Shown one piece after another: positions 1 to 64,000 of a stretch of DNA of 64,000 nt. Location of the stretch: the sequence record PQ352032.1, one strand, 5' to 3'. Numbering within the stretch: the first letter of the stretch is position 1; each line of letters opens with the position of its first letter. Made by a program: the position numbers and the translations under genes. The notes beneath the pieces were generated by a model. It worked only from the letters and a program-made list of their open reading frames with translations. It searched no databases and was not told the DNA's origin. This stretch comes from Enterobacter phage phiT5282EW.

Positions 1-2
1 GC

Positions 3-197
3 TGCTTCACCCAGCTGGTGACTGATACCCTGAAAGCTGGCGAAGAAGTAAAACTGAATGGCGTCGGCACGCTGAAAGTGGCTGCGCGTGCAGCTCGTAC
101 CGTGCGCAATCCGGCTACTGGTGCCCCTCTGGATATCCCGGAAACTCGTACCGTGAAGTTTTCTGTAACCAAAGACCTGAAAGACGCGCTGAATTAA
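3..197 (+). CDS. HU/IHF-family DNA-binding protein (3' portion; 5' end cut by window edge)
   Basis: Frame-3 translation ...LNGVGTLKVAARAARTVRNPATGAPLDIPETRTVKFSVTKDLKDALN* has the HU beta-arm signature R-N-P-x-T-G; stop TAA 195-197. Confidence 0.8.
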   Translation, partial: CFTQLVTDTLKAGEEVKLNGVGTLKVAARAARTVRNPATGAPLDIPETRTVKFSVTKDLKDALN

Positions 198-232
198 TCA
201 GCACCCTATTACAAAAGGATTCCCTGATAAAA

Positions 233-258
233 GGCCCGTTACAGGGCCTTTTCTTTCT
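233..258 (+). terminator. Rho-independent terminator after HU-like gene
   Basis: GGCCC-gttaca-GGGCC hairpin followed by TTTTCTTTCT. Confidence 0.7.
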
Positions 259-268
259 GGAGGTATCA

Positions 269-634
269 ATGCTCAGGAAAGATGTTGTGCAGGTGCTGGA
301 AGGGCTGGCGAAGGATTTACCGCCCCCTCCGACGCCTGAGGAAGTCCGCAAGATACGCGCCCGGCATTGTGGGCACATCAGCCCGGTGACAGTCTGCGAA
401 TGTGGGTGGAGCGATTTCTTTCACCGCATGGGTTGCAGGCACCAGACGGACTTTCTTGATAATACCGGGCATCAAATTAAATGGCTGTTCCTCGCGCAAG
501 ATGGCCCATTAGAAGGCAGCGGCAGCAGGATCATTGAACACGGCGTCCATTTTTGTTTCACGGGAGATAACGATGCAATTCAGCCAGATTCAGGGCTCAG
601 CGATCCAGCAGGTAGCGAAGTGGGCGAACAGTAA
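269..634 (+). CDS. hypothetical Cys/His-rich protein (possible zinc-binding)
   Basis: ORF with GGAGG RBS 8 nt upstream of the ATG; C-x-H ... C-x-C ... C-x-H spacing; its 3' end overlaps the helicase start by about 60 nt. Confidence 0.45.
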   Translation: MLRKDVVQVLEGLAKDLPPPPTPEEVRKIRARHCGHISPVTVCECGWSDFFHRMGCRHQTDFLDNTGHQIKWLFLAQDGPLEGSGSRIIEHGVHFCFTGDNDAIQPDSGLSDPAGSEVGEQ

Positions 635-1685
635 AGGCGGGCCGCAGGTCATGCGGTTGTTTGGCTACGCGGGAACCGGGAAAACGACCGTCGCCAAAGC
701 CATCGCTGAGGAAGTCAAAGGCACCGTGCTGTTTGGCGCATTCACGGGGAAAGCCTCGCTGGTCATGCGTAAAAAAGGCTGTGTCAACGCCAGCACCCTG
801 CATAGCCTGATTTACAAACAGGATGAAGATGCGCCGCCCGGCCCTCAGCCTAAATTCATCATTAACCCGGAAAGCTCGCTCCGGTACTGCCGCCTCCTGA
901 TTGTCGATGAATGCTCTATGGTCGGCCCCGACCTCGGCGCTGACCTGCTCGGTTTCAACCGCAAAATTCTGGTGTTGGGCGATCCGGCACAGCTCCAGCC
1001 AGTTAACGGCGAGGGCTTTTTCTGCGCCCCCGGCGTCAAGCCTGACATCATGCTCACGGAGGTTCACCGCGCGGCGGCTGAGTCGCCTATCATCCGGTTG
1101 TCTATGGACTTGCGCGAGGGGCGTCGCCTCCAGTACGGCACCTATGGTGACAGCTGCATCATTGAGCGCAAGCACCTCGGACAGCGCCGCGTGCTGGAAT
1201 CTGACATCGTGCTTTGCGGCATGAATAAAACCCGCATCAACCTCAATGAGAAGATCAGGAAGCTGAAAGGGGTTGAGAGCCCATTCCCGGTGGCTGGCGA
1301 TAAGCTGATTTGCCTCAAAAACGACAAAGAGCTCCAGATGTACAACGGCTCGATCTGGACGGCGAAGCACGCCGCAGAGCCAGACCGGAACGGGCTGGTA
1401 ATGCTCACAGTTGAGACCGAAGACGATCCGACCGTTGATTACCCGGTTGAGGTCATAGTACCGGAGAAATTCTTTCTGGGCCGCGAGAAAGAGCTCCACT
1501 GGACTGAGTTGCAGGGCATCCAGCAGATGTACTACGGCAACGCGATCACCTGCCATAAAGCGCAGGGCTCAGAGTGGGAGCATGTTGTGATATTCGACGA
1601 GGGCGGGATCTTTAAACAGGATGCGTGGCGCTGGCGGTATACGGCGATTACACGCGCCAGCGAGCGGTTTACCTATATTATGTGA
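573..1685 (+). CDS. RecD/Dda-like superfamily-1 DNA helicase
   Basis: Walker A GYAGTGKTT, Walker B LLIVDECSMVG, C-terminal ITCHKAQGSEWEHVVIFD motif typical of RecD/Dda/Pif1 helicases; GGGAGA RBS before ATG 573 (ORF track start 534 is less likely). Confidence 0.8.
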   Translation: MQFSQIQGSAIQQVAKWANSKGGPQVMRLFGYAGTGKTTVAKAIAEEVKGTVLFGAFTGKASLVMRKKGCVNASTLHSLIYKQDEDAPPGPQPKFIINPESSLRYCRLLIVDECSMVGPDLGADLLGFNRKILVLGDPAQLQPVNGEGFFCAPGVKPDIMLTEVHRAAAESPIIRLSMDLREGRRLQYGTYGDSCIIERKHLGQRRVLESDIVLCGMNKTRINLNEKIRKLKGVESPFPVAGDKLICLKNDKELQMYNGSIWTAKHAAEPDRNGLVMLTVETEDDPTVDYPVEVIVPEKFFLGREKELHWTELQGIQQMYYGNAITCHKAQGSEWEHVVIFDEGGIFKQDAWRWRYTAITRASERFTYIM

Positions 1686-1949
1686 TTACATGCCTTGGCT
1701 GGCTATCCAGTCAGCCTTATTCTTGTCCCGCGTGGCACAATCGCCGTACATGCCTAACAGGTCAGAATATGCCTTATACAGCGTCCCCATGTTTTCTCCG
1801 GGGTCGAGGTCTACGGCAGGGCAGGTAACGCGCAGCGATTCGCTCATGTGTGGCTTGGCCTGATCAACGACAACCTGCGTCGCCGGGCGAGGCTTATCGC
1901 TACAACCAGCGATAAAAGTCAGGGCGGCCACCAGCATCAGTTTTTTCAT
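1686..1949 (-). CDS. o-spanin (outer-membrane lipoprotein, Rz1-like)
   Basis: Signal peptide plus lipobox FIAGC-S, 87 aa; overlaps i-spanin stop by 4 nt; last gene of lysis cassette. Confidence 0.7.
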   Translation of the reverse strand: MKKLMLVAALTFIAGCSDKPRPATQVVVDQAKPHMSESLRVTCPAVDLDPGENMGTLYKAYSDLLGMYGDCATRDKNKADWIASQGM

Positions 1950-2407
1950 TTTGATGCCTCCGCAGGAACTACGCCGATGAATTGCGCGTTGATATCCCGT
2001 GTCTTATTGAGCAGGATCTCACGACCGGACGCGGGGAGTTTACAGTCGGTATAGACTGTCTTTTCGGTCTCTTTCTGAATGGTGTTGTTGTAGGTCTTGT
2101 TGACGATCTGGATGTTGTTCAGCGCGGTGAGGAAGTTTTTCTCCACGATCTGAGCACGATGCTCAGCATCAATGCGCCGGGCCTCCTTCTCCTGTAAGGC
2201 TACGTTCTGAGCATCAATCAGGGCCTGACGTTCCCCCGCCATGCGTAGCGCTTCGGACTCCGTACCCGATTTAAACCCAAAATAAAGGCCGGAACCGCCA
2301 GCGCCCATCATTGCGATAAGGCAAGCAACAATTATCCATGGGACAGCTTTTGTTCTAACGACTGCGGCACCCGCAATCTCTACCGTTTCTTTCAGTGGAT
2401 TACTCAT
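1946..2407 (-). CDS. i-spanin (Rz-like, N-terminal TM plus coiled coil)
   Basis: N-terminal TM segment AVPWIIVACLIAMMGAGG, then charged helical region; immediately upstream of lipoprotein gene. Confidence 0.7.
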   Translation of the reverse strand: MSNPLKETVEIAGAAVVRTKAVPWIIVACLIAMMGAGGSGLYFGFKSGTESEALRMAGERQALIDAQNVALQEKEARRIDAEHRAQIVEKNFLTALNNIQIVNKTYNNTIQKETEKTVYTDCKLPASGREILLNKTRDINAQFIGVVPAEASK

Positions 2408-2862
2408 TGGATTATCCTTAGGTTTACAGGTGGCAAAATAACCACCGTGTCACCGTTGATAATACCGTCACGGAAACTTACAGTGCTTCTGATTCTGTAG
2501 TCTCCCACAGGAAGATCAGGCATAACGAATGCGTAAGATCTCAGGTGGCACCCACCATCTGTAAGAATCTCCAATGGAGGCAGAGGAAAAACCGTGCCAT
2601 CAGGTGCCACCAAAGCCGGAGAAGCATTGAGTTTTAACTTCCCCTTTACGCAATACAGCCGCTCAATTCTGACCTCATCACCAGCCATGAAATTCATGGA
2701 GTTTTCGCCGTGAGCATCCAGCAGCTCAGTGCGCTTTACCGTGAATGTCGCTGTGTCGGTAAAGATGTAAAACCATCCCCCGGCAAGGAAAGCAGCCAGG
2801 ACGAATAGGTATGTAAGGGCACCTACTAGCGCCCTCCTGTGCTTGTAATTTCTGGTCGTCAT
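2404..2862 (-). CDS. membrane-anchored protein in lysis cassette (unknown role)
   Basis: Single N-terminal TM (LTYLFVLAAFLAGGWFYIF), beta-rich periplasmic part; 4-nt overlaps with neighbours. Confidence 0.45.
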   Translation of the reverse strand: MTTRNYKHRRALVGALTYLFVLAAFLAGGWFYIFTDTATFTVKRTELLDAHGENSMNFMAGDEVRIERLYCVKGKLKLNASPALVAPDGTVFPLPPLEILTDGGCHLRSYAFVMPDLPVGDYRIRSTVSFRDGIINGDTVVILPPVNLRIIQ

Positions 2863-3071
2863 TTAATGATCACTTTTGCCAGTACAGCCATCATGACGGA
2901 TGACAGGACAGCGGTTGCTAACCCGTAGGCGATCAGTTTTACAGGCGTAAATTCTTCACGGGTTATCTTTTCTTTGACCAGATTTTCCAGTGTCGAGACC
3001 TTCTCCTGTAACCGAACCACGTTCAGATTTAGCTCAGTAATTTTTTTGATGTCTTCGGAGTCTAGTGCCAT
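2859..3071 (-). CDS. small C-terminally anchored membrane protein in lysis cassette
   Basis: 70 aa, N-terminal helical/charged region, C-terminal TM LIAYGLATAVLSSVMMAVLA. Confidence 0.45.
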   Translation of the reverse strand: MALDSEDIKKITELNLNVVRLQEKVSTLENLVKEKITREEFTPVKLIAYGLATAVLSSVMMAVLAKVIIK

Positions 3072-3077
3072 CGCTCA

Positions 3078-3800
3078 TCACTCAAAGTATGGAATATATT
3101 TAGCACGGCGAACATGAATAATGTTCGATACGTACTCTCGGTTTATTCTGAAAAACGACTGACCATAGCCCTGCTTTGGGGTTTTGGATTTCAGGCTGTA
3201 CCGCTCGACGTGGTTCCACCAGCGGGACGAATCGCAGCCCCGCGTGTTGGCGCACAGACGGCGATCCTGTAGCACTCCACCCTCTCCACCGTTGTAAGCA
3301 CTCAACGTGAAGGCCAGCCGCTCATCAGCGTTAGCCGCTCCTTTCTGGCGGCTGAAAATGGCTTTATCCATTTCCACGATGGCTTTGAGTTGATAGTCAG
3401 CGTCATATCGGTTCTCCCAGCTCCAGCCCATCAGGCTTTTGTGGGCCGCAGCCAGCTCGCTGATCTTGTCGAACCTGATAGAGCCATCCTTATTGTATGC
3501 GCGGGTGAACTGCCCAAGACCGATCCCGTTCTCCCGGCTTGTTTTGAGCTCAGCACGCGGATCCCAGCATCGTGAATGTTTCAGGGTGATGCAGCTTTCC
3601 TGCTCAATCTGCCCCGCCAGAAACGATGGCATCGGGGCGTCGGGCCAGATGGTGCGCTGGGCCTGCACCAGATCCGGCAGATACTTTTCAGCCTTGGGCG
3701 GCACACTGGCGCGGGCATCCTCCAGTGAAACCACAAGGGCAATCACCAGCGCGAACCAGACAGCCGTTAACGCCCAGAGCCGTCTCATGCCTTGGCCCAC
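3078..3800 (-). CDS. endolysin, lytic transglycosylase (SLT domain) with N-terminal signal peptide or signal-arrest-release (SAR) anchor
   Basis: N-terminal hydrophobic LWALTAVWFALVIALVVSL with A-R-A cleavage-like site; catalytic-region motif GQIEQESCITLK ... ENGIGLGQFT typical of SLT family. Confidence 0.75.
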   Translation of the reverse strand: MGQGMRRLWALTAVWFALVIALVVSLEDARASVPPKAEKYLPDLVQAQRTIWPDAPMPSFLAGQIEQESCITLKHSRCWDPRAELKTSRENGIGLGQFTRAYNKDGSIRFDKISELAAAHKSLMGWSWENRYDADYQLKAIVEMDKAIFSRQKGAANADERLAFTLSAYNGGEGGVLQDRRLCANTRGCDSSRWWNHVERYSLKSKTPKQGYGQSFFRINREYVSNIIHVRRAKYIPYFE

Positions 3801-4105
3801 GTAACGAGGGACAGGATCAGCAGGCCGACGAACATCAGCAGCCCGGCAACGACAATCCCTGAGGCCCTGTTACCCCCGTGCGCCTCATTCAGCAGCCGGG
3901 TAAGGTCAATCTGCGGGAACATCATACGGGAGACGATGACAGCCAGCCCCGTGATGATAGGAGCCACCAGTAGCCACTGGACTACCGTCAGGGTCATAGC
4001 CTCGTCGATAAACCAGAGCAGGATAAAGCAGGGGAGGATCATCAGCAGAGCGGTCTTGTCGGTCAAAGCCCGGAGGCGTTTGGTGATGGATTGAATTTGC
4101 GACAT
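3785..4105 (-). CDS. holin-like protein (3 predicted TM segments)
   Basis: Hydrophobic segments LLMILPCFILLWF, LLVAPIITGLAVIV, GIVVAGLLMFVGLLILSLV; start chosen at MSQIQS (ATG 4105) with GAGGG SD; ORF track alternative start 4120 lies inside a hairpin. Confidence 0.6.
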   Translation of the reverse strand: MSQIQSITKRLRALTDKTALLMILPCFILLWFIDEAMTLTVVQWLLVAPIITGLAVIVSRMMFPQIDLTRLLNEAHGGNRASGIVVAGLLMFVGLLILSLVTWAKA

Positions 4106-4112
4106 AAAAAAA

Positions 4113-4135
4113 GCCCTCATAGTTGGTATGAGGGC
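4113..4135 (-). terminator. hairpin plus T7 run between tail fiber 1 and holin; 3' arm carries the holin SD
   Basis: GCCCTCATA-ccaac-TATGAGGGC followed by TTTTTTT then ATG on minus strand. Confidence 0.5.
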
Positions 4136-4162
4136 AGTTTTGCATCACGACTCGGACTGGTC

Positions 4163-6304
4163 TTACTTTTTGCCTTCGAGAGCAGCGAGTCGGCTGGACA
4201 TTGACTGAATGGTTGACACCATGTCAGCCATGATTGCTCGATCGGCAAGGTTGTAATACGTCCCACCAGCGAGTTTGTAGGCATAAAGAGGATCCGCCTC
4301 CATAGCTTCCTGAGCGATAAACCCACGGTCATGCCGTCCGTCAGCTTTCCAGTTGAACTCGCGGGGGCGAAGTTTCATAATCCTAGACTCAGCGCCATCA
4401 GGAGCGTTTACGGTTTTATCCTTCAATTCAGCGTCAGAGGTTCCGGGCAAAATATCACCTGACGGCCCGCTAATTGTCCCCGTGTTTCTGAACACCCACC
4501 GCGCTGAATATGACGCCTGGTCAGTTACGACAAAACTCATACCACTTAAATTAGGGTCGCCACTAGCACCACCGAAGAAGCCCATAGAGGCTACTAGCGT
4601 CCATTTACTTGGCACGGCATAAGTACCCTGGACGAAAGCAGCATAGGTATCGACGTTATTTGTAGATAGCGCCCCCTTTAGCATAGCCTTGCTTGTGCTC
4701 CAGGTATCAGCGACCATCCTTGACGATAGAACACCCTGTACCGACAGGTCTGCCGATACACGACATGATCCAGCGATAATCTCCCCCGCGATAGTTGCTT
4801 TTTGGGCATTAAACCGCCCATCGCTATCAAAGGAGAATACGCCTTTAGCTCCACCGATTCCGGTAGCATCAGTGTAGATATACGTGGTCGAAACTTGACC
4901 ACCTACAGCCACCGCAGCCTGCATCGTTGATTTAATAACGCCAACGCCTGCGCCGTTATATGTCGAATTTAACTCACCACCACGGGCTACATAACCGGGG
5001 GCTGGTTGCGTGGTATCGGCATTAAATACCTCAAACGAGGTATTCTGCGCCTGAAACGTGCCGCTGGCGCGGATAATCCAGATGCCGTAGGCGGCATTCG
5101 GGTTAATCTCGTTGTCAGTACGGCTGTAGACTGGACTTGATTTAGCCGCATCAAAGTTAACGTTTCGGAATCTGAACTGCGCACCGGGGTTAGGTGAAGC
5201 AACTAAACCCGGATCACCTTCACCACCATATGTCATCGAATTCGAGGTTACTGGAGTCCCGTGGTTAATTACGTTACTCACGCTACCAATAATTCGAGGG
5301 GCGCTGGCAGGAGCAACAAAACCTGAACTTTCAGCAGATCCAATCCCTAAACTGGACAGGAATAAGTGGGGAAGCCCTCCACTCTGGACGCCATTCAAAT
5401 CAGGGCAACGGAACAGACCTGCATCGTCGGCAACCCCCTGACTACCGACCGAATACTTGCCCCGATTACCATAAGGATTTTGGGTTCCATTATTCTGCCA
5501 AAGCGCCTCAGTAACGCTATTTAATAAACCACTCTTCACAGCAGCCCATAAATCGGGATAGTCCACTTTGCTAATAGGCACACCATCCGCAGCAATGTAA
5601 CCGGCTGGCAGCTTCGCACGGGTGCCGTTGAACCACTCCACCGCGCCGATGAAGTTATTCATCACGCCGTTCATGGAGGCACCGCCTGCTCCGCCTGAGG
5701 CCGCACGCAGCTGTTTCAGGGTTACGGCGTCATAATCACCAGCGGCATCGCCGCCTAAGCGCAGAGGCCCGCTGAGCGCGTTTAATGAGGTAATGTCATT
5801 GTTCGCACCAGATGCAGCCAGCCCGGTGATCGCCCCGGTCTTCCCGTTGACGCTGGTCACGTTGGTGCTGGTCAGCTCACGCCAGTTGCTCAGTACGCTC
5901 GGCGGCATCTGGGTGAGGATGAAGGTTTTACCCAGATCCTCACGGATAGCGATATCGCCGCGCTCACATTGCAGGCCCAGCATTGACGCCTCGTTAGGCA
6001 CCGGGAAGGTATCGATCACAGCGATAGATGGCATCAGTGAGCCATCAATTTTCCCATCCGGGCCAGTTTGCACTACCGTAGACGGCAGGTTAGCTTTATT
6101 CAGCTTGCCGTTTGCGTCCAGCTTGGCGATGACATCGGACAGCATATCATCGGCAATCTTCCCGGTTGTCTGGTCGCGCGTAACGACCAGCACATCCAGC
6201 AGGTTTAACGTGTCGCGCAGGCGCTCCACGTCATCTTGAAGGAAGTTGTCAGTGTACGGCAGTAAAAGCCCCAGACGGGGCGTTTTCTGGTCTACTAAAG
6301 CCAT
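4163..6304 (-). CDS. tail fiber/tailspike protein 1 with C-terminal intramolecular chaperone (peptidase S74-like) domain
   Basis: N-terminus MALVDQKTPRLGLLLPY shared with second fiber; C-terminus ...RIMKLRPREFNWKADGRHDRGFIAQEAMEADP... resembles endosialidase-type auto-cleaving chaperone. Confidence 0.8.
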   Translation of the reverse strand: MALVDQKTPRLGLLLPYTDNFLQDDVERLRDTLNLLDVLVVTRDQTTGKIADDMLSDVIAKLDANGKLNKANLPSTVVQTGPDGKIDGSLMPSIAVIDTFPVPNEASMLGLQCERGDIAIREDLGKTFILTQMPPSVLSNWRELTSTNVTSVNGKTGAITGLAASGANNDITSLNALSGPLRLGGDAAGDYDAVTLKQLRAASGGAGGASMNGVMNNFIGAVEWFNGTRAKLPAGYIAADGVPISKVDYPDLWAAVKSGLLNSVTEALWQNNGTQNPYGNRGKYSVGSQGVADDAGLFRCPDLNGVQSGGLPHLFLSSLGIGSAESSGFVAPASAPRIIGSVSNVINHGTPVTSNSMTYGGEGDPGLVASPNPGAQFRFRNVNFDAAKSSPVYSRTDNEINPNAAYGIWIIRASGTFQAQNTSFEVFNADTTQPAPGYVARGGELNSTYNGAGVGVIKSTMQAAVAVGGQVSTTYIYTDATGIGGAKGVFSFDSDGRFNAQKATIAGEIIAGSCRVSADLSVQGVLSSRMVADTWSTSKAMLKGALSTNNVDTYAAFVQGTYAVPSKWTLVASMGFFGGASGDPNLSGMSFVVTDQASYSARWVFRNTGTISGPSGDILPGTSDAELKDKTVNAPDGAESRIMKLRPREFNWKADGRHDRGFIAQEAMEADPLYAYKLAGGTYYNLADRAIMADMVSTIQSMSSRLAALEGKK

Positions 6305-6313
6305 TTCTTATCC

Positions 6314-7585
6314 TTATACCAGTGATACGCGGCAGTTAGTGACGTAGACGCGCTTGTTAGCGCCACCTTTGAGGATCACCTTCACACGCACCGCTGCACC
6401 CGCGATCAGTTTACCGTTGGTTGTGACGCCAGCAGTGGTGTCACCAGCCTTGATCGTAAATTTGCGGTCGGTCATGTTGGCCTGATTGCCCGGCGTTGAT
6501 CCGGTCTGCTCCAGCTTCGTCCAGACCATTGAGCTCGACGGGTTCTTGTCGATAGCCAGATAGACCTCAATGGTGGCGTTGTTGGCATCGACCGCAGTCA
6601 GGTACACCGTGGCTGTCATCGGGTTCTGCGGGTCGCCAGAGAATGCGCGGCTGACGTAGGAGCCCTCAGCGGCGATAGAGCCAGCGATAAGCTGTGAACC
6701 GGGATCCAGCAGGGCAGACGCGTAGCCGTCAGGCGTAGAGCGAACCACCGCCGACACTTTGATGTCGCCAGTGATCGCGGACGCGTTCTGGATGACCTGC
6801 GCATCAGATACGGTCTGCGTGGTGCCGTTCGGGAACTCCAGCAGGAAGTTAGCGTCGGCCCCAGTCGCCGGAACAGTCGAAAGCATGGACACAAGGAAGT
6901 CGGTCGCGTTGTTCACGCTCACGGTGCCCAGCGGCATGGTTTTCGATGCCTGAGTGTATTTGCGGCAAAGCAGGCGGAACGTCAGATCGCGGTCTTGGTG
7001 CGCCGTCCACGTTGACGCGTTCGCAGAGCTCAGCAGTACGCCTACCTGATACGGCTGGCTGGAAACGTAGCCACCACCTGCGAGGTTAGGTTTCCCCAGC
7101 TCAGAGATCCCCACAGCCATGTCGGCATCGTTACAGAGCACCACCACGGCATACTCGGTATTTGGCAGGCTGTAGAACGGCTCAGCGAATACCACGCGGT
7201 TATAAGCGCCTTCAACGATGTTAGCCGGATCCAGTCTGCCTTCCGCCAGAATGGTCGTGGTCGGGAAGCCTACCTGAGTGTCGCGCAGCTGGACGATTAG
7301 CGGGGTATTGCCCTTCTTCGTCACCCAGATCTCAACCGCAGCCAGATGGCGTGCAGAGTCAGCGATAAAGGTCTGCGCCAGCGGATCGTAATACGCCTGC
7401 GAAACGTTGGTGACTTTGCGCATGTTGTTGGTAACGACAGTACCCTGCCCGGTAAACATCGCGTCGCCGTTGCCGCCCTGAGTGCCTTTAAATTGCACCA
7501 GTTTTGTCCCCGCCCTTACCTTGGGCGGGATTTTGAACTTGCCGCGCACTACGCCATTGGCATCGGCTTTTAATGAAGTTGGCAT
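6314..7585 (-). CDS. hypothetical tail/fiber-associated structural protein
   Basis: 423-aa ORF between fiber and baseplate block, beta-rich, no recognisable motif. Confidence 0.4.
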   Translation of the reverse strand: MPTSLKADANGVVRGKFKIPPKVRAGTKLVQFKGTQGGNGDAMFTGQGTVVTNNMRKVTNVSQAYYDPLAQTFIADSARHLAAVEIWVTKKGNTPLIVQLRDTQVGFPTTTILAEGRLDPANIVEGAYNRVVFAEPFYSLPNTEYAVVVLCNDADMAVGISELGKPNLAGGGYVSSQPYQVGVLLSSANASTWTAHQDRDLTFRLLCRKYTQASKTMPLGTVSVNNATDFLVSMLSTVPATGADANFLLEFPNGTTQTVSDAQVIQNASAITGDIKVSAVVRSTPDGYASALLDPGSQLIAGSIAAEGSYVSRAFSGDPQNPMTATVYLTAVDANNATIEVYLAIDKNPSSSMVWTKLEQTGSTPGNQANMTDRKFTIKAGDTTAGVTTNGKLIAGAAVRVKVILKGGANKRVYVTNCRVSLV

Positions 7586-7598
7586 TTAAAACTCCTTA

Positions 7599-9719
7599 TT
7601 ACGGCGTCGGGTTGACAGAGATACTGTCAAAGAATACGGAATCCAGCGGCTCATTCGGCGCAAAGCCAGTCAGGACAAAGGCCACGTCGATTTCACGCAG
7701 ATACTCATCATCGCGGGTAGTCGTGCTCACCAGCTCAGTGGTTTCCGTCGATCCCGTGACCTGAGTCGTGCCATGAATGCCCAGCTGGAACGACCACGGC
7801 GCGTATACCACCGTTGTAAAGTAACGCGTTTCAGCGGATAGCCAGTTGGTCTCAGTGCGCACCCAGCGGTCGATTGACGGGTTGAGCGTGACCTGAGCCG
7901 GGAACGGCGAAAACGCCATGTACGGGTTAACTTTCATTTCCCCGGTACGCGCGGTGTTACTCAGCACGGTCTCGTACACAAAGTCACACGACAGCTGAGA
8001 GGTGATATCCGCGCTTGGCGTTGACACGTCAGTGACTGCCGGGCCAGCGATAGGTAGCTGTAATGCGCCTGACGCGATGGCGGCTGTTTGTGTGAACGAT
8101 GGATCGCGGTTATCTTCCCCGGTCATCGGATCGACAAATACGCCTTTCTTCGCCGCACTCTCACGGGTGTTAACGTCCGTCAGCAGGTTCAGCTGGGCAA
8201 TGAGGTCAGTCATGGTGTCCATGCGCTGATTCATGCCTTCCAGATCCGACATTGAGACCATGCGCACAGCGTCGCTGATCACATAGTCCTGATTATGGCC
8301 TGATCCCTGAGGGCCGGAATACCAGGTATGATAGACCTGAGCCAGCGCGAGGACGTTGCTCGGTACCTGCGGATAAATCGGGTTGAAGTCAGACGCAACG
8401 CCGTTAATCCAGCTGAATTTCCCGGTCTCGTCGATAACCAGACGGTCAATACGTGGCAGCTTACTTTCGTAAGAAACCAGAATATCGGTACCAGCGACCG
8501 CGCCAGTGATCTGGAATGCGGTATCAGTGAAGCTGTCCGCCACAGCCAGACCATCGGTGTAGGTATAGATGGCGTGATATTTCTGGCCCACGGCTGGCTC
8601 TTTGGAGCCCGTACCGCTCAGCGACCAGTCAATCTGGTCAGTGATGTCCTGCCCGGTGCTGGTTTTCGCGTACTGCCAGTCAGTGCCCTTGATGTAGACC
8701 ACTTCCGCTGGCGTGCCGCCCGGCCCTGCTGGTACATAGACCTTGCTGATCGCTTTCGCGGTCGGCTGTCCAAGGTTGTCGATACCACCAGCCTGCTGCC
8801 CGCGCGTCAGCTCCTCATCGGTCTGACGGGTGATCACCACTTTGGTGATGCGGTTGATAGGCGGACGGAACACGTCAACAGATTCGGTGCCACCGCCCTT
8901 GGCGTTGTGCGCCTCAGAGTCGATGACTTTCAGATCCGGCGTGAATGCCTGCAACAGACGGCGTGCAGCTGGCAGCGCAATAGCGAAGCCATTAACACGG
9001 GCGCGACCTGCGTCGATGTTGAACACGTACTTTTGCGAGCCCGGATCATCATCCATGCGGGAAACGCGCATACCGCTCACCACATAGTTGGAGCCGTTCG
9101 AGTCCACGTCATACTTGGCGATAGCCTGCGTAACCGCGTCGAGGTTCGGCGGCGGCTCTTTCGCACGCAGCTGACCGTCATCCACGTAGTAGATCGGGAA
9201 GAATTCAGCCCCGGTCGTGCCATCACCCTGCCAGCCCCACGTTGGGATAATTTGCAGACGCTCAGCGCCCGGCTCGTTATAACCACGCGTACCCGCTGCC
9301 GGGTCAAGCAGTGACGGGTCATCAGCGGAGGTAATGATCTTCTGAATCATCCAGACGCCGATAACCACAGTCCCGGTCTTCGAGATTGAGAAGCTGCCCG
9401 GCCCCACACCGCGCATCGCGCCAGCCAGATAAATCGCGCCTGACTCCAGCGTAACTTTCGCCATGGCGGAGTTATTCGGGTCATCATCCAGAATGCAGCG
9501 TGCATCGCGGGAAATGTCGCCGTCCTTAAACAAGGAGTCAGCGATGCTTTTCAGTCGGGCCTGAGAAGCAGATACGATTTCGTTTGCCTCAGCGGACTGG
9601 AAGATGCGCCCGGCGACAAACATCGGTCGGTCGTAGTTCTTCCCGTCTTGCGAGCCATCTAAGATGCGGTCATAGAATCCGTCGAGTGGAATCGTGCCGC
9701 CAGTCACAGGGGTAGACAT
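7599..9719 (-). CDS. large structural (baseplate/tail) protein, unknown
   Basis: 706-aa ORF in baseplate block, tight spacing. Confidence 0.4.
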   Translation of the reverse strand: MSTPVTGGTIPLDGFYDRILDGSQDGKNYDRPMFVAGRIFQSAEANEIVSASQARLKSIADSLFKDGDISRDARCILDDDPNNSAMAKVTLESGAIYLAGAMRGVGPGSFSISKTGTVVIGVWMIQKIITSADDPSLLDPAAGTRGYNEPGAERLQIIPTWGWQGDGTTGAEFFPIYYVDDGQLRAKEPPPNLDAVTQAIAKYDVDSNGSNYVVSGMRVSRMDDDPGSQKYVFNIDAGRARVNGFAIALPAARRLLQAFTPDLKVIDSEAHNAKGGGTESVDVFRPPINRITKVVITRQTDEELTRGQQAGGIDNLGQPTAKAISKVYVPAGPGGTPAEVVYIKGTDWQYAKTSTGQDITDQIDWSLSGTGSKEPAVGQKYHAIYTYTDGLAVADSFTDTAFQITGAVAGTDILVSYESKLPRIDRLVIDETGKFSWINGVASDFNPIYPQVPSNVLALAQVYHTWYSGPQGSGHNQDYVISDAVRMVSMSDLEGMNQRMDTMTDLIAQLNLLTDVNTRESAAKKGVFVDPMTGEDNRDPSFTQTAAIASGALQLPIAGPAVTDVSTPSADITSQLSCDFVYETVLSNTARTGEMKVNPYMAFSPFPAQVTLNPSIDRWVRTETNWLSAETRYFTTVVYAPWSFQLGIHGTTQVTGSTETTELVSTTTRDDEYLREIDVAFVLTGFAPNEPLDSVFFDSISVNPTP

Positions 9720-9730
9720 TCAGGCGCTCC

Positions 9731-10282
9731 TTAGAACTGGATAACGAATTCAAACTGCTGACGGATAGTTTCGGCGCGAGTCAGTTTGTCGATGTACTCA
9801 AGCACCAGCAGCTGTCCCGGCGAGGAATACTCAGCCACAGCGTTAGGCGAGGCAGCAGCCATCAGATAATCCGGGAAATTCGGGTTATAGGCATTCTGCC
9901 CGGCAGGCTGAGCACCCAGCGGTACAGTGTTGATAAACACGCCCAGCTCACGAATTACTGGGTTAGTGCTCGGCGCGTTCGGATCCACAGCTGCGTCTTT
10001 GAAGTCAAACGCAAAGCGCAGGTACAGGAATTTAGTCGGGTTCGTGGTGAATTCAAAACGGTTTCCCGGCACCACGATGGAGCCATTTGGATCCAGTACC
10101 ACATAAGATTTTTGAGTCACCACGCGGCGACCGATTTCCTTCACCAGCCCGGTGGCAGATGCAGGTTCAGTCGGTCGGGAGGCATCCCATGACGGATCGC
10201 CAGAGCCCCACGCACAGTGAATGGTTTGGTTCATGATTGCGGTGGCCACTGCGGCGCGACCAGCTTCCACTAAAATTGCCAT
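9731..10282 (-). CDS. hypothetical structural protein
   Basis: 183-aa ORF in baseplate block. Confidence 0.4.
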   Translation of the reverse strand: MAILVEAGRAAVATAIMNQTIHCAWGSGDPSWDASRPTEPASATGLVKEIGRRVVTQKSYVVLDPNGSIVVPGNRFEFTTNPTKFLYLRFAFDFKDAAVDPNAPSTNPVIRELGVFINTVPLGAQPAGQNAYNPNFPDYLMAAASPNAVAEYSSPGQLLVLEYIDKLTRAETIRQQFEFVIQF

Positions 10283-10326
10283 AAGTCCCTCCTGAGGATT
10301 GGCTCTAGATTAAAGTCACGACGCTG

Positions 10327-11721
10327 TTAAGGTGTCGGGTTAGTTGGGTCAGTCGGGTCGCTGCCGTATAACCAGTCATTACTGGTGTCCCAGTTGTCCG
10401 GGTCTTCCCATGTAGCGCCGCTGATTTTCGTGGCGTAAACCTTCGCCCCGGTGAGCATCCCACTGGCATTGAGGAAGAATTTATTTTCCTCTTTGTAGTG
10501 GTTGGAAAACACCATCCACTCATATGGCTTGCTCCATGTCTGGAAGCCACGCCATGTACCTGCATCGCGCCATGTTTTCAGCGCTTCCGGGTAGGCTTGG
10601 GCGAATTTAACGTTTGATGCACCCAGTCCACCCATCCACGCGGCTACCACATGGGCGTCCGCCGTGTAGCTGAGCAGATGGCTGTCTTTGCCCCATACGC
10701 GGCCCAGCAGGCGCTCTTTTGGCGTCAGCATGGATTGCATGGAAGTGATCGCGGCTTTGTAGTGCATAGCCAGCTCGACCGGAGTATCAAAGCGCATATC
10801 ATCGAGTCGGTAATACTCGTTGAAGGCGATGAAGGCGATGCGCATATCCCAGATACTCGTCCAGATCTCGCCTACCAGCGGATCGTTGACGTAATAACGC
10901 ATACGCGGCTCAGGTGTCATGATGTCAACGCCTGCGGCCTTGTTGCGCTGGATAATCGGGATAATCTTCTCAGTCCAGTCCAGAGGCGGTATTGTCTGGT
11001 AGCTGACGGGCTTAATCAGGAAGTACCCGATTGAGTCCTTGTCATAGAAGCGGCTGGCGCTGTCAAAGCGACCATAGTCGAGGCGGAAAATGTCATTCCA
11101 CGGCTCCTCAATGGTCACATCGTACCCGGTCAGCTCCTTGATCGTGTTCTCAATGGCGATGGCGTTCACGCGGATGCGAAACGCCTCTTTGGGGATCAGA
11201 GCCTGATAGCCATTGTCGCTCATCCCATCCGGGCGAGTGATGCCGAACAGCTTCCCCCAGTAGGCCAGCCAGCTGCCTTCTGCCTGTGTGATGATCATCT
11301 GCCTGAGGGCTTGGGTCACGGCGGCGCGGGCATCCCGGATCATTGTGGCATAGGCACCCATGATCACATGCAGCTCATCGGCAAAACCCATAACCCATGA
11401 CGGCGTAGCCTTCTGCACCAGCGTGCTCCCCTCCAGCATAATGCGGGCGCTGAGCGCTTTACTGTCAGTCTGGAGGTTGAAGATATCGAATCCATCCAAG
11501 GCCAGCTGTGCTGCCAGCTGCTCCACCGTCAGCGCGGTAAGGTCATACGTGTAATCGTATGTGCCACCGGGGAGCAGGTTGATAATCAGTTTTTCTTCGG
11601 CAACGTTCAGGCGCAGGTCTGAGGTTTTGCGTGAAATAGCAAACAGCCGGACTTCCTCGGCGGAGGTATTGAATACGGCGCGGTGCAGGTTACTCAGGAG
11701 GCGCTTTAGCGTTGTTTTCAT
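10327..11721 (-). CDS. hypothetical baseplate protein
   Basis: 464-aa ORF; 4-nt overlap with downstream J-like gene. Confidence 0.4.
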   Translation of the reverse strand: MKTTLKRLLSNLHRAVFNTSAEEVRLFAISRKTSDLRLNVAEEKLIINLLPGGTYDYTYDLTALTVEQLAAQLALDGFDIFNLQTDSKALSARIMLEGSTLVQKATPSWVMGFADELHVIMGAYATMIRDARAAVTQALRQMIITQAEGSWLAYWGKLFGITRPDGMSDNGYQALIPKEAFRIRVNAIAIENTIKELTGYDVTIEEPWNDIFRLDYGRFDSASRFYDKDSIGYFLIKPVSYQTIPPLDWTEKIIPIIQRNKAAGVDIMTPEPRMRYYVNDPLVGEIWTSIWDMRIAFIAFNEYYRLDDMRFDTPVELAMHYKAAITSMQSMLTPKERLLGRVWGKDSHLLSYTADAHVVAAWMGGLGASNVKFAQAYPEALKTWRDAGTWRGFQTWSKPYEWMVFSNHYKEENKFFLNASGMLTGAKVYATKISGATWEDPDNWDTSNDWLYGSDPTDPTNPTP

Positions 11722-12848
11722 GGCAGCACGGTCCCTAAGGTGGAGATAGTCACCTGATCATCGGAGGAGGTCAGCACCTCATTCTGTCCACAGGTGATGT
11801 TGGCGCTCATGGAAACCGTGACTTTTTCAATGCCAGCCACCTGCAATGCCGCTGATTTCACATCGTCCGGTCGCAGAATTTCCCCGGCTTGTACAGATCC
11901 CAGCAGGCTGTAATAGGCATTGCGGATAGATTGCTTGATCGCTGGCGTCAGGGTGTAGCCAGACTGCATCCCGACGAGGAAGGTCATCGGTACGACTCGC
12001 GCCGACATCGCGCCGACATCGGTACGCACGCCAGCAGCTGAGTAACCGGGGATCCTCTCTCCGGTCGTGGGATCCTGATACCCGGTAATAATTTCCTGAG
12101 CGCGGGCCAACAGTGCCGGGCTCGGAGCGCCAAGGTTAGACCAGATGTAAAGATGGTTATAGCCAAGCGTGTAGTCATAGCCGCGTCGGGTGACGAATTC
12201 CACCATCACGCCATTGGAGTCCCTGATCACCGCCGTAGTCAGCGCGTACATCAGGGATTCGTAGGTGCCACGGGAAAGGGATGCAATGTACGACGCAAAG
12301 CGCACCATGCGATCCGCTTCGGTCTCCGCATCGCTGCCCCCGGTGATCTCCGTGTTGGAGATCGTGAAGTCTGCCGGGGCGAAGAAAGGCGAGGCGTTAA
12401 TCTCACCTACGGCAGCATTACCCTTAAAGCCCGGTGATAATGCCTGCACAGGCACGCGGATAGTCGCCTCGGTAATGGGCCATGTCATTTCACCGCTCGA
12501 CGCGTACTGGCGTCCATCCTTCGCCGTGAACACGGTGCCCTTTGGGATAGTAATAGGCTGAGTTAGCGGCTTATTCGTGGTTACAGTGACGAGGCCGGAC
12601 GCATAAGTAGCGCCCAGCAGGACGAAATTAAACGAGCGATAAGTGGCGACCGGGATCGCCTCCAGTAGCCCGTTAAACATTTGGATGTAGAGCTCCTCGA
12701 CCTCTTGGGCGGGAGCCTCAATCAGCGTTCGGGAAACAGAGCCCGGCTGGAGGTCAGTAATTTTAACGGTCGTGCCGCGCACATAGTTGAGCGCCCCGGC
12801 GACGATACTGACAAAGTTTTTGATCTGAAACATGCGCAGGCCCACCAT
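11718..12848 (-). CDS. baseplate J-like (gpJ/gp6 family) wedge protein
   Basis: Size and position; general resemblance to baseplate_J family (inference from motif memory). Confidence 0.45.
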   Translation of the reverse strand: MVGLRMFQIKNFVSIVAGALNYVRGTTVKITDLQPGSVSRTLIEAPAQEVEELYIQMFNGLLEAIPVATYRSFNFVLLGATYASGLVTVTTNKPLTQPITIPKGTVFTAKDGRQYASSGEMTWPITEATIRVPVQALSPGFKGNAAVGEINASPFFAPADFTISNTEITGGSDAETEADRMVRFASYIASLSRGTYESLMYALTTAVIRDSNGVMVEFVTRRGYDYTLGYNHLYIWSNLGAPSPALLARAQEIITGYQDPTTGERIPGYSAAGVRTDVGAMSARVVPMTFLVGMQSGYTLTPAIKQSIRNAYYSLLGSVQAGEILRPDDVKSAALQVAGIEKVTVSMSANITCGQNEVLTSSDDQVTISTLGTVLP

Positions 12849-12884
12849 CAGCAGAATGCCGATAGTGTGCCATCACGACCAGCC

Positions 12885-13502
12885 TCAGACGTCCACCTTG
12901 AGGTCGATAGCTGCGCCAGCGATAGGCGTCAGGTCGGCGCTGATACTCATCGCATCGCCGTTCTGGGTGGCGACCACGCTGTTAACCGAAGCCACGCGGT
13001 AATCAGCTTTCAGTGACGCTTTGACGTAGCCAGCGCCCAGAGTGGTTTTCGTCGGGCCAGTGACCACACCATGCAGGAGGTTCACCTTGCAGCCATATTC
13101 CGGGTGGCGATGAAGCTGCCCGGTCGGCGTGCGGATCCGGTGATTCAGCTGCTGAGTCAGGTTGTCGAGCCCTGCGCATACTGCGAGATCCCCATCCACG
13201 GATTTCAGGCGACGGTTGACCATCAGACAATCGCGTTCGAACAGCTGATCGTAATCGGTCTTGTCGGTGTACACGCCTGCGGGGGCCGGGACGCGGATCA
13301 GGGAGCCATTCAGCAGCACGCCATCCTTCACGGCGGTAGGGTCATCCGTCAGATACGGATAGGTCAGCGAATTGAGCCAGAGCAGCTCAGCCCAGCGATT
13401 TGCGTCGTTGAGCTCGCGTCGGGCCACCGCTTGCAGGTCATCGCCGTATTGGGTCTGTACCAGCCGATAAGACGGCATCTGGCGTTCGAATTCATTAGCC
13501 AT
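12885..13502 (-). CDS. baseplate protein with N-terminal LysM-like region fused to gpW/gp25-like domain
   Basis: N-terminus YRLVQTQYGDDLQAVARRELNDANRWAELLWLN is LysM-like; position beside J-like gene. Confidence 0.45.
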   Translation of the reverse strand: MANEFERQMPSYRLVQTQYGDDLQAVARRELNDANRWAELLWLNSLTYPYLTDDPTAVKDGVLLNGSLIRVPAPAGVYTDKTDYDQLFERDCLMVNRRLKSVDGDLAVCAGLDNLTQQLNHRIRTPTGQLHRHPEYGCKVNLLHGVVTGPTKTTLGAGYVKASLKADYRVASVNSVVATQNGDAMSISADLTPIAGAAIDLKVDV

Positions 13503-14679
13503 TGTAAGAGATCCCGTTATTAATCGTGGTCAGGTGGCGATTGAGCTCAGCCACATCCTTTGGAGCCATTACCGGATCGTTGTTACCCAGCTCAGACACG
13601 GAAGCCGCTGCCGCACTGGACAGCTGTACCGGAGATTTCTGGTTATCCATCAGGGCAAAGGCGTTACTGTCCACATAAAGGCTGCGTGCGCTGCCGCCAG
13701 TCGTTGATGAGCAGTTTGACGCCCCGTACAGGCCATCGTAGTTGTCATAAGTTTTACGCGGCTTGAGGGAGTTTTTAAAGATACATACCACTTCCTGAAA
13801 CGAGCCGGAAACACGCATAAACGCCTGTTTAACATCATCAGGAATATCCGCGATGTTGGACAGCGTGCGGTTGAGGTTTACCCCGACGCGGGCCATATCG
13901 TGCGCGATGCCGATCAGGTCATTCGCGGTACCGTTGATGGCGTTCTGTCCGGTAGCGATAACGCTGTTTACCGTGTTGAAAATGCGGTTTGCGCTTTCGG
14001 TAAAGGCCCGGACGGTTGAGGCAAACGGCGCGATAGCGGCATCTTTCAGGTCAACCGCCTGTTTGATCCAGCCCTCAATATCCTTCCCGTAGCCCTCAAT
14101 GGTGCTTACCACATCGCTCAGCGCTTTCAGACCACCGAAGATAGAGCCAGAGAAGGGAAGGATCATCAGCGGGTTGTCAATGTCGGTATCGACACATTGC
14201 AGGTTCATCGAATACTGGAACAGCAGCGGACGGGAACGGGAGCGGCGCAGCACAAAGTTGGACGGCGAGACCACCCATGTAAAGTTGTTCAGCATATCTA
14301 CGTACAGGAGTTTCACCTGACGGGGATCCTGCCCGTTGTCGATGGCCTGCTGTTTGGCCTGCGGGTACTGGTGCGCGATCAGCTGGTTGAGGGTTTCAAA
14401 CGCCTGCGCACCATCCTCGCCGGAGCCCTGCGCGGTTCTCCAGCCCGTATGCCCGCTGATACTCAGTTTAGGCAGGCCCTCGCCAAACTGATCCTCCCAG
14501 CCCTGCACGCCACGCCCCAGCGTTTGCGTAACGTTGGAGCGTAGAGGTTCCTCGCGCGTAAAGTCTTCCGGGCGCAGCTTGAGCGTTACCGGGGAGTTGA
14601 GCCCGGACGGCGTTTGCAGCACGAAAGCAATTGGCTTTACGCCTGCTCGCTGGTCGGTTGGCCTGCTGCTTAGAAACAT
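13495..14679 (-). CDS. hypothetical baseplate/tail protein
   Basis: 394-aa ORF. Confidence 0.4.
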   Translation of the reverse strand: MFLSSRPTDQRAGVKPIAFVLQTPSGLNSPVTLKLRPEDFTREEPLRSNVTQTLGRGVQGWEDQFGEGLPKLSISGHTGWRTAQGSGEDGAQAFETLNQLIAHQYPQAKQQAIDNGQDPRQVKLLYVDMLNNFTWVVSPSNFVLRRSRSRPLLFQYSMNLQCVDTDIDNPLMILPFSGSIFGGLKALSDVVSTIEGYGKDIEGWIKQAVDLKDAAIAPFASTVRAFTESANRIFNTVNSVIATGQNAINGTANDLIGIAHDMARVGVNLNRTLSNIADIPDDVKQAFMRVSGSFQEVVCIFKNSLKPRKTYDNYDGLYGASNCSSTTGGSARSLYVDSNAFALMDNQKSPVQLSSAAAASVSELGNNDPVMAPKDVAELNRHLTTINNGISYNG

Positions 14680-14690
14680 GGATTATCCCC

Positions 14691-15473
14691 TTACTCCGGT
14701 GTTTTGGTCTTGCTGCCGCCAGACTGGACGCCACCATGAATGTGCCCGATTTGGCTGATATTGCCCGCGATCTGGTCGCCGTCAGATTTCACCATGCCGT
14801 TGGTCGTAATATCGCCATCGACGTGCAGTTTTTGCGTTGCGTGAACCATCGGCGTGTCCAGCAGAATACCGTCACTCGCTTTGATAGTCGCCTGCGTACA
14901 TTCCGCATAGATTTCGTCCTGGGCAATCAGGCGCACTTTACCATCAGGGGTAAAGGTCAGCTCCACCACGCTCCCAGCCATGCCAATGCGGAAATAAGGC
15001 TTTGTTCCGGTGTTCCGGTCAACAGCCAGATTTTTGTCAAAGTTTGCCCCGGCAAAGTCGCGGCGATCCGGTTTGGTACCCATGGTGATGTAAGCGCCGG
15101 AAGGGTGCAGCAGCCCAGTGTTACCTTCTGCGTCGGTGTACCGGATCACGTCAGAGTCAGAGCGCTCAAACTCCAGCCCGTCCTCATCAAAGGTCATCTG
15201 GCTGATCTGCGGGTACAGGAAGCCCGTGACGACCGGGGAGCTCCCGATAAAGTCCACCGTCGCCATGACCTCCTGCCCAGTCTGCTGGCTGATATTCCAC
15301 TTATCCGCCCCACGGTCACGCACGCGGGGGATCTTATTGCTCCCAGTACGCGCTGAGCCTGAGGCAGTCAGCACCTGCACCCCGGAAAAGCGGGCATAGT
15401 TGTCTACCATGATGAGGTCACAGGCGTGGTCTTTGGGATAGCTAGCCACCACAATGGCTTTACGCAGGGCCAT
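14691..15473 (-). CDS. baseplate spike/needle-like protein (gpV/gp45-like, tentative)
   Basis: 260 aa, Gly-rich C-terminus HIHGGVQSGGSK; position between hub-like gene and baseplate. Confidence 0.35.
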   Translation of the reverse strand: MALRKAIVVASYPKDHACDLIMVDNYARFSGVQVLTASGSARTGSNKIPRVRDRGADKWNISQQTGQEVMATVDFIGSSPVVTGFLYPQISQMTFDEDGLEFERSDSDVIRYTDAEGNTGLLHPSGAYITMGTKPDRRDFAGANFDKNLAVDRNTGTKPYFRIGMAGSVVELTFTPDGKVRLIAQDEIYAECTQATIKASDGILLDTPMVHATQKLHVDGDITTNGMVKSDGDQIAGNISQIGHIHGGVQSGGSKTKTPE

Positions 15474-17041
15474 CAGAAAATATCCTTTTTGAGAGAAAAC
15501 AGGGCATCCAGATCCTTCCCGGCGCTGGTCAGGTCATTGCCACGGGTAGCCTGTTCTTTCAGCCATGGGCTTACGCCTCCCCCGGTGCTGCTGACGCGTT
15601 CGGCAAATCCGGTACCGCGTGCAAACTCCAGCGCCGTGCTGTACGAGTTGTACGGGATGAAATTATCCTGCACGCTCATGATGTAGGCGCTCCATGTGAT
15701 TTTCCCATCCAGCACGGTGAGGTAATCACCGCTGCGTAGCGCATCGGTCGAGTTATCCCGCGTCGGGCCACCCTTCATTGACAGTGCGCCAAACTCCAGC
15801 ACCACGTTATCTTTATTGGATTGGATCATGATGTCACGGCGATCCTTAATCCAGTCCAGCATGTAGCCGCTGCGCTGCTCCTGAGGGTTCTGCTCCAGTC
15901 CGCTGGAAACGCTGGTCACATCGTCAGGGCTCATCACGGAATCCGCGTACATGGCACGCACGCCATAGTATTTCTTCGCCGTGTTCGGGTATTCCATGGT
16001 CTGCTGAGTACCGCCAGCCATGATGGCCTCAACCTTGCGATAAATGTCATCGACCATCGCAAAGCGGTTATTCGTCACCCAGTAATAGTTATAAACGCTC
16101 GAATCGTTGCGCGTCTGGCGGATATCGGAGATATAGCCATCTGGTACCGTTCCGTTTTTCGGCGGCTGCGGCAGGTTCTGAATGGCTCGCCCGGTCATCA
16201 GGTCAATTGCTGGTACCGGACGCCAGACGAGGTATACGCCATCCTCGCGGTCTTCAATAAAAAGCTCATTCCATACGCCCACATCCAGATACTGCTTCAT
16301 GAGGTCGTATACTGAGCCCTCCTGATTCATCCAGCTGTCAGACACTGAGCCTGAGGCTTGCAGATCAGGCTTGATGACGCGCGGCACGCCGTTATTTTGC
16401 GGCAGCAGGGTATCAAGCAGCGGGTTAATGGCTTTGTCCAGCAGCAGGTTGATGAATTCAGCCCCGGTGATGACGTTCTTCACGTTGCCACCAAACTGCT
16501 CGAAGAAATTCCACCCGGTCAGCAGCGGTGCCGATCCGTCATAGCTTGGGATGTAGAGCAGCTGGAATGACTGGAGGATCTTGCCGTAATCCTGCCCGCT
16601 CACCACCACCGTGCGCATCGGCTTGCCATCCTTGCCCATCTGGCGACCACGGCTGATCTCGCTGACGAATCCGCGCATCTTAATCGGCAGGGGATTCGGG
16701 CATGGGCCGATCCCGTTCCACATGCGGATCTCTACCACGTCCATTGGCTCTACGAGCCCATAAATGGACTCCAGCCCGGCGCGGTCGAGTACCGGGCCCA
16801 TGTTCTGCCCGGACACGTTCGGCTTGTCTGAGAAGCTCAGGGAGAAGGTACCGCAGGGTTGCCCGATGTTCTTCGTGGTGCTGATACTTGTCCCATCGCC
16901 AAAAAACGGCGTCAGGTCAATGTATGCCTCTTTGTTGGCGTAGCGCTCAGAAGTAGGAAGGCCAGCCTCTCTTGGCTGGCGCATTATGGACTTGTACAGG
17001 CGCACGCTGATCTTCGGCGTGGCAACGATAACTTTTGGCAT
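15473..17041 (-). CDS. hypothetical tail/baseplate hub protein
   Basis: 522-aa ORF immediately downstream of tape measure. Confidence 0.4.
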   Translation of the reverse strand: MPKVIVATPKISVRLYKSIMRQPREAGLPTSERYANKEAYIDLTPFFGDGTSISTTKNIGQPCGTFSLSFSDKPNVSGQNMGPVLDRAGLESIYGLVEPMDVVEIRMWNGIGPCPNPLPIKMRGFVSEISRGRQMGKDGKPMRTVVVSGQDYGKILQSFQLLYIPSYDGSAPLLTGWNFFEQFGGNVKNVITGAEFINLLLDKAINPLLDTLLPQNNGVPRVIKPDLQASGSVSDSWMNQEGSVYDLMKQYLDVGVWNELFIEDREDGVYLVWRPVPAIDLMTGRAIQNLPQPPKNGTVPDGYISDIRQTRNDSSVYNYYWVTNNRFAMVDDIYRKVEAIMAGGTQQTMEYPNTAKKYYGVRAMYADSVMSPDDVTSVSSGLEQNPQEQRSGYMLDWIKDRRDIMIQSNKDNVVLEFGALSMKGGPTRDNSTDALRSGDYLTVLDGKITWSAYIMSVQDNFIPYNSYSTALEFARGTGFAERVSSTGGGVSPWLKEQATRGNDLTSAGKDLDALFSLKKDIF

Positions 17042-17043
17042 TC

Positions 17044-19824
17044 TTACCTCGTTGCGAAGCTGCGCGGTTGGATAAAGCTGGAGCTCACTGGCAGCTGTTC
17101 GGTTTTAATAACCTGCCCCGACGAATCTTTATGCTGTACCTCCAGCGGAGCCGCCTTAATATCAATCCGTCCACCAGTCTGAGGCATCGTTTTCGGGTCG
17201 ATGTTGTTCAGGTCTTTCAGCTTATCTTCCCACGCATAGACGCCCGGCGCATAGTTCCGGTTTTCAGATGTGTAACGCCCGGCCCCGGTTCCGCCGTTGT
17301 AACGGCTCAGGGCTTCATATTCGTTACCACCAGCAGCATCCAGATCGTCGCGGAGGTGCGCAGCACCAGCCATGATATTCCCGCGTTGGGTGTAGATATC
17401 GTACTGGCGCATATATTTGGCGTTCCACTTCGGTACCAGCTGAGCAGCACCGATAGCGCCAGCGCGGCTGACCGCTTTGTTACTGAAACGGGATTCCTGC
17501 GCGATCAGTCCACGTAACAGGCTTGGGCGGATGTTGTACTTCTTCGCCGCGTCCTGAATGTCCTTTTCCATGCTTTTCGCGCGCGCAGCCATATCGCCCG
17601 GCACGTTCTCCGGCAGACTGGCTTTCGCGTTTTCGATCAGCGCAGCCGGAGAATCGCCCAGCGTTGAGGTGTCCATGGCCCCGGTTTCCGCTGACGAGCT
17701 ATACCCACCTGCGAGCTCATCAACACGGCGATTCATCGCAGCAGTTTCAATATCGCGCTGACGGTTGTTTGCGGCCTGCTTATCAATGATTGCTTTACGC
17801 TTGGCGTTCGCCTCAGCGTCATTCCCTGTCACCATGTTCAGCTTGGCTTGCAATTCGCGGTTGGCATTGTCGAAACGCATATCAATGCGACGTTTGCCCT
17901 GCGATTTCTCGCGGTCGATATAGTTCTGCCTCAGGCTGGCTTCATCGCCCACACCAGCCATCTTGACCAGTGCCATACGCATTATATCCAGCGACGGCAG
18001 AGCGCGATCTGCAAAGCGGGTCATGGTGTTGTCCAGCTTCGCTACGTTATCGCGGATCTGGGATCCTTCTGTTTTGGTGCCACCGTGAATGCTGACCAGC
18101 TCAGCCATTACATCTTTCAGCTTCTCGGTATCGCTGCCCTTATAGGCACCCATCAGGCGCTGACGCTCGGCATCGGTCAGGTCTTTTCGGCCCAGATAAT
18201 CCTTCGCCATGCTGCCCAGACCAGTACCACCCCCCTCAATGATCCCCATCTGAGCCATCAGCTGCGGGGTCACGTTCAGGCCCAGACGCTTGGCGCGAGA
18301 GTCCGCCCCGGTTAACTGCGTCATAGAGGTATTGGAGAGGGTCATGGCCTCATTAAGCCCGGTGCCCATATGGTTAGCCAGCGCCATGTAATACTCAGGT
18401 GTACCCTGCCCATACTGGCGAGCCATCTGGCGTTTAACCAGATCAAACATGGTTGTGCTGCCCTGCGGGCCAGCGCCAAACGCGCGACCGTATGGCGTGT
18501 TAGCGCCAAAGGCGGAGCTCAGCGTGCCAAACATCCCAGTTTCCTGAAACGCTCGCGTCTGGTACGGGTTCAGGCCCGCTGCCATACCCATTCTGGCGGT
18601 GAATGCTTGGGACGCTTCACCCATGTTGCCGCCGCGTGACAGGGACGCGTTGACGCGGCTCAGGAGCGATGCAGCGCCCTGCACATCCATTCCCGGCAGG
18701 CCAGTTTGCATCAGGCCAGCCAGAGCGCCGCCATAGCCAGCGACGTTTGGCCCGGTCAGGCTTTGCCGTGCTGCCGTGGTGGCGAAGTTGGTGATCGCCT
18801 CCATGGCTTCATTGGCCTGCCCGAAAGCGCCGGATTTACCGATGGCCTCACCGATAAGCGCACCCATGCGGCGAGTGTCCTGATCGGAGCGCCCGATATT
18901 AGCACCGCGTAGCCGCGCCATGCTTCCGGCTACGCTATTCGGATCCAGACCAAAGGTACGCGCCATGCCCCCGGCAGTGAGCAGCCCGGTCATCGGGTTC
19001 TCACCCGGTCGCAGGTTCGCGCGGGAATAGCTTGACGCCATTGCAATAGCATCGGAGGTCTTCATGCCCAGCGTATCAGCCAGACCGCCTGCGCCACCGA
19101 TGGAGTTTTTCAGCACAGCATACGAGGCAACGCCCCCGACCTGACGATACAGTTTATCGAGGCCAATGGCGTTATCCTGCGCCTGCGCGACCTTATCCGC
19201 GATAGCACCGATGATCTTACCCACGCCCAGCGCAGCCAGACCGCCCACAAGCCCCATCAGGCCAGCGCCAGCACCAGCCGATAACCCGGTGCTCAGAGCA
19301 CTGGAAAATACACCACCGACCGGGCCCGTTGCTCGCAGCCCGGACTGCATGATATTAAGCCCATGAGCGCCCCAGCCTTGACGCCAGTTGAATCCACCAC
19401 CGCTTCCACCACTTCCCGGAGGCAGCGCTGGAGGCGGCGTCGGAGGTGTTGGGCGCGGTGGCTTAGGCTTTGGGTTATCGTCAAAATCCACGCCAAGAAA
19501 TTGCAGCATAGACTGCATTTTCTTGATGCGTTCAGCCTGATCGCCATACATCTTTTTCCAGTCAGCCATGAGCGGGTTAGTCGAGCCTTGGCCCGTTTTA
19601 CCCATAGTTGTTCTGAGCTCAGTCTGTACTTTAAGCAGCTTCTGCATCTGCTTGATGAAGGCGTCCAGATCCTCTTTCGATTTGACGTTAATCGGCTCAA
19701 ACTTCTGGTTGTTGGCCTGACCGACCTGCGACGCGAGGATGCGGATCTGGTCATTAACCATCTGGATCTGCTGTTTCAGGTCTGCCGCATCGAACTGGGC
19801 ACTAACCGGAATTTTAATTGCCAT
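17044..19824 (-). CDS. tail tape measure protein with C-terminal lytic transglycosylase (SLT) domain
   Basis: 926 aa, coiled-coil N-terminal part, Gly-rich middle; C-terminal LLRGLIAQESRFSNKAVSRAGAIGAAQL ... SLT signature; directly downstream of chaperone pair. Confidence 0.8.
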   Translation of the reverse strand: MAIKIPVSAQFDAADLKQQIQMVNDQIRILASQVGQANNQKFEPINVKSKEDLDAFIKQMQKLLKVQTELRTTMGKTGQGSTNPLMADWKKMYGDQAERIKKMQSMLQFLGVDFDDNPKPKPPRPTPPTPPPALPPGSGGSGGGFNWRQGWGAHGLNIMQSGLRATGPVGGVFSSALSTGLSAGAGAGLMGLVGGLAALGVGKIIGAIADKVAQAQDNAIGLDKLYRQVGGVASYAVLKNSIGGAGGLADTLGMKTSDAIAMASSYSRANLRPGENPMTGLLTAGGMARTFGLDPNSVAGSMARLRGANIGRSDQDTRRMGALIGEAIGKSGAFGQANEAMEAITNFATTAARQSLTGPNVAGYGGALAGLMQTGLPGMDVQGAASLLSRVNASLSRGGNMGEASQAFTARMGMAAGLNPYQTRAFQETGMFGTLSSAFGANTPYGRAFGAGPQGSTTMFDLVKRQMARQYGQGTPEYYMALANHMGTGLNEAMTLSNTSMTQLTGADSRAKRLGLNVTPQLMAQMGIIEGGGTGLGSMAKDYLGRKDLTDAERQRLMGAYKGSDTEKLKDVMAELVSIHGGTKTEGSQIRDNVAKLDNTMTRFADRALPSLDIMRMALVKMAGVGDEASLRQNYIDREKSQGKRRIDMRFDNANRELQAKLNMVTGNDAEANAKRKAIIDKQAANNRQRDIETAAMNRRVDELAGGYSSSAETGAMDTSTLGDSPAALIENAKASLPENVPGDMAARAKSMEKDIQDAAKKYNIRPSLLRGLIAQESRFSNKAVSRAGAIGAAQLVPKWNAKYMRQYDIYTQRGNIMAGAAHLRDDLDAAGGNEYEALSRYNGGTGAGRYTSENRNYAPGVYAWEDKLKDLNNIDPKTMPQTGGRIDIKAAPLEVQHKDSSGQVIKTEQLPVSSSFIQPRSFATR

Positions 19825-20152
19825 CTACGTCTTCCCAGTCGTTAACTTCGGTTATGTCGGTTTCGCTACCTGCTGGCGTTTGCTCCCCGGATTCTGCTTC
19901 CTCTGCCCACTGCTGCATGATCGCAGTAGCATCAAAGGATTCATCCTCGACGACATCCATCATCTTCGGATTATCCTGATACGTGTGGGCCCAGTATTCA
20001 GTCAGCCGTTCCTCAAACGTTGTCTCCATGTACAGGGGGCTGTTCGGGGGCAGGCGGAATGTCCGGCGATACCACAGATCCACCGTGTTCACCATTTTCC
20101 GCGCTGTTTTCTTCGCCCGGTGTTCTAGGTTTTCTGCGAAATGTTTCCTCAC
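19814..20152 (-). CDS. tail assembly chaperone, T-part (frame +1 relative to upstream chaperone)
   Basis: Acidic 112-aa ORF beginning with GTG 20152; overlaps chaperone G by 140 nt in +1 frame; position between tube and tape measure. Confidence 0.5.
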   Translation of the reverse strand: MRKHFAENLEHRAKKTARKMVNTVDLWYRRTFRLPPNSPLYMETTFEERLTEYWAHTYQDNPKMMDVVEDESFDATAIMQQWAEEAESGEQTPAGSETDITEVNDWEDVDGN

Positions 20153-20441
20153 GCTCTCTCAGAGCGGCAAACACACGCCCCAGCTTCTGATACGTTTCGT
20201 CATCCAGCGGATCCATGTTTTCCATGTCCCAGCCTTCTGGAGCGTCAACTACCAGCACGCGCAAGGTTGAAAGGTATTCAGCGAGAGTGATCAGCCATGC
20301 GGTCGGTTCCACGCCGCCAGCCATTGACGCGTATTCGCGCTGGATCTCCACCTCAATAGCCATGGTTCGACGCGCCGCACGGAAGCGACCGATATCCGGC
20401 ACGTCAAAGTAATAGTCATTTGCTTTTGGTTGTCTTGCCAC
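20013..20441 (-). CDS. tail assembly chaperone (gpG/gpE-like)
   Basis: 142 aa acidic protein between tail tube and tape measure; overlap with next ORF. Confidence 0.6.
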   Translation of the reverse strand: MARQPKANDYYFDVPDIGRFRAARRTMAIEVEIQREYASMAGGVEPTAWLITLAEYLSTLRVLVVDAPEGWDMENMDPLDDETYQKLGRVFAALREREETFRRKPRTPGEENSAENGEHGGSVVSPDIPPAPEQPPVHGDNV

Positions 20442-20496
20442 GTTGGAATCCTCGGAAAGGGAGAAAGAAGCCGCCCCGAAGGGCGGCAGGTATCAC

Positions 20497-20919
20497 TTAC
20501 GCGCCGTCACCGCTCACGTCCAGCGCGTTAAACTGGGCGTTGGAGGTAACGATGGCGTGTTTCTGGGTCTCGATGGAACCAGATGCGTAGCTCACGCCAG
20601 TGTACTTACGCAGCAGAGCGCCAGTCAGGCCATCATACTGCTCAATGTCGAATACCAGACCTTGCAGCACGGCGTCGCCGTTCTCCGGCACAATGCCCGC
20701 AGCTTGCAGCTGGGACTTGTTCAGGAGCATGGCGCTCACGCTCAGCTGGTGACGCGCCATAGTCGGCACCCACTCCTGTACGTGAATGTCACCGATACCG
20801 GAAGCAGGTTCCGGCGCGTAGTCATCGTTCATAGAAATGTTCTGGATCAGGCCGATCTGCTTGCCATCAAAGATGACCTTGATCTGGTTGCCTGACCGTA
20901 CATTGCGGTTCTGCTTCAT
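20497..20919 (-). CDS. tail tube protein
   Basis: 140 aa, immediately downstream of sheath gene. Confidence 0.65.
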   Translation of the reverse strand: MKQNRNVRSGNQIKVIFDGKQIGLIQNISMNDDYAPEPASGIGDIHVQEWVPTMARHQLSVSAMLLNKSQLQAAGIVPENGDAVLQGLVFDIEQYDGLTGALLRKYTGVSYASGSIETQKHAIVTSNAQFNALDVSGDGA

Positions 20920-20929
20920 CGCTTACTCC

Positions 20930-22726
20930 TTAGACGGTCGCGGTGCCGCTGTACGGACGAGCGTACATGGTCACGAGGATGTAGTTGTTAGGGACGACCG
21001 GGGATGCCTCGTACTGAATACGCATTACATCGCCCTCAACAGTCCCGGTAATGTTGCGGAATGCCGGGCTGTTTTCGTCACCCGCCAGCACTGCCGGGCC
21101 CATTGGTTCTGGCTTAGCCAGCTCAGTCAGCTGACCTTTAACAGTGCTCAGTGCCTGAGACAGCAGGATCGGGGACTGCTTGGAGCCGCGCAGCTGATCC
21201 ACCGCCTGACGCACGTTACGCTGTGTGAAGTCGATAGCCACGCCGCAGGACTGCTCGCGTTTGTTGAATTTGCTATCAACCAGCCAGGTGGAAATGGACT
21301 GCGTGATTTTGTAGCCAGTATCGGTGTTCTCGATAGGCATCACGCCGCCAAGGATCAGCTCGTCGGTCTCGGTCGGGTTGTCCAGATCGCGCTCCAGCCC
21401 GTTCACACTGATCACCTTGTTGGTGAGCGGAGTGCCCGGATTCACGCCACCAAACGCGGCGGCCACCAGTGCTGCGGTCATGTACGCCGGGCGCAGCGTC
21501 AGCACGCCAGTGTCGTCATACGCGTAGTGCCCGATGTGAACCAGAGAAACGCGGTCGCTGTTCAGTACCTTGGCGCGGCGAATTGCTTCCTCGTTGGAGG
21601 TGCTGATCGGCGTGCCGACGATAGCGCGGCGCTCTTTGTAGCGGTTTGAGTTGAACTCAACATGCGCCTTAACGAAACCATGTACGGCTTCATCACCGGA
21701 GCACGCTGCCACCCACTGCACGTTGCGCTCTTTCGCCAGCAGATCCAGAGCATTGCTCCAGTCAGCAGGCAGCGGAGCCACGACAGGCTGAGAGGTCAGG
21801 TATTTGTAATCCTGAATCTGCGGGCCATGCCAGATGTCAATCGCGTTAGCAGCGTTCAGCTCGAAGTCCAGCCAGTTGCCTACGGCATCCTTAAACCATT
21901 TCTGGAAGCTGTAGCCGTTCCAGTAGAAGTCGGCGTCCAGCGTTGGCGTAGCGGTATCAGTTTTATATGCCTTCTGATCCAGCACGCTCGGAGACAGAGA
22001 ACGATAACCAGTGCTCAGGAACGTCATTTCGAACGGTTTCGCGCCGGATGCGTTAGCGGTCACGCTGTTCACGTAATCAGCGATGTCGCCCAGCGTTTTA
22101 TACTGGGTTAAATCCAGCTCAATCTTCTGGAATACGCCATCGCCGCCCTGCTCGTCAGTGACGATCTCAAAGACGCCCGGAGCCACCAGAATATGGCAGT
22201 CCTTCTCTTTGATTTTGAGGTGTACGCCCGGCGCGTTGATGTCGTTGCCAGTCACAGACCATGCAGATGCGCCAGTGCCGCCAGCGACGGTCACGGTGTA
22301 CAGGCCAGCTTTTGAGCCCTGCTCAATCTTGGCTTTGATGCCCAGATCGGTTTTGCTGTACGCCTTGCCTTTCAACGTGCCGAAAGCGCCAGTGGCATTC
22401 GTCGTCCCTGCGATAATTGGCAGGTCGAGGGTGGCCTGAAACGCTTTGTTTACGCGGATAGCGATGACAGTCTGAGGAGAGCCAGTCTGAGAGGACGGGG
22501 AGAAGGCTTTCACCACCGCATCGCAGAGCTCGCCACCGACCAGCGCCTGTTTAGCCGCGTTGGGGGTGCTGAATTTCAGCAGTTTGAATGACTCACCACC
22601 ATCAGCCTGACCGATGTAGGCAACAACGTTCGTTACCGACAGGTTCTGGTTCAGCATGGCGTCATCGTTCACTGCGGATGCAGTGGTAGGCGTCGTCAGC
22701 AGTTGACCATTAAAAAATACGCTCAT
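20930..22726 (-). CDS. contractile tail sheath protein
   Basis: 598 aa; size/position; C-terminal region resembles sheath C-terminal domain. Confidence 0.75.
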   Translation of the reverse strand: MSVFFNGQLLTTPTTASAVNDDAMLNQNLSVTNVVAYIGQADGGESFKLLKFSTPNAAKQALVGGELCDAVVKAFSPSSQTGSPQTVIAIRVNKAFQATLDLPIIAGTTNATGAFGTLKGKAYSKTDLGIKAKIEQGSKAGLYTVTVAGGTGASAWSVTGNDINAPGVHLKIKEKDCHILVAPGVFEIVTDEQGGDGVFQKIELDLTQYKTLGDIADYVNSVTANASGAKPFEMTFLSTGYRSLSPSVLDQKAYKTDTATPTLDADFYWNGYSFQKWFKDAVGNWLDFELNAANAIDIWHGPQIQDYKYLTSQPVVAPLPADWSNALDLLAKERNVQWVAACSGDEAVHGFVKAHVEFNSNRYKERRAIVGTPISTSNEEAIRRAKVLNSDRVSLVHIGHYAYDDTGVLTLRPAYMTAALVAAAFGGVNPGTPLTNKVISVNGLERDLDNPTETDELILGGVMPIENTDTGYKITQSISTWLVDSKFNKREQSCGVAIDFTQRNVRQAVDQLRGSKQSPILLSQALSTVKGQLTELAKPEPMGPAVLAGDENSPAFRNITGTVEGDVMRIQYEASPVVPNNYILVTMYARPYSGTATV

Positions 22727-22735
22727 GTGATCCCC

Positions 22736-22966
22736 TTAGATCAGCGGAGTTTCGAGGAATTCCGCATAACGTTTTTCGTAAGCGGATGGAATATCGCGCA
22801 CGCGCCCGGCAGATGTCTCTTTCGTCCAGAAGCCAGTGATCAGCACATAGCGCTTTTCGGTCAAAGACAGACGCGTGCAAAACTCGTCAAGCGATAGTGG
22901 GATCTCAGTGCTTACTGCCGCTGCATCCACTTCCGCTGCGATTGCTTTTGATGGTTGTTTAGCCAT
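22736..22966 (-). CDS. small hypothetical tail-associated protein
   Basis: ORF upstream of sheath; start moved to MAKQPS to avoid overlap. Confidence 0.3.
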   Translation of the reverse strand: MAKQPSKAIAAEVDAAAVSTEIPLSLDEFCTRLSLTEKRYVLITGFWTKETSAGRVRDIPSAYEKRYAEFLETPLI

Positions 22967-23801
22967 TAGGATTAACCTCAGTAATGACATCCACGATAGT
23001 GGCATCAGATTTAAGCCCTACGCGGATCGGCGCAGTGCAGTTGAAATTCCCGGTAACAAGGTACATAGGGGAATCATATTCGCCGCTCACCGCATCTTCG
23101 GTGCTCAGCGATAACTTAGGCAGCGTGATCCCGGCGTCTGCCAGCACGGTCAGATTGGCGATGATCACACGGCGGATGGCCTTTCTCAGCTCCAGACGCT
23201 CATCCGGGTTGAGAGACCAGCCAGTAATGGAAATATTGACATCTGCGAGCCAGCCAGCCTGCTCAGTAAACATGTCGTCGGCTTCATCCATGTACTCAAC
23301 GTTGATGGTGTCGCCAATAAAGCGCTCGCTTGGCTCCTCGCTTTCCAGCGACAGCGTGACGCATGGCAGCATCAGGTTGTTTTCCATCTGCGGTGGCGCG
23401 GTGAAAACTTGGATATAGCCCAGCTCATTCATCAGCGTTTTGCGCTCGACCTCTACCATCAGCCCGGCTTCCAGACGGTCGCGCAGCAGCTGGAGCGTAT
23501 CGGTAGACGCATCCTGATAGGTCGCCATCGGCGTCCCGTAGTTCTCGTTGCTGGGCTCCCAGATGCCATTGACGTAGTAAAACGCCTTGTAGAAATACTT
23601 GACGTTGTTCTGGAGGAAGTGGTGATCGACAAACGCGATGTTGTCCCCCTCGTAAACGATAAGGGCGTCCGGGTCGCTCATGTCGTCCTTAATCCCTGAG
23701 CGGGGGAGGCGCAGCACTTGCCAAGCCGTCGCGCCAGCGGGAGGCTGGAGGAATACTTGCAGTGCGTTGCCGCAGGACTGTGGCAGAATCAGCGTAATCA
23801 T
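22959..23801 (-). CDS. hypothetical structural protein
   Basis: 280-aa ORF. Confidence 0.4.
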   Translation of the reverse strand: MITLILPQSCGNALQVFLQPPAGATAWQVLRLPRSGIKDDMSDPDALIVYEGDNIAFVDHHFLQNNVKYFYKAFYYVNGIWEPSNENYGTPMATYQDASTDTLQLLRDRLEAGLMVEVERKTLMNELGYIQVFTAPPQMENNLMLPCVTLSLESEEPSERFIGDTINVEYMDEADDMFTEQAGWLADVNISITGWSLNPDERLELRKAIRRVIIANLTVLADAGITLPKLSLSTEDAVSGEYDSPMYLVTGNFNCTAPIRVGLKSDATIVDVITEVNPNG

Positions 23802-23860
23802 GGCTATATTGTGCCGTCACGACGCCGGGCGTGATGCTAACCTTTGAATCGGAGGCGCTT

Positions 23861-24700
23861 ATGGCTAAAGACTATTCAATCCAGATCAACCTCGGCAGTA
23901 CCATGGATATCCTCGGAACTATCAACAAAGAGGTGTTCCCCTACCTGCATCAGGCCGTCAACGCGGTCGGGAATAAAGTGGCGCAAAAGTGGAAAAAGGA
24001 GGTACTGGAGTCGGATTTATGGAGCGGGGAAAAGGATAAGTACGCCAAGTCAATCAGCTGGCAAATGACCGGGGATTTCTCCGGCTATGTCGAGGCGACG
24101 TATAAATGGGCTGAGGAAATTGAGAGTGGACGCCCTGAGCGCGATCTGAAAAAGATGCTCAATACCTCGCTGAAAGTCCGCCGTACAAAGTCCGGCAAAC
24201 GCTTCCTCGTCATCCCGTTCCGCCATAATGTGAAGGATATGCCGGACGAGCTCTACGCGCAGGCCAAAGCGCTGGAAGCCTCCAAAGTCACCGGGCAGAC
24301 GCAGCGCCGCAGCGGAGAGATCACTTTCCTCTCGCGTAAAACCGGGATGCAGCCAGCCAAGCGGCAGACGCCATTCCTGACTAACGTTAAGACGCATGGC
24401 CCGATGATGGTCAATCAGTCCCAGTACAAATGGGGCGGACGCATCCACGCGGGCTATTTCGGCCCTAACCCGAAAGGGAAGGTCGATCACGCGGCAGGCA
24501 TGGTGCGGTTCGATACCAGCAGCGGCAAGCAGAAGTCCAGCGACTATATGACATTCAGGATCATGATGGAAGGCCAGCAGGGCTGGGTTGTGAAGCCACA
24601 GCCGGGAAAATGGATTGCGCGGAAGGTGCGAGACGATATGGCACCGAAGGCAGCGGAAGCATTCAAAGCCTCTATGGGCTGGACGCTGAAAGTGAAGTAA
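23861..24700 (+). CDS. hypothetical protein on opposite strand (moron-like)
   Basis: GGAGG RBS before ATG 23861; plus-strand gene embedded between minus-strand structural genes. Confidence 0.5.
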   Translation: MAKDYSIQINLGSTMDILGTINKEVFPYLHQAVNAVGNKVAQKWKKEVLESDLWSGEKDKYAKSISWQMTGDFSGYVEATYKWAEEIESGRPERDLKKMLNTSLKVRRTKSGKRFLVIPFRHNVKDMPDELYAQAKALEASKVTGQTQRRSGEITFLSRKTGMQPAKRQTPFLTNVKTHGPMMVNQSQYKWGGRIHAGYFGPNPKGKVDHAAGMVRFDTSSGKQKSSDYMTFRIMMEGQQGWVVKPQPGKWIARKVRDDMAPKAAEAFKASMGWTLKVK

Positions 24701-24725
24701 AAAAAGCCGCGAGGTGAGTCGCGGC
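24699..24725 (-). terminator. Rho-independent terminator (minus strand)
   Basis: GCCGCGA-ggtgag-TCGCGGC hairpin with T7 run on minus strand. Confidence 0.5.
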
Positions 24726-24808
24726 ACGTCAAAGTAGGCGTTCAAACAGCTTTTTTATTTTCAGGCAAATGGACTATAGACAGGGGTACCTGACTGGTCA
24801 ACGTCTTT

Positions 24809-25468
24809 TTAGCTGATATTTCTCGCGCTACGACCGTAGAGGTCGAATTTGCGAAGCACGACACGTTTTGGCAGGCGCATCCCTTGGTGCTCGTTACGGT
24901 CTGACGGGTAGGCATCCAGCATGAAATATTCGCTGTAGCGCTCCCCGGTGATCGTGTACTGCTTGCCCGCTGGCGGCTCGCCACCGTTAGGCCATGTCAG
25001 TTTCCCCTTGGGGTCTACCTCAGGGATCCCGCCCTCAATAACGCCCGTCCGGGTATCATTAAGCCAGAATACCCGCTCAATGCTCTTAGGATAGCGCCTG
25101 AGGCGTTCAGTCGGTGCGCCGTGGGTCAGCACATCTGAGAAGCCGTCGAGGCCATCCAGCGTGGTTACGCGGTCATATTGTCCGCCCCAGTCCCATGCTG
25201 GCTGATCCTCCGGCAGACTCACCACCATGTCGCCATGTTCCCACAAGCCCATTTTTGCCCATTTCATCTGGGTTTCCTGACTGGCGACGCCCACCACCAT
25301 TTCCTCCGGCGCATCCCAGATCCTGCCCATCCCGGTACAGAGCGGGCAGGTCGGGTCAGCAGATCCAGACTGCGCATTACGGCACGGGCAGGCCCAGTTA
25401 CGCGCCCAGAGGACGCGCTGACCGATATTATTCAGGTGACGGTTAAAGTTTTGTTGGCTGAAACGCAT
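24809..25468 (-). CDS. hypothetical protein with Cys-cluster (CPC...CPLC)
   Basis: 219-aa ORF. Confidence 0.4.
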   Translation of the reverse strand: MRFSQQNFNRHLNNIGQRVLWARNWACPCRNAQSGSADPTCPLCTGMGRIWDAPEEMVVGVASQETQMKWAKMGLWEHGDMVVSLPEDQPAWDWGGQYDRVTTLDGLDGFSDVLTHGAPTERLRRYPKSIERVFWLNDTRTGVIEGGIPEVDPKGKLTWPNGGEPPAGKQYTITGERYSEYFMLDAYPSDRNEHQGMRLPKRVVLRKFDLYGRSARNIS

Positions 25469-25478
25469 ATTCTCCCCC

Positions 25479-26594
25479 TTAGAAAATCATGCTCCGCACG
25501 CCATGGATAGCAGCCTGCAAGCCACCATTCCCGCTTTTCTCCGGCCCGTCGATGATGCGATCGATCTGGTCTTGATACTTGCTCAGATCGACGCTCATGG
25601 ACTCGCTCAGGCCATCGGCGCTGATAGAGCCGGACTGCGGCAGGAAAGTGTCAGTGATGATCTTCGTCACCGCCAGTTTCATGATGGCGTCGATGAGGTC
25701 AGGGTACTGGGTAGCGGCGTCCACCAGCCCGGCAGTGTAGTCGAGGTGAACCATCTGCGGGATGCGGCTTTGCCACGTCAGCGCGGTGAAGCCCAGCACG
25801 GAGGTAGTCACCAGCGTAGCGTTAGTCACCGGGATGATCTCAACGTGACCATACTTCTGATCGATACGCAGCCACTCCTGCGGGATGTCGAAATACTGGC
25901 CCCCGGCAGACGGCATGATGAAGCGCAGGCGCTGCACGTTCACCACCGGATGATGACGCGTGACAAAGTAGCCCCATTTGTCGCGGTCGAACATGGTAGG
26001 CTCGTAGTCCTGAGGCGTGTCTTTTACCCACGGCTCGCCGTTGAGCTCCGCGATCTGGTCATCGGTCGGAGTGCTTTGGAATACCCGCGTCGGGACGAGG
26101 AACACGCGCAGACGGCGAGAGATTTCGGCCTCGGCGGCAATCAGTTTGCGCCAGATATAATCATCGGACACTTTCATATCGCGCAGGGCACCCGCTGACG
26201 CTGCCATAAGCTGATCCTCGCGCAGCTGCGGGATCACCAGCTCTTTGATAAACAGCTGCGACCGGGTGAGCTCAAACGGCTCCTTAATCTCAGCCGGGAA
26301 CATGGCCCGACCGACCGGGAAGCCGGACACGCACAGGATCACGTCATTGCGCGTGGCGAATTCAGCCTGGTAAGGATCGGTCGTCCCGTCGATAACGATG
26401 ACGATGGCACCATTTTTCAGGTTGGTACCCGTAGCAGTCAGGTCAACAGGCGTTTGCTTGTTGGCGATCAGCTGGCCCTGCTTGGTAATCAGCGCCCACG
26501 TCAGGGACTCCCCGCCAGTCAGCGCGATGGGTTTCCCGTCTTTTTTCAGCTCTACAATGACCGTGCTGACGGTATTGCGTTCAATGGTAATCAT
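25479..26594 (-). CDS. hypothetical head/neck structural protein
   Basis: 371-aa ORF. Confidence 0.4.
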   Translation of the reverse strand: MITIERNTVSTVIVELKKDGKPIALTGGESLTWALITKQGQLIANKQTPVDLTATGTNLKNGAIVIVIDGTTDPYQAEFATRNDVILCVSGFPVGRAMFPAEIKEPFELTRSQLFIKELVIPQLREDQLMAASAGALRDMKVSDDYIWRKLIAAEAEISRRLRVFLVPTRVFQSTPTDDQIAELNGEPWVKDTPQDYEPTMFDRDKWGYFVTRHHPVVNVQRLRFIMPSAGGQYFDIPQEWLRIDQKYGHVEIIPVTNATLVTTSVLGFTALTWQSRIPQMVHLDYTAGLVDAATQYPDLIDAIMKLAVTKIITDTFLPQSGSISADGLSESMSVDLSKYQDQIDRIIDGPEKSGNGGLQAAIHGVRSMIF

Positions 26595-26656
26595 GCGTTA
26601 CTCCAATAAAAAAGCCGCCCTGAGGCGGCTTAACAGGGCTTTACGCCAGCTGCAAA

Positions 26657-26908
26657 TTACGAAATAGTGATAGAGCAGGTTGCCGGAGATCCGGTGATGG
26701 TCTGCCCGGCCTTAGCCGTCGCTGTTACTGTCACTGTGCCAGTAGCATCAGCGTCCAGAGTCAACACGCCAGTAGTCGGAGCTACTGCACCACCTTTAGA
26801 GCCAGCTACCGGGCTCACTACATAATCGAAGTCGGTCGCTACAGCGCCGCCCGTGCCAACATCAAACATCTGAGCGAAAGTCACAGTCGCGCCAGCGGCT
26901 GCGGTCAC
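26657..26908 (-). CDS. bacterial Ig-like domain protein (possible head decoration)
   Basis: 83 aa, Thr/Ala/Val/Gly-rich beta pattern TVTVTATAKAGQTITGSPATCSITIS. Confidence 0.4.
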   Translation of the reverse strand: MTAAAGATVTFAQMFDVGTGGAVATDFDYVVSPVAGSKGGAVAPTTGVLTLDADATGTVTVTATAKAGQTITGSPATCSITIS

Positions 26909-27336
26909 ACTGCAATGGTCTTAACCGGAGCAGGCGGCGTAATGCCAGCAATAACGGCGTCCACAGCCTGATCCACGATATCACCGAAACCTATATCAGC
27001 CAGCCCCAGATTGAGGTTGTTAAGCACGCGCACCAGCTCGGCACGCTTATGCGGGGTAAGCGCCTGAGCAGCTGCCTCGCGCTGCGCCTGAGAGTGCAGG
27101 AAAGCCTGCATCAGGTCGCCAAAGCCTAGCTTGGCAGTGCCAAGGTTGAGATTGTTGAGCAGGCGTCCAATGTCGGAAGCCTGCGCATCGGTGATGCTGG
27201 TATCGGTCGTGCCAGTGTCCAGCAGGTTAACAAAGTGTGTCCCGAAGTCGGCGGCGGCGATGCCCAGATTCAGGTTGTTCAGCAGGTGCTTTAGTTTACC
27301 TTTTGAACTTTCAGAGAGTGTCACAAGGGCGACCAT
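26905..27336 (-). CDS. hypothetical protein with three internal LLNNLNLG repeats
   Basis: Three ~45-aa repeats each containing (H/R/V)LLNNLNLG-x-A-x-x-GFGD. Confidence 0.4.
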   Translation of the reverse strand: MVALVTLSESSKGKLKHLLNNLNLGIAAADFGTHFVNLLDTGTTDTSITDAQASDIGRLLNNLNLGTAKLGFGDLMQAFLHSQAQREAAAQALTPHKRAELVRVLNNLNLGLADIGFGDIVDQAVDAVIAGITPPAPVKTIAV

Positions 27337-27356
27337 AGCCGACTCCTATAAGCAGA

Positions 27357-27752
27357 TTATTCAGCCCCTTTAGCCGATTCCGCTGCCAGCCGCGCCTTGC
27401 GCTCAGCAGGAGTTTCGCGCTTAGGGGTTTGCGTATTTGCAGTGGCTTTTTTAGCCCCTGCCCCTTTCTGGATTTTACTGTCACTACCTGCCGCAGGGGC
27501 TTGCGGTTTCACTTCCGGCTTAATCTCCGGCTTAATCTCCGGCGCTGGTGTCTGAGGTGCTGGAGCCTGAGGTGCTTTTGGCGCTTCCTCAGCGATAAAA
27601 CCGGGAATGCTCAGGTAACGCGCTGCCTGCTCCTCAGTGAGGTCTGGCGACAGGTAGCGGTACTCGCCTTCCGGCGCTTCCAGCTGTGTGAAGGTCAGCC
27701 CATCCAGCAGACAATCCGGGCCCATACGGTGAATGTTAATTACTTTTGGCAT
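27357..27752 (-). CDS. hypothetical Pro/Ala-rich protein
   Basis: 131 aa; PEIKPEIKPEVKP repeat. Confidence 0.4.
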   Translation of the reverse strand: MPKVINIHRMGPDCLLDGLTFTQLEAPEGEYRYLSPDLTEEQAARYLSIPGFIAEEAPKAPQAPAPQTPAPEIKPEIKPEVKPQAPAAGSDSKIQKGAGAKKATANTQTPKRETPAERKARLAAESAKGAE

Positions 27753-27769
27753 GATTAGAATCCTCAGTT

Positions 27770-27800
27770 TTCAGAAACAAAAGGGCCCCGTAGGGCCCTT
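27770..27800 (-). terminator. Rho-independent terminator after major capsid gene
   Basis: AAGGGCCC-tacg-GGGCCCTT hairpin followed by TTTGTTT on minus strand. Confidence 0.65.
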
Positions 27801-27815
27801 CAAATCGCCTACTGG

Positions 27816-29348
27816 TTACTCACCAGTGTGCGGACGCCATTTTGCCTGAGTAGGCAGAATGTTTTTGATGTAGCCATGGTGCTTCGGCTTGGTAATACGC
27901 AGATAACCAAACAGGAACTGGAACCATGACATTACAGGCATCCCGCCTACACCGAATGGCAGAGGGATCTTGGTCATCGGTTGGAACTGACGCCAGCCGA
28001 TAGCATCAGCGCCCGCGCCAAGGTTCAGCATAGGTACGCAGATGGTGCCCGGCAGAGTGCGGTTGTCGTCGTGGAACTTGGTCTTACCACCAGCGGAGCT
28101 AGAGGTATCAATTTTCACGTAACCGACCAGACGCATATCGCGCAGGGTGTCCAGATCATCAGCAGCTTTCGCCACGTCCTGACGACCACGATAGATGGCG
28201 AAGCCGCCGCAATCAGTGGATGCCGGGTTGGTGATGGACAGCACGATTTCTTCGCCAGAGGCAACAGTAACCTGATCCACGATCACCGCTTCGGACAGGC
28301 CAGCGCCGGAGGTGCTGATACCTGCGATAGCGTAGACGTACTTACCAGCACGTTTGCCAGTGAAGCGAGCCGCGCCGTTAGTAGCCGCTGCGCCAGTTGT
28401 CGCGCCCGGTTTCAGTGCGGAGTTTTTCGCCGCCAGATCCGGGTTGGTCAGCTGGAACACATGCACCATCGGGTTGGTCTCGTCATGGATAAAGGTATCC
28501 ATGTGAGTTTTCAGGGTGCCAGTAGTCAGGCGGATCCCGTTAACATGACCACCGATAGTTGGTGTGTTCTGGCCTTCTGGCATCCAGCGGAATGCTGGAT
28601 CTAAGCCCATGTTCAGATCGTTCTGAACAGAGTTAGGCAGGAAGATATCGGTTGACTGGCCCCAGTTGCCGTAGGAGTTAACTTCTACGTTAATCTGAGA
28701 CATCGGCTCAACGCTGTTCAGCGCGGTACCGTTCAGGTCAACGATGTGCTCCGGTGCCATTTTCCCCGCAGCCACTTCTTTGTCGATCTGGGTAAAGATA
28801 CCGTCAAACTGCGTACTAACAACGTCAGCGTTACCATGATAAAGCAGGTAGTTGGCGTCGGTCAGCAGTTGCAGTGCGCCGTTACGTTCTTCGACCGCAA
28901 TCGGCTCAGCGATGTTTTTACCGATGTTCAGGACATAGCCGACCTGACGCAGAGACATCAGGAATTTGACCAGACCTACTTCACGGCTGTATTCGCCCTG
29001 TGCGGCACGTACAACGCCCATCTGGGTGTTGGTAGAACCACCAAGGAAACCACCGACAGATGACTGGCGGCTGTATTCGTCAACGATGTTGATCGCGTTG
29101 GACTGCTGCAACATGTTGAACAGCGTAAAGTGCTTGTTCTCCTGAATCGTGGTCTTCATCGCAGTATCAAGAGACTGCACGCCTAACGCGCCGCCGCCCT
29201 GCAATTTGCTCACGTCAGTCTGATAGTCCGAAGCCTGAAGCGCTTTGGTCAGCTCCTCAAACTGGGCCATATTACCGCCCAGAGAGCCGCCAAGAGCAGC
29301 TGCGCCGCCCGGCAATGCGTTCTGGAACAGTTGGGCGATGTTTTGCAT
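27816..29348 (-). CDS. major capsid protein
   Basis: 510 aa, strong AGGAGAG RBS, followed by terminator, downstream of scaffold gene. Confidence 0.7.
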   Translation of the reverse strand: MQNIAQLFQNALPGGAAALGGSLGGNMAQFEELTKALQASDYQTDVSKLQGGGALGVQSLDTAMKTTIQENKHFTLFNMLQQSNAINIVDEYSRQSSVGGFLGGSTNTQMGVVRAAQGEYSREVGLVKFLMSLRQVGYVLNIGKNIAEPIAVEERNGALQLLTDANYLLYHGNADVVSTQFDGIFTQIDKEVAAGKMAPEHIVDLNGTALNSVEPMSQINVEVNSYGNWGQSTDIFLPNSVQNDLNMGLDPAFRWMPEGQNTPTIGGHVNGIRLTTGTLKTHMDTFIHDETNPMVHVFQLTNPDLAAKNSALKPGATTGAAATNGAARFTGKRAGKYVYAIAGISTSGAGLSEAVIVDQVTVASGEEIVLSITNPASTDCGGFAIYRGRQDVAKAADDLDTLRDMRLVGYVKIDTSSSAGGKTKFHDDNRTLPGTICVPMLNLGAGADAIGWRQFQPMTKIPLPFGVGGMPVMSWFQFLFGYLRITKPKHHGYIKNILPTQAKWRPHTGE

Positions 29349-29409
29349 CGTTTACTCTCCTGAGTAGTTAAAGTATTCCCGACCGTAGAGCGGCGGGAGT
29401 CGGGAAAAA

Positions 29410-30099
29410 TTACAGGCCAGTGCCCAGCACTTTCGCCAGAATCGCCGGATCAGGCTGATAACCGTTGCGCAGTGCGCAGTCGATCATGTTCAGCTGCACG
29501 CCAGTGATCTTGCCTTCGTTGTATGCAACGTTGGACTTAATCATCAGGTCAGCGCCAGTGATCTGGGTATCTTCCGGCTGCTCAGTCGTTGCCTGAGTAC
29601 CTGCCATGGATTTTGCCATCACGACAACCTGAGATTTACGCCCGGCACCCTGAGCGCCTGCATTAATCTGGTTCTGCTGCAATGATTTGATCAGCTCGCC
29701 CTGAGCAGCGATGGTGTTGCCCATGCGCTCCATCATCTGCATCATCAGCGGGAAACCAGTATTCAGCGCTTCGTTGGTGCTGTTTACGGATTTTTGCAGG
29801 GTTTCCAGCACTTCGGTGGCGTCGATCATCTGCTCACCATTTGCGCCTTCTACCGCAGGCAGAGATTTAGTCAGATCGGCGTTTTCGCCCTGACCTTTGT
29901 TCTCGCCGTTCTCATCTTTGTTCTCGTCGGTGTTTTCACCGGAACCAGCGCCAGCGCCTTCGCCGTTGTTGGCAGGGGATTCACCCGCAGCCGCCTGGAT
30001 ATTTTTGTCATCCTGAGCGGCTGGAATTGATTTCGCTAAAGTCTCTTTCTGCGTAGCATCGAGAGTCTGGAGCGTTTCCAGCAGATTTTTAAAGGACAT
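29410..30099 (-). CDS. scaffolding protein
   Basis: 229 aa, acidic, low-complexity Gly/Glu/Asn region, helical ends; between protease-like gene and capsid. Confidence 0.6.
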   Translation of the reverse strand: MSFKNLLETLQTLDATQKETLAKSIPAAQDDKNIQAAAGESPANNGEGAGAGSGENTDENKDENGENKGQGENADLTKSLPAVEGANGEQMIDATEVLETLQKSVNSTNEALNTGFPLMMQMMERMGNTIAAQGELIKSLQQNQINAGAQGAGRKSQVVVMAKSMAGTQATTEQPEDTQITGADLMIKSNVAYNEGKITGVQLNMIDCALRNGYQPDPAILAKVLGTGL

Positions 30100-30102
30100 A
30101 AT

Positions 30103-30987
30103 TTAGCCTCTTTGTTGTAAGGAAATATCGCTCAGAAAGCGATGCACCCAAGCAGCCGCCTCGGATGGCGACATACTAAAGTTTGCGGCGCAGTATTGCG
30201 CCAGACCTTCTTCTGAGGTCAGGTAATCGGCGGTGATAGCACCGGAGATTAACGCGACGCTCAGCTGGTCACGGAACTCGTAATAGCTGATCGGCTGGTT
30301 ACTGCCCGTATCAAGCGACTGCACACCAAAGGCACCGCCACCAGTCAGCTGGCTCATATCGCTGCAATAAGACGCCTCCAGCGCCTTGCTCAGCACGATC
30401 CCGCCCATGGATTTGGTCAGGGTGCCGATAGGAGACAGGGAGGCAGTGCGCAGATGCTGGTTAATTGGCGTCTGGGACAGCGCGATATTCGTCCAGCGGA
30501 CTTTATCGACCATTGTGACTTTTTGCTGGGTTTCCGGGTCTACCTGCACGCTTTTAGCGAGCACGGCACCACCGACAGAAGGGTACCAGCGCTGAGGCGG
30601 ATTAAGCTGCGTCATTGATTCCCAGACCATGTTTGCATTCTCAGCCATCGGGCCAGTGCCCTCATACAGCTGCGCTTTTACAAACGTGGTGTTGCCATCG
30701 ATCTTGACATCGACCGGGCGACCAATTTCGTAGCTTTTGGCTTCTTTGAGCGACATCCCCAGCTTTTGACCGATAACGGTAAAGTGGTCAATGTCGATGT
30801 TACCGAACTTTAAAAACAGGTCGGTACTCTCAGCGAGGGCCTTAGCCATGATCTTCTCATTCGTCTGGTCGAGCCCTTCATTGGACGCCTCCAGAAAGAT
30901 AAAACGCTTCCCGCCCTCGGCTTTCGCGTGGGCTTTGAGCATCATATCCATGCGGATAAGGTTGTCGGTATTCTCGGTGTCGATCAT
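30103..30987 (-). CDS. prohead protease/scaffold-like protein (gpI-like, tentative)
   Basis: Position between MuF-like gene and scaffold; C-terminal segment nearly identical to capsid N-terminal segment. Confidence 0.4.
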   Translation of the reverse strand: MIDTENTDNLIRMDMMLKAHAKAEGGKRFIFLEASNEGLDQTNEKIMAKALAESTDLFLKFGNIDIDHFTVIGQKLGMSLKEAKSYEIGRPVDVKIDGNTTFVKAQLYEGTGPMAENANMVWESMTQLNPPQRWYPSVGGAVLAKSVQVDPETQQKVTMVDKVRWTNIALSQTPINQHLRTASLSPIGTLTKSMGGIVLSKALEASYCSDMSQLTGGGAFGVQSLDTGSNQPISYYEFRDQLSVALISGAITADYLTSEEGLAQYCAANFSMSPSEAAAWVHRFLSDISLQQRG

Positions 30988-31040
30988 GGGGTTTGCCCTT
31001 TCAAAACATGCTTAAATTCTGCCGTCACGACGCAAATACG

Positions 31041-32144
31041 TCATGCAAGGATTTTTTCGAGCAGCGCCGCAAAATCAGGATCGTCACCCGGTTGCGCTTT
31101 CGTGGTGGCCACCCAGCGCCCCCGGCAGTGTGGATGCGCCAGCCCGGCAGGAAGTTGCCAGAGCTCATCCTCAGATCGCTTCACCAGCTTCCCGGCGACG
31201 CGCTTATATGGCGACGCTGAGCGCCCGATATTGTTTTTACCGGGCCAGATCATCGTCGCGGGATCCTTGTTGGGGTAATCAGCCGGAACTACCGTGGCGA
31301 TCTTCCCGTGAATCTTTTTGCAGAATGGGCAGGCGGTGCCGTACATTTCGACGCGCTTCACTTTTGACATCGGCTCGCACGCGGCGATAAAGCCCTGTAA
31401 TTGGCACTCGCCAGCCTCTGTGACGGCGATTCGACGCCAGTCCCTGTTCAGCTGCGCGAAGTTGTCAAAAAGCTCCTGCTGGAGCGCCTGCTGCGTTCCC
31501 GGCTGGCCCAGCTGTTTACGCTCCTCGCTGCGCATGATCACGCCGCGCATCATCTTCCGGGTATTGTCCGCCAGATTGACCACGTTCTCAGCCGCGCGAG
31601 CGCTGGCAAAGTCCAGCGTGGTCTTTTCGATTTTGGTCAGCGGTACGCCACCGGATTCCTCTTTGGTGTTGGGTAGGGCCATCAGCAGCTTGGCGGCGTC
31701 GTTAGCCGTCAGCTCTTTCTCCCAGTTAGCCTGGACTTTTCCCAGCAGCGTGGCTTTGGTTGCCAGCCAGTCGGCCTCCGCGATCAGGACATCCTTCGGC
31801 ATGTAGGTTTGCACCGTCAGCTCGACGGCGAGAAAATGATCGTCCAGTGTCCACTGGTCGAACGGCAGCACGCGCAGGTACAGATCCACCAGCTCGCGCT
31901 CCTCCTCAGTCCAGACCTGCATCATGCCCACCTGTGGCTTTGGCTGCGGTTTTCCTGCCTTCTGGTTCTTCCCCAGCTCCCACGCCTCAATCGCCTTTCT
32001 GACGTTGCCCAGATGCAGCAGGCCGCGCTGGGTGAACAGCTCCACCAGCTTGCGGATAAGCGGGCTTTCGTGCGGACGCCAGATATCGCCATCTTCGCCA
32101 CCGCGAATGGCTTTGTGCATGGTCTCCAGCACTTCATTGGTCAC
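31041..32144 (-). CDS. head morphogenesis protein, Mu gpF / SPP1 gp7 family
   Basis: 367 aa immediately downstream of portal; conserved RIAVTEAG region and C-terminal Cys/His cluster typical of MuF domain. Confidence 0.7.
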   Translation of the reverse strand: MTNEVLETMHKAIRGGEDGDIWRPHESPLIRKLVELFTQRGLLHLGNVRKAIEAWELGKNQKAGKPQPKPQVGMMQVWTEEERELVDLYLRVLPFDQWTLDDHFLAVELTVQTYMPKDVLIAEADWLATKATLLGKVQANWEKELTANDAAKLLMALPNTKEESGGVPLTKIEKTTLDFASARAAENVVNLADNTRKMMRGVIMRSEERKQLGQPGTQQALQQELFDNFAQLNRDWRRIAVTEAGECQLQGFIAACEPMSKVKRVEMYGTACPFCKKIHGKIATVVPADYPNKDPATMIWPGKNNIGRSASPYKRVAGKLVKRSEDELWQLPAGLAHPHCRGRWVATTKAQPGDDPDFAALLEKILA

Positions 32145-32406
32145 GTATGGCGTGAGCGATGTCAGATCGAGCGTAATGATGGCGTAGTCTCCTTAAATTA
32201 GGTGCCCCCCTTCTGGGAGGGGCGTGCAACCATTCGGCTACCCTTGCGGGCTGGTTGCTGCGTTCGCTGGCACAGTCACGCAGAGGCCCATCAGCCTCAC
32301 CCTCAGTCAGCGTGAGGGAGGATTCCCCGGAGGCTCAACCTCCTCCAAGCCCCGGCGACTAGCGGGGAATGCACAGGTTTGCTTTCGCAATCGGAGCACC
32401 AAAAAC

Positions 32407-34161
32407 TTACAGGTCAGGCAGACCAAACGATTTGTAGAGCCCTTCCTCGTCGAGGTTCTGCAACGTGTTATGCAGCTCATCGAATTTTTTCTTATTGTCG
32501 GCTTGCAGCTGCTCCTGCTCGGCCTGCTGCTGTGCAGCTGCGTCGGCGTCGTCAGGGTTGGCAGGATCAGCGCCCGGCTCCTCGCCCGGCTGCTGTAGCT
32601 CGGCCTGCTGCGCCATCTGCTCGGCCTGAATATCAGCGTTGACCTTAGCCATATAAGGCTGCATCGAAACGCTGTTAAGCGGGGAGTTAGCCCAGTCTTC
32701 TTTGATTTCTTCCCAGTTGCGAGCGCGGCGTGCTTCGTTGACGGTAAGGAGCGTTTTCTCCTCGTCCCACGCCTGCTTCGGATCCTTCTCATCCAGACCT
32801 GTCCAGCGGAACACGTACTTATCTGAGAAGTCGGAAATGATGTAATCGGTGAATAAGTCCTCGAAGTGCGACAGCAGCGGTCGCAGGCCCTTATCCTTCG
32901 AGTTGATCAGCTTCTCCTCCGTGTCACTGCCGGACAGCGAACTGGTACCAGCAGTGAAGGATTCGAAGTTGATCTCGTCCGGGGCGATGCCATAAATAGC
33001 GCAGATGATCGCGGTTAAGAACGTCATCCATTTGGCAAACATGATCTCGTTAACGTCTACGCCAAAGTTTTCAAATTTCGCCGTGGATTCCGAAGTTTTG
33101 GAAACCATGACGGGCAATGTCCATGCGTTATTGATGCCCTTCACCATGCTATTCCAGTACCGCTTAAAGGAGTTGAGATCCTCGGTAGAATAGTCGCCGG
33201 AGAGATGGAGCAGACCTTTCGGGATGGCGTTCGAGTCGAAATACTTCTGGTTGTACGTCATGGCGTTCAGGAAGCCCGTGACGGTGTTTACCAGCAGCTC
33301 AGTTTCGCTCATCCCGTAACCGCCGTTCAGCACATCGGTGCGGGTGTTGCGCGGAACATAGATCAGGTCGTTGTAGGTGTAAGCGGTGCGGATGTTACCC
33401 TGCACCACCTGTAATGCGAAAATCTCATCATCGCCCTTATACCCGTCCTCGGTGCAGAGGCGGATCGTGGCACCATCGACGGCATAAAGCCCGTCCATGC
33501 CCAGCGAGCGGTTTTTCTTGAATTCGGTCTCAATCGGCGCGGAGTCCATCACCAGCGAGTCGCGCACCAGCTTGCTCATGAAGCCTGAGAAGTTATCGCG
33601 CTTGAGGCGAGCACGCACGCGGGGGTTACTCTCCCAGCCGCAGTTTTGCATGAACATTTGCAGCGCGTTGATGGAGTCCTGCTCGGCTTTCGCCAGCTTC
33701 TGTGAGCCGTTCTGCTCTTTCAGACGGATCTGGAAGCCGGGGCCCACGCCCTTCTCACTGGCGCGGCAGAAGCGTTTGATCTGGCGGATGCGGGTCATCA
33801 CCACCGCCGACAGGATTGGCGTCTTGTCCACCATGTAGCGCATGGCATCAAAGCCAAAGTTTGTCGGACGCTCGTACCAGTCGCCCAGAATCTGCACCTG
33901 ACGGTCGTCCAGCCAGACGGACTGCATACCTTCTTTCTTGCCCTCGCGGACAGCCTGAGAAGGGTAATCGACCAGTGTATTTTTCTGGAGGGACTTGTAA
34001 AATTCCTGATCAGCATATGACTGGGCGATATGCTGAATCAGCGGGGCCAGATCCGGCACGCTGGAAGGCATTGCAGCTTTCTGCGCTTGCGCCATCGCAT
34101 CCTGCTGTTCGTCGGCAGGCGCGGCAGGGTTGTGCGCGGTTTGGATGGCGTTGTCAGACAT
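32407..34161 (-). CDS. portal protein
   Basis: Approximately 585 aa, acidic C-terminal tail; position upstream of MuF; start chosen at MSDNAIQ (ATG 34161, AAGG RBS) because longer ORF start 34218 lacks RBS. Confidence 0.75.
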   Translation of the reverse strand: MSDNAIQTAHNPAAPADEQQDAMAQAQKAAMPSSVPDLAPLIQHIAQSYADQEFYKSLQKNTLVDYPSQAVREGKKEGMQSVWLDDRQVQILGDWYERPTNFGFDAMRYMVDKTPILSAVVMTRIRQIKRFCRASEKGVGPGFQIRLKEQNGSQKLAKAEQDSINALQMFMQNCGWESNPRVRARLKRDNFSGFMSKLVRDSLVMDSAPIETEFKKNRSLGMDGLYAVDGATIRLCTEDGYKGDDEIFALQVVQGNIRTAYTYNDLIYVPRNTRTDVLNGGYGMSETELLVNTVTGFLNAMTYNQKYFDSNAIPKGLLHLSGDYSTEDLNSFKRYWNSMVKGINNAWTLPVMVSKTSESTAKFENFGVDVNEIMFAKWMTFLTAIICAIYGIAPDEINFESFTAGTSSLSGSDTEEKLINSKDKGLRPLLSHFEDLFTDYIISDFSDKYVFRWTGLDEKDPKQAWDEEKTLLTVNEARRARNWEEIKEDWANSPLNSVSMQPYMAKVNADIQAEQMAQQAELQQPGEEPGADPANPDDADAAAQQQAEQEQLQADNKKKFDELHNTLQNLDEEGLYKSFGLPDL

Positions 34162-34715
34162 ACGGTTAACCTTTGCAAAGTAGTCCGCAGAGAGTGACAT
34201 CACGACATCACGACGCAAAATAATTTAAATACCCTCTTGCTATCATCTTTTTTGCGTGCTTTAATCCATCCCGTAGCGCTGATTGGGATGTTTTCCGATA
34301 TTGAAATTTAACTTAGAAAGTTAATGTCAGTTATGGGACGGAAAGCATCAACCAATGAGCGCTTGGCTTTGACTACTCAATACGGATTTGTCGTTATTTC
34401 GCGTATACGGTTGTCAAGTGCTCAGCCAAATCCGATAAACCGGGTAGATCGATTCAGACGGCTAAGTGGAGCCTGACGATGAAAGCGCCGGATGAGGATG
34501 GCGAATGGCAAGCTACTGGCCTGACTTAATCTCTTTCAAAGTAAAGAGTAAATCTGGGCGGCGATAGTCCATAGAATCAATATCGCAATCGGGTGAAAAT
34601 CCCGTTCAAATTCTACCGATTAGTGACGATGAAAGGGGCCTTCGCGATCCCCAAGTAATTGGCAGGTTGCCTTAGGTCACAAGCCGCAGCGGAGATTGCA
34701 AGCGAAGCTGTAGGA

Positions 34716-34744
34716 TAGAGGTTCGACTCCTCTGATCGGTGCCA
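34716..34744 (+). pseudogene. tRNA-like 3' fragment (T-arm AGAGG-TTCGACT-CCTCT, acceptor strand, discriminator, CCA) without foldable 5' half
   Basis: Canonical GGTTCGACTCC T-loop and CCA; no complementary 5' acceptor strand within 110 nt upstream. Confidence 0.4.
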
Positions 34745-34886
34745 TTTTTGCGGTTACACAAGTGTGCAGATAGCGTGACGAGGAAAGGCGTTCCGTGCGA
34801 CGCTGGAGGCGATGGTAGGGTAAGCACCCTCTCCTATGACTCACGACTCAACCTCTCCGGGTAACGACCGGAGCCGCAAAACAGAT

Positions 34887-35009
34887 TGAAGCGTAGCTCA
34901 TTGGCAGAGCAGCACACGGATGCGGATCCGCGCCAGCACAAGGCTCCTTCGGGGTGTGCCGCTGGCTCCAGAAGTGTATGTAACTGGTTCGATCCCAGTC
35001 GCTTCAACC
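34887..35009 (+). pseudogene. tRNA-like gene interrupted by ~45-nt hairpin insertion (123 nt total)
   Basis: Acceptor TGAAGCG/CGCTTCA pairs, canonical D-arm GCTC-ATTGGCA-GAGC, T-arm ACTGG-TTCGATC-CCAGT, CCA 35007-35009; but 38 nt separate the two halves of the only possible anticodon stem (GCACA ... TGTGC). Confidence 0.4.
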
Positions 35010-35013
35010 ATTT

Positions 35014-35089
35014 TGATTCTGTAGCTACAGCGGTAGAGCGGCGCACTGTTAATGCGCGGGTCGCTGGTTCGAATCCAGCCAGAATCGCC
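35014..35089 (+). tRNA. tRNA-Asn (anticodon GTT)
   Basis: 76 nt; acceptor GATTCTG/CAGAATC, D-arm GCTA..GAGC, anticodon stem GCGCA/TGCGC with loop CTGTTAA, T-arm GCTGG-TTCGAAT-CCAGC, discriminator G, CCA encoded. Confidence 0.85.
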
Positions 35090-35255
35090 AGAGTAATCAT
35101 GGGTTGGTTACAAGCCTGTCAGAAGGCAATCCCGCCCCGGCTCCTCCTCAGGTCGCCGGGGCACCTTCCCAGAATTAAGGGCAGTCCCTTACTTCTGCGT
35201 CGGTAAGAGCGGAGAATCAGGAAATTTCGACCGTAGTACCAAAACATTGCTTCCT

Positions 35256-35282
35256 TGCCGCCCCCGTGGGCGGCTTTTTTTT
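35256..35282 (+). terminator. Rho-independent terminator after tRNA cluster
   Basis: GCCGCCC-ccgt-GGGCGGC hairpin followed by TTTTTTTTT. Confidence 0.7.
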
Positions 35283-35299
35283 AGCCTGAGGAGTAACCC

Positions 35300-35827
35300 A
35301 TGAATATCTTTCGCCGCATCCTGAATAAAATCTTTGGCATCCCACCAGCGCCACCAGAGCCGAAGATCGAGCCGCCAAAGTTCGGCGGTGATTTCCCGCG
35401 CCCGGTCTCCGTCACCATGAAGGCTACTCAGACCGTCAAGCAGGATCCGATGGCTGCGGCGGTCGCCCGTGCAAAAAGGGACGCGGAGAAAACTGCCGTA
35501 AAAGGCAACGTCAGCAGCGCGAGCAGCAGCTCCACCACACGCCCTGCATATGATCCACTCATGGATCCACTTAACCCGTTAAGCCCGCTATATGTTGGCG
35601 TAACAGTTGAGGAGCCGCGCCACCGCGTACAGTATCAGGAGGCGACGACGATCAGCGATACCACGCACCGACACGTTTCCAGCCATTCTGAGCCAGTACG
35701 CAGCTACAGCTCGCACAGCAGCAGCCATTCGAGCCATGACTATGGCAGCAGCCACTCAAGCCACAGCAGCCACGACAGCGTCAGCTATGACCACGGCAGC
35801 AGCCACCATAGCGGCAGCGACTGGTAA
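35300..35827 (+). CDS. Ser/His-rich low-complexity protein (moron)
   Basis: GAGGAG RBS before ATG 35300; C-terminus SHSSSHSSHDYGSSHSSHSSHD...; plus strand amid minus-strand modules. Confidence 0.55.
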   Translation: MNIFRRILNKIFGIPPAPPEPKIEPPKFGGDFPRPVSVTMKATQTVKQDPMAAAVARAKRDAEKTAVKGNVSSASSSSTTRPAYDPLMDPLNPLSPLYVGVTVEEPRHRVQYQEATTISDTTHRHVSSHSEPVRSYSSHSSSHSSHDYGSSHSSHSSHDSVSYDHGSSHHSGSDW

Positions 35828-38444
35828 TTAGTCGTCACCTTTCGAAATAAAGCCGGAGCAGCCAATATCCTCCGGCTTCACCTGCATCATGATCTCATGG
35901 CAGGATCTGGTCTCCGGGTCGTAGTTCACACAGCGCCCGCAAACATCCCCGCGATACTTCACGCTGTTCACCTCCTCCATGTAGCTCACCAGCGTCTGAT
36001 CAACGCCGATATCCAGCGGGCTCAGGCGCTCGATCTTCACCTGCGGTGCATCCGGCAGAATAAACGTACTGGTACCATGCGCACGGCTCCATGCCACATC
36101 GCACAGCAGGTTTGCGTATGAGAAGTGTGGATCGATGCCGATTTTCTTCACGCTGCGCTTGTACTGGTTCGTTTCCTCGTCCTTCTCAGCCACCAGCGCC
36201 GTTTTGGTGAAGTGCGTGAACATTACCGGGGCCACGGCTTCCACGCGCGTGACGCCCTTCTCACGAATCTCCTGCACCAGCCCCTGAGGGTCTGGGATGA
36301 GGCAGATTGGCTCGTCGGCAGTGAAGCGGGCCATGGAGACCTGCATACACTTATACTGGTCAATGCGGACGGTGTAGCGATCCTGTTCGTTCTCGTCGGT
36401 GCGCACATCGGACTTGTCCAGCTTCATGCTGTCATTCCACTGGATCATGCCATCCGCTACAGTACCGAAGCTATTACAGATGAATACCCGGCCTTTGTGA
36501 CGGTTGGCGAAGCGCTTGGCGTCGTTGTAGTTCGGGTTGATTTCCACCACGCAGCAAGCCACGCCGTACTGGTTCATCAGCTCGCTACAACGGGCAAACG
36601 GATCCTCGCTGTAAATCATTTCGATGTGGACAATCGCTTGGTGCCCGGAGGGCAGTCGCTCCTTGATAACCACCACGTTAAACTGGCCCATCTGGTCAAT
36701 ACCCATGTAGCAGTTATCTGCGCGGGACTTCCACTGCACGCCGAAACGCAGACCATGCTTAACGCAATTTGCCAGGTGTTCCAGCGTTACCGGAACCAGC
36801 GACGGATCGAGGAACGGCTTGCCCAGTTTACGGTTATAGAAGTTTTTCATATCCGTAGCGTTGTTGAAGGCGGAAATAATCTCGCCGGGGCTGATTGTCG
36901 GTGACAGGAACTGCGGAAAGTGCGCCGACCGGATGCACATTTCCCCTTCCTCATTCTCCGGCGCATCCGGGATCCATTCCCCGCGCTGCGTGTCCTCAAT
37001 CCAGCCTCCGCAGCTGTAGCAGACATATCGGTGGCGTCTGGTGTCCGGGTCGTACTTAATGCACTGCGGGAAATAGTCATCCAGCGGTTTCTTTTCGAGG
37101 CAGTGCGGGCACTCGGTATGGAAACGGTACTGGGATCCCAGCTTGTACCAGTGGTGGATATCGGAGTCGGGCCAGTTGGCGGTGGAGCCCATCAGGCTGT
37201 AACGGATCGGGGATGCAGACAGACGCTCACGCGTTTTCTCCATCTGCTCCAGTGACATTTCCTGCACCTCATCGAAGCTCAGGACATCCATCGGGATGGA
37301 TTCGGTAGTCGCGCGGCCCGATGTCCAGCTGAATACAAACATGGCCTCACCGATGCGACGTGTACGCACGTTACCCTCGCCTTTCTTGCGACCGCCGCCT
37401 TTCTCATCGTCCTGCACCATGAGCGCATGTACCTCAGGTACGGTGCGCACAATCGGCATGAAGCGCTCGGAGGACTTGATCCCCGCCAGCGCGGCATCCG
37501 GCAAGAACATGCCGATAGTCATCGGTTGGAAGCGCAGGCCAAGGTAAATAACAGCGAGCATTTCCATGACGGTAAAGCCCACCTGCGCACACTTCATCAG
37601 CACCAGCGTTTTGCGGTATGCCTCCTCGACGGTGCTGGGGATCTGGTCATAAATCCACGCCATCGCCGGGCGGTTGTCCAGCTTGAACGGGCGACCATCC
37701 ACTTTGAGGCCGGTTTCGCCCAGCCGGATGCACCACTCCAGAAAGGTCTCGTTTGGCTTGAGGATTTTCTGGGAAGCGGTCAGTACAAAGGTCGTATCGA
37801 GGAATTCAGCATCATAGCGCTGGCGCTTCTCATCCCCGGTCGTGCTGTCCATTTTCTCCAGGAATGCCGCGTCGAGGTTGTGGCGGTTGGTCTCGGTCGG
37901 CACGCGGCGTCGGAACCAGTCAGGATCCAGCTCGGCTTCCATCCACAGGCGATAAAAGTCGTGATTCTTCCCGTAGGCCCCGGACAGGAACCATGCACTG
38001 CCGTGGTACTCGCGCAGGCACTCAGCCAGCGTGTCACCCCAGATCTGCATGAAGTTGTAAATCTCGCGCACGTCATCAATGATCATCAGGCCATACTGCC
38101 CATTAACCTCTTTCAGGCTGTCAGCCGCGTAAAGGTCAATGTACTGGCCCGACAGCAGCGTGATGCGCCTGCTGGTTGAGCTCTTGATGAGGGGATCGAT
38201 GGCCTGTACGATCCGCGTGCGCACCTCCATGAGGTCTTTGTACGTGGCGCTCATCCACATCGCCGGGGCAGGGTTATTCATGATGCCCTGTTTACCAGCC
38301 ACCAGCGCCTCTATGCCAAGGGTTGTTTTTCCTGCCTTCTCGCCCATGGCAATAACGTTAAAACGCGCCGCACGGTCGATACAGACCTGCAACGCGTCAT
38401 TGAGAATGGGCAGCTTAATTTTAACGGTCTTTTGGCGTGCCATT
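35828..38444 (-). CDS. terminase large subunit, lambda gpA family, with extra ~290-aa N-terminal P-loop domain
   Basis: Residues ~300-870 align by eye to lambda gpA (MKCAQVGFTVM vs KSARVGYSKM; HTECPHCLEKKPL vs HVACPHCGEEQYL; YVCYSCGGWI vs YLCEHNACVI); N-terminal region has Walker A GEKAGKTT and Walker B LMIIDD; start set to ATG 38444 (AAGGA RBS) because alternative ATG 38479 lies in a hairpin. Confidence 0.8.
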
Positions 38445-38462
38445 GTGAATCCTTGGGTAAAA

Positions 38463-38478
38463 TGGCCCCGAAGGGCCA
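38463..38478 (-). terminator. hairpin between tail fiber 2 and terminase (weak T-tract)
   Basis: TGGCCC-ttcg-GGGCCA on minus strand followed by TTTTACC. Confidence 0.4.
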
Positions 38479-38486
38479 AGAGGGTA

Positions 38487-41327
38487 TTATTTTTTAAGTG
38501 CTGCGATGGTAGCTTTCGCTGATTCAGGATCGGTTAACGCGAGGTCTACCAGATCAAGAAGCTGCTTAATAGCTTCGGTATGGAAAGCCGCAGTCAGCCC
38601 GGAGTAATTGAGGCTTTTAAAATCTTTAATCTGCGTCTTCTGGTCGTATGAGGTATGGATTCCGGTACTTACGGCTTCTGGAGCCCATGGTTCAACGTCC
38701 TGCGCGATCAGTCCTACCTCGCGGCTTTCTACATCTTTGCGCTGGTAAGTCACACCACGCCAGTTGATAACTGCTTTTAACGCATTATCCACTCTCTTAA
38801 TGTCGGACTTAATGCGGATGTCTGAATCGACAACATACGCCCCGTTACCATGCAGCGTGCCATCTTGGTTTCGGAACTCCCAGCCATAACCCCCGGTATC
38901 TTTCAGGCAGTACAATTTCGCGCAGAAATAGTTACCTTGGTAATCGAGAGGATAAAGCTCGACTCGGCTGGACGCTGAGAGCGATGAGCCAAGGCGCATG
39001 ACAAGCTGTGTTCCCCTTGCCTGCTTGTTGTTATCGTAGAACCCTGGTGAATAGCTATTAATGAAATCAATCGCTCCGTTAATAATGCCGCCAGAGCCAA
39101 AGGTAATCGAGCGGCAGTCACGTAAATTCGAAGCCCCAGTGACGTTCAGCCCCACAGAGGTAAGCGTACCGGGCACATTCATGCTGCCGTCGTCGCTCAT
39201 ATCAAAGTTAGCCGTATTATTTCGCGTCTTATTAGTCACGGTAATGCGCGCTGAATATTTAGCGCCGACCGTACCGACAGCCTGCAACATCGCCTTACAT
39301 TCAGATACGCCTGCGACCTGATAATCAGAAATAATCTGACCACCCTTGATCGAGGTGTTATTGCTCGGCAGCGCAGTATCACCATTGATCACAGACCACG
39401 ACGTATTCGCGGCAACAAATCCACCCGATGCACGAATGACCCAGACCCCAACGAAGCTACGGGGCAATACGTCATCCGTGATATTATCACGACCGTAGAC
39501 ACTATCAGAAATGGACGCATCAAGGGACAGTCTGTTTGACGAAGACCCTGTTCCGCTAGGAGTATAAACGCTCCCGTTAGCACCATTATAAGTTGTTAAA
39601 GAACGCTCACCACCATCTAAACCACCTTCACCACCAGCTATTTTAACGCTACCTTTGATGTTTGGTACGGCGGCCTTATACACCAGACCATCCATACCGG
39701 AGTTACCACCATCACCACGAGCGAACAGCGCCTTAATTGAGTTGGACTGAACACCATTACGGTCAGGTACACGGAAGGTGGTAGAACCATTGCCGAGAGA
39801 GTATCTACCACGTTTAGTATGGTCTGCTAACCACTCAGCATCAGTGATGGGCGTGAGCATCTGAGCATACGCCCACAACTCGGGCCAGTCTGCGCGGTTA
39901 AGCAACTGACCGTCAGATACAACCTCATACGGCTGAATGTATGCACGGCTATCGCGTAAGTGGAAGTCACCCACGCCGTAGTTCATCACGCCATTCATGG
40001 ATGGCCCGCCAGCACCGCCAGAAGCCGAACGTAGCTGTCTCATGGTTACGGCGTCATAATCACCAACGGCATCGCCGCCCAGTTTCAGCGGGCCAGATAG
40101 CCCGGTCATGGAGGTAATGTCGTCATTTACCCCTGATTTTGCGCTTTTACGCCAGTCCGTGAATACGCTTCCATCATAGCTTCGTGACGCAATACGCCCG
40201 CTTTTGGCAATGTAAATCTGCGTAACACCACCAGATACCCCGATTGGGAATACAATCAGCTGCCCGGTTTCATCAAACGGGAAGTTATTGGCTGCGACAG
40301 CGCCAGCAACACTAGTGAGGGATACCACGCCATAATGCGCCGGAAGGATGCGATCATTCAGGTTGATAACCGTTGTAATGACATCCAGCTGGGCGACGGC
40401 TTTCACTTCGGATGCCGCAGGCGGGTTATCGCTGGTATACATCCGGCGAGAGGCGCTCCAGACGTTATTCGTCCGTGTGATGCGATAGAGCCATGTTGGC
40501 GTCGCACCCTCGGAAGCGAAAATTAATACCATCGAGGTGCGATCCTCATTCACGCTTTCGCAGTGAATGCGCCACGCCACTGCGCCAGCACCAGTAACCC
40601 CAGAAGGAAAACCATTCGAGCTAATAGCATCCGATGCTTTCACGCGCATAGTTTCACCTACGCGCCAGACATGCGAGGTGATCGTGTCTCCGGTGGCAGC
40701 GAAGTCGAAGTAAGGCAGTTTGATGCCCATAAGGCCAGCATAAGCCGCTGTAAGCACCGCGCCGTCGCGGGTGGTGGTTGGGCTGGCGATCTCCTGATCG
40801 GTCAGGGAACGGGCGATATTCAGCGCTACTCCTCCGGTCGGCTGAGCACCGCTGCTGTGTGTCCAGTCGATTGTTGCACCGTTACCCGCGATCAGTAGGC
40901 CAGTCCATTTGCGCGGTGCAGTGCTCGGCGCGATGTTAAACCAGATCTCATACGTATCAGCTGCGACCTCGACCAGCTTGCCGCCAAGGATGGTCGCTGA
41001 ATTTACGCCAAGGTTAGTCTGGGCAGTAACGGTGATGCGTGCCGGATCACCGACAGTGGTCACAGAGCCGTCGCCTGTCTGCATGACAATGTTGGCGAAT
41101 CCAGTACCAGTCACCACCATCAGCGTAATGGCAATTTTGCCCTGCGCTAGATTGGAGATCTTGCCCATCTTCTGCCAGCTATCTGACGTGATATCCCAGT
41201 CAGTGAGCATCACGGCATTTTTATCCAGCATGGTCAGAGCATCGGTCAGCTTGCCCACATCAATTTTTAACGGGTTGGTCAGGTATGGGACAGGAAGCCC
41301 AAGCCGGGGAGTAGTTTTGTCCACCAT
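38487..41327 (-). CDS. tail fiber/tailspike protein 2 with C-terminal intramolecular chaperone (S74-like) domain
   Basis: N-terminus MVDKTTPRLGLPVPY paralogous to fiber 1; shared internal box SGPLKLGGDAVGDYDAVTMRQLRSASGGAGGPSMNGVMN; C-terminus ...VGLIAQDVEPWAPEAV... chaperone-like. Confidence 0.8.
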   Translation of the reverse strand: MVDKTTPRLGLPVPYLTNPLKIDVGKLTDALTMLDKNAVMLTDWDITSDSWQKMGKISNLAQGKIAITLMVVTGTGFANIVMQTGDGSVTTVGDPARITVTAQTNLGVNSATILGGKLVEVAADTYEIWFNIAPSTAPRKWTGLLIAGNGATIDWTHSSGAQPTGGVALNIARSLTDQEIASPTTTRDGAVLTAAYAGLMGIKLPYFDFAATGDTITSHVWRVGETMRVKASDAISSNGFPSGVTGAGAVAWRIHCESVNEDRTSMVLIFASEGATPTWLYRITRTNNVWSASRRMYTSDNPPAASEVKAVAQLDVITTVINLNDRILPAHYGVVSLTSVAGAVAANNFPFDETGQLIVFPIGVSGGVTQIYIAKSGRIASRSYDGSVFTDWRKSAKSGVNDDITSMTGLSGPLKLGGDAVGDYDAVTMRQLRSASGGAGGPSMNGVMNYGVGDFHLRDSRAYIQPYEVVSDGQLLNRADWPELWAYAQMLTPITDAEWLADHTKRGRYSLGNGSTTFRVPDRNGVQSNSIKALFARGDGGNSGMDGLVYKAAVPNIKGSVKIAGGEGGLDGGERSLTTYNGANGSVYTPSGTGSSSNRLSLDASISDSVYGRDNITDDVLPRSFVGVWVIRASGGFVAANTSWSVINGDTALPSNNTSIKGGQIISDYQVAGVSECKAMLQAVGTVGAKYSARITVTNKTRNNTANFDMSDDGSMNVPGTLTSVGLNVTGASNLRDCRSITFGSGGIINGAIDFINSYSPGFYDNNKQARGTQLVMRLGSSLSASSRVELYPLDYQGNYFCAKLYCLKDTGGYGWEFRNQDGTLHGNGAYVVDSDIRIKSDIKRVDNALKAVINWRGVTYQRKDVESREVGLIAQDVEPWAPEAVSTGIHTSYDQKTQIKDFKSLNYSGLTAAFHTEAIKQLLDLVDLALTDPESAKATIAALKK

Positions 41328-41415
41328 TTCCGGGATCTCTCTTGTTCAGGAATAGCTGACATTCTGGAATCACTACGGGGAAATAAAAAGCCCGGACGGT
41401 GCCGGGCTGGAAGGT

Positions 41416-41670
41416 TTACCACTTGAATTGTCGCTGCTCGTCCTCGCAGAGCCCGAACAGCTTATGCACGCCACAGTAAACAGCCCCGGCGACGACGACC
41501 ACCATCACAAGGCCCATCAGCATGGAACCGAAGCCAAGAGCCGCAAGGCCAGAAGTAATGCCTGCTGCACTCAATCCTGAAACCTTCCCCAAAAGGCTGA
41601 TCAGCAGGATAGGCGTTCCTGCCGCTGCTGCGCCTGCTGTGACTTGTTTTGCCACTGTGTACCCGTTCAT
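41416..41670 (-). CDS. small membrane protein (Gly-zipper-like TM segments)
   Basis: 84 aa, two hydrophobic segments. Confidence 0.4.
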   Translation of the reverse strand: MNGYTVAKQVTAGAAAAGTPILLISLLGKVSGLSAAGITSGLAALGFGSMLMGLVMVVVVAGAVYCGVHKLFGLCEDEQRQFKW

Positions 41671-42101
41671 TACCGCCCCTTTTTATGTGTCGCTGAGCGG
41701 TGCTGTCCGCTGTAGCGATGGTTTCCATATGCCGGATCATCGAACCATGAAGTTTGACGCTGCTTACTTTTACCGGAATAAGCGGAGTAAGGCGGTTTCG
41801 GCTGGAGTTTAGCCATCACTTGCCAAACGTCATAGCAGGCATCATGGAAACGGCGATCCGTTGTCGAGTCCTTGAAATTGCTGTACATCATTTCCGCGAC
41901 GTACTGCGCCAGCATGGATTGCAGCTCCTCGCGGTTGACGAACACTCGGAACTGGTAATCGCGGTGATCGTGCGTGACCACTTCTTTGGTCGGGAAGTAT
42001 TTGTTCAGATGCTCTTTACGGCGAGCACGTACTTGGATCACTTCCGGGTCTTGTTTGTCTACGACAGCAGACAGAAAGCCATCAGATAAAATCAGCCACA
42101 T
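41670..42101 (-). CDS. hypothetical protein
   Basis: 143-aa ORF with GAGGAA RBS; own consensus promoter upstream. Confidence 0.45.
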   Translation of the reverse strand: MWLILSDGFLSAVVDKQDPEVIQVRARRKEHLNKYFPTKEVVTHDHRDYQFRVFVNREELQSMLAQYVAEMMYSNFKDSTTDRRFHDACYDVWQVMAKLQPKPPYSAYSGKSKQRQTSWFDDPAYGNHRYSGQHRSATHKKGR

Positions 42102-42137
42102 GGCGTATTCCTCAGGTTGGATTGGTTAACGGCTGAG

Positions 42138-42166
42138 ATAATACGTCATGCGTGCCGTATGGTCAA
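42138..42166 (-). promoter_or_regulatory. sigma70-like promoter TTGACC-N17-TATTAT with inverted repeat ATACG..CGTAT in spacer
   Basis: Read on minus strand; -35 overlaps NUDIX stop codon; TSS ~30 nt before ATG 42101. Confidence 0.55.
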
Positions 42167-43026
42167 TCTTTTTTCTTACCTAAATACGCGTCAAGCACCA
42201 TTTGGTCGGGCTTCATGTTCATTAGCTCGCGCAGCTTGTTTTTTGGTACCAGCTGGACGGCCTGCGTTTCCCAGCCCATCGCTACCGGGGAACCACCGAC
42301 GCGCTTCGCCAGATACATGCGAGAAACGGACGTGGTGCGCTCAAAGTCACCCAGCACGCCAGTGATCTCGATCTGTAGCCCGGACTCCTCCCATGTCTCT
42401 TTGATGGCGTTCTGCTGGAGCGTGAGCCCCGGCTCAGTGCCACCCTTCGGGAAAGTGTTCTGGTAGCCGCCGAAAGCGTTGGTCGGGCTGATAATCCACA
42501 CGCGACCGTCAGGCTCCTCAATGATGACGCCGGACGCTGGACGCTTCCCGGCTGGCACCATTAACGGCTGCTCGGTCATCTGTTTGGTGCCCTTCACAAA
42601 GGCCCAGCCAGCGTCGGTTTTCGGTGCGCCAGTCCACGGCGCGACCGGGACGCCATTCAGCTCCTGCGGTGCTGCACCATTAGGCGTGAAGGTGGCCACC
42701 TCGTTGCTCGCGGCCCACGTTGGCGCTTCGGTCGGTTTGCTCGGATGGTTAACCACGACGCGGTTGCCCTTCTCACCCAGTCGCGGATGGTGGACAATCT
42801 TCGTCGGTAGTCCTTTGCTGGCGGTAGTCCTGTGCGTGCCATACGGCGTCGTGGGCAGCGCTGGCTTGCGGTAATAGGCTTTCTTGGCCTGAGGCTTCGC
42901 AGGCGCTTTGGGGGCCGCAGGCGCATCAGGTTTGGCTGCTGCCTTCCCGTTGTCGTGCGGCTTCACCCATACGCCATCGCTCCGGCGATAGCCCTTCACC
43001 TGCGCTTTCAGGAAAAGTTTAGTCAT
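42163..43026 (-). CDS. NUDIX hydrolase with Pro/Ala-rich N-terminal extension
   Basis: Nudix box ...FPKGGTEPGLTLQQNAIKETWEESGL (REuxEExGu-like KETWEESGL); start set to MTKLF (ATG 43026, GGAAGG RBS) rather than ORF-track 43140. Confidence 0.75.
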   Translation of the reverse strand: MTKLFLKAQVKGYRRSDGVWVKPHDNGKAAAKPDAPAAPKAPAKPQAKKAYYRKPALPTTPYGTHRTTASKGLPTKIVHHPRLGEKGNRVVVNHPSKPTEAPTWAASNEVATFTPNGAAPQELNGVPVAPWTGAPKTDAGWAFVKGTKQMTEQPLMVPAGKRPASGVIIEEPDGRVWIISPTNAFGGYQNTFPKGGTEPGLTLQQNAIKETWEESGLQIEITGVLGDFERTTSVSRMYLAKRVGGSPVAMGWETQAVQLVPKNKLRELMNMKPDQMVLDAYLGKKKD

Positions 43027-43501
43027 TGCCTTCCACTCCCAGCATCCATTGCGCCATGGATTCGACGCTGGACTGCACGCGGGCGGCGATTTCTGCATCC
43101 TTCCCGCCCTTGTCAAATGCCTGGTAAATACTGATCGCAAAGCGGGCCATCGCGTGCGCGACGATCAGCGCGGGATCCGTTTCATCCTTCGCCAGCCCCT
43201 TCACGTTCTGGATCCAGCGCGGCAGCGCGAAGTCATTCCAGCCCGGCAGCACGCTAAAGCCTGCGGTGTTACCCACAAAGATGTTAGCGGTGTTCAGCGC
43301 CTGCGCACGGTCGGCCTCCAGCGCTTCTTTCTCAGTCATCTGGTTGGCCTGCACCTTAGCGATGCGTCCCACGATGTCCTTGGCGAAGTTATTCAGGATG
43401 GTGCGTGCCACGTTGATATCGCCCAGATAAACGCTGCCATCAGCAGCGTTCAGACCTTCGATAAACCACGTTGGATCAGTATGTCGGTTCAATTCAGCCA
43501 C
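43019..43501 (-). CDS. hypothetical protein immediately downstream of ART toxin-like gene (immunity candidate)
   Basis: 160-aa ORF starting 9 nt after giant gene stop. Confidence 0.4.
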   Translation of the reverse strand: MAELNRHTDPTWFIEGLNAADGSVYLGDINVARTILNNFAKDIVGRIAKVQANQMTEKEALEADRAQALNTANIFVGNTAGFSVLPGWNDFALPRWIQNVKGLAKDETDPALIVAHAMARFAISIYQAFDKGGKDAEIAARVQSSVESMAQWMLGVEGND

Positions 43502-43510
43502 AGAGCCCCC

Positions 43511-46500
43511 TTATACGCTCGGCAGGATGATACATTCCACAACGGTCATGCCGCTGCCGCCAAAGCCATCGGCGTCCTTAGTCCCCGATTCGTTCACCTT
43601 AGTGATGAGTAGGCGGGTATTAGGTGGCAGGATAATTTCTTTTTCCCCGGTATGGTGCGAGATAGATCCACCACTCGGAAGCGAGCCAGCGCCCGCATAG
43701 ATACCTTTTACGCCGGGGCCTGCTGTCATTTTGAGGTGAATATTACCACTCCACACGTCTGGACTGATAGACGTGGACATAATTGCAGGCTCCATGATGA
43801 CCTTGCCGACCGACGCTTTCAGCTTGGAGAGATCACCGCTGCCCAGACTGAATTTGCGCCCGAACGTGGTACCCGGCGAAATTTCATGGCCCATACCAGA
43901 CAGCGCCTGCGCTGCTGCTTTCGCTTCTGCGCTTGGGTTGCCCTTCCACAGTCCGCTGTTCATCTGCTTATAACTGCTACCAGTATACGCCTGCACGGCC
44001 TGCTTTTGTGTCATCGGCAGCTTTTCCCACACTTCCTGTGCTGCTTTGGCATAAGTGTTTGTGGTCAGCGTGCCAGCCTTGAAAGTGGTTTTAGTAATGC
44101 CAAGGTCTTCCGGCTCAACAATCCCCGGATGGCCCAGCACCAGCAGGTTCCCGATCTTGTCTGCATCGTTACCGCTCCAGTTTTCCGGCTTGTATTCTTC
44201 GTGCATCGAATACAGCGGGTGATCGCCGCCGATACGGAACTGCTCGGCTTCATGCCCGGTAAGCTGGCTCTTAATCTCGTTAATCGCCTGCATCGCGTAG
44301 CCTTTGATGTGCTGCGATGGGTGATCGAGCACTGGCACCTGTCCGGTAACAGCTCCGGTGTCTTTGTCAAAGGTTGGCGCGGTCAGGCCGCGAATGGCTT
44401 CCGGGTCTCCGGTCAGCGCCGCAGAATAAATGGCCTGCGCCGCGTCGTGGTTCCCTTTGTTCAGGAACTCTTTGGAGGACGGGCCGGATTTGCCAACGCC
44501 AGACCAGTTGAGGAAGTCAGGCGGGGTACTGATTTTCTCCGGCTTGAATTTCTGCATTTTGATGATCTGCTCGGCTTCCGGGTACTTCTCAGCCAGATAC
44601 TCTTTGCGCTTGATGAGCGTTTCCACCAGCTCTTTTTTGGCCTTCTCATCGCCCGGCCCATACTGGTTGACCATGTGCGCGATTTTGGCGTCGGAGATAG
44701 CCAGCACCTTGGAGACAGACGCGGCGATATCGGCCTCAGTCATGCCACCGAAGACGGCGGCGCTGTTCGCGTTCATCTTCGGATCCATCAGTGACTCCAG
44801 CTCCTTAACTACCGGGCCAAATTCTTTCTTCGCACCCTGCGCACGGAACATCAGCGAGCCGCCCGCATCGACGCGGTGAATGGTGCCGTCATCTTTCAGC
44901 TGCACGTTGTCTTTCGCCAGCCCCACGACATCCCAGTTACCCAGCCACGCATCAACGGCAAAGCCTTCCAGCATACCCTTGGCCTTCGCCAGCGCTGCAT
45001 GGGTTTTGGCCTTCTTGATGTTCTCCCACTTCGAGGCAATAGCCATTTTCCCGTCCTTGGTGACGATCATGGCGTCCTGCGCGGACAGGCCAGCGGCGCT
45101 ATACAGTTTCGCTGCCAGCACCTCAGCCTTGGCGTGCTCCTCGTTATCCGGGAACTTCACATACCATTCCTGCCCATCGGCGTCCTTCATTTTCATGCCT
45201 TCATTCGAACCGCCTTGGTTGCCCCCGGTCACTGTCCACTCATCGACGCTGATCGGCTCTTTCTTCTTCCACTGGTACTTTTTGACCTCCATCGGGCCAT
45301 CAGCGGCAAGGCCATTCTCTGCCGGGTTGCTGGTCGCGGCGGTAGCATTCATCAGCTGCGCGACGCCATTCATAGCATAGGTGCCATTCACCTCAGGGTT
45401 ATAACCGGACTTAACCTTGATCCCATTAGCCATCAGCATCATCGACGCATATTGCGCCAGCGCCTTTTTACCCGGCGCGGTCGGGCCATACTCCGTTGAG
45501 ACCTTAATTTTCATCCCAAACTCGCCATAAATCAGCATCGAACCATCGGCTTTCTGCATGATGACGCCTTTGGTGCCGCCGCCTTTGGTCAGCTTGGCTT
45601 TGAGGTTATCTACATATTTCATGTAGTGATCCTGCTGCCAAGCGCTCAGGCCAAGCGCAGCGAAGTCAGGTGCCGGGATCTCGTCAGGATTGGCCCTAAC
45701 CCAGCGCCCGTTTTTCAGGATCAGCATCCCATTGGCACCCGGCTTCATGTCGCCTTCTTTCGGGCCATCGCCTTCTTTCTGGCCCTCGTCGGCTTTCTTA
45801 GCATCTTCTTCGGCTACGGTGTTTTTGATAGCCGTCAGGATCCCTTCGATAGCCACAGGAGTAAAGTCGTTGATGATAAGCACGCTCTTAATGGTGCTGA
45901 CCGCATCCACTTTGTCCGGGTTGGCGTCGTAGTATTCCTTGCACGCCACCGACGCCTTGACGACCTTTTGCAGCCCGGTTTTGGTCTCCGCGATGCTCTT
46001 GATGTCGTCCAGCAGTTTCAGGTCGATATTACCCAGCTCCGGCGCGGCAGGTTCAGGCGCAGGCGCAGGCTCCTCAGCTCCGGTGATCTGATCCTGTACA
46101 AAGGTCATGGTGCTGATCGCGTAATCCGTCATGCTCATCTTGACCACATCGGTGCCCTGATTCGCCATCAGCGCATACGCGGACTCTTTGACGCTGTTCA
46201 GCACGGCCTCTTTCATTTCCGGCGAGTCGGTGTACTTCGCCAGCATCGCCATCGCTGCCAGACCATCCAGCGCATCTGCATCCGCCATGCTATCGCCCTT
46301 GTAACTGGCTTTCGGGATCCCCTGCGGGACGCCGTGCATGTTGATGCTGTCTTTCAGTATGGACTGGAGGACAGGGATATGGGCCACGTTATCGCCTGCG
46401 GCCTTCACGATGTCCTGATAGGTGGCAGGGTTGTCGCCTTTCTTCGCCACGTATTCCTGCACAGCCATGAGCGTTTCGAGGTTGTCTTTGGCGTTGTTGA

Positions 46501-49500
46501 AGACCAGCCCAAGGTCATACATGTTTTTCGGCTTGCCCGGCGCAGCGGTCAGCTTGTCCAGCACCTCAGCCATGTACTCCTTGTACTTGGTACCGTTGAT
46601 CGTGGTGCTCGGCGTCACGTTCTGCTCATATTTCATAGCCTCAATGAGCAGCTTTTTGCTGTTCTCATCCTTCGCCAGTGTTGCAGCGATGGCGTAGCCC
46701 TGAAAATCAGTTGCCTCGGTCGAGTAGAAACCAACGTCCGGCTTAATCGGCAGGTTGAGCGGCTTGCCATGCTTTTTGAAGTAAGCCTGACCGATTTCAG
46801 ACGCAGCGTAGACGTGCCCGCTGTTCATTTTCAGGATATTGTCGATAACAGTCGTGTACGCGCCCTTATCGCCATGGTTATCCTTGATGAATTCCAGACC
46901 GATGCTGGTCGCATCATCGCCGTTCGCGCCAGCGAGGGCCTGTTTGAGCGCCACAATCTCGCTGCCCGCGCTGCCATTGGCTGAGGTCTCAGGCATATCC
47001 TGCTGTAAGATCCAGTGCCCATTATGGAAGACCAGAATACCGCCTTTACCCTGCTTGGTATCACCTTCTTTCGGGCCATCCTCTACCAGCCACTTATTGA
47101 CCTCCTGCTGGTACAGTTTAACCTGCACAGCAGCTGGCTCTGAAAGGTGAAGCTCGCTCAGCTCATTAAAGTGCTTGGCAATCACATCAGGATCTGATTC
47201 TTTGCCTTTGTGAACTTCTTCGGCAATGACGTTATAGAGGGTCTGCACTTTCGTGCCATAGGTTTTCACCGTGTCGCTGGTTGGTGATACCAGCGGTTTT
47301 TCTGGCTCAGTCCCGTAAGTCTCACTCCACCACTTACCATAGGCTTTCTTGCCAGCGATAAAGAACTCATTCGCCAGCTCGTTAAACCCATTGTCCTTCA
47401 TGGCCTCAGCCAGCACCACCAGCTGCGGCGCATCATGCCCATTCGCCGTCATCCAGTCGCCAGCAATCGCGTCGGCCTGTTTTTCGTCCTTGGCATCTGT
47501 CAGCGCATCAAAGGCGCTTTCCCACATGGCGTAATCATTCAGGATCGCTTTCTTCTCCTGCTTACGCTCATGTTTGGTGGTAATCTGCTCGGATTTCGCC
47601 GCAGCCTGAGATTTCTCAGCCCATGAATCGTACAGCTTCCCGACACTGGACTCGGAGAAAGCCAGATCGCTACCGTAATAAGTAGATGCCTGCTCAATGA
47701 ATGCCTCGCCTTTGGTCTTCGCCCACTCGTTGAACTCAGCCACATCGTTGAATTCTGGCAGCTGCGGTTCAGGGGTTGGCGCACGCTCCTGCTTGATCTG
47801 AGGTGGCGTCGGCAGCGATTTCACGGAGATATCGCCCAGCTCTTTCTTGGCGGCGGTCACGGCTTCGATGATCCACGCGGACAGGTCAACCTTCTGGAAG
47901 GCATCAATCAGGTTCTGGTCATCACGGATCACTGTCACCATGTCGTTGATGTTGTCCACAGCCAGCGCCCAGTTACCCGCGTTGAGGTCATTCTGGATGT
48001 CCTCACAGATGCCGTCGATAAACGCATCACCAGTCTGCGGAGGATTGGAGAAAGTCTTCGTGCCCGGCTCCGGTGCAGCAGTTTGCAGGCCAAGGGATTC
48101 CGCCAGATTTACGGACGGGGTTTTGCCAGCCATGATCTGCTGGTAGACCTCATTCTGCGTGTTGGAGAAGCCGGAGATATGGCCCCAGTCGCCCTTCTCG
48201 TTAACCCACATGCCTGAGCCCGGATTCTTCGGATCCGCGACGATGACGGCGCTGGTATTGGTCGGGTAAACGCCTGCGTCTGGAGTCGTGGACAGCACGC
48301 CATTCCACATGTTCTTGATGACGTTTTGCTGCTTCTGGGTCAGGTGATTCGGCTTGCCCAGCTCCACCAGCTCGGTCGGGTACTCGCTATGGTGATAGTC
48401 GGAAATGTAGCCCAGATTGTCCGGGGTTTTGGTGTTGCCACCAAAGCCGATCAGTTTCAGGTACTGTCCCGCTTGGAACGGCTTAGCCAGCGGCTCACCC
48501 TTCTTGCTTATAGGCCATGCGGTCGCGTGCCCCATCAGCACTTTCAGGTACGGCTTACCGTCCTTGTCGTAGGTCTGGATGATTGAGCCTGCGGGCAGGT
48601 TCGGCATATCGGAGATCGACAGCTTCTGGCCCTTTTTGAACTCACCAGCGACAGGCTGATCCTTGAGCGGCTCGCCAGTCTCCTGATTGTGCCAGCGACC
48701 GTCTTTGAAAACCTGCATCCCGTTTTTGCCCATGCGGGTATCACCTTCCTGCGGGCCTTCCTCAGCCCGGACGGTTTTCTGCTGCTCAACCTCTGCGCTG
48801 GCCTTCTGATCCTTTTCTGCCTGGCTAAACTGGCCCAGCATTGGATGCACGGCGTCTTTGCCGATAACCACTTTGATATCCGGGTAGCCCAGCGCTGCCA
48901 GCGCGTTATTCGCAGCCTTGGCGACTTTGAGCCCGTAGGTGTTTTTTCCGTATGTCATCGCCAGAATGCCGTTGATGTTGCCTACTTCGCCAGCGGCCTT
49001 GATAGCGGCGATCTGCGCGTTGTAGCTTTTGGCATTCTTAATGTTCTCCGCGACGGCGAACTGGCTCCAGTCGATAGCGTCCATGGCCTTCTTCGACACG
49101 GATGCTTTCGGGGCTGGCTTGCCTTCGGCGGTGTCCGGCTGCGCCGGGGAGGTAGCGATGATTTCCACTGCGCTCAGTGGGCTCGGTTCCTCGGACTGCA
49201 CCAGCGGCTTATTCGGGTTCTCACCCGTTAGCAGCGCCAGCTTTTGACCGTAGAGGTTCAGCAGCTTTTTGCTATTCGGGGTGATACCCTTCCAGCTTTT
49301 CGCCTTGGTCTTGATGGCTTCCAGCTCCGCCAGACTGGTGGCGTCGATAACCTTCTGAGCCTGCGCCTCATACGCGGTGCGCACGCCAGTGGAGTTTTTG
49401 CCGGATTCAAATTTAGGCATGACGATTTCGCCTGGCTTCGGTGCTTCGGCAGCAGGTGTTGAGGCTTTCTGGACTTCTTCTTTAGCTGCGTTTTTTTTCT

Positions 49501-50284
49501 CAGGTGAAGGAGACGGCCCATCTTTTGGCATAATAAGGCTTAGTTTTTTTGCGCCACCCGGTTCAGTTTTAAAGTATCCAAACTGCGTACCGTAATTCTC
49601 AATCGCGTGCAGCTGGTGCTGTTTTAAATCACCAATCTCAATAGTGATGACGTTATTTTTTACTTTGTATGCTTCAATCGGTGGCAGACCTAGGTAACTC
49701 TCAATTCCAGAAACAATGGCTTGTTGTTTGGCTGTCAAATTACCTGTAGCTGGTTTTGTTGCTGCCTTTGCCTCTTGCGCTACGGCTTCAACGGCCTGCT
49801 CAGCCATCTGATCGACGGTCTCAGGCTCTCTCTCGTATGTGGCGATGGCAGGGTGCTCACCCGCTTTCTGGCCCGCGCTGACCTTCTCCTGCGAGCCCAT
49901 TTGCTCCAGCAGATAGTTGGCAATCGCCACCAGCTTTTTACCGTGGGTGTTCACGCCATAGGAGGATCCCAGAATCGCCGCGATATCGCCGTTGGCAGCG
50001 TGCTGCAACAGGTTCGGGACGTGCTTCTGGTTGAAATGCTTAATGTCTTTGTTGGTCGCCTCTTTCTCAGCAGGATAGAGCAGCTGGCTCGACTCCTCCT
50101 GAGGCATGGCGTAAGGCTTATGGCCTTTGCCACCAGCTTTAGGGTGCGCGGCTTTCGGAGCGTTCTTGACGCCCTTCATGTCCGGCGTGGTTTTCTTCCA
50201 GCGCCCATTGATCAGCGCATAGCCCGCTTGGTGGGCGAATTTTTGATTAAGTGCTTTTGCGAGGACAAGCATGGTGGCCACCAT
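43511..50284 (-). CDS. giant (2257 aa) modular protein with C-terminal mono-ADP-ribosyltransferase domain (C2/C3/Vip2/iota R-S-E class)
   Basis: C-terminal 170 aa: YTGSSYKQMNSGLWKG helix, Arg in TFGRKFSLG, STS in AIMSTSISP, ExE in HTGEKEIILPPNTRL, matching Vip2/C3 catalytic motif order and spacing; three linker repeats GPKEGD-x-K-x-G; continuous ORF. Confidence 0.85.
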   Translation of the reverse strand: MVATMLVLAKALNQKFAHQAGYALINGRWKKTTPDMKGVKNAPKAAHPKAGGKGHKPYAMPQEESSQLLYPAEKEATNKDIKHFNQKHVPNLLQHAANGDIAAILGSSYGVNTHGKKLVAIANYLLEQMGSQEKVSAGQKAGEHPAIATYEREPETVDQMAEQAVEAVAQEAKAATKPATGNLTAKQQAIVSGIESYLGLPPIEAYKVKNNVITIEIGDLKQHQLHAIENYGTQFGYFKTEPGGAKKLSLIMPKDGPSPSPEKKNAAKEEVQKASTPAAEAPKPGEIVMPKFESGKNSTGVRTAYEAQAQKVIDATSLAELEAIKTKAKSWKGITPNSKKLLNLYGQKLALLTGENPNKPLVQSEEPSPLSAVEIIATSPAQPDTAEGKPAPKASVSKKAMDAIDWSQFAVAENIKNAKSYNAQIAAIKAAGEVGNINGILAMTYGKNTYGLKVAKAANNALAALGYPDIKVVIGKDAVHPMLGQFSQAEKDQKASAEVEQQKTVRAEEGPQEGDTRMGKNGMQVFKDGRWHNQETGEPLKDQPVAGEFKKGQKLSISDMPNLPAGSIIQTYDKDGKPYLKVLMGHATAWPISKKGEPLAKPFQAGQYLKLIGFGGNTKTPDNLGYISDYHHSEYPTELVELGKPNHLTQKQQNVIKNMWNGVLSTTPDAGVYPTNTSAVIVADPKNPGSGMWVNEKGDWGHISGFSNTQNEVYQQIMAGKTPSVNLAESLGLQTAAPEPGTKTFSNPPQTGDAFIDGICEDIQNDLNAGNWALAVDNINDMVTVIRDDQNLIDAFQKVDLSAWIIEAVTAAKKELGDISVKSLPTPPQIKQERAPTPEPQLPEFNDVAEFNEWAKTKGEAFIEQASTYYGSDLAFSESSVGKLYDSWAEKSQAAAKSEQITTKHERKQEKKAILNDYAMWESAFDALTDAKDEKQADAIAGDWMTANGHDAPQLVVLAEAMKDNGFNELANEFFIAGKKAYGKWWSETYGTEPEKPLVSPTSDTVKTYGTKVQTLYNVIAEEVHKGKESDPDVIAKHFNELSELHLSEPAAVQVKLYQQEVNKWLVEDGPKEGDTKQGKGGILVFHNGHWILQQDMPETSANGSAGSEIVALKQALAGANGDDATSIGLEFIKDNHGDKGAYTTVIDNILKMNSGHVYAASEIGQAYFKKHGKPLNLPIKPDVGFYSTEATDFQGYAIAATLAKDENSKKLLIEAMKYEQNVTPSTTINGTKYKEYMAEVLDKLTAAPGKPKNMYDLGLVFNNAKDNLETLMAVQEYVAKKGDNPATYQDIVKAAGDNVAHIPVLQSILKDSINMHGVPQGIPKASYKGDSMADADALDGLAAMAMLAKYTDSPEMKEAVLNSVKESAYALMANQGTDVVKMSMTDYAISTMTFVQDQITGAEEPAPAPEPAAPELGNIDLKLLDDIKSIAETKTGLQKVVKASVACKEYYDANPDKVDAVSTIKSVLIINDFTPVAIEGILTAIKNTVAEEDAKKADEGQKEGDGPKEGDMKPGANGMLILKNGRWVRANPDEIPAPDFAALGLSAWQQDHYMKYVDNLKAKLTKGGGTKGVIMQKADGSMLIYGEFGMKIKVSTEYGPTAPGKKALAQYASMMLMANGIKVKSGYNPEVNGTYAMNGVAQLMNATAATSNPAENGLAADGPMEVKKYQWKKKEPISVDEWTVTGGNQGGSNEGMKMKDADGQEWYVKFPDNEEHAKAEVLAAKLYSAAGLSAQDAMIVTKDGKMAIASKWENIKKAKTHAALAKAKGMLEGFAVDAWLGNWDVVGLAKDNVQLKDDGTIHRVDAGGSLMFRAQGAKKEFGPVVKELESLMDPKMNANSAAVFGGMTEADIAASVSKVLAISDAKIAHMVNQYGPGDEKAKKELVETLIKRKEYLAEKYPEAEQIIKMQKFKPEKISTPPDFLNWSGVGKSGPSSKEFLNKGNHDAAQAIYSAALTGDPEAIRGLTAPTFDKDTGAVTGQVPVLDHPSQHIKGYAMQAINEIKSQLTGHEAEQFRIGGDHPLYSMHEEYKPENWSGNDADKIGNLLVLGHPGIVEPEDLGITKTTFKAGTLTTNTYAKAAQEVWEKLPMTQKQAVQAYTGSSYKQMNSGLWKGNPSAEAKAAAQALSGMGHEISPGTTFGRKFSLGSGDLSKLKASVGKVIMEPAIMSTSISPDVWSGNIHLKMTAGPGVKGIYAGAGSLPSGGSISHHTGEKEIILPPNTRLLITKVNESGTKDADGFGGSGMTVVECIILPSV

Positions 50285-50316
50285 TCAACGAATAATGGCC
50301 CAGTGTGGCATCACGA

Positions 50317-50526
50317 CTAATTAACGTCTTTCACCTTCCGACCAAAGCGCTCCACGCACGCGAGAAACGCCTCCTGTTTCGTGTGGCAGTGCTCCGACAG
50401 CATGGTGGAGTGCTTGCCGTCCGTGAACTGGATTTCCCACTTCGCGGATCCGGTCTTTGGCGGGCCGGGCCAGTCAGCGGCGGCGTCGTATACCGCCTGC
50501 TGCTCCGGGGTCATCTGGAAACTCAA
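50317..50526 (-). CDS. hypothetical early protein
   Basis: 69-aa ORF. Confidence 0.3.
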   Translation of the reverse strand: MSFQMTPEQQAVYDAAADWPGPPKTGSAKWEIQFTDGKHSTMLSEHCHTKQEAFLACVERFGRKVKDVN

Positions 50527-50963
50527 CGGCCTGCCGCCTTCTTGAGCTCCACGACGATACAGTGGAGCGTGTCCAGCTGTTCATCGGTCGCATGACTCAG
50601 CAGCTGGCTCAGGCCAAAGCCACCACTCATTTCGTTCTGGATGACGCTGCGCATTGCTGCCTTGCGCTGCTCATAGGCAAAGTCAGCCTCGTCACGGTAA
50701 ACGTCAAGCGCAGGATATCCGCCTGTCTTCGGAACATGGTTGTAATTACTCCAGTCCTTAATGGCGATGCGCTCCTGCCAGCACTCCGGCACGCTATTGG
50801 TCTCATTGGCGCGGTCAATATCTGACTGCCGGGCGACGTAAAGCCATTTGGTGCCTTTGCGGACAACAATCATGATCCCGCGCGGGGGGCTGCGCTTATC
50901 GCGTGAGCCAATAAACAGGGTGTCTCCCTTTTTCAGGGCTTTCAGGTCGGCTTCTTTCAGCAT
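50523..50963 (-). CDS. hypothetical early protein
   Basis: 146-aa ORF, 4-nt overlap with the downstream 69-aa early ORF. Confidence 0.4.
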   Translation of the reverse strand: MLKEADLKALKKGDTLFIGSRDKRSPPRGIMIVVRKGTKWLYVARQSDIDRANETNSVPECWQERIAIKDWSNYNHVPKTGGYPALDVYRDEADFAYEQRKAAMRSVIQNEMSGGFGLSQLLSHATDEQLDTLHCIVVELKKAAGR

Positions 50964-50973
50964 GGGGGAATCC

Positions 50974-51330
50974 TTAAATTTTGATTAAATGGGCTTTGTG
51001 AATACGCACGGTGCCGTAACTGTAGCGGCCTTTCTTGCGGATATTCAGCTCGTAATACTGCCGGAAGTCGATCCCCGGCTCATTCCAGTTAAGGGTCACG
51101 AAAACGCCGTGAACGTGCAGGACATCCAGCGGGCGATCACTGCCACGGATAAACACGCGGTCGCCGGGCTTGAGCTCCTGCTTAATGGATTCCATCACCT
51201 CCAGCGCGAGGTCAGCATTAACCTCAGTCGCATGATAGCCAGCGTTGAACGTATACCAGCCATTTGCGCCAGCTGCGCGGATGTGGTTTTTAAGTGAGTT
51301 GATCATGGGTTGATTCCTTAAATGCCGCAT
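50974..51330 (-). CDS. hypothetical early protein
   Basis: 118-aa ORF. Confidence 0.4.
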   Translation of the reverse strand: MRHLRNQPMINSLKNHIRAAGANGWYTFNAGYHATEVNADLALEVMESIKQELKPGDRVFIRGSDRPLDVLHVHGVFVTLNWNEPGIDFRQYYELNIRKKGRYSYGTVRIHKAHLIKI

Positions 51331-51344
51331 CCATGCGGCCTGCG

Positions 51345-51950
51345 TTACGCTGCGATACCGCGCTGCCCGGTTGCGATAGCCAGACGCGCCTTGCGGTCAT
51401 AGTGCCCGATCAGGCCCATGGTGATCAGGATCCCCGCCGCCAGAGAAATGATGACGAGCAGAATCACCAGCTGCGCCTGCTTACTGTCTTTGCTGTCTCC
51501 GCCCTTGAATAGCTTGCTAACGCTATCCCACGCGCCGGACACGCCACCATTAGCAGCGTTGTAGATGTTATGGGCGCTGGCGAAGGTGTTCCATGCTGCC
51601 GTTCCCATGTTGGCCCAGTTGCGTTCCCGGTACGCCACGATCCAGCTATGCACAGTGATAAGCAGCCCTGTACCGATAGCCGGGATAATGATGCCCAGAT
51701 ACCAGAGGCTGATTGCCGCCTGCGCATATTTCTCGTCGAGGTGCCCGGTAAGGTACGCCGCGTATACTTCAATGAAGATAATCACGCTGGAAAAGCCGAT
51801 TGCGGCCTGAATAGCTCCGCACCAGACCAGCACCCGGATCCAGCCGCCAAGGCGTTTGGACTCGGCCCACATCGTCCCGCAGGTCTTGCAGTTGAACCAG
51901 CTGATCAGCAGGTTGAGGGCCAGAATTCCCCACAGCATTAACATTCCCAT
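51345..51950 (-). CDS. polytopic inner-membrane protein (4 TM; superinfection-exclusion candidate)
   Basis: Start set to MGMLMLWGIL (AAGGAAA RBS) after a GCCGGG..CCCGGC hairpin; four hydrophobic segments. Confidence 0.45.
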   Translation of the reverse strand: MGMLMLWGILALNLLISWFNCKTCGTMWAESKRLGGWIRVLVWCGAIQAAIGFSSVIIFIEVYAAYLTGHLDEKYAQAAISLWYLGIIIPAIGTGLLITVHSWIVAYRERNWANMGTAAWNTFASAHNIYNAANGGVSGAWDSVSKLFKGGDSKDSKQAQLVILLVIISLAAGILITMGLIGHYDRKARLAIATGQRGIAA

Positions 51951-51993
51951 TTTGTTTCCTTTGAAAAGTGCCGGGAGCCGCCCGGCGCGGTTG

Positions 51994-52212
51994 TTATTTA
52001 TCTTTCTCGCGGTTGTAGCGCTCATGGGTTAGCAGATCCCATGTATCGCCATTATCCCGGCTCAGTAAACGCCAGCGGATGCCGACCTTTAACGAGATAC
52101 CACCGCTGCGCTTGAGGTGGGTTATTGCTGCCTCTCCGCGCTGCCACATTTCCAGAATCTGCCCGGCTTTTATCAGCGCCTGAGCGGGAATTCCTTTCAT
52201 TGCCTTGAACAT
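51994..52212 (-). CDS. hypothetical small protein
   Basis: 72 aa; directly downstream of consensus promoter. Confidence 0.4.
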   Translation of the reverse strand: MFKAMKGIPAQALIKAGQILEMWQRGEAAITHLKRSGGISLKVGIRWRLLSRDNGDTWDLLTHERYNREKDK

Positions 52213-52242
52213 AAAAAAGCCTCACCTTGGGTTGGTGAGGCT

Positions 52243-52271
52243 ATATTATTACGTCATGGGTGACGTGTCAA
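52243..52271 (-). promoter_or_regulatory. consensus sigma70 promoter TTGACA-N17-TAATAT with palindrome ACGTCA-cccA-TGACGT in spacer
   Basis: Read on minus strand; perfect -35 and near-perfect -10; predicted TSS falls inside downstream terminator hairpin 52219-52241. Confidence 0.65.
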
Positions 52272-52633
52272 CGGGTCGGCACCACTTCTACGCCACCGTT
52301 GTAGTAGTCGCAGCGCACCCACATCTGAACATCCGGCCTGAACAGCGTCGGGCGCTGGGTTCGCCATACCTGCCACGCCCCTGACTCACCTTTTGCGTAA
52401 ATTTCCAGCTGCCCTACTTCGACCGTTGGCAGGTCACAGGCACGCATCCAGCGATAGTGCGGCTTGGTGCGACGGATTGATGGCCCGACCGCAGTATGCC
52501 AGTGGCGCAGCTGGCCCTGCGTCAGATGCTTGGGCCATTGAGGAAAGTTTGGGTTAACGTAACCCGGATCCAGCTGGCGCAGGCTCTCGTTATACGCCGC
52601 CTCGCCCAGAGTCATCGCTTTAGCTCGGCTCAT
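52268..52633 (-). CDS. hypothetical early protein
   Basis: Start set to MSRAKAMTL. Confidence 0.35.
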   Translation of the reverse strand: MSRAKAMTLGEAAYNESLRQLDPGYVNPNFPQWPKHLTQGQLRHWHTAVGPSIRRTKPHYRWMRACDLPTVEVGQLEIYAKGESGAWQVWRTQRPTLFRPDVQMWVRCDYYNGGVEVVPTR

Positions 52634-52634
52634 A

Positions 52635-52943
52635 TCAGTACGTCCTGAATCCGTTGCAGTTGCGCAGGAAGTCCACAAAGTCGGCCTTAAATGCTTTGGC
52701 CCGGTCGGCTTCGGAACTGAACCAGCCCGGCGTCGGCTCCCATGCTTCGATGATGTCAGCCATCTTGCCAGCCGTGCGCGGAGAGACCACCCACGGGTCA
52801 GTTGTTTTGCGCTGCTCTACCTGCGGCAGCTTCGCCATGCCCGGCAGAAATACCAGCGTCCACCATGTACCATTGGCGATGTCATAGCCCGGCAGGCGGT
52901 TCTCGTCGCCTTTACGGCGGCGGTCTTCGATAGAAATGGTCAT
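52635..52943 (-). CDS. hypothetical early protein
   Basis: 102-aa ORF. Confidence 0.35.
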   Translation of the reverse strand: MTISIEDRRRKGDENRLPGYDIANGTWWTLVFLPGMAKLPQVEQRKTTDPWVVSPRTAGKMADIIEAWEPTPGWFSSEADRAKAFKADFVDFLRNCNGFRTY

Positions 52944-53236
52944 ACAGATTTACCCCCCGTGTAATCAGCCACTACCTTCCCGTTGTTGTCGTAATACTTG
53001 ATCTGATACATCGGGTGGCAATTGTGTTTGTGTTTCCCATATTTCAGCTGGTTGGCAAAAACCACATCCAGATTGGCGCTGCCGTTCATCCCGGCGATGG
53101 TGCCGATATCGCCGGAGACCTCAACCATCATCCCCAGTTTGGCGAACGTGATCCCACGCGTGCGGGCCATGTCTTCTTCGAACTGCTTCGCCTTACTCAC
53201 CATCAGCCTGCTCCTTTGCTGGTTCGCGCAGGACAC
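52940..53236 (-). CDS. hypothetical early protein
   Basis: 98-aa ORF. Confidence 0.35.
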   Translation of the reverse strand: MSCANQQRSRLMVSKAKQFEEDMARTRGITFAKLGMMVEVSGDIGTIAGMNGSANLDVVFANQLKYGKHKHNCHPMYQIKYYDNNGKVVADYTGGKSV

Positions 53237-53648
53237 GGGCGTAATGCTCAGCGCGGGCGCAAATGTTGTTCATGCTGCTGCGCTCTTTGTCGAGCCAGTC
53301 AGCCTTGAATGCCGCCTTTTCTTCCTCAGGCAGGACGCTCAGGGCTTTCTCATATGCCCGGCGCTCAGCCATACTACCGATCAGGAATGACTCGAATACC
53401 TCAGCCAGCGCCTCTTTGTCGCACTGCTCAAAGGACTCCCCGACCGTTTTACCGAAGGTCTTCTGGAAAAACTCCTCGGTGCCGCCAAACATGAACAGCG
53501 GGACTTTGCGAGGCTCAGTCTCAGTGTCGAGCTCAGTTGCGCCATACTGACCGCCCATGATGCCAACGGCGATAGCCGCGAGCTCATGCGTTGGTGCTTT
53601 AAAGGTGATTTTATCTGACAGGTTGATCAGCTCCCAGAGGCTCATGAT
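53193..53648 (-). CDS. hypothetical early protein
   Basis: Start set to MSLWELINLSD. Confidence 0.35.
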   Translation of the reverse strand: MMSLWELINLSDKITFKAPTHELAAIAVGIMGGQYGATELDTETEPRKVPLFMFGGTEEFFQKTFGKTVGESFEQCDKEALAEVFESFLIGSMAERRAYEKALSVLPEEEKAAFKADWLDKERSSMNNICARAEHYARVLREPAKEQADGE

Positions 53649-53938
53649 GCTGGCTCCTCTTTTGGTTTGCCTTCGAACTTCTTGCCGCAGAATGGGCAAT
53701 AATTCATCGTCATAAACGAACTGCCATCAGTGCAGCGCTGAGCCAGCGAGCCATCTTTCTTGCGCTTGAGAAAGCGGAAGGTGTAAGGCACGGTGACGCT
53801 GGAGTGGTCGCCATCAGCCAGGACAAACACGCTGTTTGTCCAGTTGGCTTCTTCGATCTCTCCAATTTGATCGCCAAAGCGCTTGGTCAGGTGCTCTTTG
53901 AACTGAGCCCCCAGCTTTTTGAAACAATCACAGGCCAT
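53642..53938 (-). CDS. zinc-ribbon protein (C-x-C ... C-P-F-C)
   Basis: MACDCF... and MNYCPFCGKKF. Confidence 0.4.
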   Translation of the reverse strand: MACDCFKKLGAQFKEHLTKRFGDQIGEIEEANWTNSVFVLADGDHSSVTVPYTFRFLKRKKDGSLAQRCTDGSSFMTMNYCPFCGKKFEGKPKEEPAS

Positions 53939-54014
53939 CAGGAATCCTTTTAGGGTTGGTTAAATAACCCGTAACGCACCGCGCTACGGGGCTTTATTGC
54001 TTGATGCGTGGTTG

Positions 54015-54042
54015 ATGATACGTTATGCGTGACGTAATGCAA
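54015..54042 (-). promoter_or_regulatory. sigma70-like promoter TTGCAT-N16-TATCAT with TACGT..ACGTA dyad in spacer
   Basis: Read on minus strand, between terminator 54066-54087 and leader hairpin 53963-53987. Confidence 0.5.
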
Positions 54043-54065
54043 GCATTATTTACGCCACTGCTGAC

Positions 54066-54087
54066 GTATGTAGTCAAAAAAGGCCCC
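54066..54087 (-). terminator. Rho-independent terminator
   Basis: AAGGCCC-tacg-GGGCCTT with TTTTTT on minus strand. Confidence 0.65.
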
Positions 54088-54183
54088 GTAGGGCCTTCGG
54101 TTACTTACTGTAAACGGGGCTCAGACCATGATCTGAGTGCCCGTGTCCTGCTCCCCCGGTCGGGGCATTCCATACCGGGGCTT

Positions 54184-55605
54184 TCACTTTGGGGCAGTGG
54201 TAGGCTTCGGCTCCACTGACGCTGGTTTGCCTGGCTGATTGCGGATCGTGGTAGCCAGTGCGCCCGGTCGCGTCGCAAAGTAGGTATAACGCCATTTTCC
54301 GGTCTGGGCCTCCCAGTATTTCACGCGCCAGCCTGAGTCCTGATCCTCCCACTCCTCAGAGTAATACGCGGGCTTGGCATCGTTATCAGCATTACGCTGC
54401 GCGATAGCTGCGGCCTCTCCGGTCGGCTTCCAGCCGTGCAGGTTGATCTCATCACCTCCACGGTTCTGGATGTGGCGCTGGTATTCAGCGAGAAGGGTGT
54501 CCTCAATCTTCGCCAGCTCAGCGGTTGCCTTACGGCCTGCTGCCGTGCAGTAGAAGTGTGTCAGCTGCTCATAGCGATCAAAGCCGTTTGTCATGTTCAG
54601 GAACACGCGGGCCTTTTTGTCGTACATCAGCTGGAGGTGCGGCTCCATCCATCCCTGCGTCGGGCGTTCTTTCAGGTGGATGTGATACTCAGCCATTTCT
54701 GTCCGGTCATGCGGGATCACATCCAGACGGTACAGGTAGCCCTGACGCCAGCAGCGCTTGTCAGTGCGCAGGGTACCATCGCTCAGCTCCTCCTCCGCGA
54801 GCTCCAGACGCTTCTCGCTGCCCGGCTTCACATCTGACAGGCCCAGCGAAACACGGCGGTGGACTTCCGCGATCATGCGCTGCGTCGTGTAATGGGGTTG
54901 CAGGGTGATGACCAGACCGCTGATTTTGGCACGCAGCGGGGCCAGCGGGTGCAAGCGCTTCACCACGTCCTCAATGGTTTCATCGCGCTGCTGCAAATGC
55001 AGCTGCCCGGACTCCAGCGGCTCGTAATCATCAGGGGCGGCGTGATCCAGCGTCAGCGCATCGACGGTCTTACCTTGCATCATACGCATCCCATGGCCCA
55101 GCTGCGGGGCGCGTACCTCCTGCACCAAATCCATGACTTCTTTCTGGCGTTCTGTCAGCTCAGGCTCCTCAACAGCGCGGGCCATCAGCTTTTGCAGATC
55201 TGGCGTTGGGTCTGCTGGCGAGTTCAGCACTTCCTGAGGCACGACCGGACGCGTACCACGGCCCGCTAATTGCACCCAAGGCTCACCGCCAGCAGGGAAT
55301 CGGTCATTCAGATTGAGCACGTACTCAGCGTGGGCGAAGGCATCAGCCAGAGTCATTACCGGATCGATGTGGATGGTCTTGCCGTCATAAATCAGGTCAA
55401 TGGGTTGGTTTTCGGCGACGGCACGGCCTACGGCATTCAGGAGCGCTTCACCTTCTTCGGCATGGAGTTGAGGCACTTCTTGCTGCTGGGCTTTTACCAT
55501 TTCCAGACAGGACATAAACGACTCAGCTTTTGCCTCAGTAAACTTCTCATTGTGCAGGGCGTTAAATACAGCAACAGCGCGGGCAATAACGGATAATTTC
55601 GACAT
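54184..55605 (-). CDS. large hypothetical early protein (473 aa)
   Basis: Acidic/Pro-rich C-terminus; no motif recognised. Confidence 0.45.
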   Translation of the reverse strand: MSKLSVIARAVAVFNALHNEKFTEAKAESFMSCLEMVKAQQQEVPQLHAEEGEALLNAVGRAVAENQPIDLIYDGKTIHIDPVMTLADAFAHAEYVLNLNDRFPAGGEPWVQLAGRGTRPVVPQEVLNSPADPTPDLQKLMARAVEEPELTERQKEVMDLVQEVRAPQLGHGMRMMQGKTVDALTLDHAAPDDYEPLESGQLHLQQRDETIEDVVKRLHPLAPLRAKISGLVITLQPHYTTQRMIAEVHRRVSLGLSDVKPGSEKRLELAEEELSDGTLRTDKRCWRQGYLYRLDVIPHDRTEMAEYHIHLKERPTQGWMEPHLQLMYDKKARVFLNMTNGFDRYEQLTHFYCTAAGRKATAELAKIEDTLLAEYQRHIQNRGGDEINLHGWKPTGEAAAIAQRNADNDAKPAYYSEEWEDQDSGWRVKYWEAQTGKWRYTYFATRPGALATTIRNQPGKPASVEPKPTTAPK

Positions 55606-55624
55606 TAAAGCATCCTTTGTTTAA

Positions 55625-56026
55625 TTAACTTTCTTGAAACAGCTTGTTGATTTCCAGCATTGCGGTACGGATAAAATCGCAGTGCGCTTTATTTCTTACG
55701 AGACTTACGTTATTCCGGCGTTCTAACTTCTTGGCTACCTCCATCACTAATTTCAGGCTCTCCGCGTTTGCATTAATCTCGCATTCGCGTTCTGCGGTGA
55801 TCTCTGCCCACTTCTGGCCTACCGGGCGAACATGACGGCGCTCATAACGGTTTCCGCCCTCATACTCCCCGTTATGTTTGTAAAACTTCACGCCAGCCAC
55901 AACGAACGTGTTTTTATAGACACGATCAACGGTTATTTTGCGGTACACGTTGAATGTGTGTGAGCCGGGAACATCCACGCGCTCAGTAATTAAAACAACA
56001 TCACCTTTCTTAACATTCTCGAACAT
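55625..56026 (-). CDS. hypothetical early protein
   Basis: 133 aa; SD GGAGGA embedded in upstream hairpin. Confidence 0.4.
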   Translation of the reverse strand: MFENVKKGDVVLITERVDVPGSHTFNVYRKITVDRVYKNTFVVAGVKFYKHNGEYEGGNRYERRHVRPVGQKWAEITAERECEINANAESLKLVMEVAKKLERRNNVSLVRNKAHCDFIRTAMLEINKLFQES

Positions 56027-56029
56027 AAA

Positions 56030-56056
56030 AAAAGTCCTCCGCTTGTGGGGAGGACT
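56030..56056 (-). terminator. hairpin plus T7 run immediately before start codon; 3' arm contains SD
   Basis: GTCCTCCCC-acaagc-GGAGGAC TTTTTTT ATG on minus strand. Confidence 0.5.
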
Positions 56057-56108
56057 TTAGCGCGTTATCTTTTTTGACGCAAGAATTATTTACGGCATAC
56101 GTGACGCA

Positions 56109-57620
56109 TCAAAAGGCATCGTCATCTTCATCAGGATCCGGCAGGTGCCGATCCTCGGTCTCCTCCGGGAATTCCTCTCCGGTGTAGAAGTGGACGGCCT
56201 TGCGCCCGGTAAGGTTCTGCCAGCGACGAATCGCCACATCTGCGAATCCCAGATCCAGCTCCATCACGCGTGCGCATACGCCCATTCGCTCGGCGGCCAC
56301 CAGTGAAGTACCAGAGCCGGAGAAGGGATCCACCATGATGTCATTGAGGCGCACGGTGTTCTTCATCATGCGCTCCCACAGCTCCACGGGCTTCTGCGTC
56401 GGGTGCAGGTCGCTGCGGTCAGGACGCGGCACGCTGACCACGCTGCCCAGCATTGACTCCACCTTGGCGTCGCCTTCCACCCGCATGATGAGATCGCCGT
56501 ACTGGAAATACCAGTTACCCTCGGCATCCTGTTTGAATGGGCTTGAGTCGCCAAACTCCGCGACGGTCGTTTGCTTCCTGCCACCGTGCCAGCGGTGCTT
56601 GGCACCCTTGCGCCAGCCGTACAGGATTGGTTCATGGATGCTTTGGAAGTCAGCCATGCCCAGTGTCATGCTGTTCTTCTTCCAGATGACATTCTGGGAG
56701 AAGTGGAAACCGACCTTTTCAAACGCCCAGCGCAGGCCATGGGCCATCTTGTCGGAGTGGCTGATATAGGTCACGCCGCCCGGCTGCATCGCGTCATAGG
56801 CGCAGCTCAGGACATTGACGAGGAACTGATTAAAGTCCTCCTCGTTTTTCCAGTCGTTAGCGATCCCGCCAGTGCGCGAGCGCTCGCCTCCGATGGCCTT
56901 ATCCATGCGCTTATTCTTCTTGCCCACATCGACGTTATACGGGGGATCGGTCAGCATCATGTTGGCCTTCTCGCCCTGCATCAGCGCCAGCCAGCTTTCC
57001 GGCTGCTCAGCATCGCCAACATACAGGCGATGAGCGCCCAGCACCCACAAGTCGCCCGGACGGCTCTTTGGCTCATCCGGCAGCGGGGGCGCATCATCAG
57101 GATCGCTGTCACCTCCTCCTCCCTCCATCGGCGGCAGCTTCATGATCTCGTCCAGCTGCTCAGGGTCGAAGCCGATAACATCCAGATCGTAGTCCAGATC
57201 AGCCAGGGCATTCATTTCGATGCGCAGCATGTCCATGTTCCACTCGGACGCCCGGCCCAGCTGGTTATCCGCGATGATGTACGCGCGGCGCTTAGCCTCA
57301 TCCCAGCCAGTGCAGTCCAGCGTCGGCACCATGCCAATAGGGATCGGCGTGCCATCCGGGAAAGCGATTTGCTTGCCCTCGCTGTACAGCTTCATCGCTG
57401 CCAGCTGGCGTCCATGACCGGCCACGATCCCCTGCTCATCGACGAGGATGGCGTTAGTCCACCCGAATTCAAGCATTGACGCGGCGACCTTCTGGACGTG
57501 CGCCGGGCTATGGTCGTTTGAGTTGTTCACGTAGGGGATGAGGCTATCAACCGGGCGCAGCCGGATCATCGGGGGGATCACGTCCAGCCCCAGCATCTTG
57601 TTAAAATCTTTATCAGCCAC
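56109..57620 (-). CDS. ParB-like nuclease domain fused to DNA N6-adenine/N4-cytosine methyltransferase (beta class)
   Basis: N-terminal ParB/Srx-like region; motif IV MLTDPPYNVDVG precedes motif I MVDPFSGSGTS. Confidence 0.75.
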   Translation of the reverse strand: MADKDFNKMLGLDVIPPMIRLRPVDSLIPYVNNSNDHSPAHVQKVAASMLEFGWTNAILVDEQGIVAGHGRQLAAMKLYSEGKQIAFPDGTPIPIGMVPTLDCTGWDEAKRRAYIIADNQLGRASEWNMDMLRIEMNALADLDYDLDVIGFDPEQLDEIMKLPPMEGGGGDSDPDDAPPLPDEPKSRPGDLWVLGAHRLYVGDAEQPESWLALMQGEKANMMLTDPPYNVDVGKKNKRMDKAIGGERSRTGGIANDWKNEEDFNQFLVNVLSCAYDAMQPGGVTYISHSDKMAHGLRWAFEKVGFHFSQNVIWKKNSMTLGMADFQSIHEPILYGWRKGAKHRWHGGRKQTTVAEFGDSSPFKQDAEGNWYFQYGDLIMRVEGDAKVESMLGSVVSVPRPDRSDLHPTQKPVELWERMMKNTVRLNDIMVDPFSGSGTSLVAAERMGVCARVMELDLGFADVAIRRWQNLTGRKAVHFYTGEEFPEETEDRHLPDPDEDDDAF

Positions 57621-58155
57621 GTTCGATCACCACTCTAATGTTGGTTTCATTGCCATTGCCCTTATCCAGCCCCCACGCCTTACGCTCCCCGTTCTGGGTG
57701 TTGGTCAGCGTTTCGGAGGTGATTTTGGCGAGTTTAGCCAGATCAAAGTTTTTGTCTTTGATGGCCTGATAGGCGAGGGTGCGCGGGTAGTCCCATTCCT
57801 TCTGGTGCTTCTCCAGCAGGTTGGCGCGAGCCAGCGCAGCGAACTCGGCGGTAATCTCATCCGCCAGCGCGTTGAGCTCGTCCTCAGTGACTACGCCCAG
57901 TTTGGCCCGGCGCTTCTTGAACTCCTCCAGCGCCTCTTTGCTCATCCCGCTCAGGTTGGGATCCTGCTTGCGCCAGCCCTCCACGCGGACTTTGCCAGAA
58001 ATGGTGTCAGGCGCTACGTTAAATTCCTTGGCGAGAAGCGACGGCGTGGCTTCCGGGTCACTCTCGTAACGGATCCGCAGTGCCGTCCATGCCTCTGCCG
58101 ACAGCTTGACGCGAGGCTTACGCCCCGTGGCTTTTGTCTTGCGTGGCGTCACCAT
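57613..58155 (-). CDS. HTH DNA-binding protein (possible terminase small subunit or early regulator)
   Basis: N-terminal Lys/Arg-rich region plus HTH-like LLAKEFNVAPDTISGKV. Confidence 0.3.
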   Translation of the reverse strand: MVTPRKTKATGRKPRVKLSAEAWTALRIRYESDPEATPSLLAKEFNVAPDTISGKVRVEGWRKQDPNLSGMSKEALEEFKKRRAKLGVVTEDELNALADEITAEFAALARANLLEKHQKEWDYPRTLAYQAIKDKNFDLAKLAKITSETLTNTQNGERKAWGLDKGNGNETNIRVVIERG

Positions 58156-58190
58156 GATTTCCTCCTTTAGCGCCGTCCTTGGCGCGGGTG

Positions 58191-58436
58191 TTAATGACTG
58201 GTTTCCTGACGTTTCTTTTCCTCTGCGGTGCAGAGGTCAAGCAGCGCCTGCGAGTGGGCAGCGAAAGACTGCGCCAGCGTTGAGAGGCTGTCTCTCAGGT
58301 TGTGCATGTTGCGGTCATCGGCCTGCGCGGCTACATGCGTCAGATGAGCAGCGGTGTTTGCACTGTCCTTTGCCAGCTCCAGCAGGTTTGGGATCGGTGT
58401 GAACATCGAACAATTCAGCATCGAGGTTTCGGACAT
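58191..58436 (-). CDS. hypothetical small protein (start uncertain; overlaps next ORF)
   Basis: ORF track. Confidence 0.25.
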   Translation of the reverse strand: MSETSMLNCSMFTPIPNLLELAKDSANTAAHLTHVAAQADDRNMHNLRDSLSTLAQSFAAHSQALLDLCTAEEKKRQETSH

Positions 58437-58719
58437 TTGGGGTCTCCTTGCGGACGAATAACTGGTGGAATCGTGCGGGCTGCAACAGGAGCGTGCCGCC
58501 TCGCGGTGCGGTAACGAGGTATTGTCCGGCCTGCGGGCGCATCAGGGTAGCCCACTCAGGATTCACCACCAGCGGCGCGATATCCTCATGGAACACGATG
58601 ACCATGCCTGCGGTCGGGTGCAATTTCATATCCCGGATGCGGTGCGCTGTCACCATGGGCAGCTGGTAGGGCACGCGGGGGCGATAATGGCTCAGGCCAA
58701 ACGGGCTATTCTTCTGCAT
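58315..58719 (-). CDS. hypothetical protein
   Basis: 134-aa ORF. Confidence 0.3.
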   Translation of the reverse strand: MQKNSPFGLSHYRPRVPYQLPMVTAHRIRDMKLHPTAGMVIVFHEDIAPLVVNPEWATLMRPQAGQYLVTAPRGGTLLLQPARFHQLFVRKETPNVRNLDAELFDVHTDPKPAGAGKGQCKHRCSSDACSRAGR

Positions 58720-59107
58720 GACTTCCTACCCATCCAAACGGGGTTTTATAAAATCCAGCCTCGATCATGGAGGCTTCGGACAGCTTCTTGAGGCGGGCGT
58801 ACAGCTCAGGCGCTTTTCCGGTGCCAGATTCCTGACCTTTCCGGTAGAGCGCAGCCAGCACATCCCACTCATCCAGATACGGAGCAAGGCGCGGGCAGTT
58901 GAGTTTCATCAGATCGAAACGGGATCGCAGCTCCGGCACAGCTTCCATCAGGCGATAACAGCGACCAAAGTCAGACGGGTCATGCGGGATGTCTCCGCCT
59001 TTTACCGGGCGAATAGCAGCTTTCAGCATGGTTTTTGATGATGCGCCAGTATCGTTACCCAGCGACCACTCCAGCAGCTTAAACATCGTATCGACTGGCA
59101 TACTCAT
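58706..59107 (-). CDS. hypothetical protein
   Basis: 133-aa ORF. Confidence 0.35.
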   Translation of the reverse strand: MSMPVDTMFKLLEWSLGNDTGASSKTMLKAAIRPVKGGDIPHDPSDFGRCYRLMEAVPELRSRFDLMKLNCPRLAPYLDEWDVLAALYRKGQESGTGKAPELYARLKKLSEASMIEAGFYKTPFGWVGSHAEE

Positions 59108-59400
59108 GCGCCGGGCCCTCCAGCAACGTGACGCGCCGGGCCATCAGCAGGCCATCCGCCATCAACGGGAGCGGCTGACGGCTTCGGGTATTCGCGGGTG
59201 TCATTCACATCGCGCAGGCAGGTGATAGCGCGGTTGTACGCCGTCCAACAGGTTACGCCCAGCTCGCTGTCATGCACACGGGAGACTACGCCTGTGATTT
59301 TGGTTTCCTTCGACGGGTAATTTGCTGTCTGGTCTGGATCATCGCAGGAGGCGACCAGAAACGGCACCAGTGCGGCGATCAGCAGTTTGGCCTTCATCAT
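59104..59400 (-). CDS. lipoprotein
   Basis: Signal peptide plus lipobox LVASC-D. Confidence 0.5.
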   Translation of the reverse strand: MMKAKLLIAALVPFLVASCDDPDQTANYPSKETKITGVVSRVHDSELGVTCWTAYNRAITCLRDVNDTREYPKPSAAPVDGGWPADGPARHVAGGPGA

Positions 59401-59455
59401 TGGGTTGTCCTTGTTAAAAAGCGCTCAGAGAGCGTCTGAGCGCGTTATACGGATT

Positions 59456-60046
59456 CTATTCTTTTTTGCGACTACTCGCCAGAGTACGCATCCAATCTGC
59501 GATCTGCTGCAATTCATCAGCAGTCGCATCACGCTTGAGATTATTGCAGCGCCAGCAGAGCAGCGCGATATTCCCGATAACGTACCCTAGCGCCGGAATG
59601 ATGCGGTCTATTGATGGCGTATTATGCTTTGGCCCGGTGTATTTAACATCGGTAAGCTGATAATCCAGCGACTTCCCACAGCACTCGCAGCTCGGCGTGG
59701 TCATAAACCATTGAAGGAGGTATTCAGCCGTAATAGCTTTCCTGTCAAACGGGATGCCAGACTGTCTGGCCCTTTCATCAATGCTTTTACGTGTTTTCTG
59801 AGCTCGGACTCTGAATGGCTCCCGCTCATAGCGCCTTTTTTCTCTCGCTTTGACTGCTGCGCCATTATCGGCAGCATAGGCTGCGCGGCGTTCAGCCAAA
59901 ATGCGCTCGCGGTTATCTCGCTTCCATTGGTTTGATCGCTCATTAGTGCATTGTTGGCAGGTTCCAGTCCTGCCATCTTTGCACTCTTTATTTTTCGTAA
60001 ACTCCTCCAGAGGCTTAGTTTTCTGGCACTTCTGGCACGTCTTCAT
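59456..60046 (-). CDS. HNH endonuclease with N-terminal Cys4 zinc-ribbon cluster
   Basis: CQKCQ...CQQC and C-terminal HNH-like IDRIIP...GNIALLCWRCNNLK. Confidence 0.6.
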   Translation of the reverse strand: MKTCQKCQKTKPLEEFTKNKECKDGRTGTCQQCTNERSNQWKRDNRERILAERRAAYAADNGAAVKAREKRRYEREPFRVRAQKTRKSIDERARQSGIPFDRKAITAEYLLQWFMTTPSCECCGKSLDYQLTDVKYTGPKHNTPSIDRIIPALGYVIGNIALLCWRCNNLKRDATADELQQIADWMRTLASSRKKE

Positions 60047-60680
60047 TCAGTTTAAAACTCCCCGGCATCAATTCGACGTGGTTAGTATTGCATTGATTGC
60101 CCCATGCGTGCCAGTTTGGGTAGGCGTCGCGGGCGAATAACTCAATGCGCGGCACATCGCCGTATAGCTCCTCGATACGGTGGAAAATCTCTTTCGGCTT
60201 CTGGGAGTGCTCGCCCAGACAGGAGAAGATGATCTGACGCACGCTGGCGCTCAGGCGCTCGACGCCTTTACCACGCACGGCGATCAGGCAGTCTTCGGAG
60301 TTGGCGCGGGTGTAGTTGCCACCGTTGATTTTCACCTCATCGTTCAGGAAGTCGAGCATATCCTCCCAGTCGAAGAACTCCGACCGCTCCAGCTTCTTGT
60401 TGAATCGGTCAGGTGCGCCCTTGTTGAACTTCACCCACGTAAAACCCTTCATGGTGCGTACATCGAATCCCCACGCCTCAGCCAGCGCCACAGCCTCCTC
60501 GGCGTGCGTGGAGGTGTACCACATAACCAGCACGGCATCATCATCAGCCAGCGTCCAGACCGGGAGGCGCTTAATGTCCTCTTTCTTCATGGTCAGGTAG
60601 TGGTTTTCAGCGGCACCGTTGCTGATTGTGTTGTCATAATGCCAGGGTGGATCGGCTAAAATAATTTTGTACTTACTCAC
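60015..60680 (-). CDS. MT-A70-family N6-adenine DNA methyltransferase
   Basis: ILADPPWHY (DPPW) catalytic motif near N-terminus; GTG start with AAAGGGGG RBS. Confidence 0.7.
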   Translation of the reverse strand: MSKYKIILADPPWHYDNTISNGAAENHYLTMKKEDIKRLPVWTLADDDAVLVMWYTSTHAEEAVALAEAWGFDVRTMKGFTWVKFNKGAPDRFNKKLERSEFFDWEDMLDFLNDEVKINGGNYTRANSEDCLIAVRGKGVERLSASVRQIIFSCLGEHSQKPKEIFHRIEELYGDVPRIELFARDAYPNWHAWGNQCNTNHVELMPGSFKLNEDVPEVPEN

Positions 60681-60867
60681 GGTTGCCCCCTTTGATACGG
60701 TCCAGCTTATCGGCGGTATTCTCGGTCGGCTGATACTTGGCGTTTGGGAATACCTTTGCCAGTACCTCGGAGTTGTTCACCTGATCAATGGCCTCGCACA
60801 TGCAGGTATAGCCAGCTGGCAGCGCGTCGAGGTCAGGGATCTTTCCACACTTGCACGGTCTAGCCAT
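60673..60867 (-). CDS. small Cys-containing protein
   Basis: 64 aa with CKCG...CMC. Confidence 0.3.
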   Translation of the reverse strand: MARPCKCGKIPDLDALPAGYTCMCEAIDQVNNSEVLAKVFPNAKYQPTENTADKLDRIKGGNRE

Positions 60868-61390
60868 GAGGCTTCTCCTGATTGGTGGCGTCCAGCGCGA
60901 TTTCCAGCGCTGCCATTGCCTCTTGCTTGGTCATATCCCCGCGTTTCCCGGTGAAGACGGCAAGCACGTTATGCGCAGCCTCGCGCAGGTTATCGACGTA
61001 TGTCACCAGCGAGCCCCCCTCAGGGATCTCACACTCCTGCACCAGCTGGTAATAAATATCAGCAGCGGCTCGGTATGCCGGGCCCGGAGTTGACAGCAGC
61101 TCATCGCGCAGGCCCAAAATCTCCAGAGCCTGATTATGGATCATGATTTTGCCTTTGCTCAGCTGGATTTCCTGCTGCTCCAGCAGCGTGGTCAGCTCAG
61201 CATTGGCGTCGCGCTGGCTATCCACCTCTACGGGGCTCGCCATGCCCAGCTGCGTGAGCAGGCCAGCGACCTCGACACGGGTGAGGGCCAGACAGTTGAG
61301 GTTGCCATTATGCAGGCGCACCAGTGATTTGAACTGCTGGAGCAGGGTTTTGTAATCGCCTGCTGGTTTCGGGTTGAACTCGATAGCCAT
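60860..61390 (-). CDS. hypothetical protein
   Basis: 176-aa ORF. Confidence 0.4.
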   Translation of the reverse strand: MAIEFNPKPAGDYKTLLQQFKSLVRLHNGNLNCLALTRVEVAGLLTQLGMASPVEVDSQRDANAELTTLLEQQEIQLSKGKIMIHNQALEILGLRDELLSTPGPAYRAAADIYYQLVQECEIPEGGSLVTYVDNLREAAHNVLAVFTGKRGDMTKQEAMAALEIALDATNQEKPHG

Positions 61391-61392
61391 GG

Positions 61393-61674
61393 TTAATCGC
61401 CCTCTTTCGGGGTCGTGGTCTTCTCGGCACGCAGCACCATGCGGGTGCCATCCTCCAGATCCCAGTGAATCTCACCGCCCTCAGCCATCACCAGCTGATA
61501 CACCAGCTGAGCGGCCTCGTTGGTCACATCACGGCCCCGATCATTGCCGACGCGGTGAAGATGACCGTTATCCATCCGCTTCATCTTCGCCAGCTGGATG
61601 GTCTTTGTGAGCGGGGAGAATCCCAGCTCCAGACGCGGGGCGCGTTTGACTTCTACGCCTACTTTGTTAGCCAT
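61393..61674 (-). CDS. hypothetical protein
   Basis: 93-aa ORF. Confidence 0.35.
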   Translation of the reverse strand: MANKVGVEVKRAPRLELGFSPLTKTIQLAKMKRMDNGHLHRVGNDRGRDVTNEAAQLVYQLVMAEGGEIHWDLEDGTRMVLRAEKTTTPKEGD

Positions 61675-61676
61675 GG

Positions 61677-62153
61677 TTAATCCTTGAAAAAAGTTACCCA
61701 GTGGGTGTTGGCACGGATGCCGGATGGATGACCGAAAGCGGGTTTCATTTCCGCCAGTTTGAGCAGCTCGCGGGTTGGCACATGCAGCTCATTCCATTTG
61801 AAGATCAGCGTGCCGTGCGGCTTGAGCACGCGCCATGCCTCAGCGAATCCGGCGCGGATGTCATCGCGCCATGTCTTCTTGTTCAGGATGCCGTACTTCT
61901 TGCCCTGCCAGCCGTTTGGCCCGCACTTGAGCAAATGAGGCGGGTCGAACACGATGAGGCTAAACGTGGCGTCGGCAAACGGCAGCGCCCGGAAGTCAGC
62001 CACGATGTCGGGATGGATTTTCAGCTCCCGGTCATCGCATAAGATATGCTCCTCGTCCCGGATATCCATGAATACTACGCGGGGATCCTCCCGGTCGAAC
62101 CAAAACATGCGCGAACCGCAGCACATGTCGAGAATGGGTTTGTTAGTGGTCAT
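61677..62153 (-). CDS. small SAM-dependent DNA methyltransferase-like protein
   Basis: Motif I ILDMCCGSRMF and motif IV IVFDPPHLL (DPPH). Confidence 0.55.
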   Translation of the reverse strand: MTTNKPILDMCCGSRMFWFDREDPRVVFMDIRDEEHILCDDRELKIHPDIVADFRALPFADATFSLIVFDPPHLLKCGPNGWQGKKYGILNKKTWRDDIRAGFAEAWRVLKPHGTLIFKWNELHVPTRELLKLAEMKPAFGHPSGIRANTHWVTFFKD

Positions 62154-62398
62154 GCGGCCTTCTTTTTGGTTTTGTGGTACACGGCCCAGCTCAGGGCGTT
62201 CAGCTTATCCATCCCTTTGCGGTCATACATGAAGATGGTCGGCACGCCGCGCTCGGTCAGGCGTCCCTCCTCGTTGCGCGGGTTGGCGTGCTCCTCTTTG
62301 ACCTGCCGCTCCAGCTCGGCAAGGTCATCGAAAGAGTGCTGGGCCAGCAGGTGCGCTTTCCAGCCGTAATTACGGACTTTCACGATCCCGCTCCTCAT
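62150..62398 (-). CDS. hypothetical protein
   Basis: 82-aa ORF. Confidence 0.3.
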   Translation of the reverse strand: MRSGIVKVRNYGWKAHLLAQHSFDDLAELERQVKEEHANPRNEEGRLTERGVPTIFMYDRKGMDKLNALSWAVYHKTKKKAA

Positions 62399-62783
62399 GC
62401 GCCACGCCTGACTCTTTGAGCATATCGGTCGCCGTGTCCAGTGTGACGATCACCCATGAATCTGGGTTCATCATGTCTTCCATCGTGCGCCCGTTGGTTG
62501 CCAGCTTGCGGGCCAGCTTCTTCTCCATCTGGTGATTTTCGTCCTCGATCACCTTGATGAAAGACTCAGGGAAAAAGCTGGTCGCCATCTGCTCCAGCGT
62601 CCTGCGCAGGCGCGGGGATTGAACAGAGCGCAGGCGGTAGCTGGCACAGCCATTCAGCGCTTTCCGCACGCTGCGCTTGTCATACTTCGCAGCGGCGCGG
62701 CACAGGTTCAGGATGTCCAGCGTGTCCGGGAACTCAGCATACTGGCTGAGGCGGATCATCTGCTGGACGGGGCTCAGTTTCAT
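62370..62783 (-). CDS. hypothetical protein
   Basis: Start set to MKLSPVQQ with AAGGATAA RBS. Confidence 0.4.
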   Translation of the reverse strand: MKLSPVQQMIRLSQYAEFPDTLDILNLCRAAAKYDKRSVRKALNGCASYRLRSVQSPRLRRTLEQMATSFFPESFIKVIEDENHQMEKKLARKLATNGRTMEDMMNPDSWVIVTLDTATDMLKESGVAHEERDRESP

Positions 62784-62805
62784 GGGTCGGTTATCCTTGC
62801 GTTGG

Positions 62806-63003
62806 TTATTCTTCGAGCTCAGCAGCCAGTTTCTTCCTGGCTTCTTTGATTTGTTGCGCGTACATGCAGTCATTGCCACCGTACTCGCGGCGAATGGTGA
62901 TATCGACAGTCCGCCCGCAGTCGAGGCGGCGGCGCAGGTAATACCCGCCATACGGGAAATGCTCATCGGCTGGAATGGGCATATTGGTGATTTTCTTAGA
63001 CAT
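62806..63003 (-). CDS. hypothetical small protein
   Basis: Start set to MSKKITN with GAGG RBS. Confidence 0.35.
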   Translation of the reverse strand: MSKKITNMPIPADEHFPYGGYYLRRRLDCGRTVDITIRREYGGNDCMYAQQIKEARKKLAAELEE

Positions 63004-63253
63004 TGCGGGCCTCTCTCTCTTTGGTGGCAAAATGCAGTTGCATTACACGGTCGTGTAATTCCATTCTGGCATCACGGCCTCGCTTTTTCTCGATGGCATC
63101 CAGCAGCGCATAACGGTCGGCCTTGGTCGGGAGGTTCAGCACGTACCGGGCCTCACATTCCAGTAACCATTCGCGGGAATCGCTTGGCACCTGCTGACCA
63201 TTCACCAGCTCCACCAGTGGGGCCTTCCAGCTGCACGCGTTTCTCGTTTCCAT
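62996..63253 (-). CDS. hypothetical protein
   Basis: 85-aa ORF. Confidence 0.35.
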   Translation of the reverse strand: METRNACSWKAPLVELVNGQQVPSDSREWLLECEARYVLNLPTKADRYALLDAIEKKRGRDARMELHDRVMQLHFATKEREARNV

Positions 63254-63353
63254 CGTTCACTCCTTACGTCATCAACGCCGTTGATAATACATCATTTAAG
63301 CAGCGGCGCAAGCAAAAAAGCCCCGCTCATAGGGGCTTTGCAGTGATCGCTTG

Positions 63354-63665
63354 TTACAGGTGAGTATCAAGCCCGGTCAGGCTGGTAAATACCTCAGCCA
63401 GCTCAGGGGCGTGGACGCCATCGGTAACAGAGATTTCTTTCACGTTCATGCCCCGGATTTTGTAAGCGGTGATTTTGTACTCATCCATTGGGGTGAGGAC
63501 GATGTGCAGACGGCTGATACCGTCACGCACGTAATGCGGTGTTTTTGGCAGGTCGAATTGCAGGCCGGATTTGATGGCAACAAAGTTTTTCGCGCCAGTC
63601 ATGGTGATGAAGCGACGACCACCTATCTGGCTCAGGATGGTTTCTGCGATTTCTTTGTTAGTCAT
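63354..63665 (-). CDS. hypothetical protein
   Basis: 103-aa ORF downstream of operator-containing promoter. Confidence 0.4.
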   Translation of the reverse strand: MTNKEIAETILSQIGGRRFITMTGAKNFVAIKSGLQFDLPKTPHYVRDGISRLHIVLTPMDEYKITAYKIRGMNVKEISVTDGVHAPELAEVFTSLTGLDTHL

Positions 63666-63708
63666 GGGTTGGTTCCTCAGGTTGCGGGCTACTCGTTAGC
63701 CGATGAGG

Positions 63709-64000: not shown

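Follow-up and report, generated by a model that had tools for sequence, protein, structure and literature searches.

A 2257-residue phage protein ending in a kinase-like and an ADP-ribosyltransferase domain, a candidate virion-delivered effector of the polyvalent kind

One gene of 6.8 kb stands out in the 64,000-nt stretch of Enterobacter phage phiT5282EW DNA (PQ352032.1) analysed here (the window), raising the questions of whether so long a reading frame is a genuine gene and what its product may do for the phage. As the initial annotation had it, this is a single continuous open reading frame, the largest in the window by far (43511..50284, minus strand, 2257 codons; ATG at 50284, stop at 43511-43513); the runner-up encodes 946 aa, and the chance of a frame of this length staying open is, by simple arithmetic, ~(61/64)^2257 or roughly e^-108. 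The possibility that several genes had been joined artificially, which the initial annotation had itself raised, is ruled out, because Escherichia phage ECML-606-1, at 99% nucleotide identity, and Yersinia phage fHe-Yen8-01, whose 2146-aa orthologue shares 53% identity, each have it as one intact CDS, and at least nine independent metagenome/SRA clusters (2149-2253 aa) show it uninterrupted. This is a genuine gene. Its product, a giant phage protein of several domains, has at its C-terminal end a domain resembling protein kinases and, after it, a toxin-type ADP-ribosyltransferase (ART). Its source is a ~95-kb myovirus of the ECML-606-1/fHe-Yen8-01/Dolphis/Mecenats66 group. The parts of the protein and the linked genes described below lie on the same strand.

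A second ATG (M5, nt 50272), preceded by GGTGG and used by other gene calls, would yield 2253 aa; no obvious ribosome-binding site was seen upstream of the first ATG (50284). The earlier remark that the giant protein is not the tape measure is reasonable, the 926-aa product of 17044..19824 carrying a lytic transglycosylase region and being encoded between the tail sheath gene and baseplate genes.

The catalytic domains at the C-terminus

The last residues of the protein (aa ~2075-2257, 43514..44062) form a mono-ADP-ribosyltransferase domain of the R-S-E (Alt/VIP2/C3-like) type, with the matching modelled fold and intact catalytic residues. All four motifs quoted initially were recovered in the right order: the helix YTGSSYKQMNSGLWKG at aa 2100, TFGRKFSLG at aa 2140 (R2143, nt 43856-43858), AIMSTSISP at aa 2167 (S2170-T-S2172, nt 43769-43777) and GEKEIILPP at aa 2213 (E2214-K-E2216, nt 43637-43645). 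Among 31 diverse relatives the E-x-E was invariant and the R and S-x-S nearly so. The Pfam family named in the initial annotation, PF03496, gave a significant match (E=2.8e-11; 43.6 bits, cut-off 23.4), and a family profile compared with PDB sequences retrieved Vip2 (2e-9) as well as Lmo0066, Vis, VsdC, SpvB, Tre1, CdtA and iota Ia. The E-x-E motif marks arginine-specific enzymes of the Alt/Vip2/SpvB type, Q-x-E the asparagine-modifying C3 type; the motif found here predicts, at the level of sequence, arginine specificity and points away from a C3-like enzyme, while the broader C2/C3/Vip2-type assignment made initially is supported. Novelty had been overstated, as relatives already carry ADP-ribosyltransferase annotations in GenBank.

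A close phage counterpart is T4 Alt. The claim that Alt, ModA and ModB form a different subclass was wrong, since Alt is itself the type member of the Alt/VIP2 R-S-E clade to which the giant protein belongs (PMC5512222 sec. 9; PMC9503650) and shares the E-x-E, the giant protein matches PHROG 802 ('Alt-like RNA polymerase ADP-ribosyltransferase'), and the BFVD entries matched by its structure model include T4-like Alt proteins, minor capsid proteins and MuF-ART fusions (among them an entry named 'ADP-ribosyltransferase domain and MuF-like fusion protein'). As with Alt, the mode of action proposed below would begin with packaging and injection and end with host proteins, RNA polymerase for example, being ADP-ribosylated. 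The resemblance ends with the ART domain: the giant protein has 2257 aa and an additional kinase and comes from an unrelated myovirus, whereas Alt is reportedly a protein of ~680 aa with one enzyme domain that relies on the T4 prohead system for targeting and processing.

Upstream of the ART, aa 1679-1905 (44570..45250) form a HipA/CtkA-like atypical kinase domain with a helical C-lobe. Its conserved residues comprise K1710, E1721, the catalytic loop N1783-W-D1785 ... D-N1793 and the Mg-binding D1806 (VDAGG); in 25 kinase sequences, the most distant of which share 28% identity, the residues E, D, N and D were invariant and K nearly so. The similarity to CtkA (H. pylori JHP0940) lies below family thresholds (profile E=0.29), and unlike CtkA and HipA kinases, the domain forms one part of a much larger phage product; the HipA N-terminal domain is missing, as is a HipB-type antitoxin. 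The fold is also close to the lipid kinases PI4K2A and MavQ, and the substrate may therefore be protein or lipid alike. Between kinase and ART, a small helix/beta-hairpin/helix domain (aa ~1935-2010, 44255..44482) was modelled with confidence, and no convincing structural relative was found for it.

N-terminal domain, repeats and family architecture

At the other end of the protein, profile and cluster comparisons delineated a family-defining domain (aa 5-150, 49835..50272), in which a hairpin-like motif, 'GYALINGRWKK', precedes a helical unit, 'N.N..FN..L..L...A..GD..AILG..YG.NT.GKKL..IAN.LL..MG'. The domain occupies the extreme N-terminus in nearly all of 140 representative clusters, and a second copy of its helical unit lies at aa 380-508 (48761..49147; N-terminal-domain HMM iE 1.1e-20, with BLAST cross-matches). 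Three ~40-residue repeats with the pattern 'GDxKxGxxGxLVFxNGRW', presumptive linkers, divide lineage-variable middle modules: aa 503-544 (48653..48778; consensus 'GPKEGDTKxGxxGxLVFKNGRW', iE 3e-19) and, from a repeat search, aa 1064-1104 (46973..47095) and aa 1502-1542 (45659..45781). Of 101 proteins compared, this one and 100 relatives, 92 have one to three copies. The N-terminal domain had no PDB relative by sequence, and neither it nor the 'GDxK...NGRW' repeat matched a Pfam family, LPD families included. A module at aa 545-900 (47585..48652), with an invariant GYH...HP, belongs to no known family and is conserved in 36 relatives; in all, ~1400 residues (aa 150-1660 minus the repeats) have no assignable function. 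We propose that the N-terminal domain may be an anchor or packaging module.

Kinase and ART occur together in 190 of 221 family proteins, and in 97 of 121 representatives collected by the N-terminal domain alone, the ART coming last, at or near the C-terminus. Among relatives that share the N-terminus, some bear WGR or NUDIX domains and some ART-PolyVal, InPase, LPD1, zeta-toxin, GNAT or methyltransferase domains, the latter set being hallmarks of the 'polyvalent proteins' (Iyer et al. 2017; PMC5512222), among which the giant protein can be placed on the strength of these shared domains. Like them, it is of very large size and unites disparate effector enzymes in one phage-encoded polypeptide, a class for which delivery from the virion at entry has been predicted. 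The kinase described in that class, from Verrucomicrobia and Bacteroidetes elements, is a Ser/Thr/Tyr kinase lacking the C-lobe, in contrast to the HipA/CtkA-like domain found here; the kinase-ART combination in a giant phage protein is an undescribed one, although the strategy itself is known.

Two further comparisons place the carrier. MuF-ART fusions and MuF polymorphic toxins also bear a C-terminal PF03496-type ART on a head-associated protein, and in P0098, a distant homologue, MuF is joined to the kinase domain; in the giant protein neither MuF or portal domains nor any further head-targeting module of a known kind were detectable, the carrier being a different, family-specific N-terminal domain, and no peptidase domain was detected. 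P1 DarB (reportedly ~2255 aa) and the N4 vRNAP are of a similar size class, packaged and active at entry, but no homology was detected, and their enzymes are methyltransferase/helicase and RNA polymerase, respectively.

Linked genes, virion association and alternative readings

Nine nucleotides downstream of the giant gene lies a conserved 160-aa partner gene of no recognised fold or family (43019..43501), the end of which is overlapped by 8 nt by a gene for a 287-aa NUDIX hydrolase (42163..43026, ATG at 43026). This order is kept in five phage genomes, and in distant homologues the NUDIX domain is fused into the kinase-ART protein. The initial annotation had given no strand and had mentioned neither the kinase domain nor these two linked genes.

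In fHe-Yen8-01, the orthologue and its 160-aa and NUDIX neighbours bear the GenBank note 'particle associated'. The packaging evidence consists of this note on the orthologue, behind which no paper was found, and the same record flags the large terminase (TerL), so the flag may mean only co-purification of abundant late proteins. Genomic context also speaks for a head or virion role: within the window, genes for the tail fibre, TerL, portal, protease and capsid follow downstream of the giant gene in its own orientation; in Gordonia phage Forza, the portal gene is followed by genes for a kinase-domain protein and a PF03496 ART protein; and in a phage-like plasmid of P. juntendi, one gene for a NUDIX-kinase-ART protein stands between portal and MuF genes on one side and protease and capsid genes on the other. 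Myoviruses are known to package ARTs of the Alt/VIP2 clade and Nudix proteins in the virion (PMC9503650). Polyvalent relatives, head-gene contexts in unrelated phages and the flagged orthologue together support the earlier suggestion of a multi-module injected effector, and the low cysteine content (3 Cys in 2257 aa) is a weak hint in its favour.

We infer, as the probable though by no means certain reading, that the giant protein is a virion-delivered two-enzyme effector of the polyvalent kind, serving host takeover or counter-defence. Synthesised late, it would become part of the particle, probably anchored by its N-terminal domain, and would enter the cell together with the ejected DNA. There it would use NAD+ to mono-ADP-ribosylate, and ATP to phosphorylate, host targets, so that host machinery may be redirected or defences blunted before phage genes are expressed. 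The 160-aa protein and the NUDIX hydrolase, putatively co-transcribed and co-purifying, would act with it, the latter plausibly splitting ADP-ribose- or NAD-derived molecules.

A less likely, still appreciable, alternative is an intracellular takeover or anti-defence enzyme made after infection and never packaged, like T4 ModA/ModB or the T7 gp0.7 kinase. The missing MuF or portal fusion and the flag on TerL would suit such an enzyme, as would the gene's surroundings: it adjoins small, early-looking genes, following a run of small genes without known function, and may form its own transcription unit, one not shared with tail fibre and terminase genes, between terminator-like hairpins at 52242-52218 and 41408-41389 (consensus matches only). 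In a Salmonella relative, methyltransferase genes and a weak match to Acb2/Tad1 lie upstream, an arrangement resembling an anti-defence island. Against this stand the flags on the orthologue and both its downstream neighbours, the kinase/ART/NUDIX module amid portal or MuF and protease and capsid genes in two unrelated phage lineages, the MuF-kinase protein P0098, and the size of >2000 aa with a conserved non-enzymatic N-terminus that is typical of packaged polyvalent proteins (PMC5512222).

That the protein is mainly structural, an inner-capsid or ejection-conduit component comparable to T7 gp16 or to the scaffold region of the N4 vRNAP, with accessory or degenerate enzyme domains, appears improbable. 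The region aa ~150-1660, which makes up most of the protein, is devoid of enzymatic signatures and abounds in A/E/K/P/Q linkers and repeats, would fit, as would the conserved N-terminal domain and the particle co-purification noted for the orthologue; yet this middle is the most variable part across relatives, the kinase and ART catalytic residues are the most conserved positions in very divergent ones, and cargo domains are swapped between relatives, a pattern of effectors and not of structural proteins.

Finally, although the closest solved structures of the ART domain are actin/Rho-targeting toxins (C3, Vip2, iota, SpvB, Certhrax) and the NCBIfam SpvB model gives a weak match (score 19 vs a cut-off of 1133), a lysogenic-conversion toxin directed at actin or Rho in the bacterium's eukaryotic host is very improbable: the secreted C3 exoenzymes, Vip2/iota/C2-I/CDTa and SpvB act on such targets with a Q-x-E (C3) or a duplicated adaptor ART domain and B component (binary toxins), none of which the giant protein has, nor has it a signal peptide; the description of the myovirus Mecenats66 discusses no lysogeny genes (PMC9503643); none of 5,426 complete E. 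coli genomes contains the gene; the hosts of relatives include Pseudomonas from soil, Aeromonas, insect-derived Morganella and Yersinia; and the fold has bacteria-targeting members, Tre1 acting on FtsZ (6drh) and T4 Alt.

The giant open reading frame and its C-terminal ADP-ribosyltransferase domain

The giant gene is one unbroken ORF of 2257 codons on the minus strand (43511..50284) and by a wide margin the longest of the window (the runner-up encodes 946 aa), in agreement with the continuous 6.8-kb ORF described in the initial annotation, which had left the strand unspecified. An assembly artefact made of several separate genes was rejected, since the gene is intact elsewhere: Escherichia phage ECML-606-1 (OL631484, 95 kb), which shares ~99% nucleotide identity with the window, likewise has a single CDS here (labelled 'hypothetical protein' and starting four codons later), and full-length relatives of 2146-2253 aa are encoded by Yersinia phage fHe-Yen8-01 and by numerous other, independent assemblies. 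As had been proposed, the tape measure lies elsewhere, this role being fitted by the 926-aa protein encoded at 17044..19824, between the sheath and baseplate genes, which contains a transglycosylase region. A resident E. coli prophage or plasmid was also rejected, as no copy of the giant gene was found in the 5,426 complete E. coli genomes searched. A stretch of ~85-95 aa (aa 181-261; 49502-49744, minus strand) is shared by the giant protein and the identical cluster P0001 and is missing from the close relatives P0002-P0010, which are 77-97% identical elsewhere; this difference is a small indel, one module long, close to the N-terminus.

To characterize the C-terminus, the last 250 aa were compared with Pfam, and matched PF03496 (ADPrib_exo_Tox) with 43.6 bits (curated cut-off 23.4; E=2.8e-11). 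Single-sequence searches of PDB with the ADP-ribosyltransferase (ART) region matched SpvB, VsdC and Lmo0066, all of which were also matched in PDB sequences by a 19-sequence family profile, together with Vip2 (2e-9), Vis, Tre1, CdtA, C3larvin and iota Ia. All four motifs quoted in the initial annotation were located (at aa 2100, 2140, 2167 and 2213), and the catalytic motifs occur in the expected order (aromatic-R, S-T-S, [QE]-x-E) as R2143, S2170-T-S2172 and E2214-K-E2216. Among 31 relatives, down to ~23% identity, the E-x-E motif is invariant and the motif arginine is kept except for a lysine in three sequences, while the S-x-S serine scored in the alignment (S257 in the numbering of the alignment sequence A2, equivalent to S2172) is >90% conserved. 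Unlike the Q-x-E of C3, an E-x-E motif predicts an arginine acceptor, and arginine is therefore the predicted acceptor for the giant protein.

The C-terminal domain has the ART fold, a split beta-sandwich with N-terminal helices. It matches the PHROG 'Alt-like RNA polymerase ADP-ribosyltransferase', and the predicted viral structures matched by its model include T4-like Alt proteins as well as numerous fusions of an ART to MuF, portal or minor capsid proteins. Judged from these features, the domain is an R-S-E ART of the Alt/VIP2/C3-like type (PF03496), for which NAD+-dependent ADP-ribosyl transfer is predicted. The proposal of a toxin-type R-S-E ART closing a multi-module protein thus stands, with the PF03496 match at hand and a kinase-like and an ART domain in the same ORF, and the three grounds on which it could have failed (lack of a profile match, a different fold or a split ORF) have all been answered in its favour. 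The placement of T4 Alt in a different subclass has to be revised, as Alt is itself the prototype of the Alt/VIP2 R-S-E clade to which the domain belongs (PMC5512222 section 9; PMC9503650 section 3.7.1). Among the family proteins collected, P0156 and P0207 each have an R-S-E ART domain in N-terminal position and a second one in C-terminal position, and P0019 combines an H-Y-D ART-PolyVal domain with an R-S-E ART within a single polypeptide.

The kinase domain and the modular composition of the family

A BLAST map of the giant protein against 100 homologues revealed wide conservation at the N-terminus (aa 5-150), at a short repeat and in a C-terminal block (aa 1679-2256). The N-terminal half of this block (aa 1679-1905) is found alone in Gordonia and other actinophage proteins. 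This region, which the initial annotation had omitted, appears to be an atypical kinase of the HipA/CtkA-like type whose active site is intact, and phosphorylation is predicted. Fold comparison gave values of 13.8 for CotH, 12.4 for PI4K2A, 12.1 for MavQ and 11.7-11.9 for HipA-family kinases, and the modelled fold does not discriminate between a protein, lipid or small-molecule substrate. Sequence support for a HipA/CtkA-like kinase is weak but consistent: the kinase profile reached CtkA with E=0.29 and the catalytic loop aligned, and matches to HipA_C below threshold were obtained for 6 of 25 kinase-family members. HipA-family toxin kinases differ from the giant protein in having a HipA N-terminal domain and a cognate antitoxin gene, whereas a Pfam scan of the giant protein found no HipA_N or Couple_hipA match and no HTH antitoxin of the HipB/HipS type was found among the neighbouring genes.

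When all 1.84 billion representative proteins were scanned with HMMER, using the N-terminal 176 residues only as query, 140 clusters were retrieved, nearly all of 1100-2900 aa and with the domain at the extreme N-terminus. According to custom HMMs, kinase and ART are both present in 97 of the 121 new representatives and in 190 of the 221 family proteins collected, the ART being the final domain, at or near the C-terminus. Proteins with neither of the two are mostly short fragments, and the long exceptions carry InPase, LPD1 and methyltransferase domains in their place. Further cargo domains of the family are WGR, NUDIX, ART-PolyVal, a PF01129 ART, zeta-toxin and GNAT, and P0098, a distant homologue retrieved via the kinase domain, contains a MuF domain and an intein. 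At least 190 sequence clusters with the kinase-ART tandem were collected (a count that mixes 90%- and 50%-identity clusters), from phages of Enterobacteria, Pseudomonas, Aeromonas and Actinobacteria.

Between the conserved ends, the N-terminal helical unit recurs at aa 380-508 (iE 1e-20), and a ~40-aa linker repeat ('GPKEGDTKxGxxGxLVFKNGRW') occurs in three copies, at aa 503, 1064 and 1502; this repeat is present one to three times in 92 of 101 proteins, the query counted. Outside the kinase and ART domains, the giant protein, including the second helical unit, the three repeats and the modules between them, matched nothing in Pfam, PHROGs, NCBIfam or PDB sequences. In line with this, a 12-sequence profile of aa 545-900 returned only chance-level matches in PDB and Pfam, and a profile of the N-terminal domain no real match in PDB sequences. 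A word-index search with aa 545-1500 (45785-48652, minus strand) gave zero matches, its own cluster included, a result that looks like a tool anomaly and was not taken as evidence; the full-length query had recovered that cluster.

With regard to known classes, the giant protein combines two biochemically disparate effector domains (kinase-like and ART) in a single phage ORF, as polyvalent proteins do. The signature of that class comprises InPase, LPD1, ART-PolyVal, zeta-toxin and GNAT domains and MuF fusions (Iyer et al. 2017; PMC5512222). In a Pfam scan the giant protein itself showed no LPD, ART-PolyVal, InPase or MuF domain, and homologues sharing its N-terminal or kinase domain carry ART-PolyVal, InPase, LPD1, zeta-toxin, GNAT and MuF; because its relatives bear these signature domains, the giant protein appears best classed among the polyvalent proteins, although the kinase of those described in PMC5512222 is C-lobe-less and thus of another type. 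Binary toxins (Vip2, C2-I, iota Ia, CDTa) have a duplicated ART fold and a B component, whereas the giant protein has a single ART domain (one Pfam family, the domain preceding it in the model being non-ART) and no B-component-like gene was found among its neighbours. C3 exoenzymes are small (~25 kDa), secreted, single-domain, Asn-specific enzymes with Q-x-E, whereas here the motif is E-K-E and the ART forms the end of a 2257-aa protein. Finally, MuF-fused toxins carry an N-terminal MuF; no match to MuF (PF04233) at E<=1 was obtained across the whole giant protein, and in its family the fusion was seen only in the distant homologues P0098 and P0099.

Gene neighbourhood and a candidate N-terminal signal

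The following genes of the surrounding block lie on the minus strand. A ParB-like methyltransferase gene (56109-57620, 503 aa) is separated by small unknown genes from the giant gene (43511-50284), which is followed by a 160-aa gene (43019-43501), a NUDIX hydrolase gene (42163-43026; Pfam 3.7e-12; probable start ATG 43026, 287 aa), two small genes (41416-42101) and the genes for the tail fibre (38487-41327), a gpA-type TerL (35828-38479), the portal (32407-34218), the head protease (30103-30987) and the major capsid protein (27816-29348). The trio of giant, ~160-aa and NUDIX genes recurs, with its order kept, in ECML-606-1, fHe-Yen8-01, Dolphis, Mecenats66 and a ~100-kb Salmonella contig. An identical overlap of 8 nt between the 160-aa and NUDIX genes is common to the window, Dolphis, Mecenats66 and the Salmonella contig and suggests translational coupling of the two; in fHe-Yen8-01 they are 4 nt apart. 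In distant homologues NUDIX is fused to kinase and ART, and these fusions support a functional link between the NUDIX protein and the kinase-ART pair. The 160-aa protein matched no Pfam or PHROG family and returned close orthologues only among 5.8 billion proteins; an immunity protein, a chaperone or a packaging adaptor are candidate roles.

The NUDIX N-terminus ('KA..KGYxRxDGxxVxxH') is kept in orthologues from five phages and resembles 'AGYALINGRWKK' at the N-terminus of the giant protein as well as the internal repeats of the latter. A search of the window proteins for the linker repeat or the N-terminal 'GYxxxxGxW' motif gave only weak, non-significant matches, to the N-termini of the giant (iE 0.6) and NUDIX (iE 8.6) proteins, and we treat the resemblance as a lead to what may be a shared packaging signal.

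Two strong terminator-like hairpins, which are consensus matches only, were noted on the minus strand at 52242-52218 and 41408-41389. They bracket the small upstream genes, the giant, 160-aa and NUDIX genes and those up to an 84-aa membrane protein gene, and thereby hint that this block is transcribed as a unit of its own, apart from the tail fibre and terminase genes. TerL itself (35828-38479, minus strand) belongs to the lambda gpA type and carries an N-terminal extension of ~240 aa that matches another terminase PHROG; its position directly downstream of the tail-fibre gene is unusual. The Mecenats66 paper (PMC9503643), in which phages of the ECML-606-1/Mecenats66 type are described as myoviruses, remarks that the clade of this terminase is distinct. 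Between the portal and terminase genes, the sole plus-strand features are a tRNA-Asn(GTT) gene (35015-35090) and a 175-aa ORF (35300-35827) with a Ser/His-rich tail, SSHSSSHSSHDYGSSHSSHSSHD.

Proposed virion delivery and alternative readings

According to the best-supported reading, the giant protein would be a polyvalent effector delivered by the virion. Synthesized late, it would travel in the particle by means of its N-terminal module, possibly be processed at its repeats, and be ejected into the cell together with the phage DNA, where it would ADP-ribosylate host targets, probably on arginine, and phosphorylate host targets through its kinase domain, while the co-delivered NUDIX protein would process ADP-ribose- or NAD-derived molecules. 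The domains, folds, catalytic residues, co-occurrence, fusions and synteny were observed, whereas packaging, ejection, activities, substrates and the part played by the 160-aa protein are inferred. This reading fits the framework of PMC9503650, where virion packaging is described as frequent for the Alt/VIP2 ARTs and Nudix proteins of myoviruses. The giant gene shares its strand block with the tail fibre, TerL and portal genes. Relatives also lie close to head genes: in Gordonia phage Forza the portal gene is followed by a kinase-domain protein and then by a 1017-aa PF03496 ART protein, and in the P. juntendi phage-like plasmid p2463-1 a single NUDIX-kinase-ART protein is encoded between portal and MuF genes, the latter a separate neighbouring gene, and those for protease and capsid.

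The main alternative, an unpackaged enzyme of intracellular takeover, is regarded as rather unlikely. The annotation of fHe-Yen8-01 bears on this point: the orthologue of the giant protein is named 'ADP-ribosyltransferase toxin' and annotated as 'phage particle associated protein', and the same label is borne by the orthologues of the 160-aa (56% identity), NUDIX (69%) and methyltransferase (72%) proteins. Since TerL of fHe-Yen8-01 is likewise flagged and our literature search found no paper behind this phage or its 'particle associated' notes, the flag may only mean co-purification and is not read as packaging. A mainly structural protein seems improbable. A toxin directed at eukaryotes was considered and judged very unlikely. 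Several non-structural proteins of the methyltransferase region are also flagged 'particle associated' in fHe-Yen8-01, as is fHeYen801_119, of which the 473-aa gene beside the methyltransferase (54184-55605, minus strand) is a suspected match.

Extending virion delivery further, we tentatively propose, as a possibility rather than an expectation, that the kinase-ART tandem on its dedicated N-terminal module represents a widespread, undescribed family of injected effectors, in which both enzymes and the co-packaged NUDIX protein would form one unit acting on the same host pathway, the N-terminal hairpin serving as packaging/ejection signal. For instance, phosphorylation may prime or gate ADP-ribosylation of one target, or the enzymes may jointly neutralize NAD+/ADP-ribose-based immune signalling. 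The 'GY....G.W.K' hairpin, of which the NUDIX protein has a looser form, may be a new capsid-packaging/ejection signal.

Giant phage proteins with ARTs delivered at entry have already been described, and GenBank labels relatives as ARTs (Dolphis gp117, fHe-Yen8-01 gp129). To our knowledge, no family member has been characterized experimentally. Our literature search found no paper on kinase-ART phage proteins, nor any description of the conserved core formed by a HipA/CtkA-like kinase and an R-S-E ART, of the N-terminal domain specific to the family and its exchangeable cargo, or of the linkage to the 160-aa and NUDIX genes. Injected phage proteins work ahead of all phage gene expression and therefore decide the first minutes of an infection; besides T4 Alt, P1 Dar and N4 vRNAP, we know of few that are characterized. 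The family joins two predicted post-translational-modification enzymes and a NUDIX link at a time when NAD+/ADP-ribose-based immunity is intensely studied, and is genetically tractable, as one member infects E. coli. Identification of the substrates could expose a new host-takeover or anti-defence route, and would put the 'polyvalent protein' hypothesis, which is largely computational, to the test. In phage therapy, regulatory questions arise when a candidate coliphage carries a toxin-type ART, even one with a bacterial target.

In assemblies of Salmonella and E. coli isolates, many relatives were encountered on contigs of ~100 kb with synteny retained, and these phages may persist in the isolates in a carrier state or plasmid-like. 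On one such contig (Salmonella enterica ABNHAV010000017, 100.9 kb; locus L007, 1-21364), genes for three DNA methyltransferases and a DAO oxidase, together with a weak Acb2/Tad1-hairpin match, lie upstream of the giant gene, while a YafQ/ParE-like toxin and an HNH gene are located downstream.
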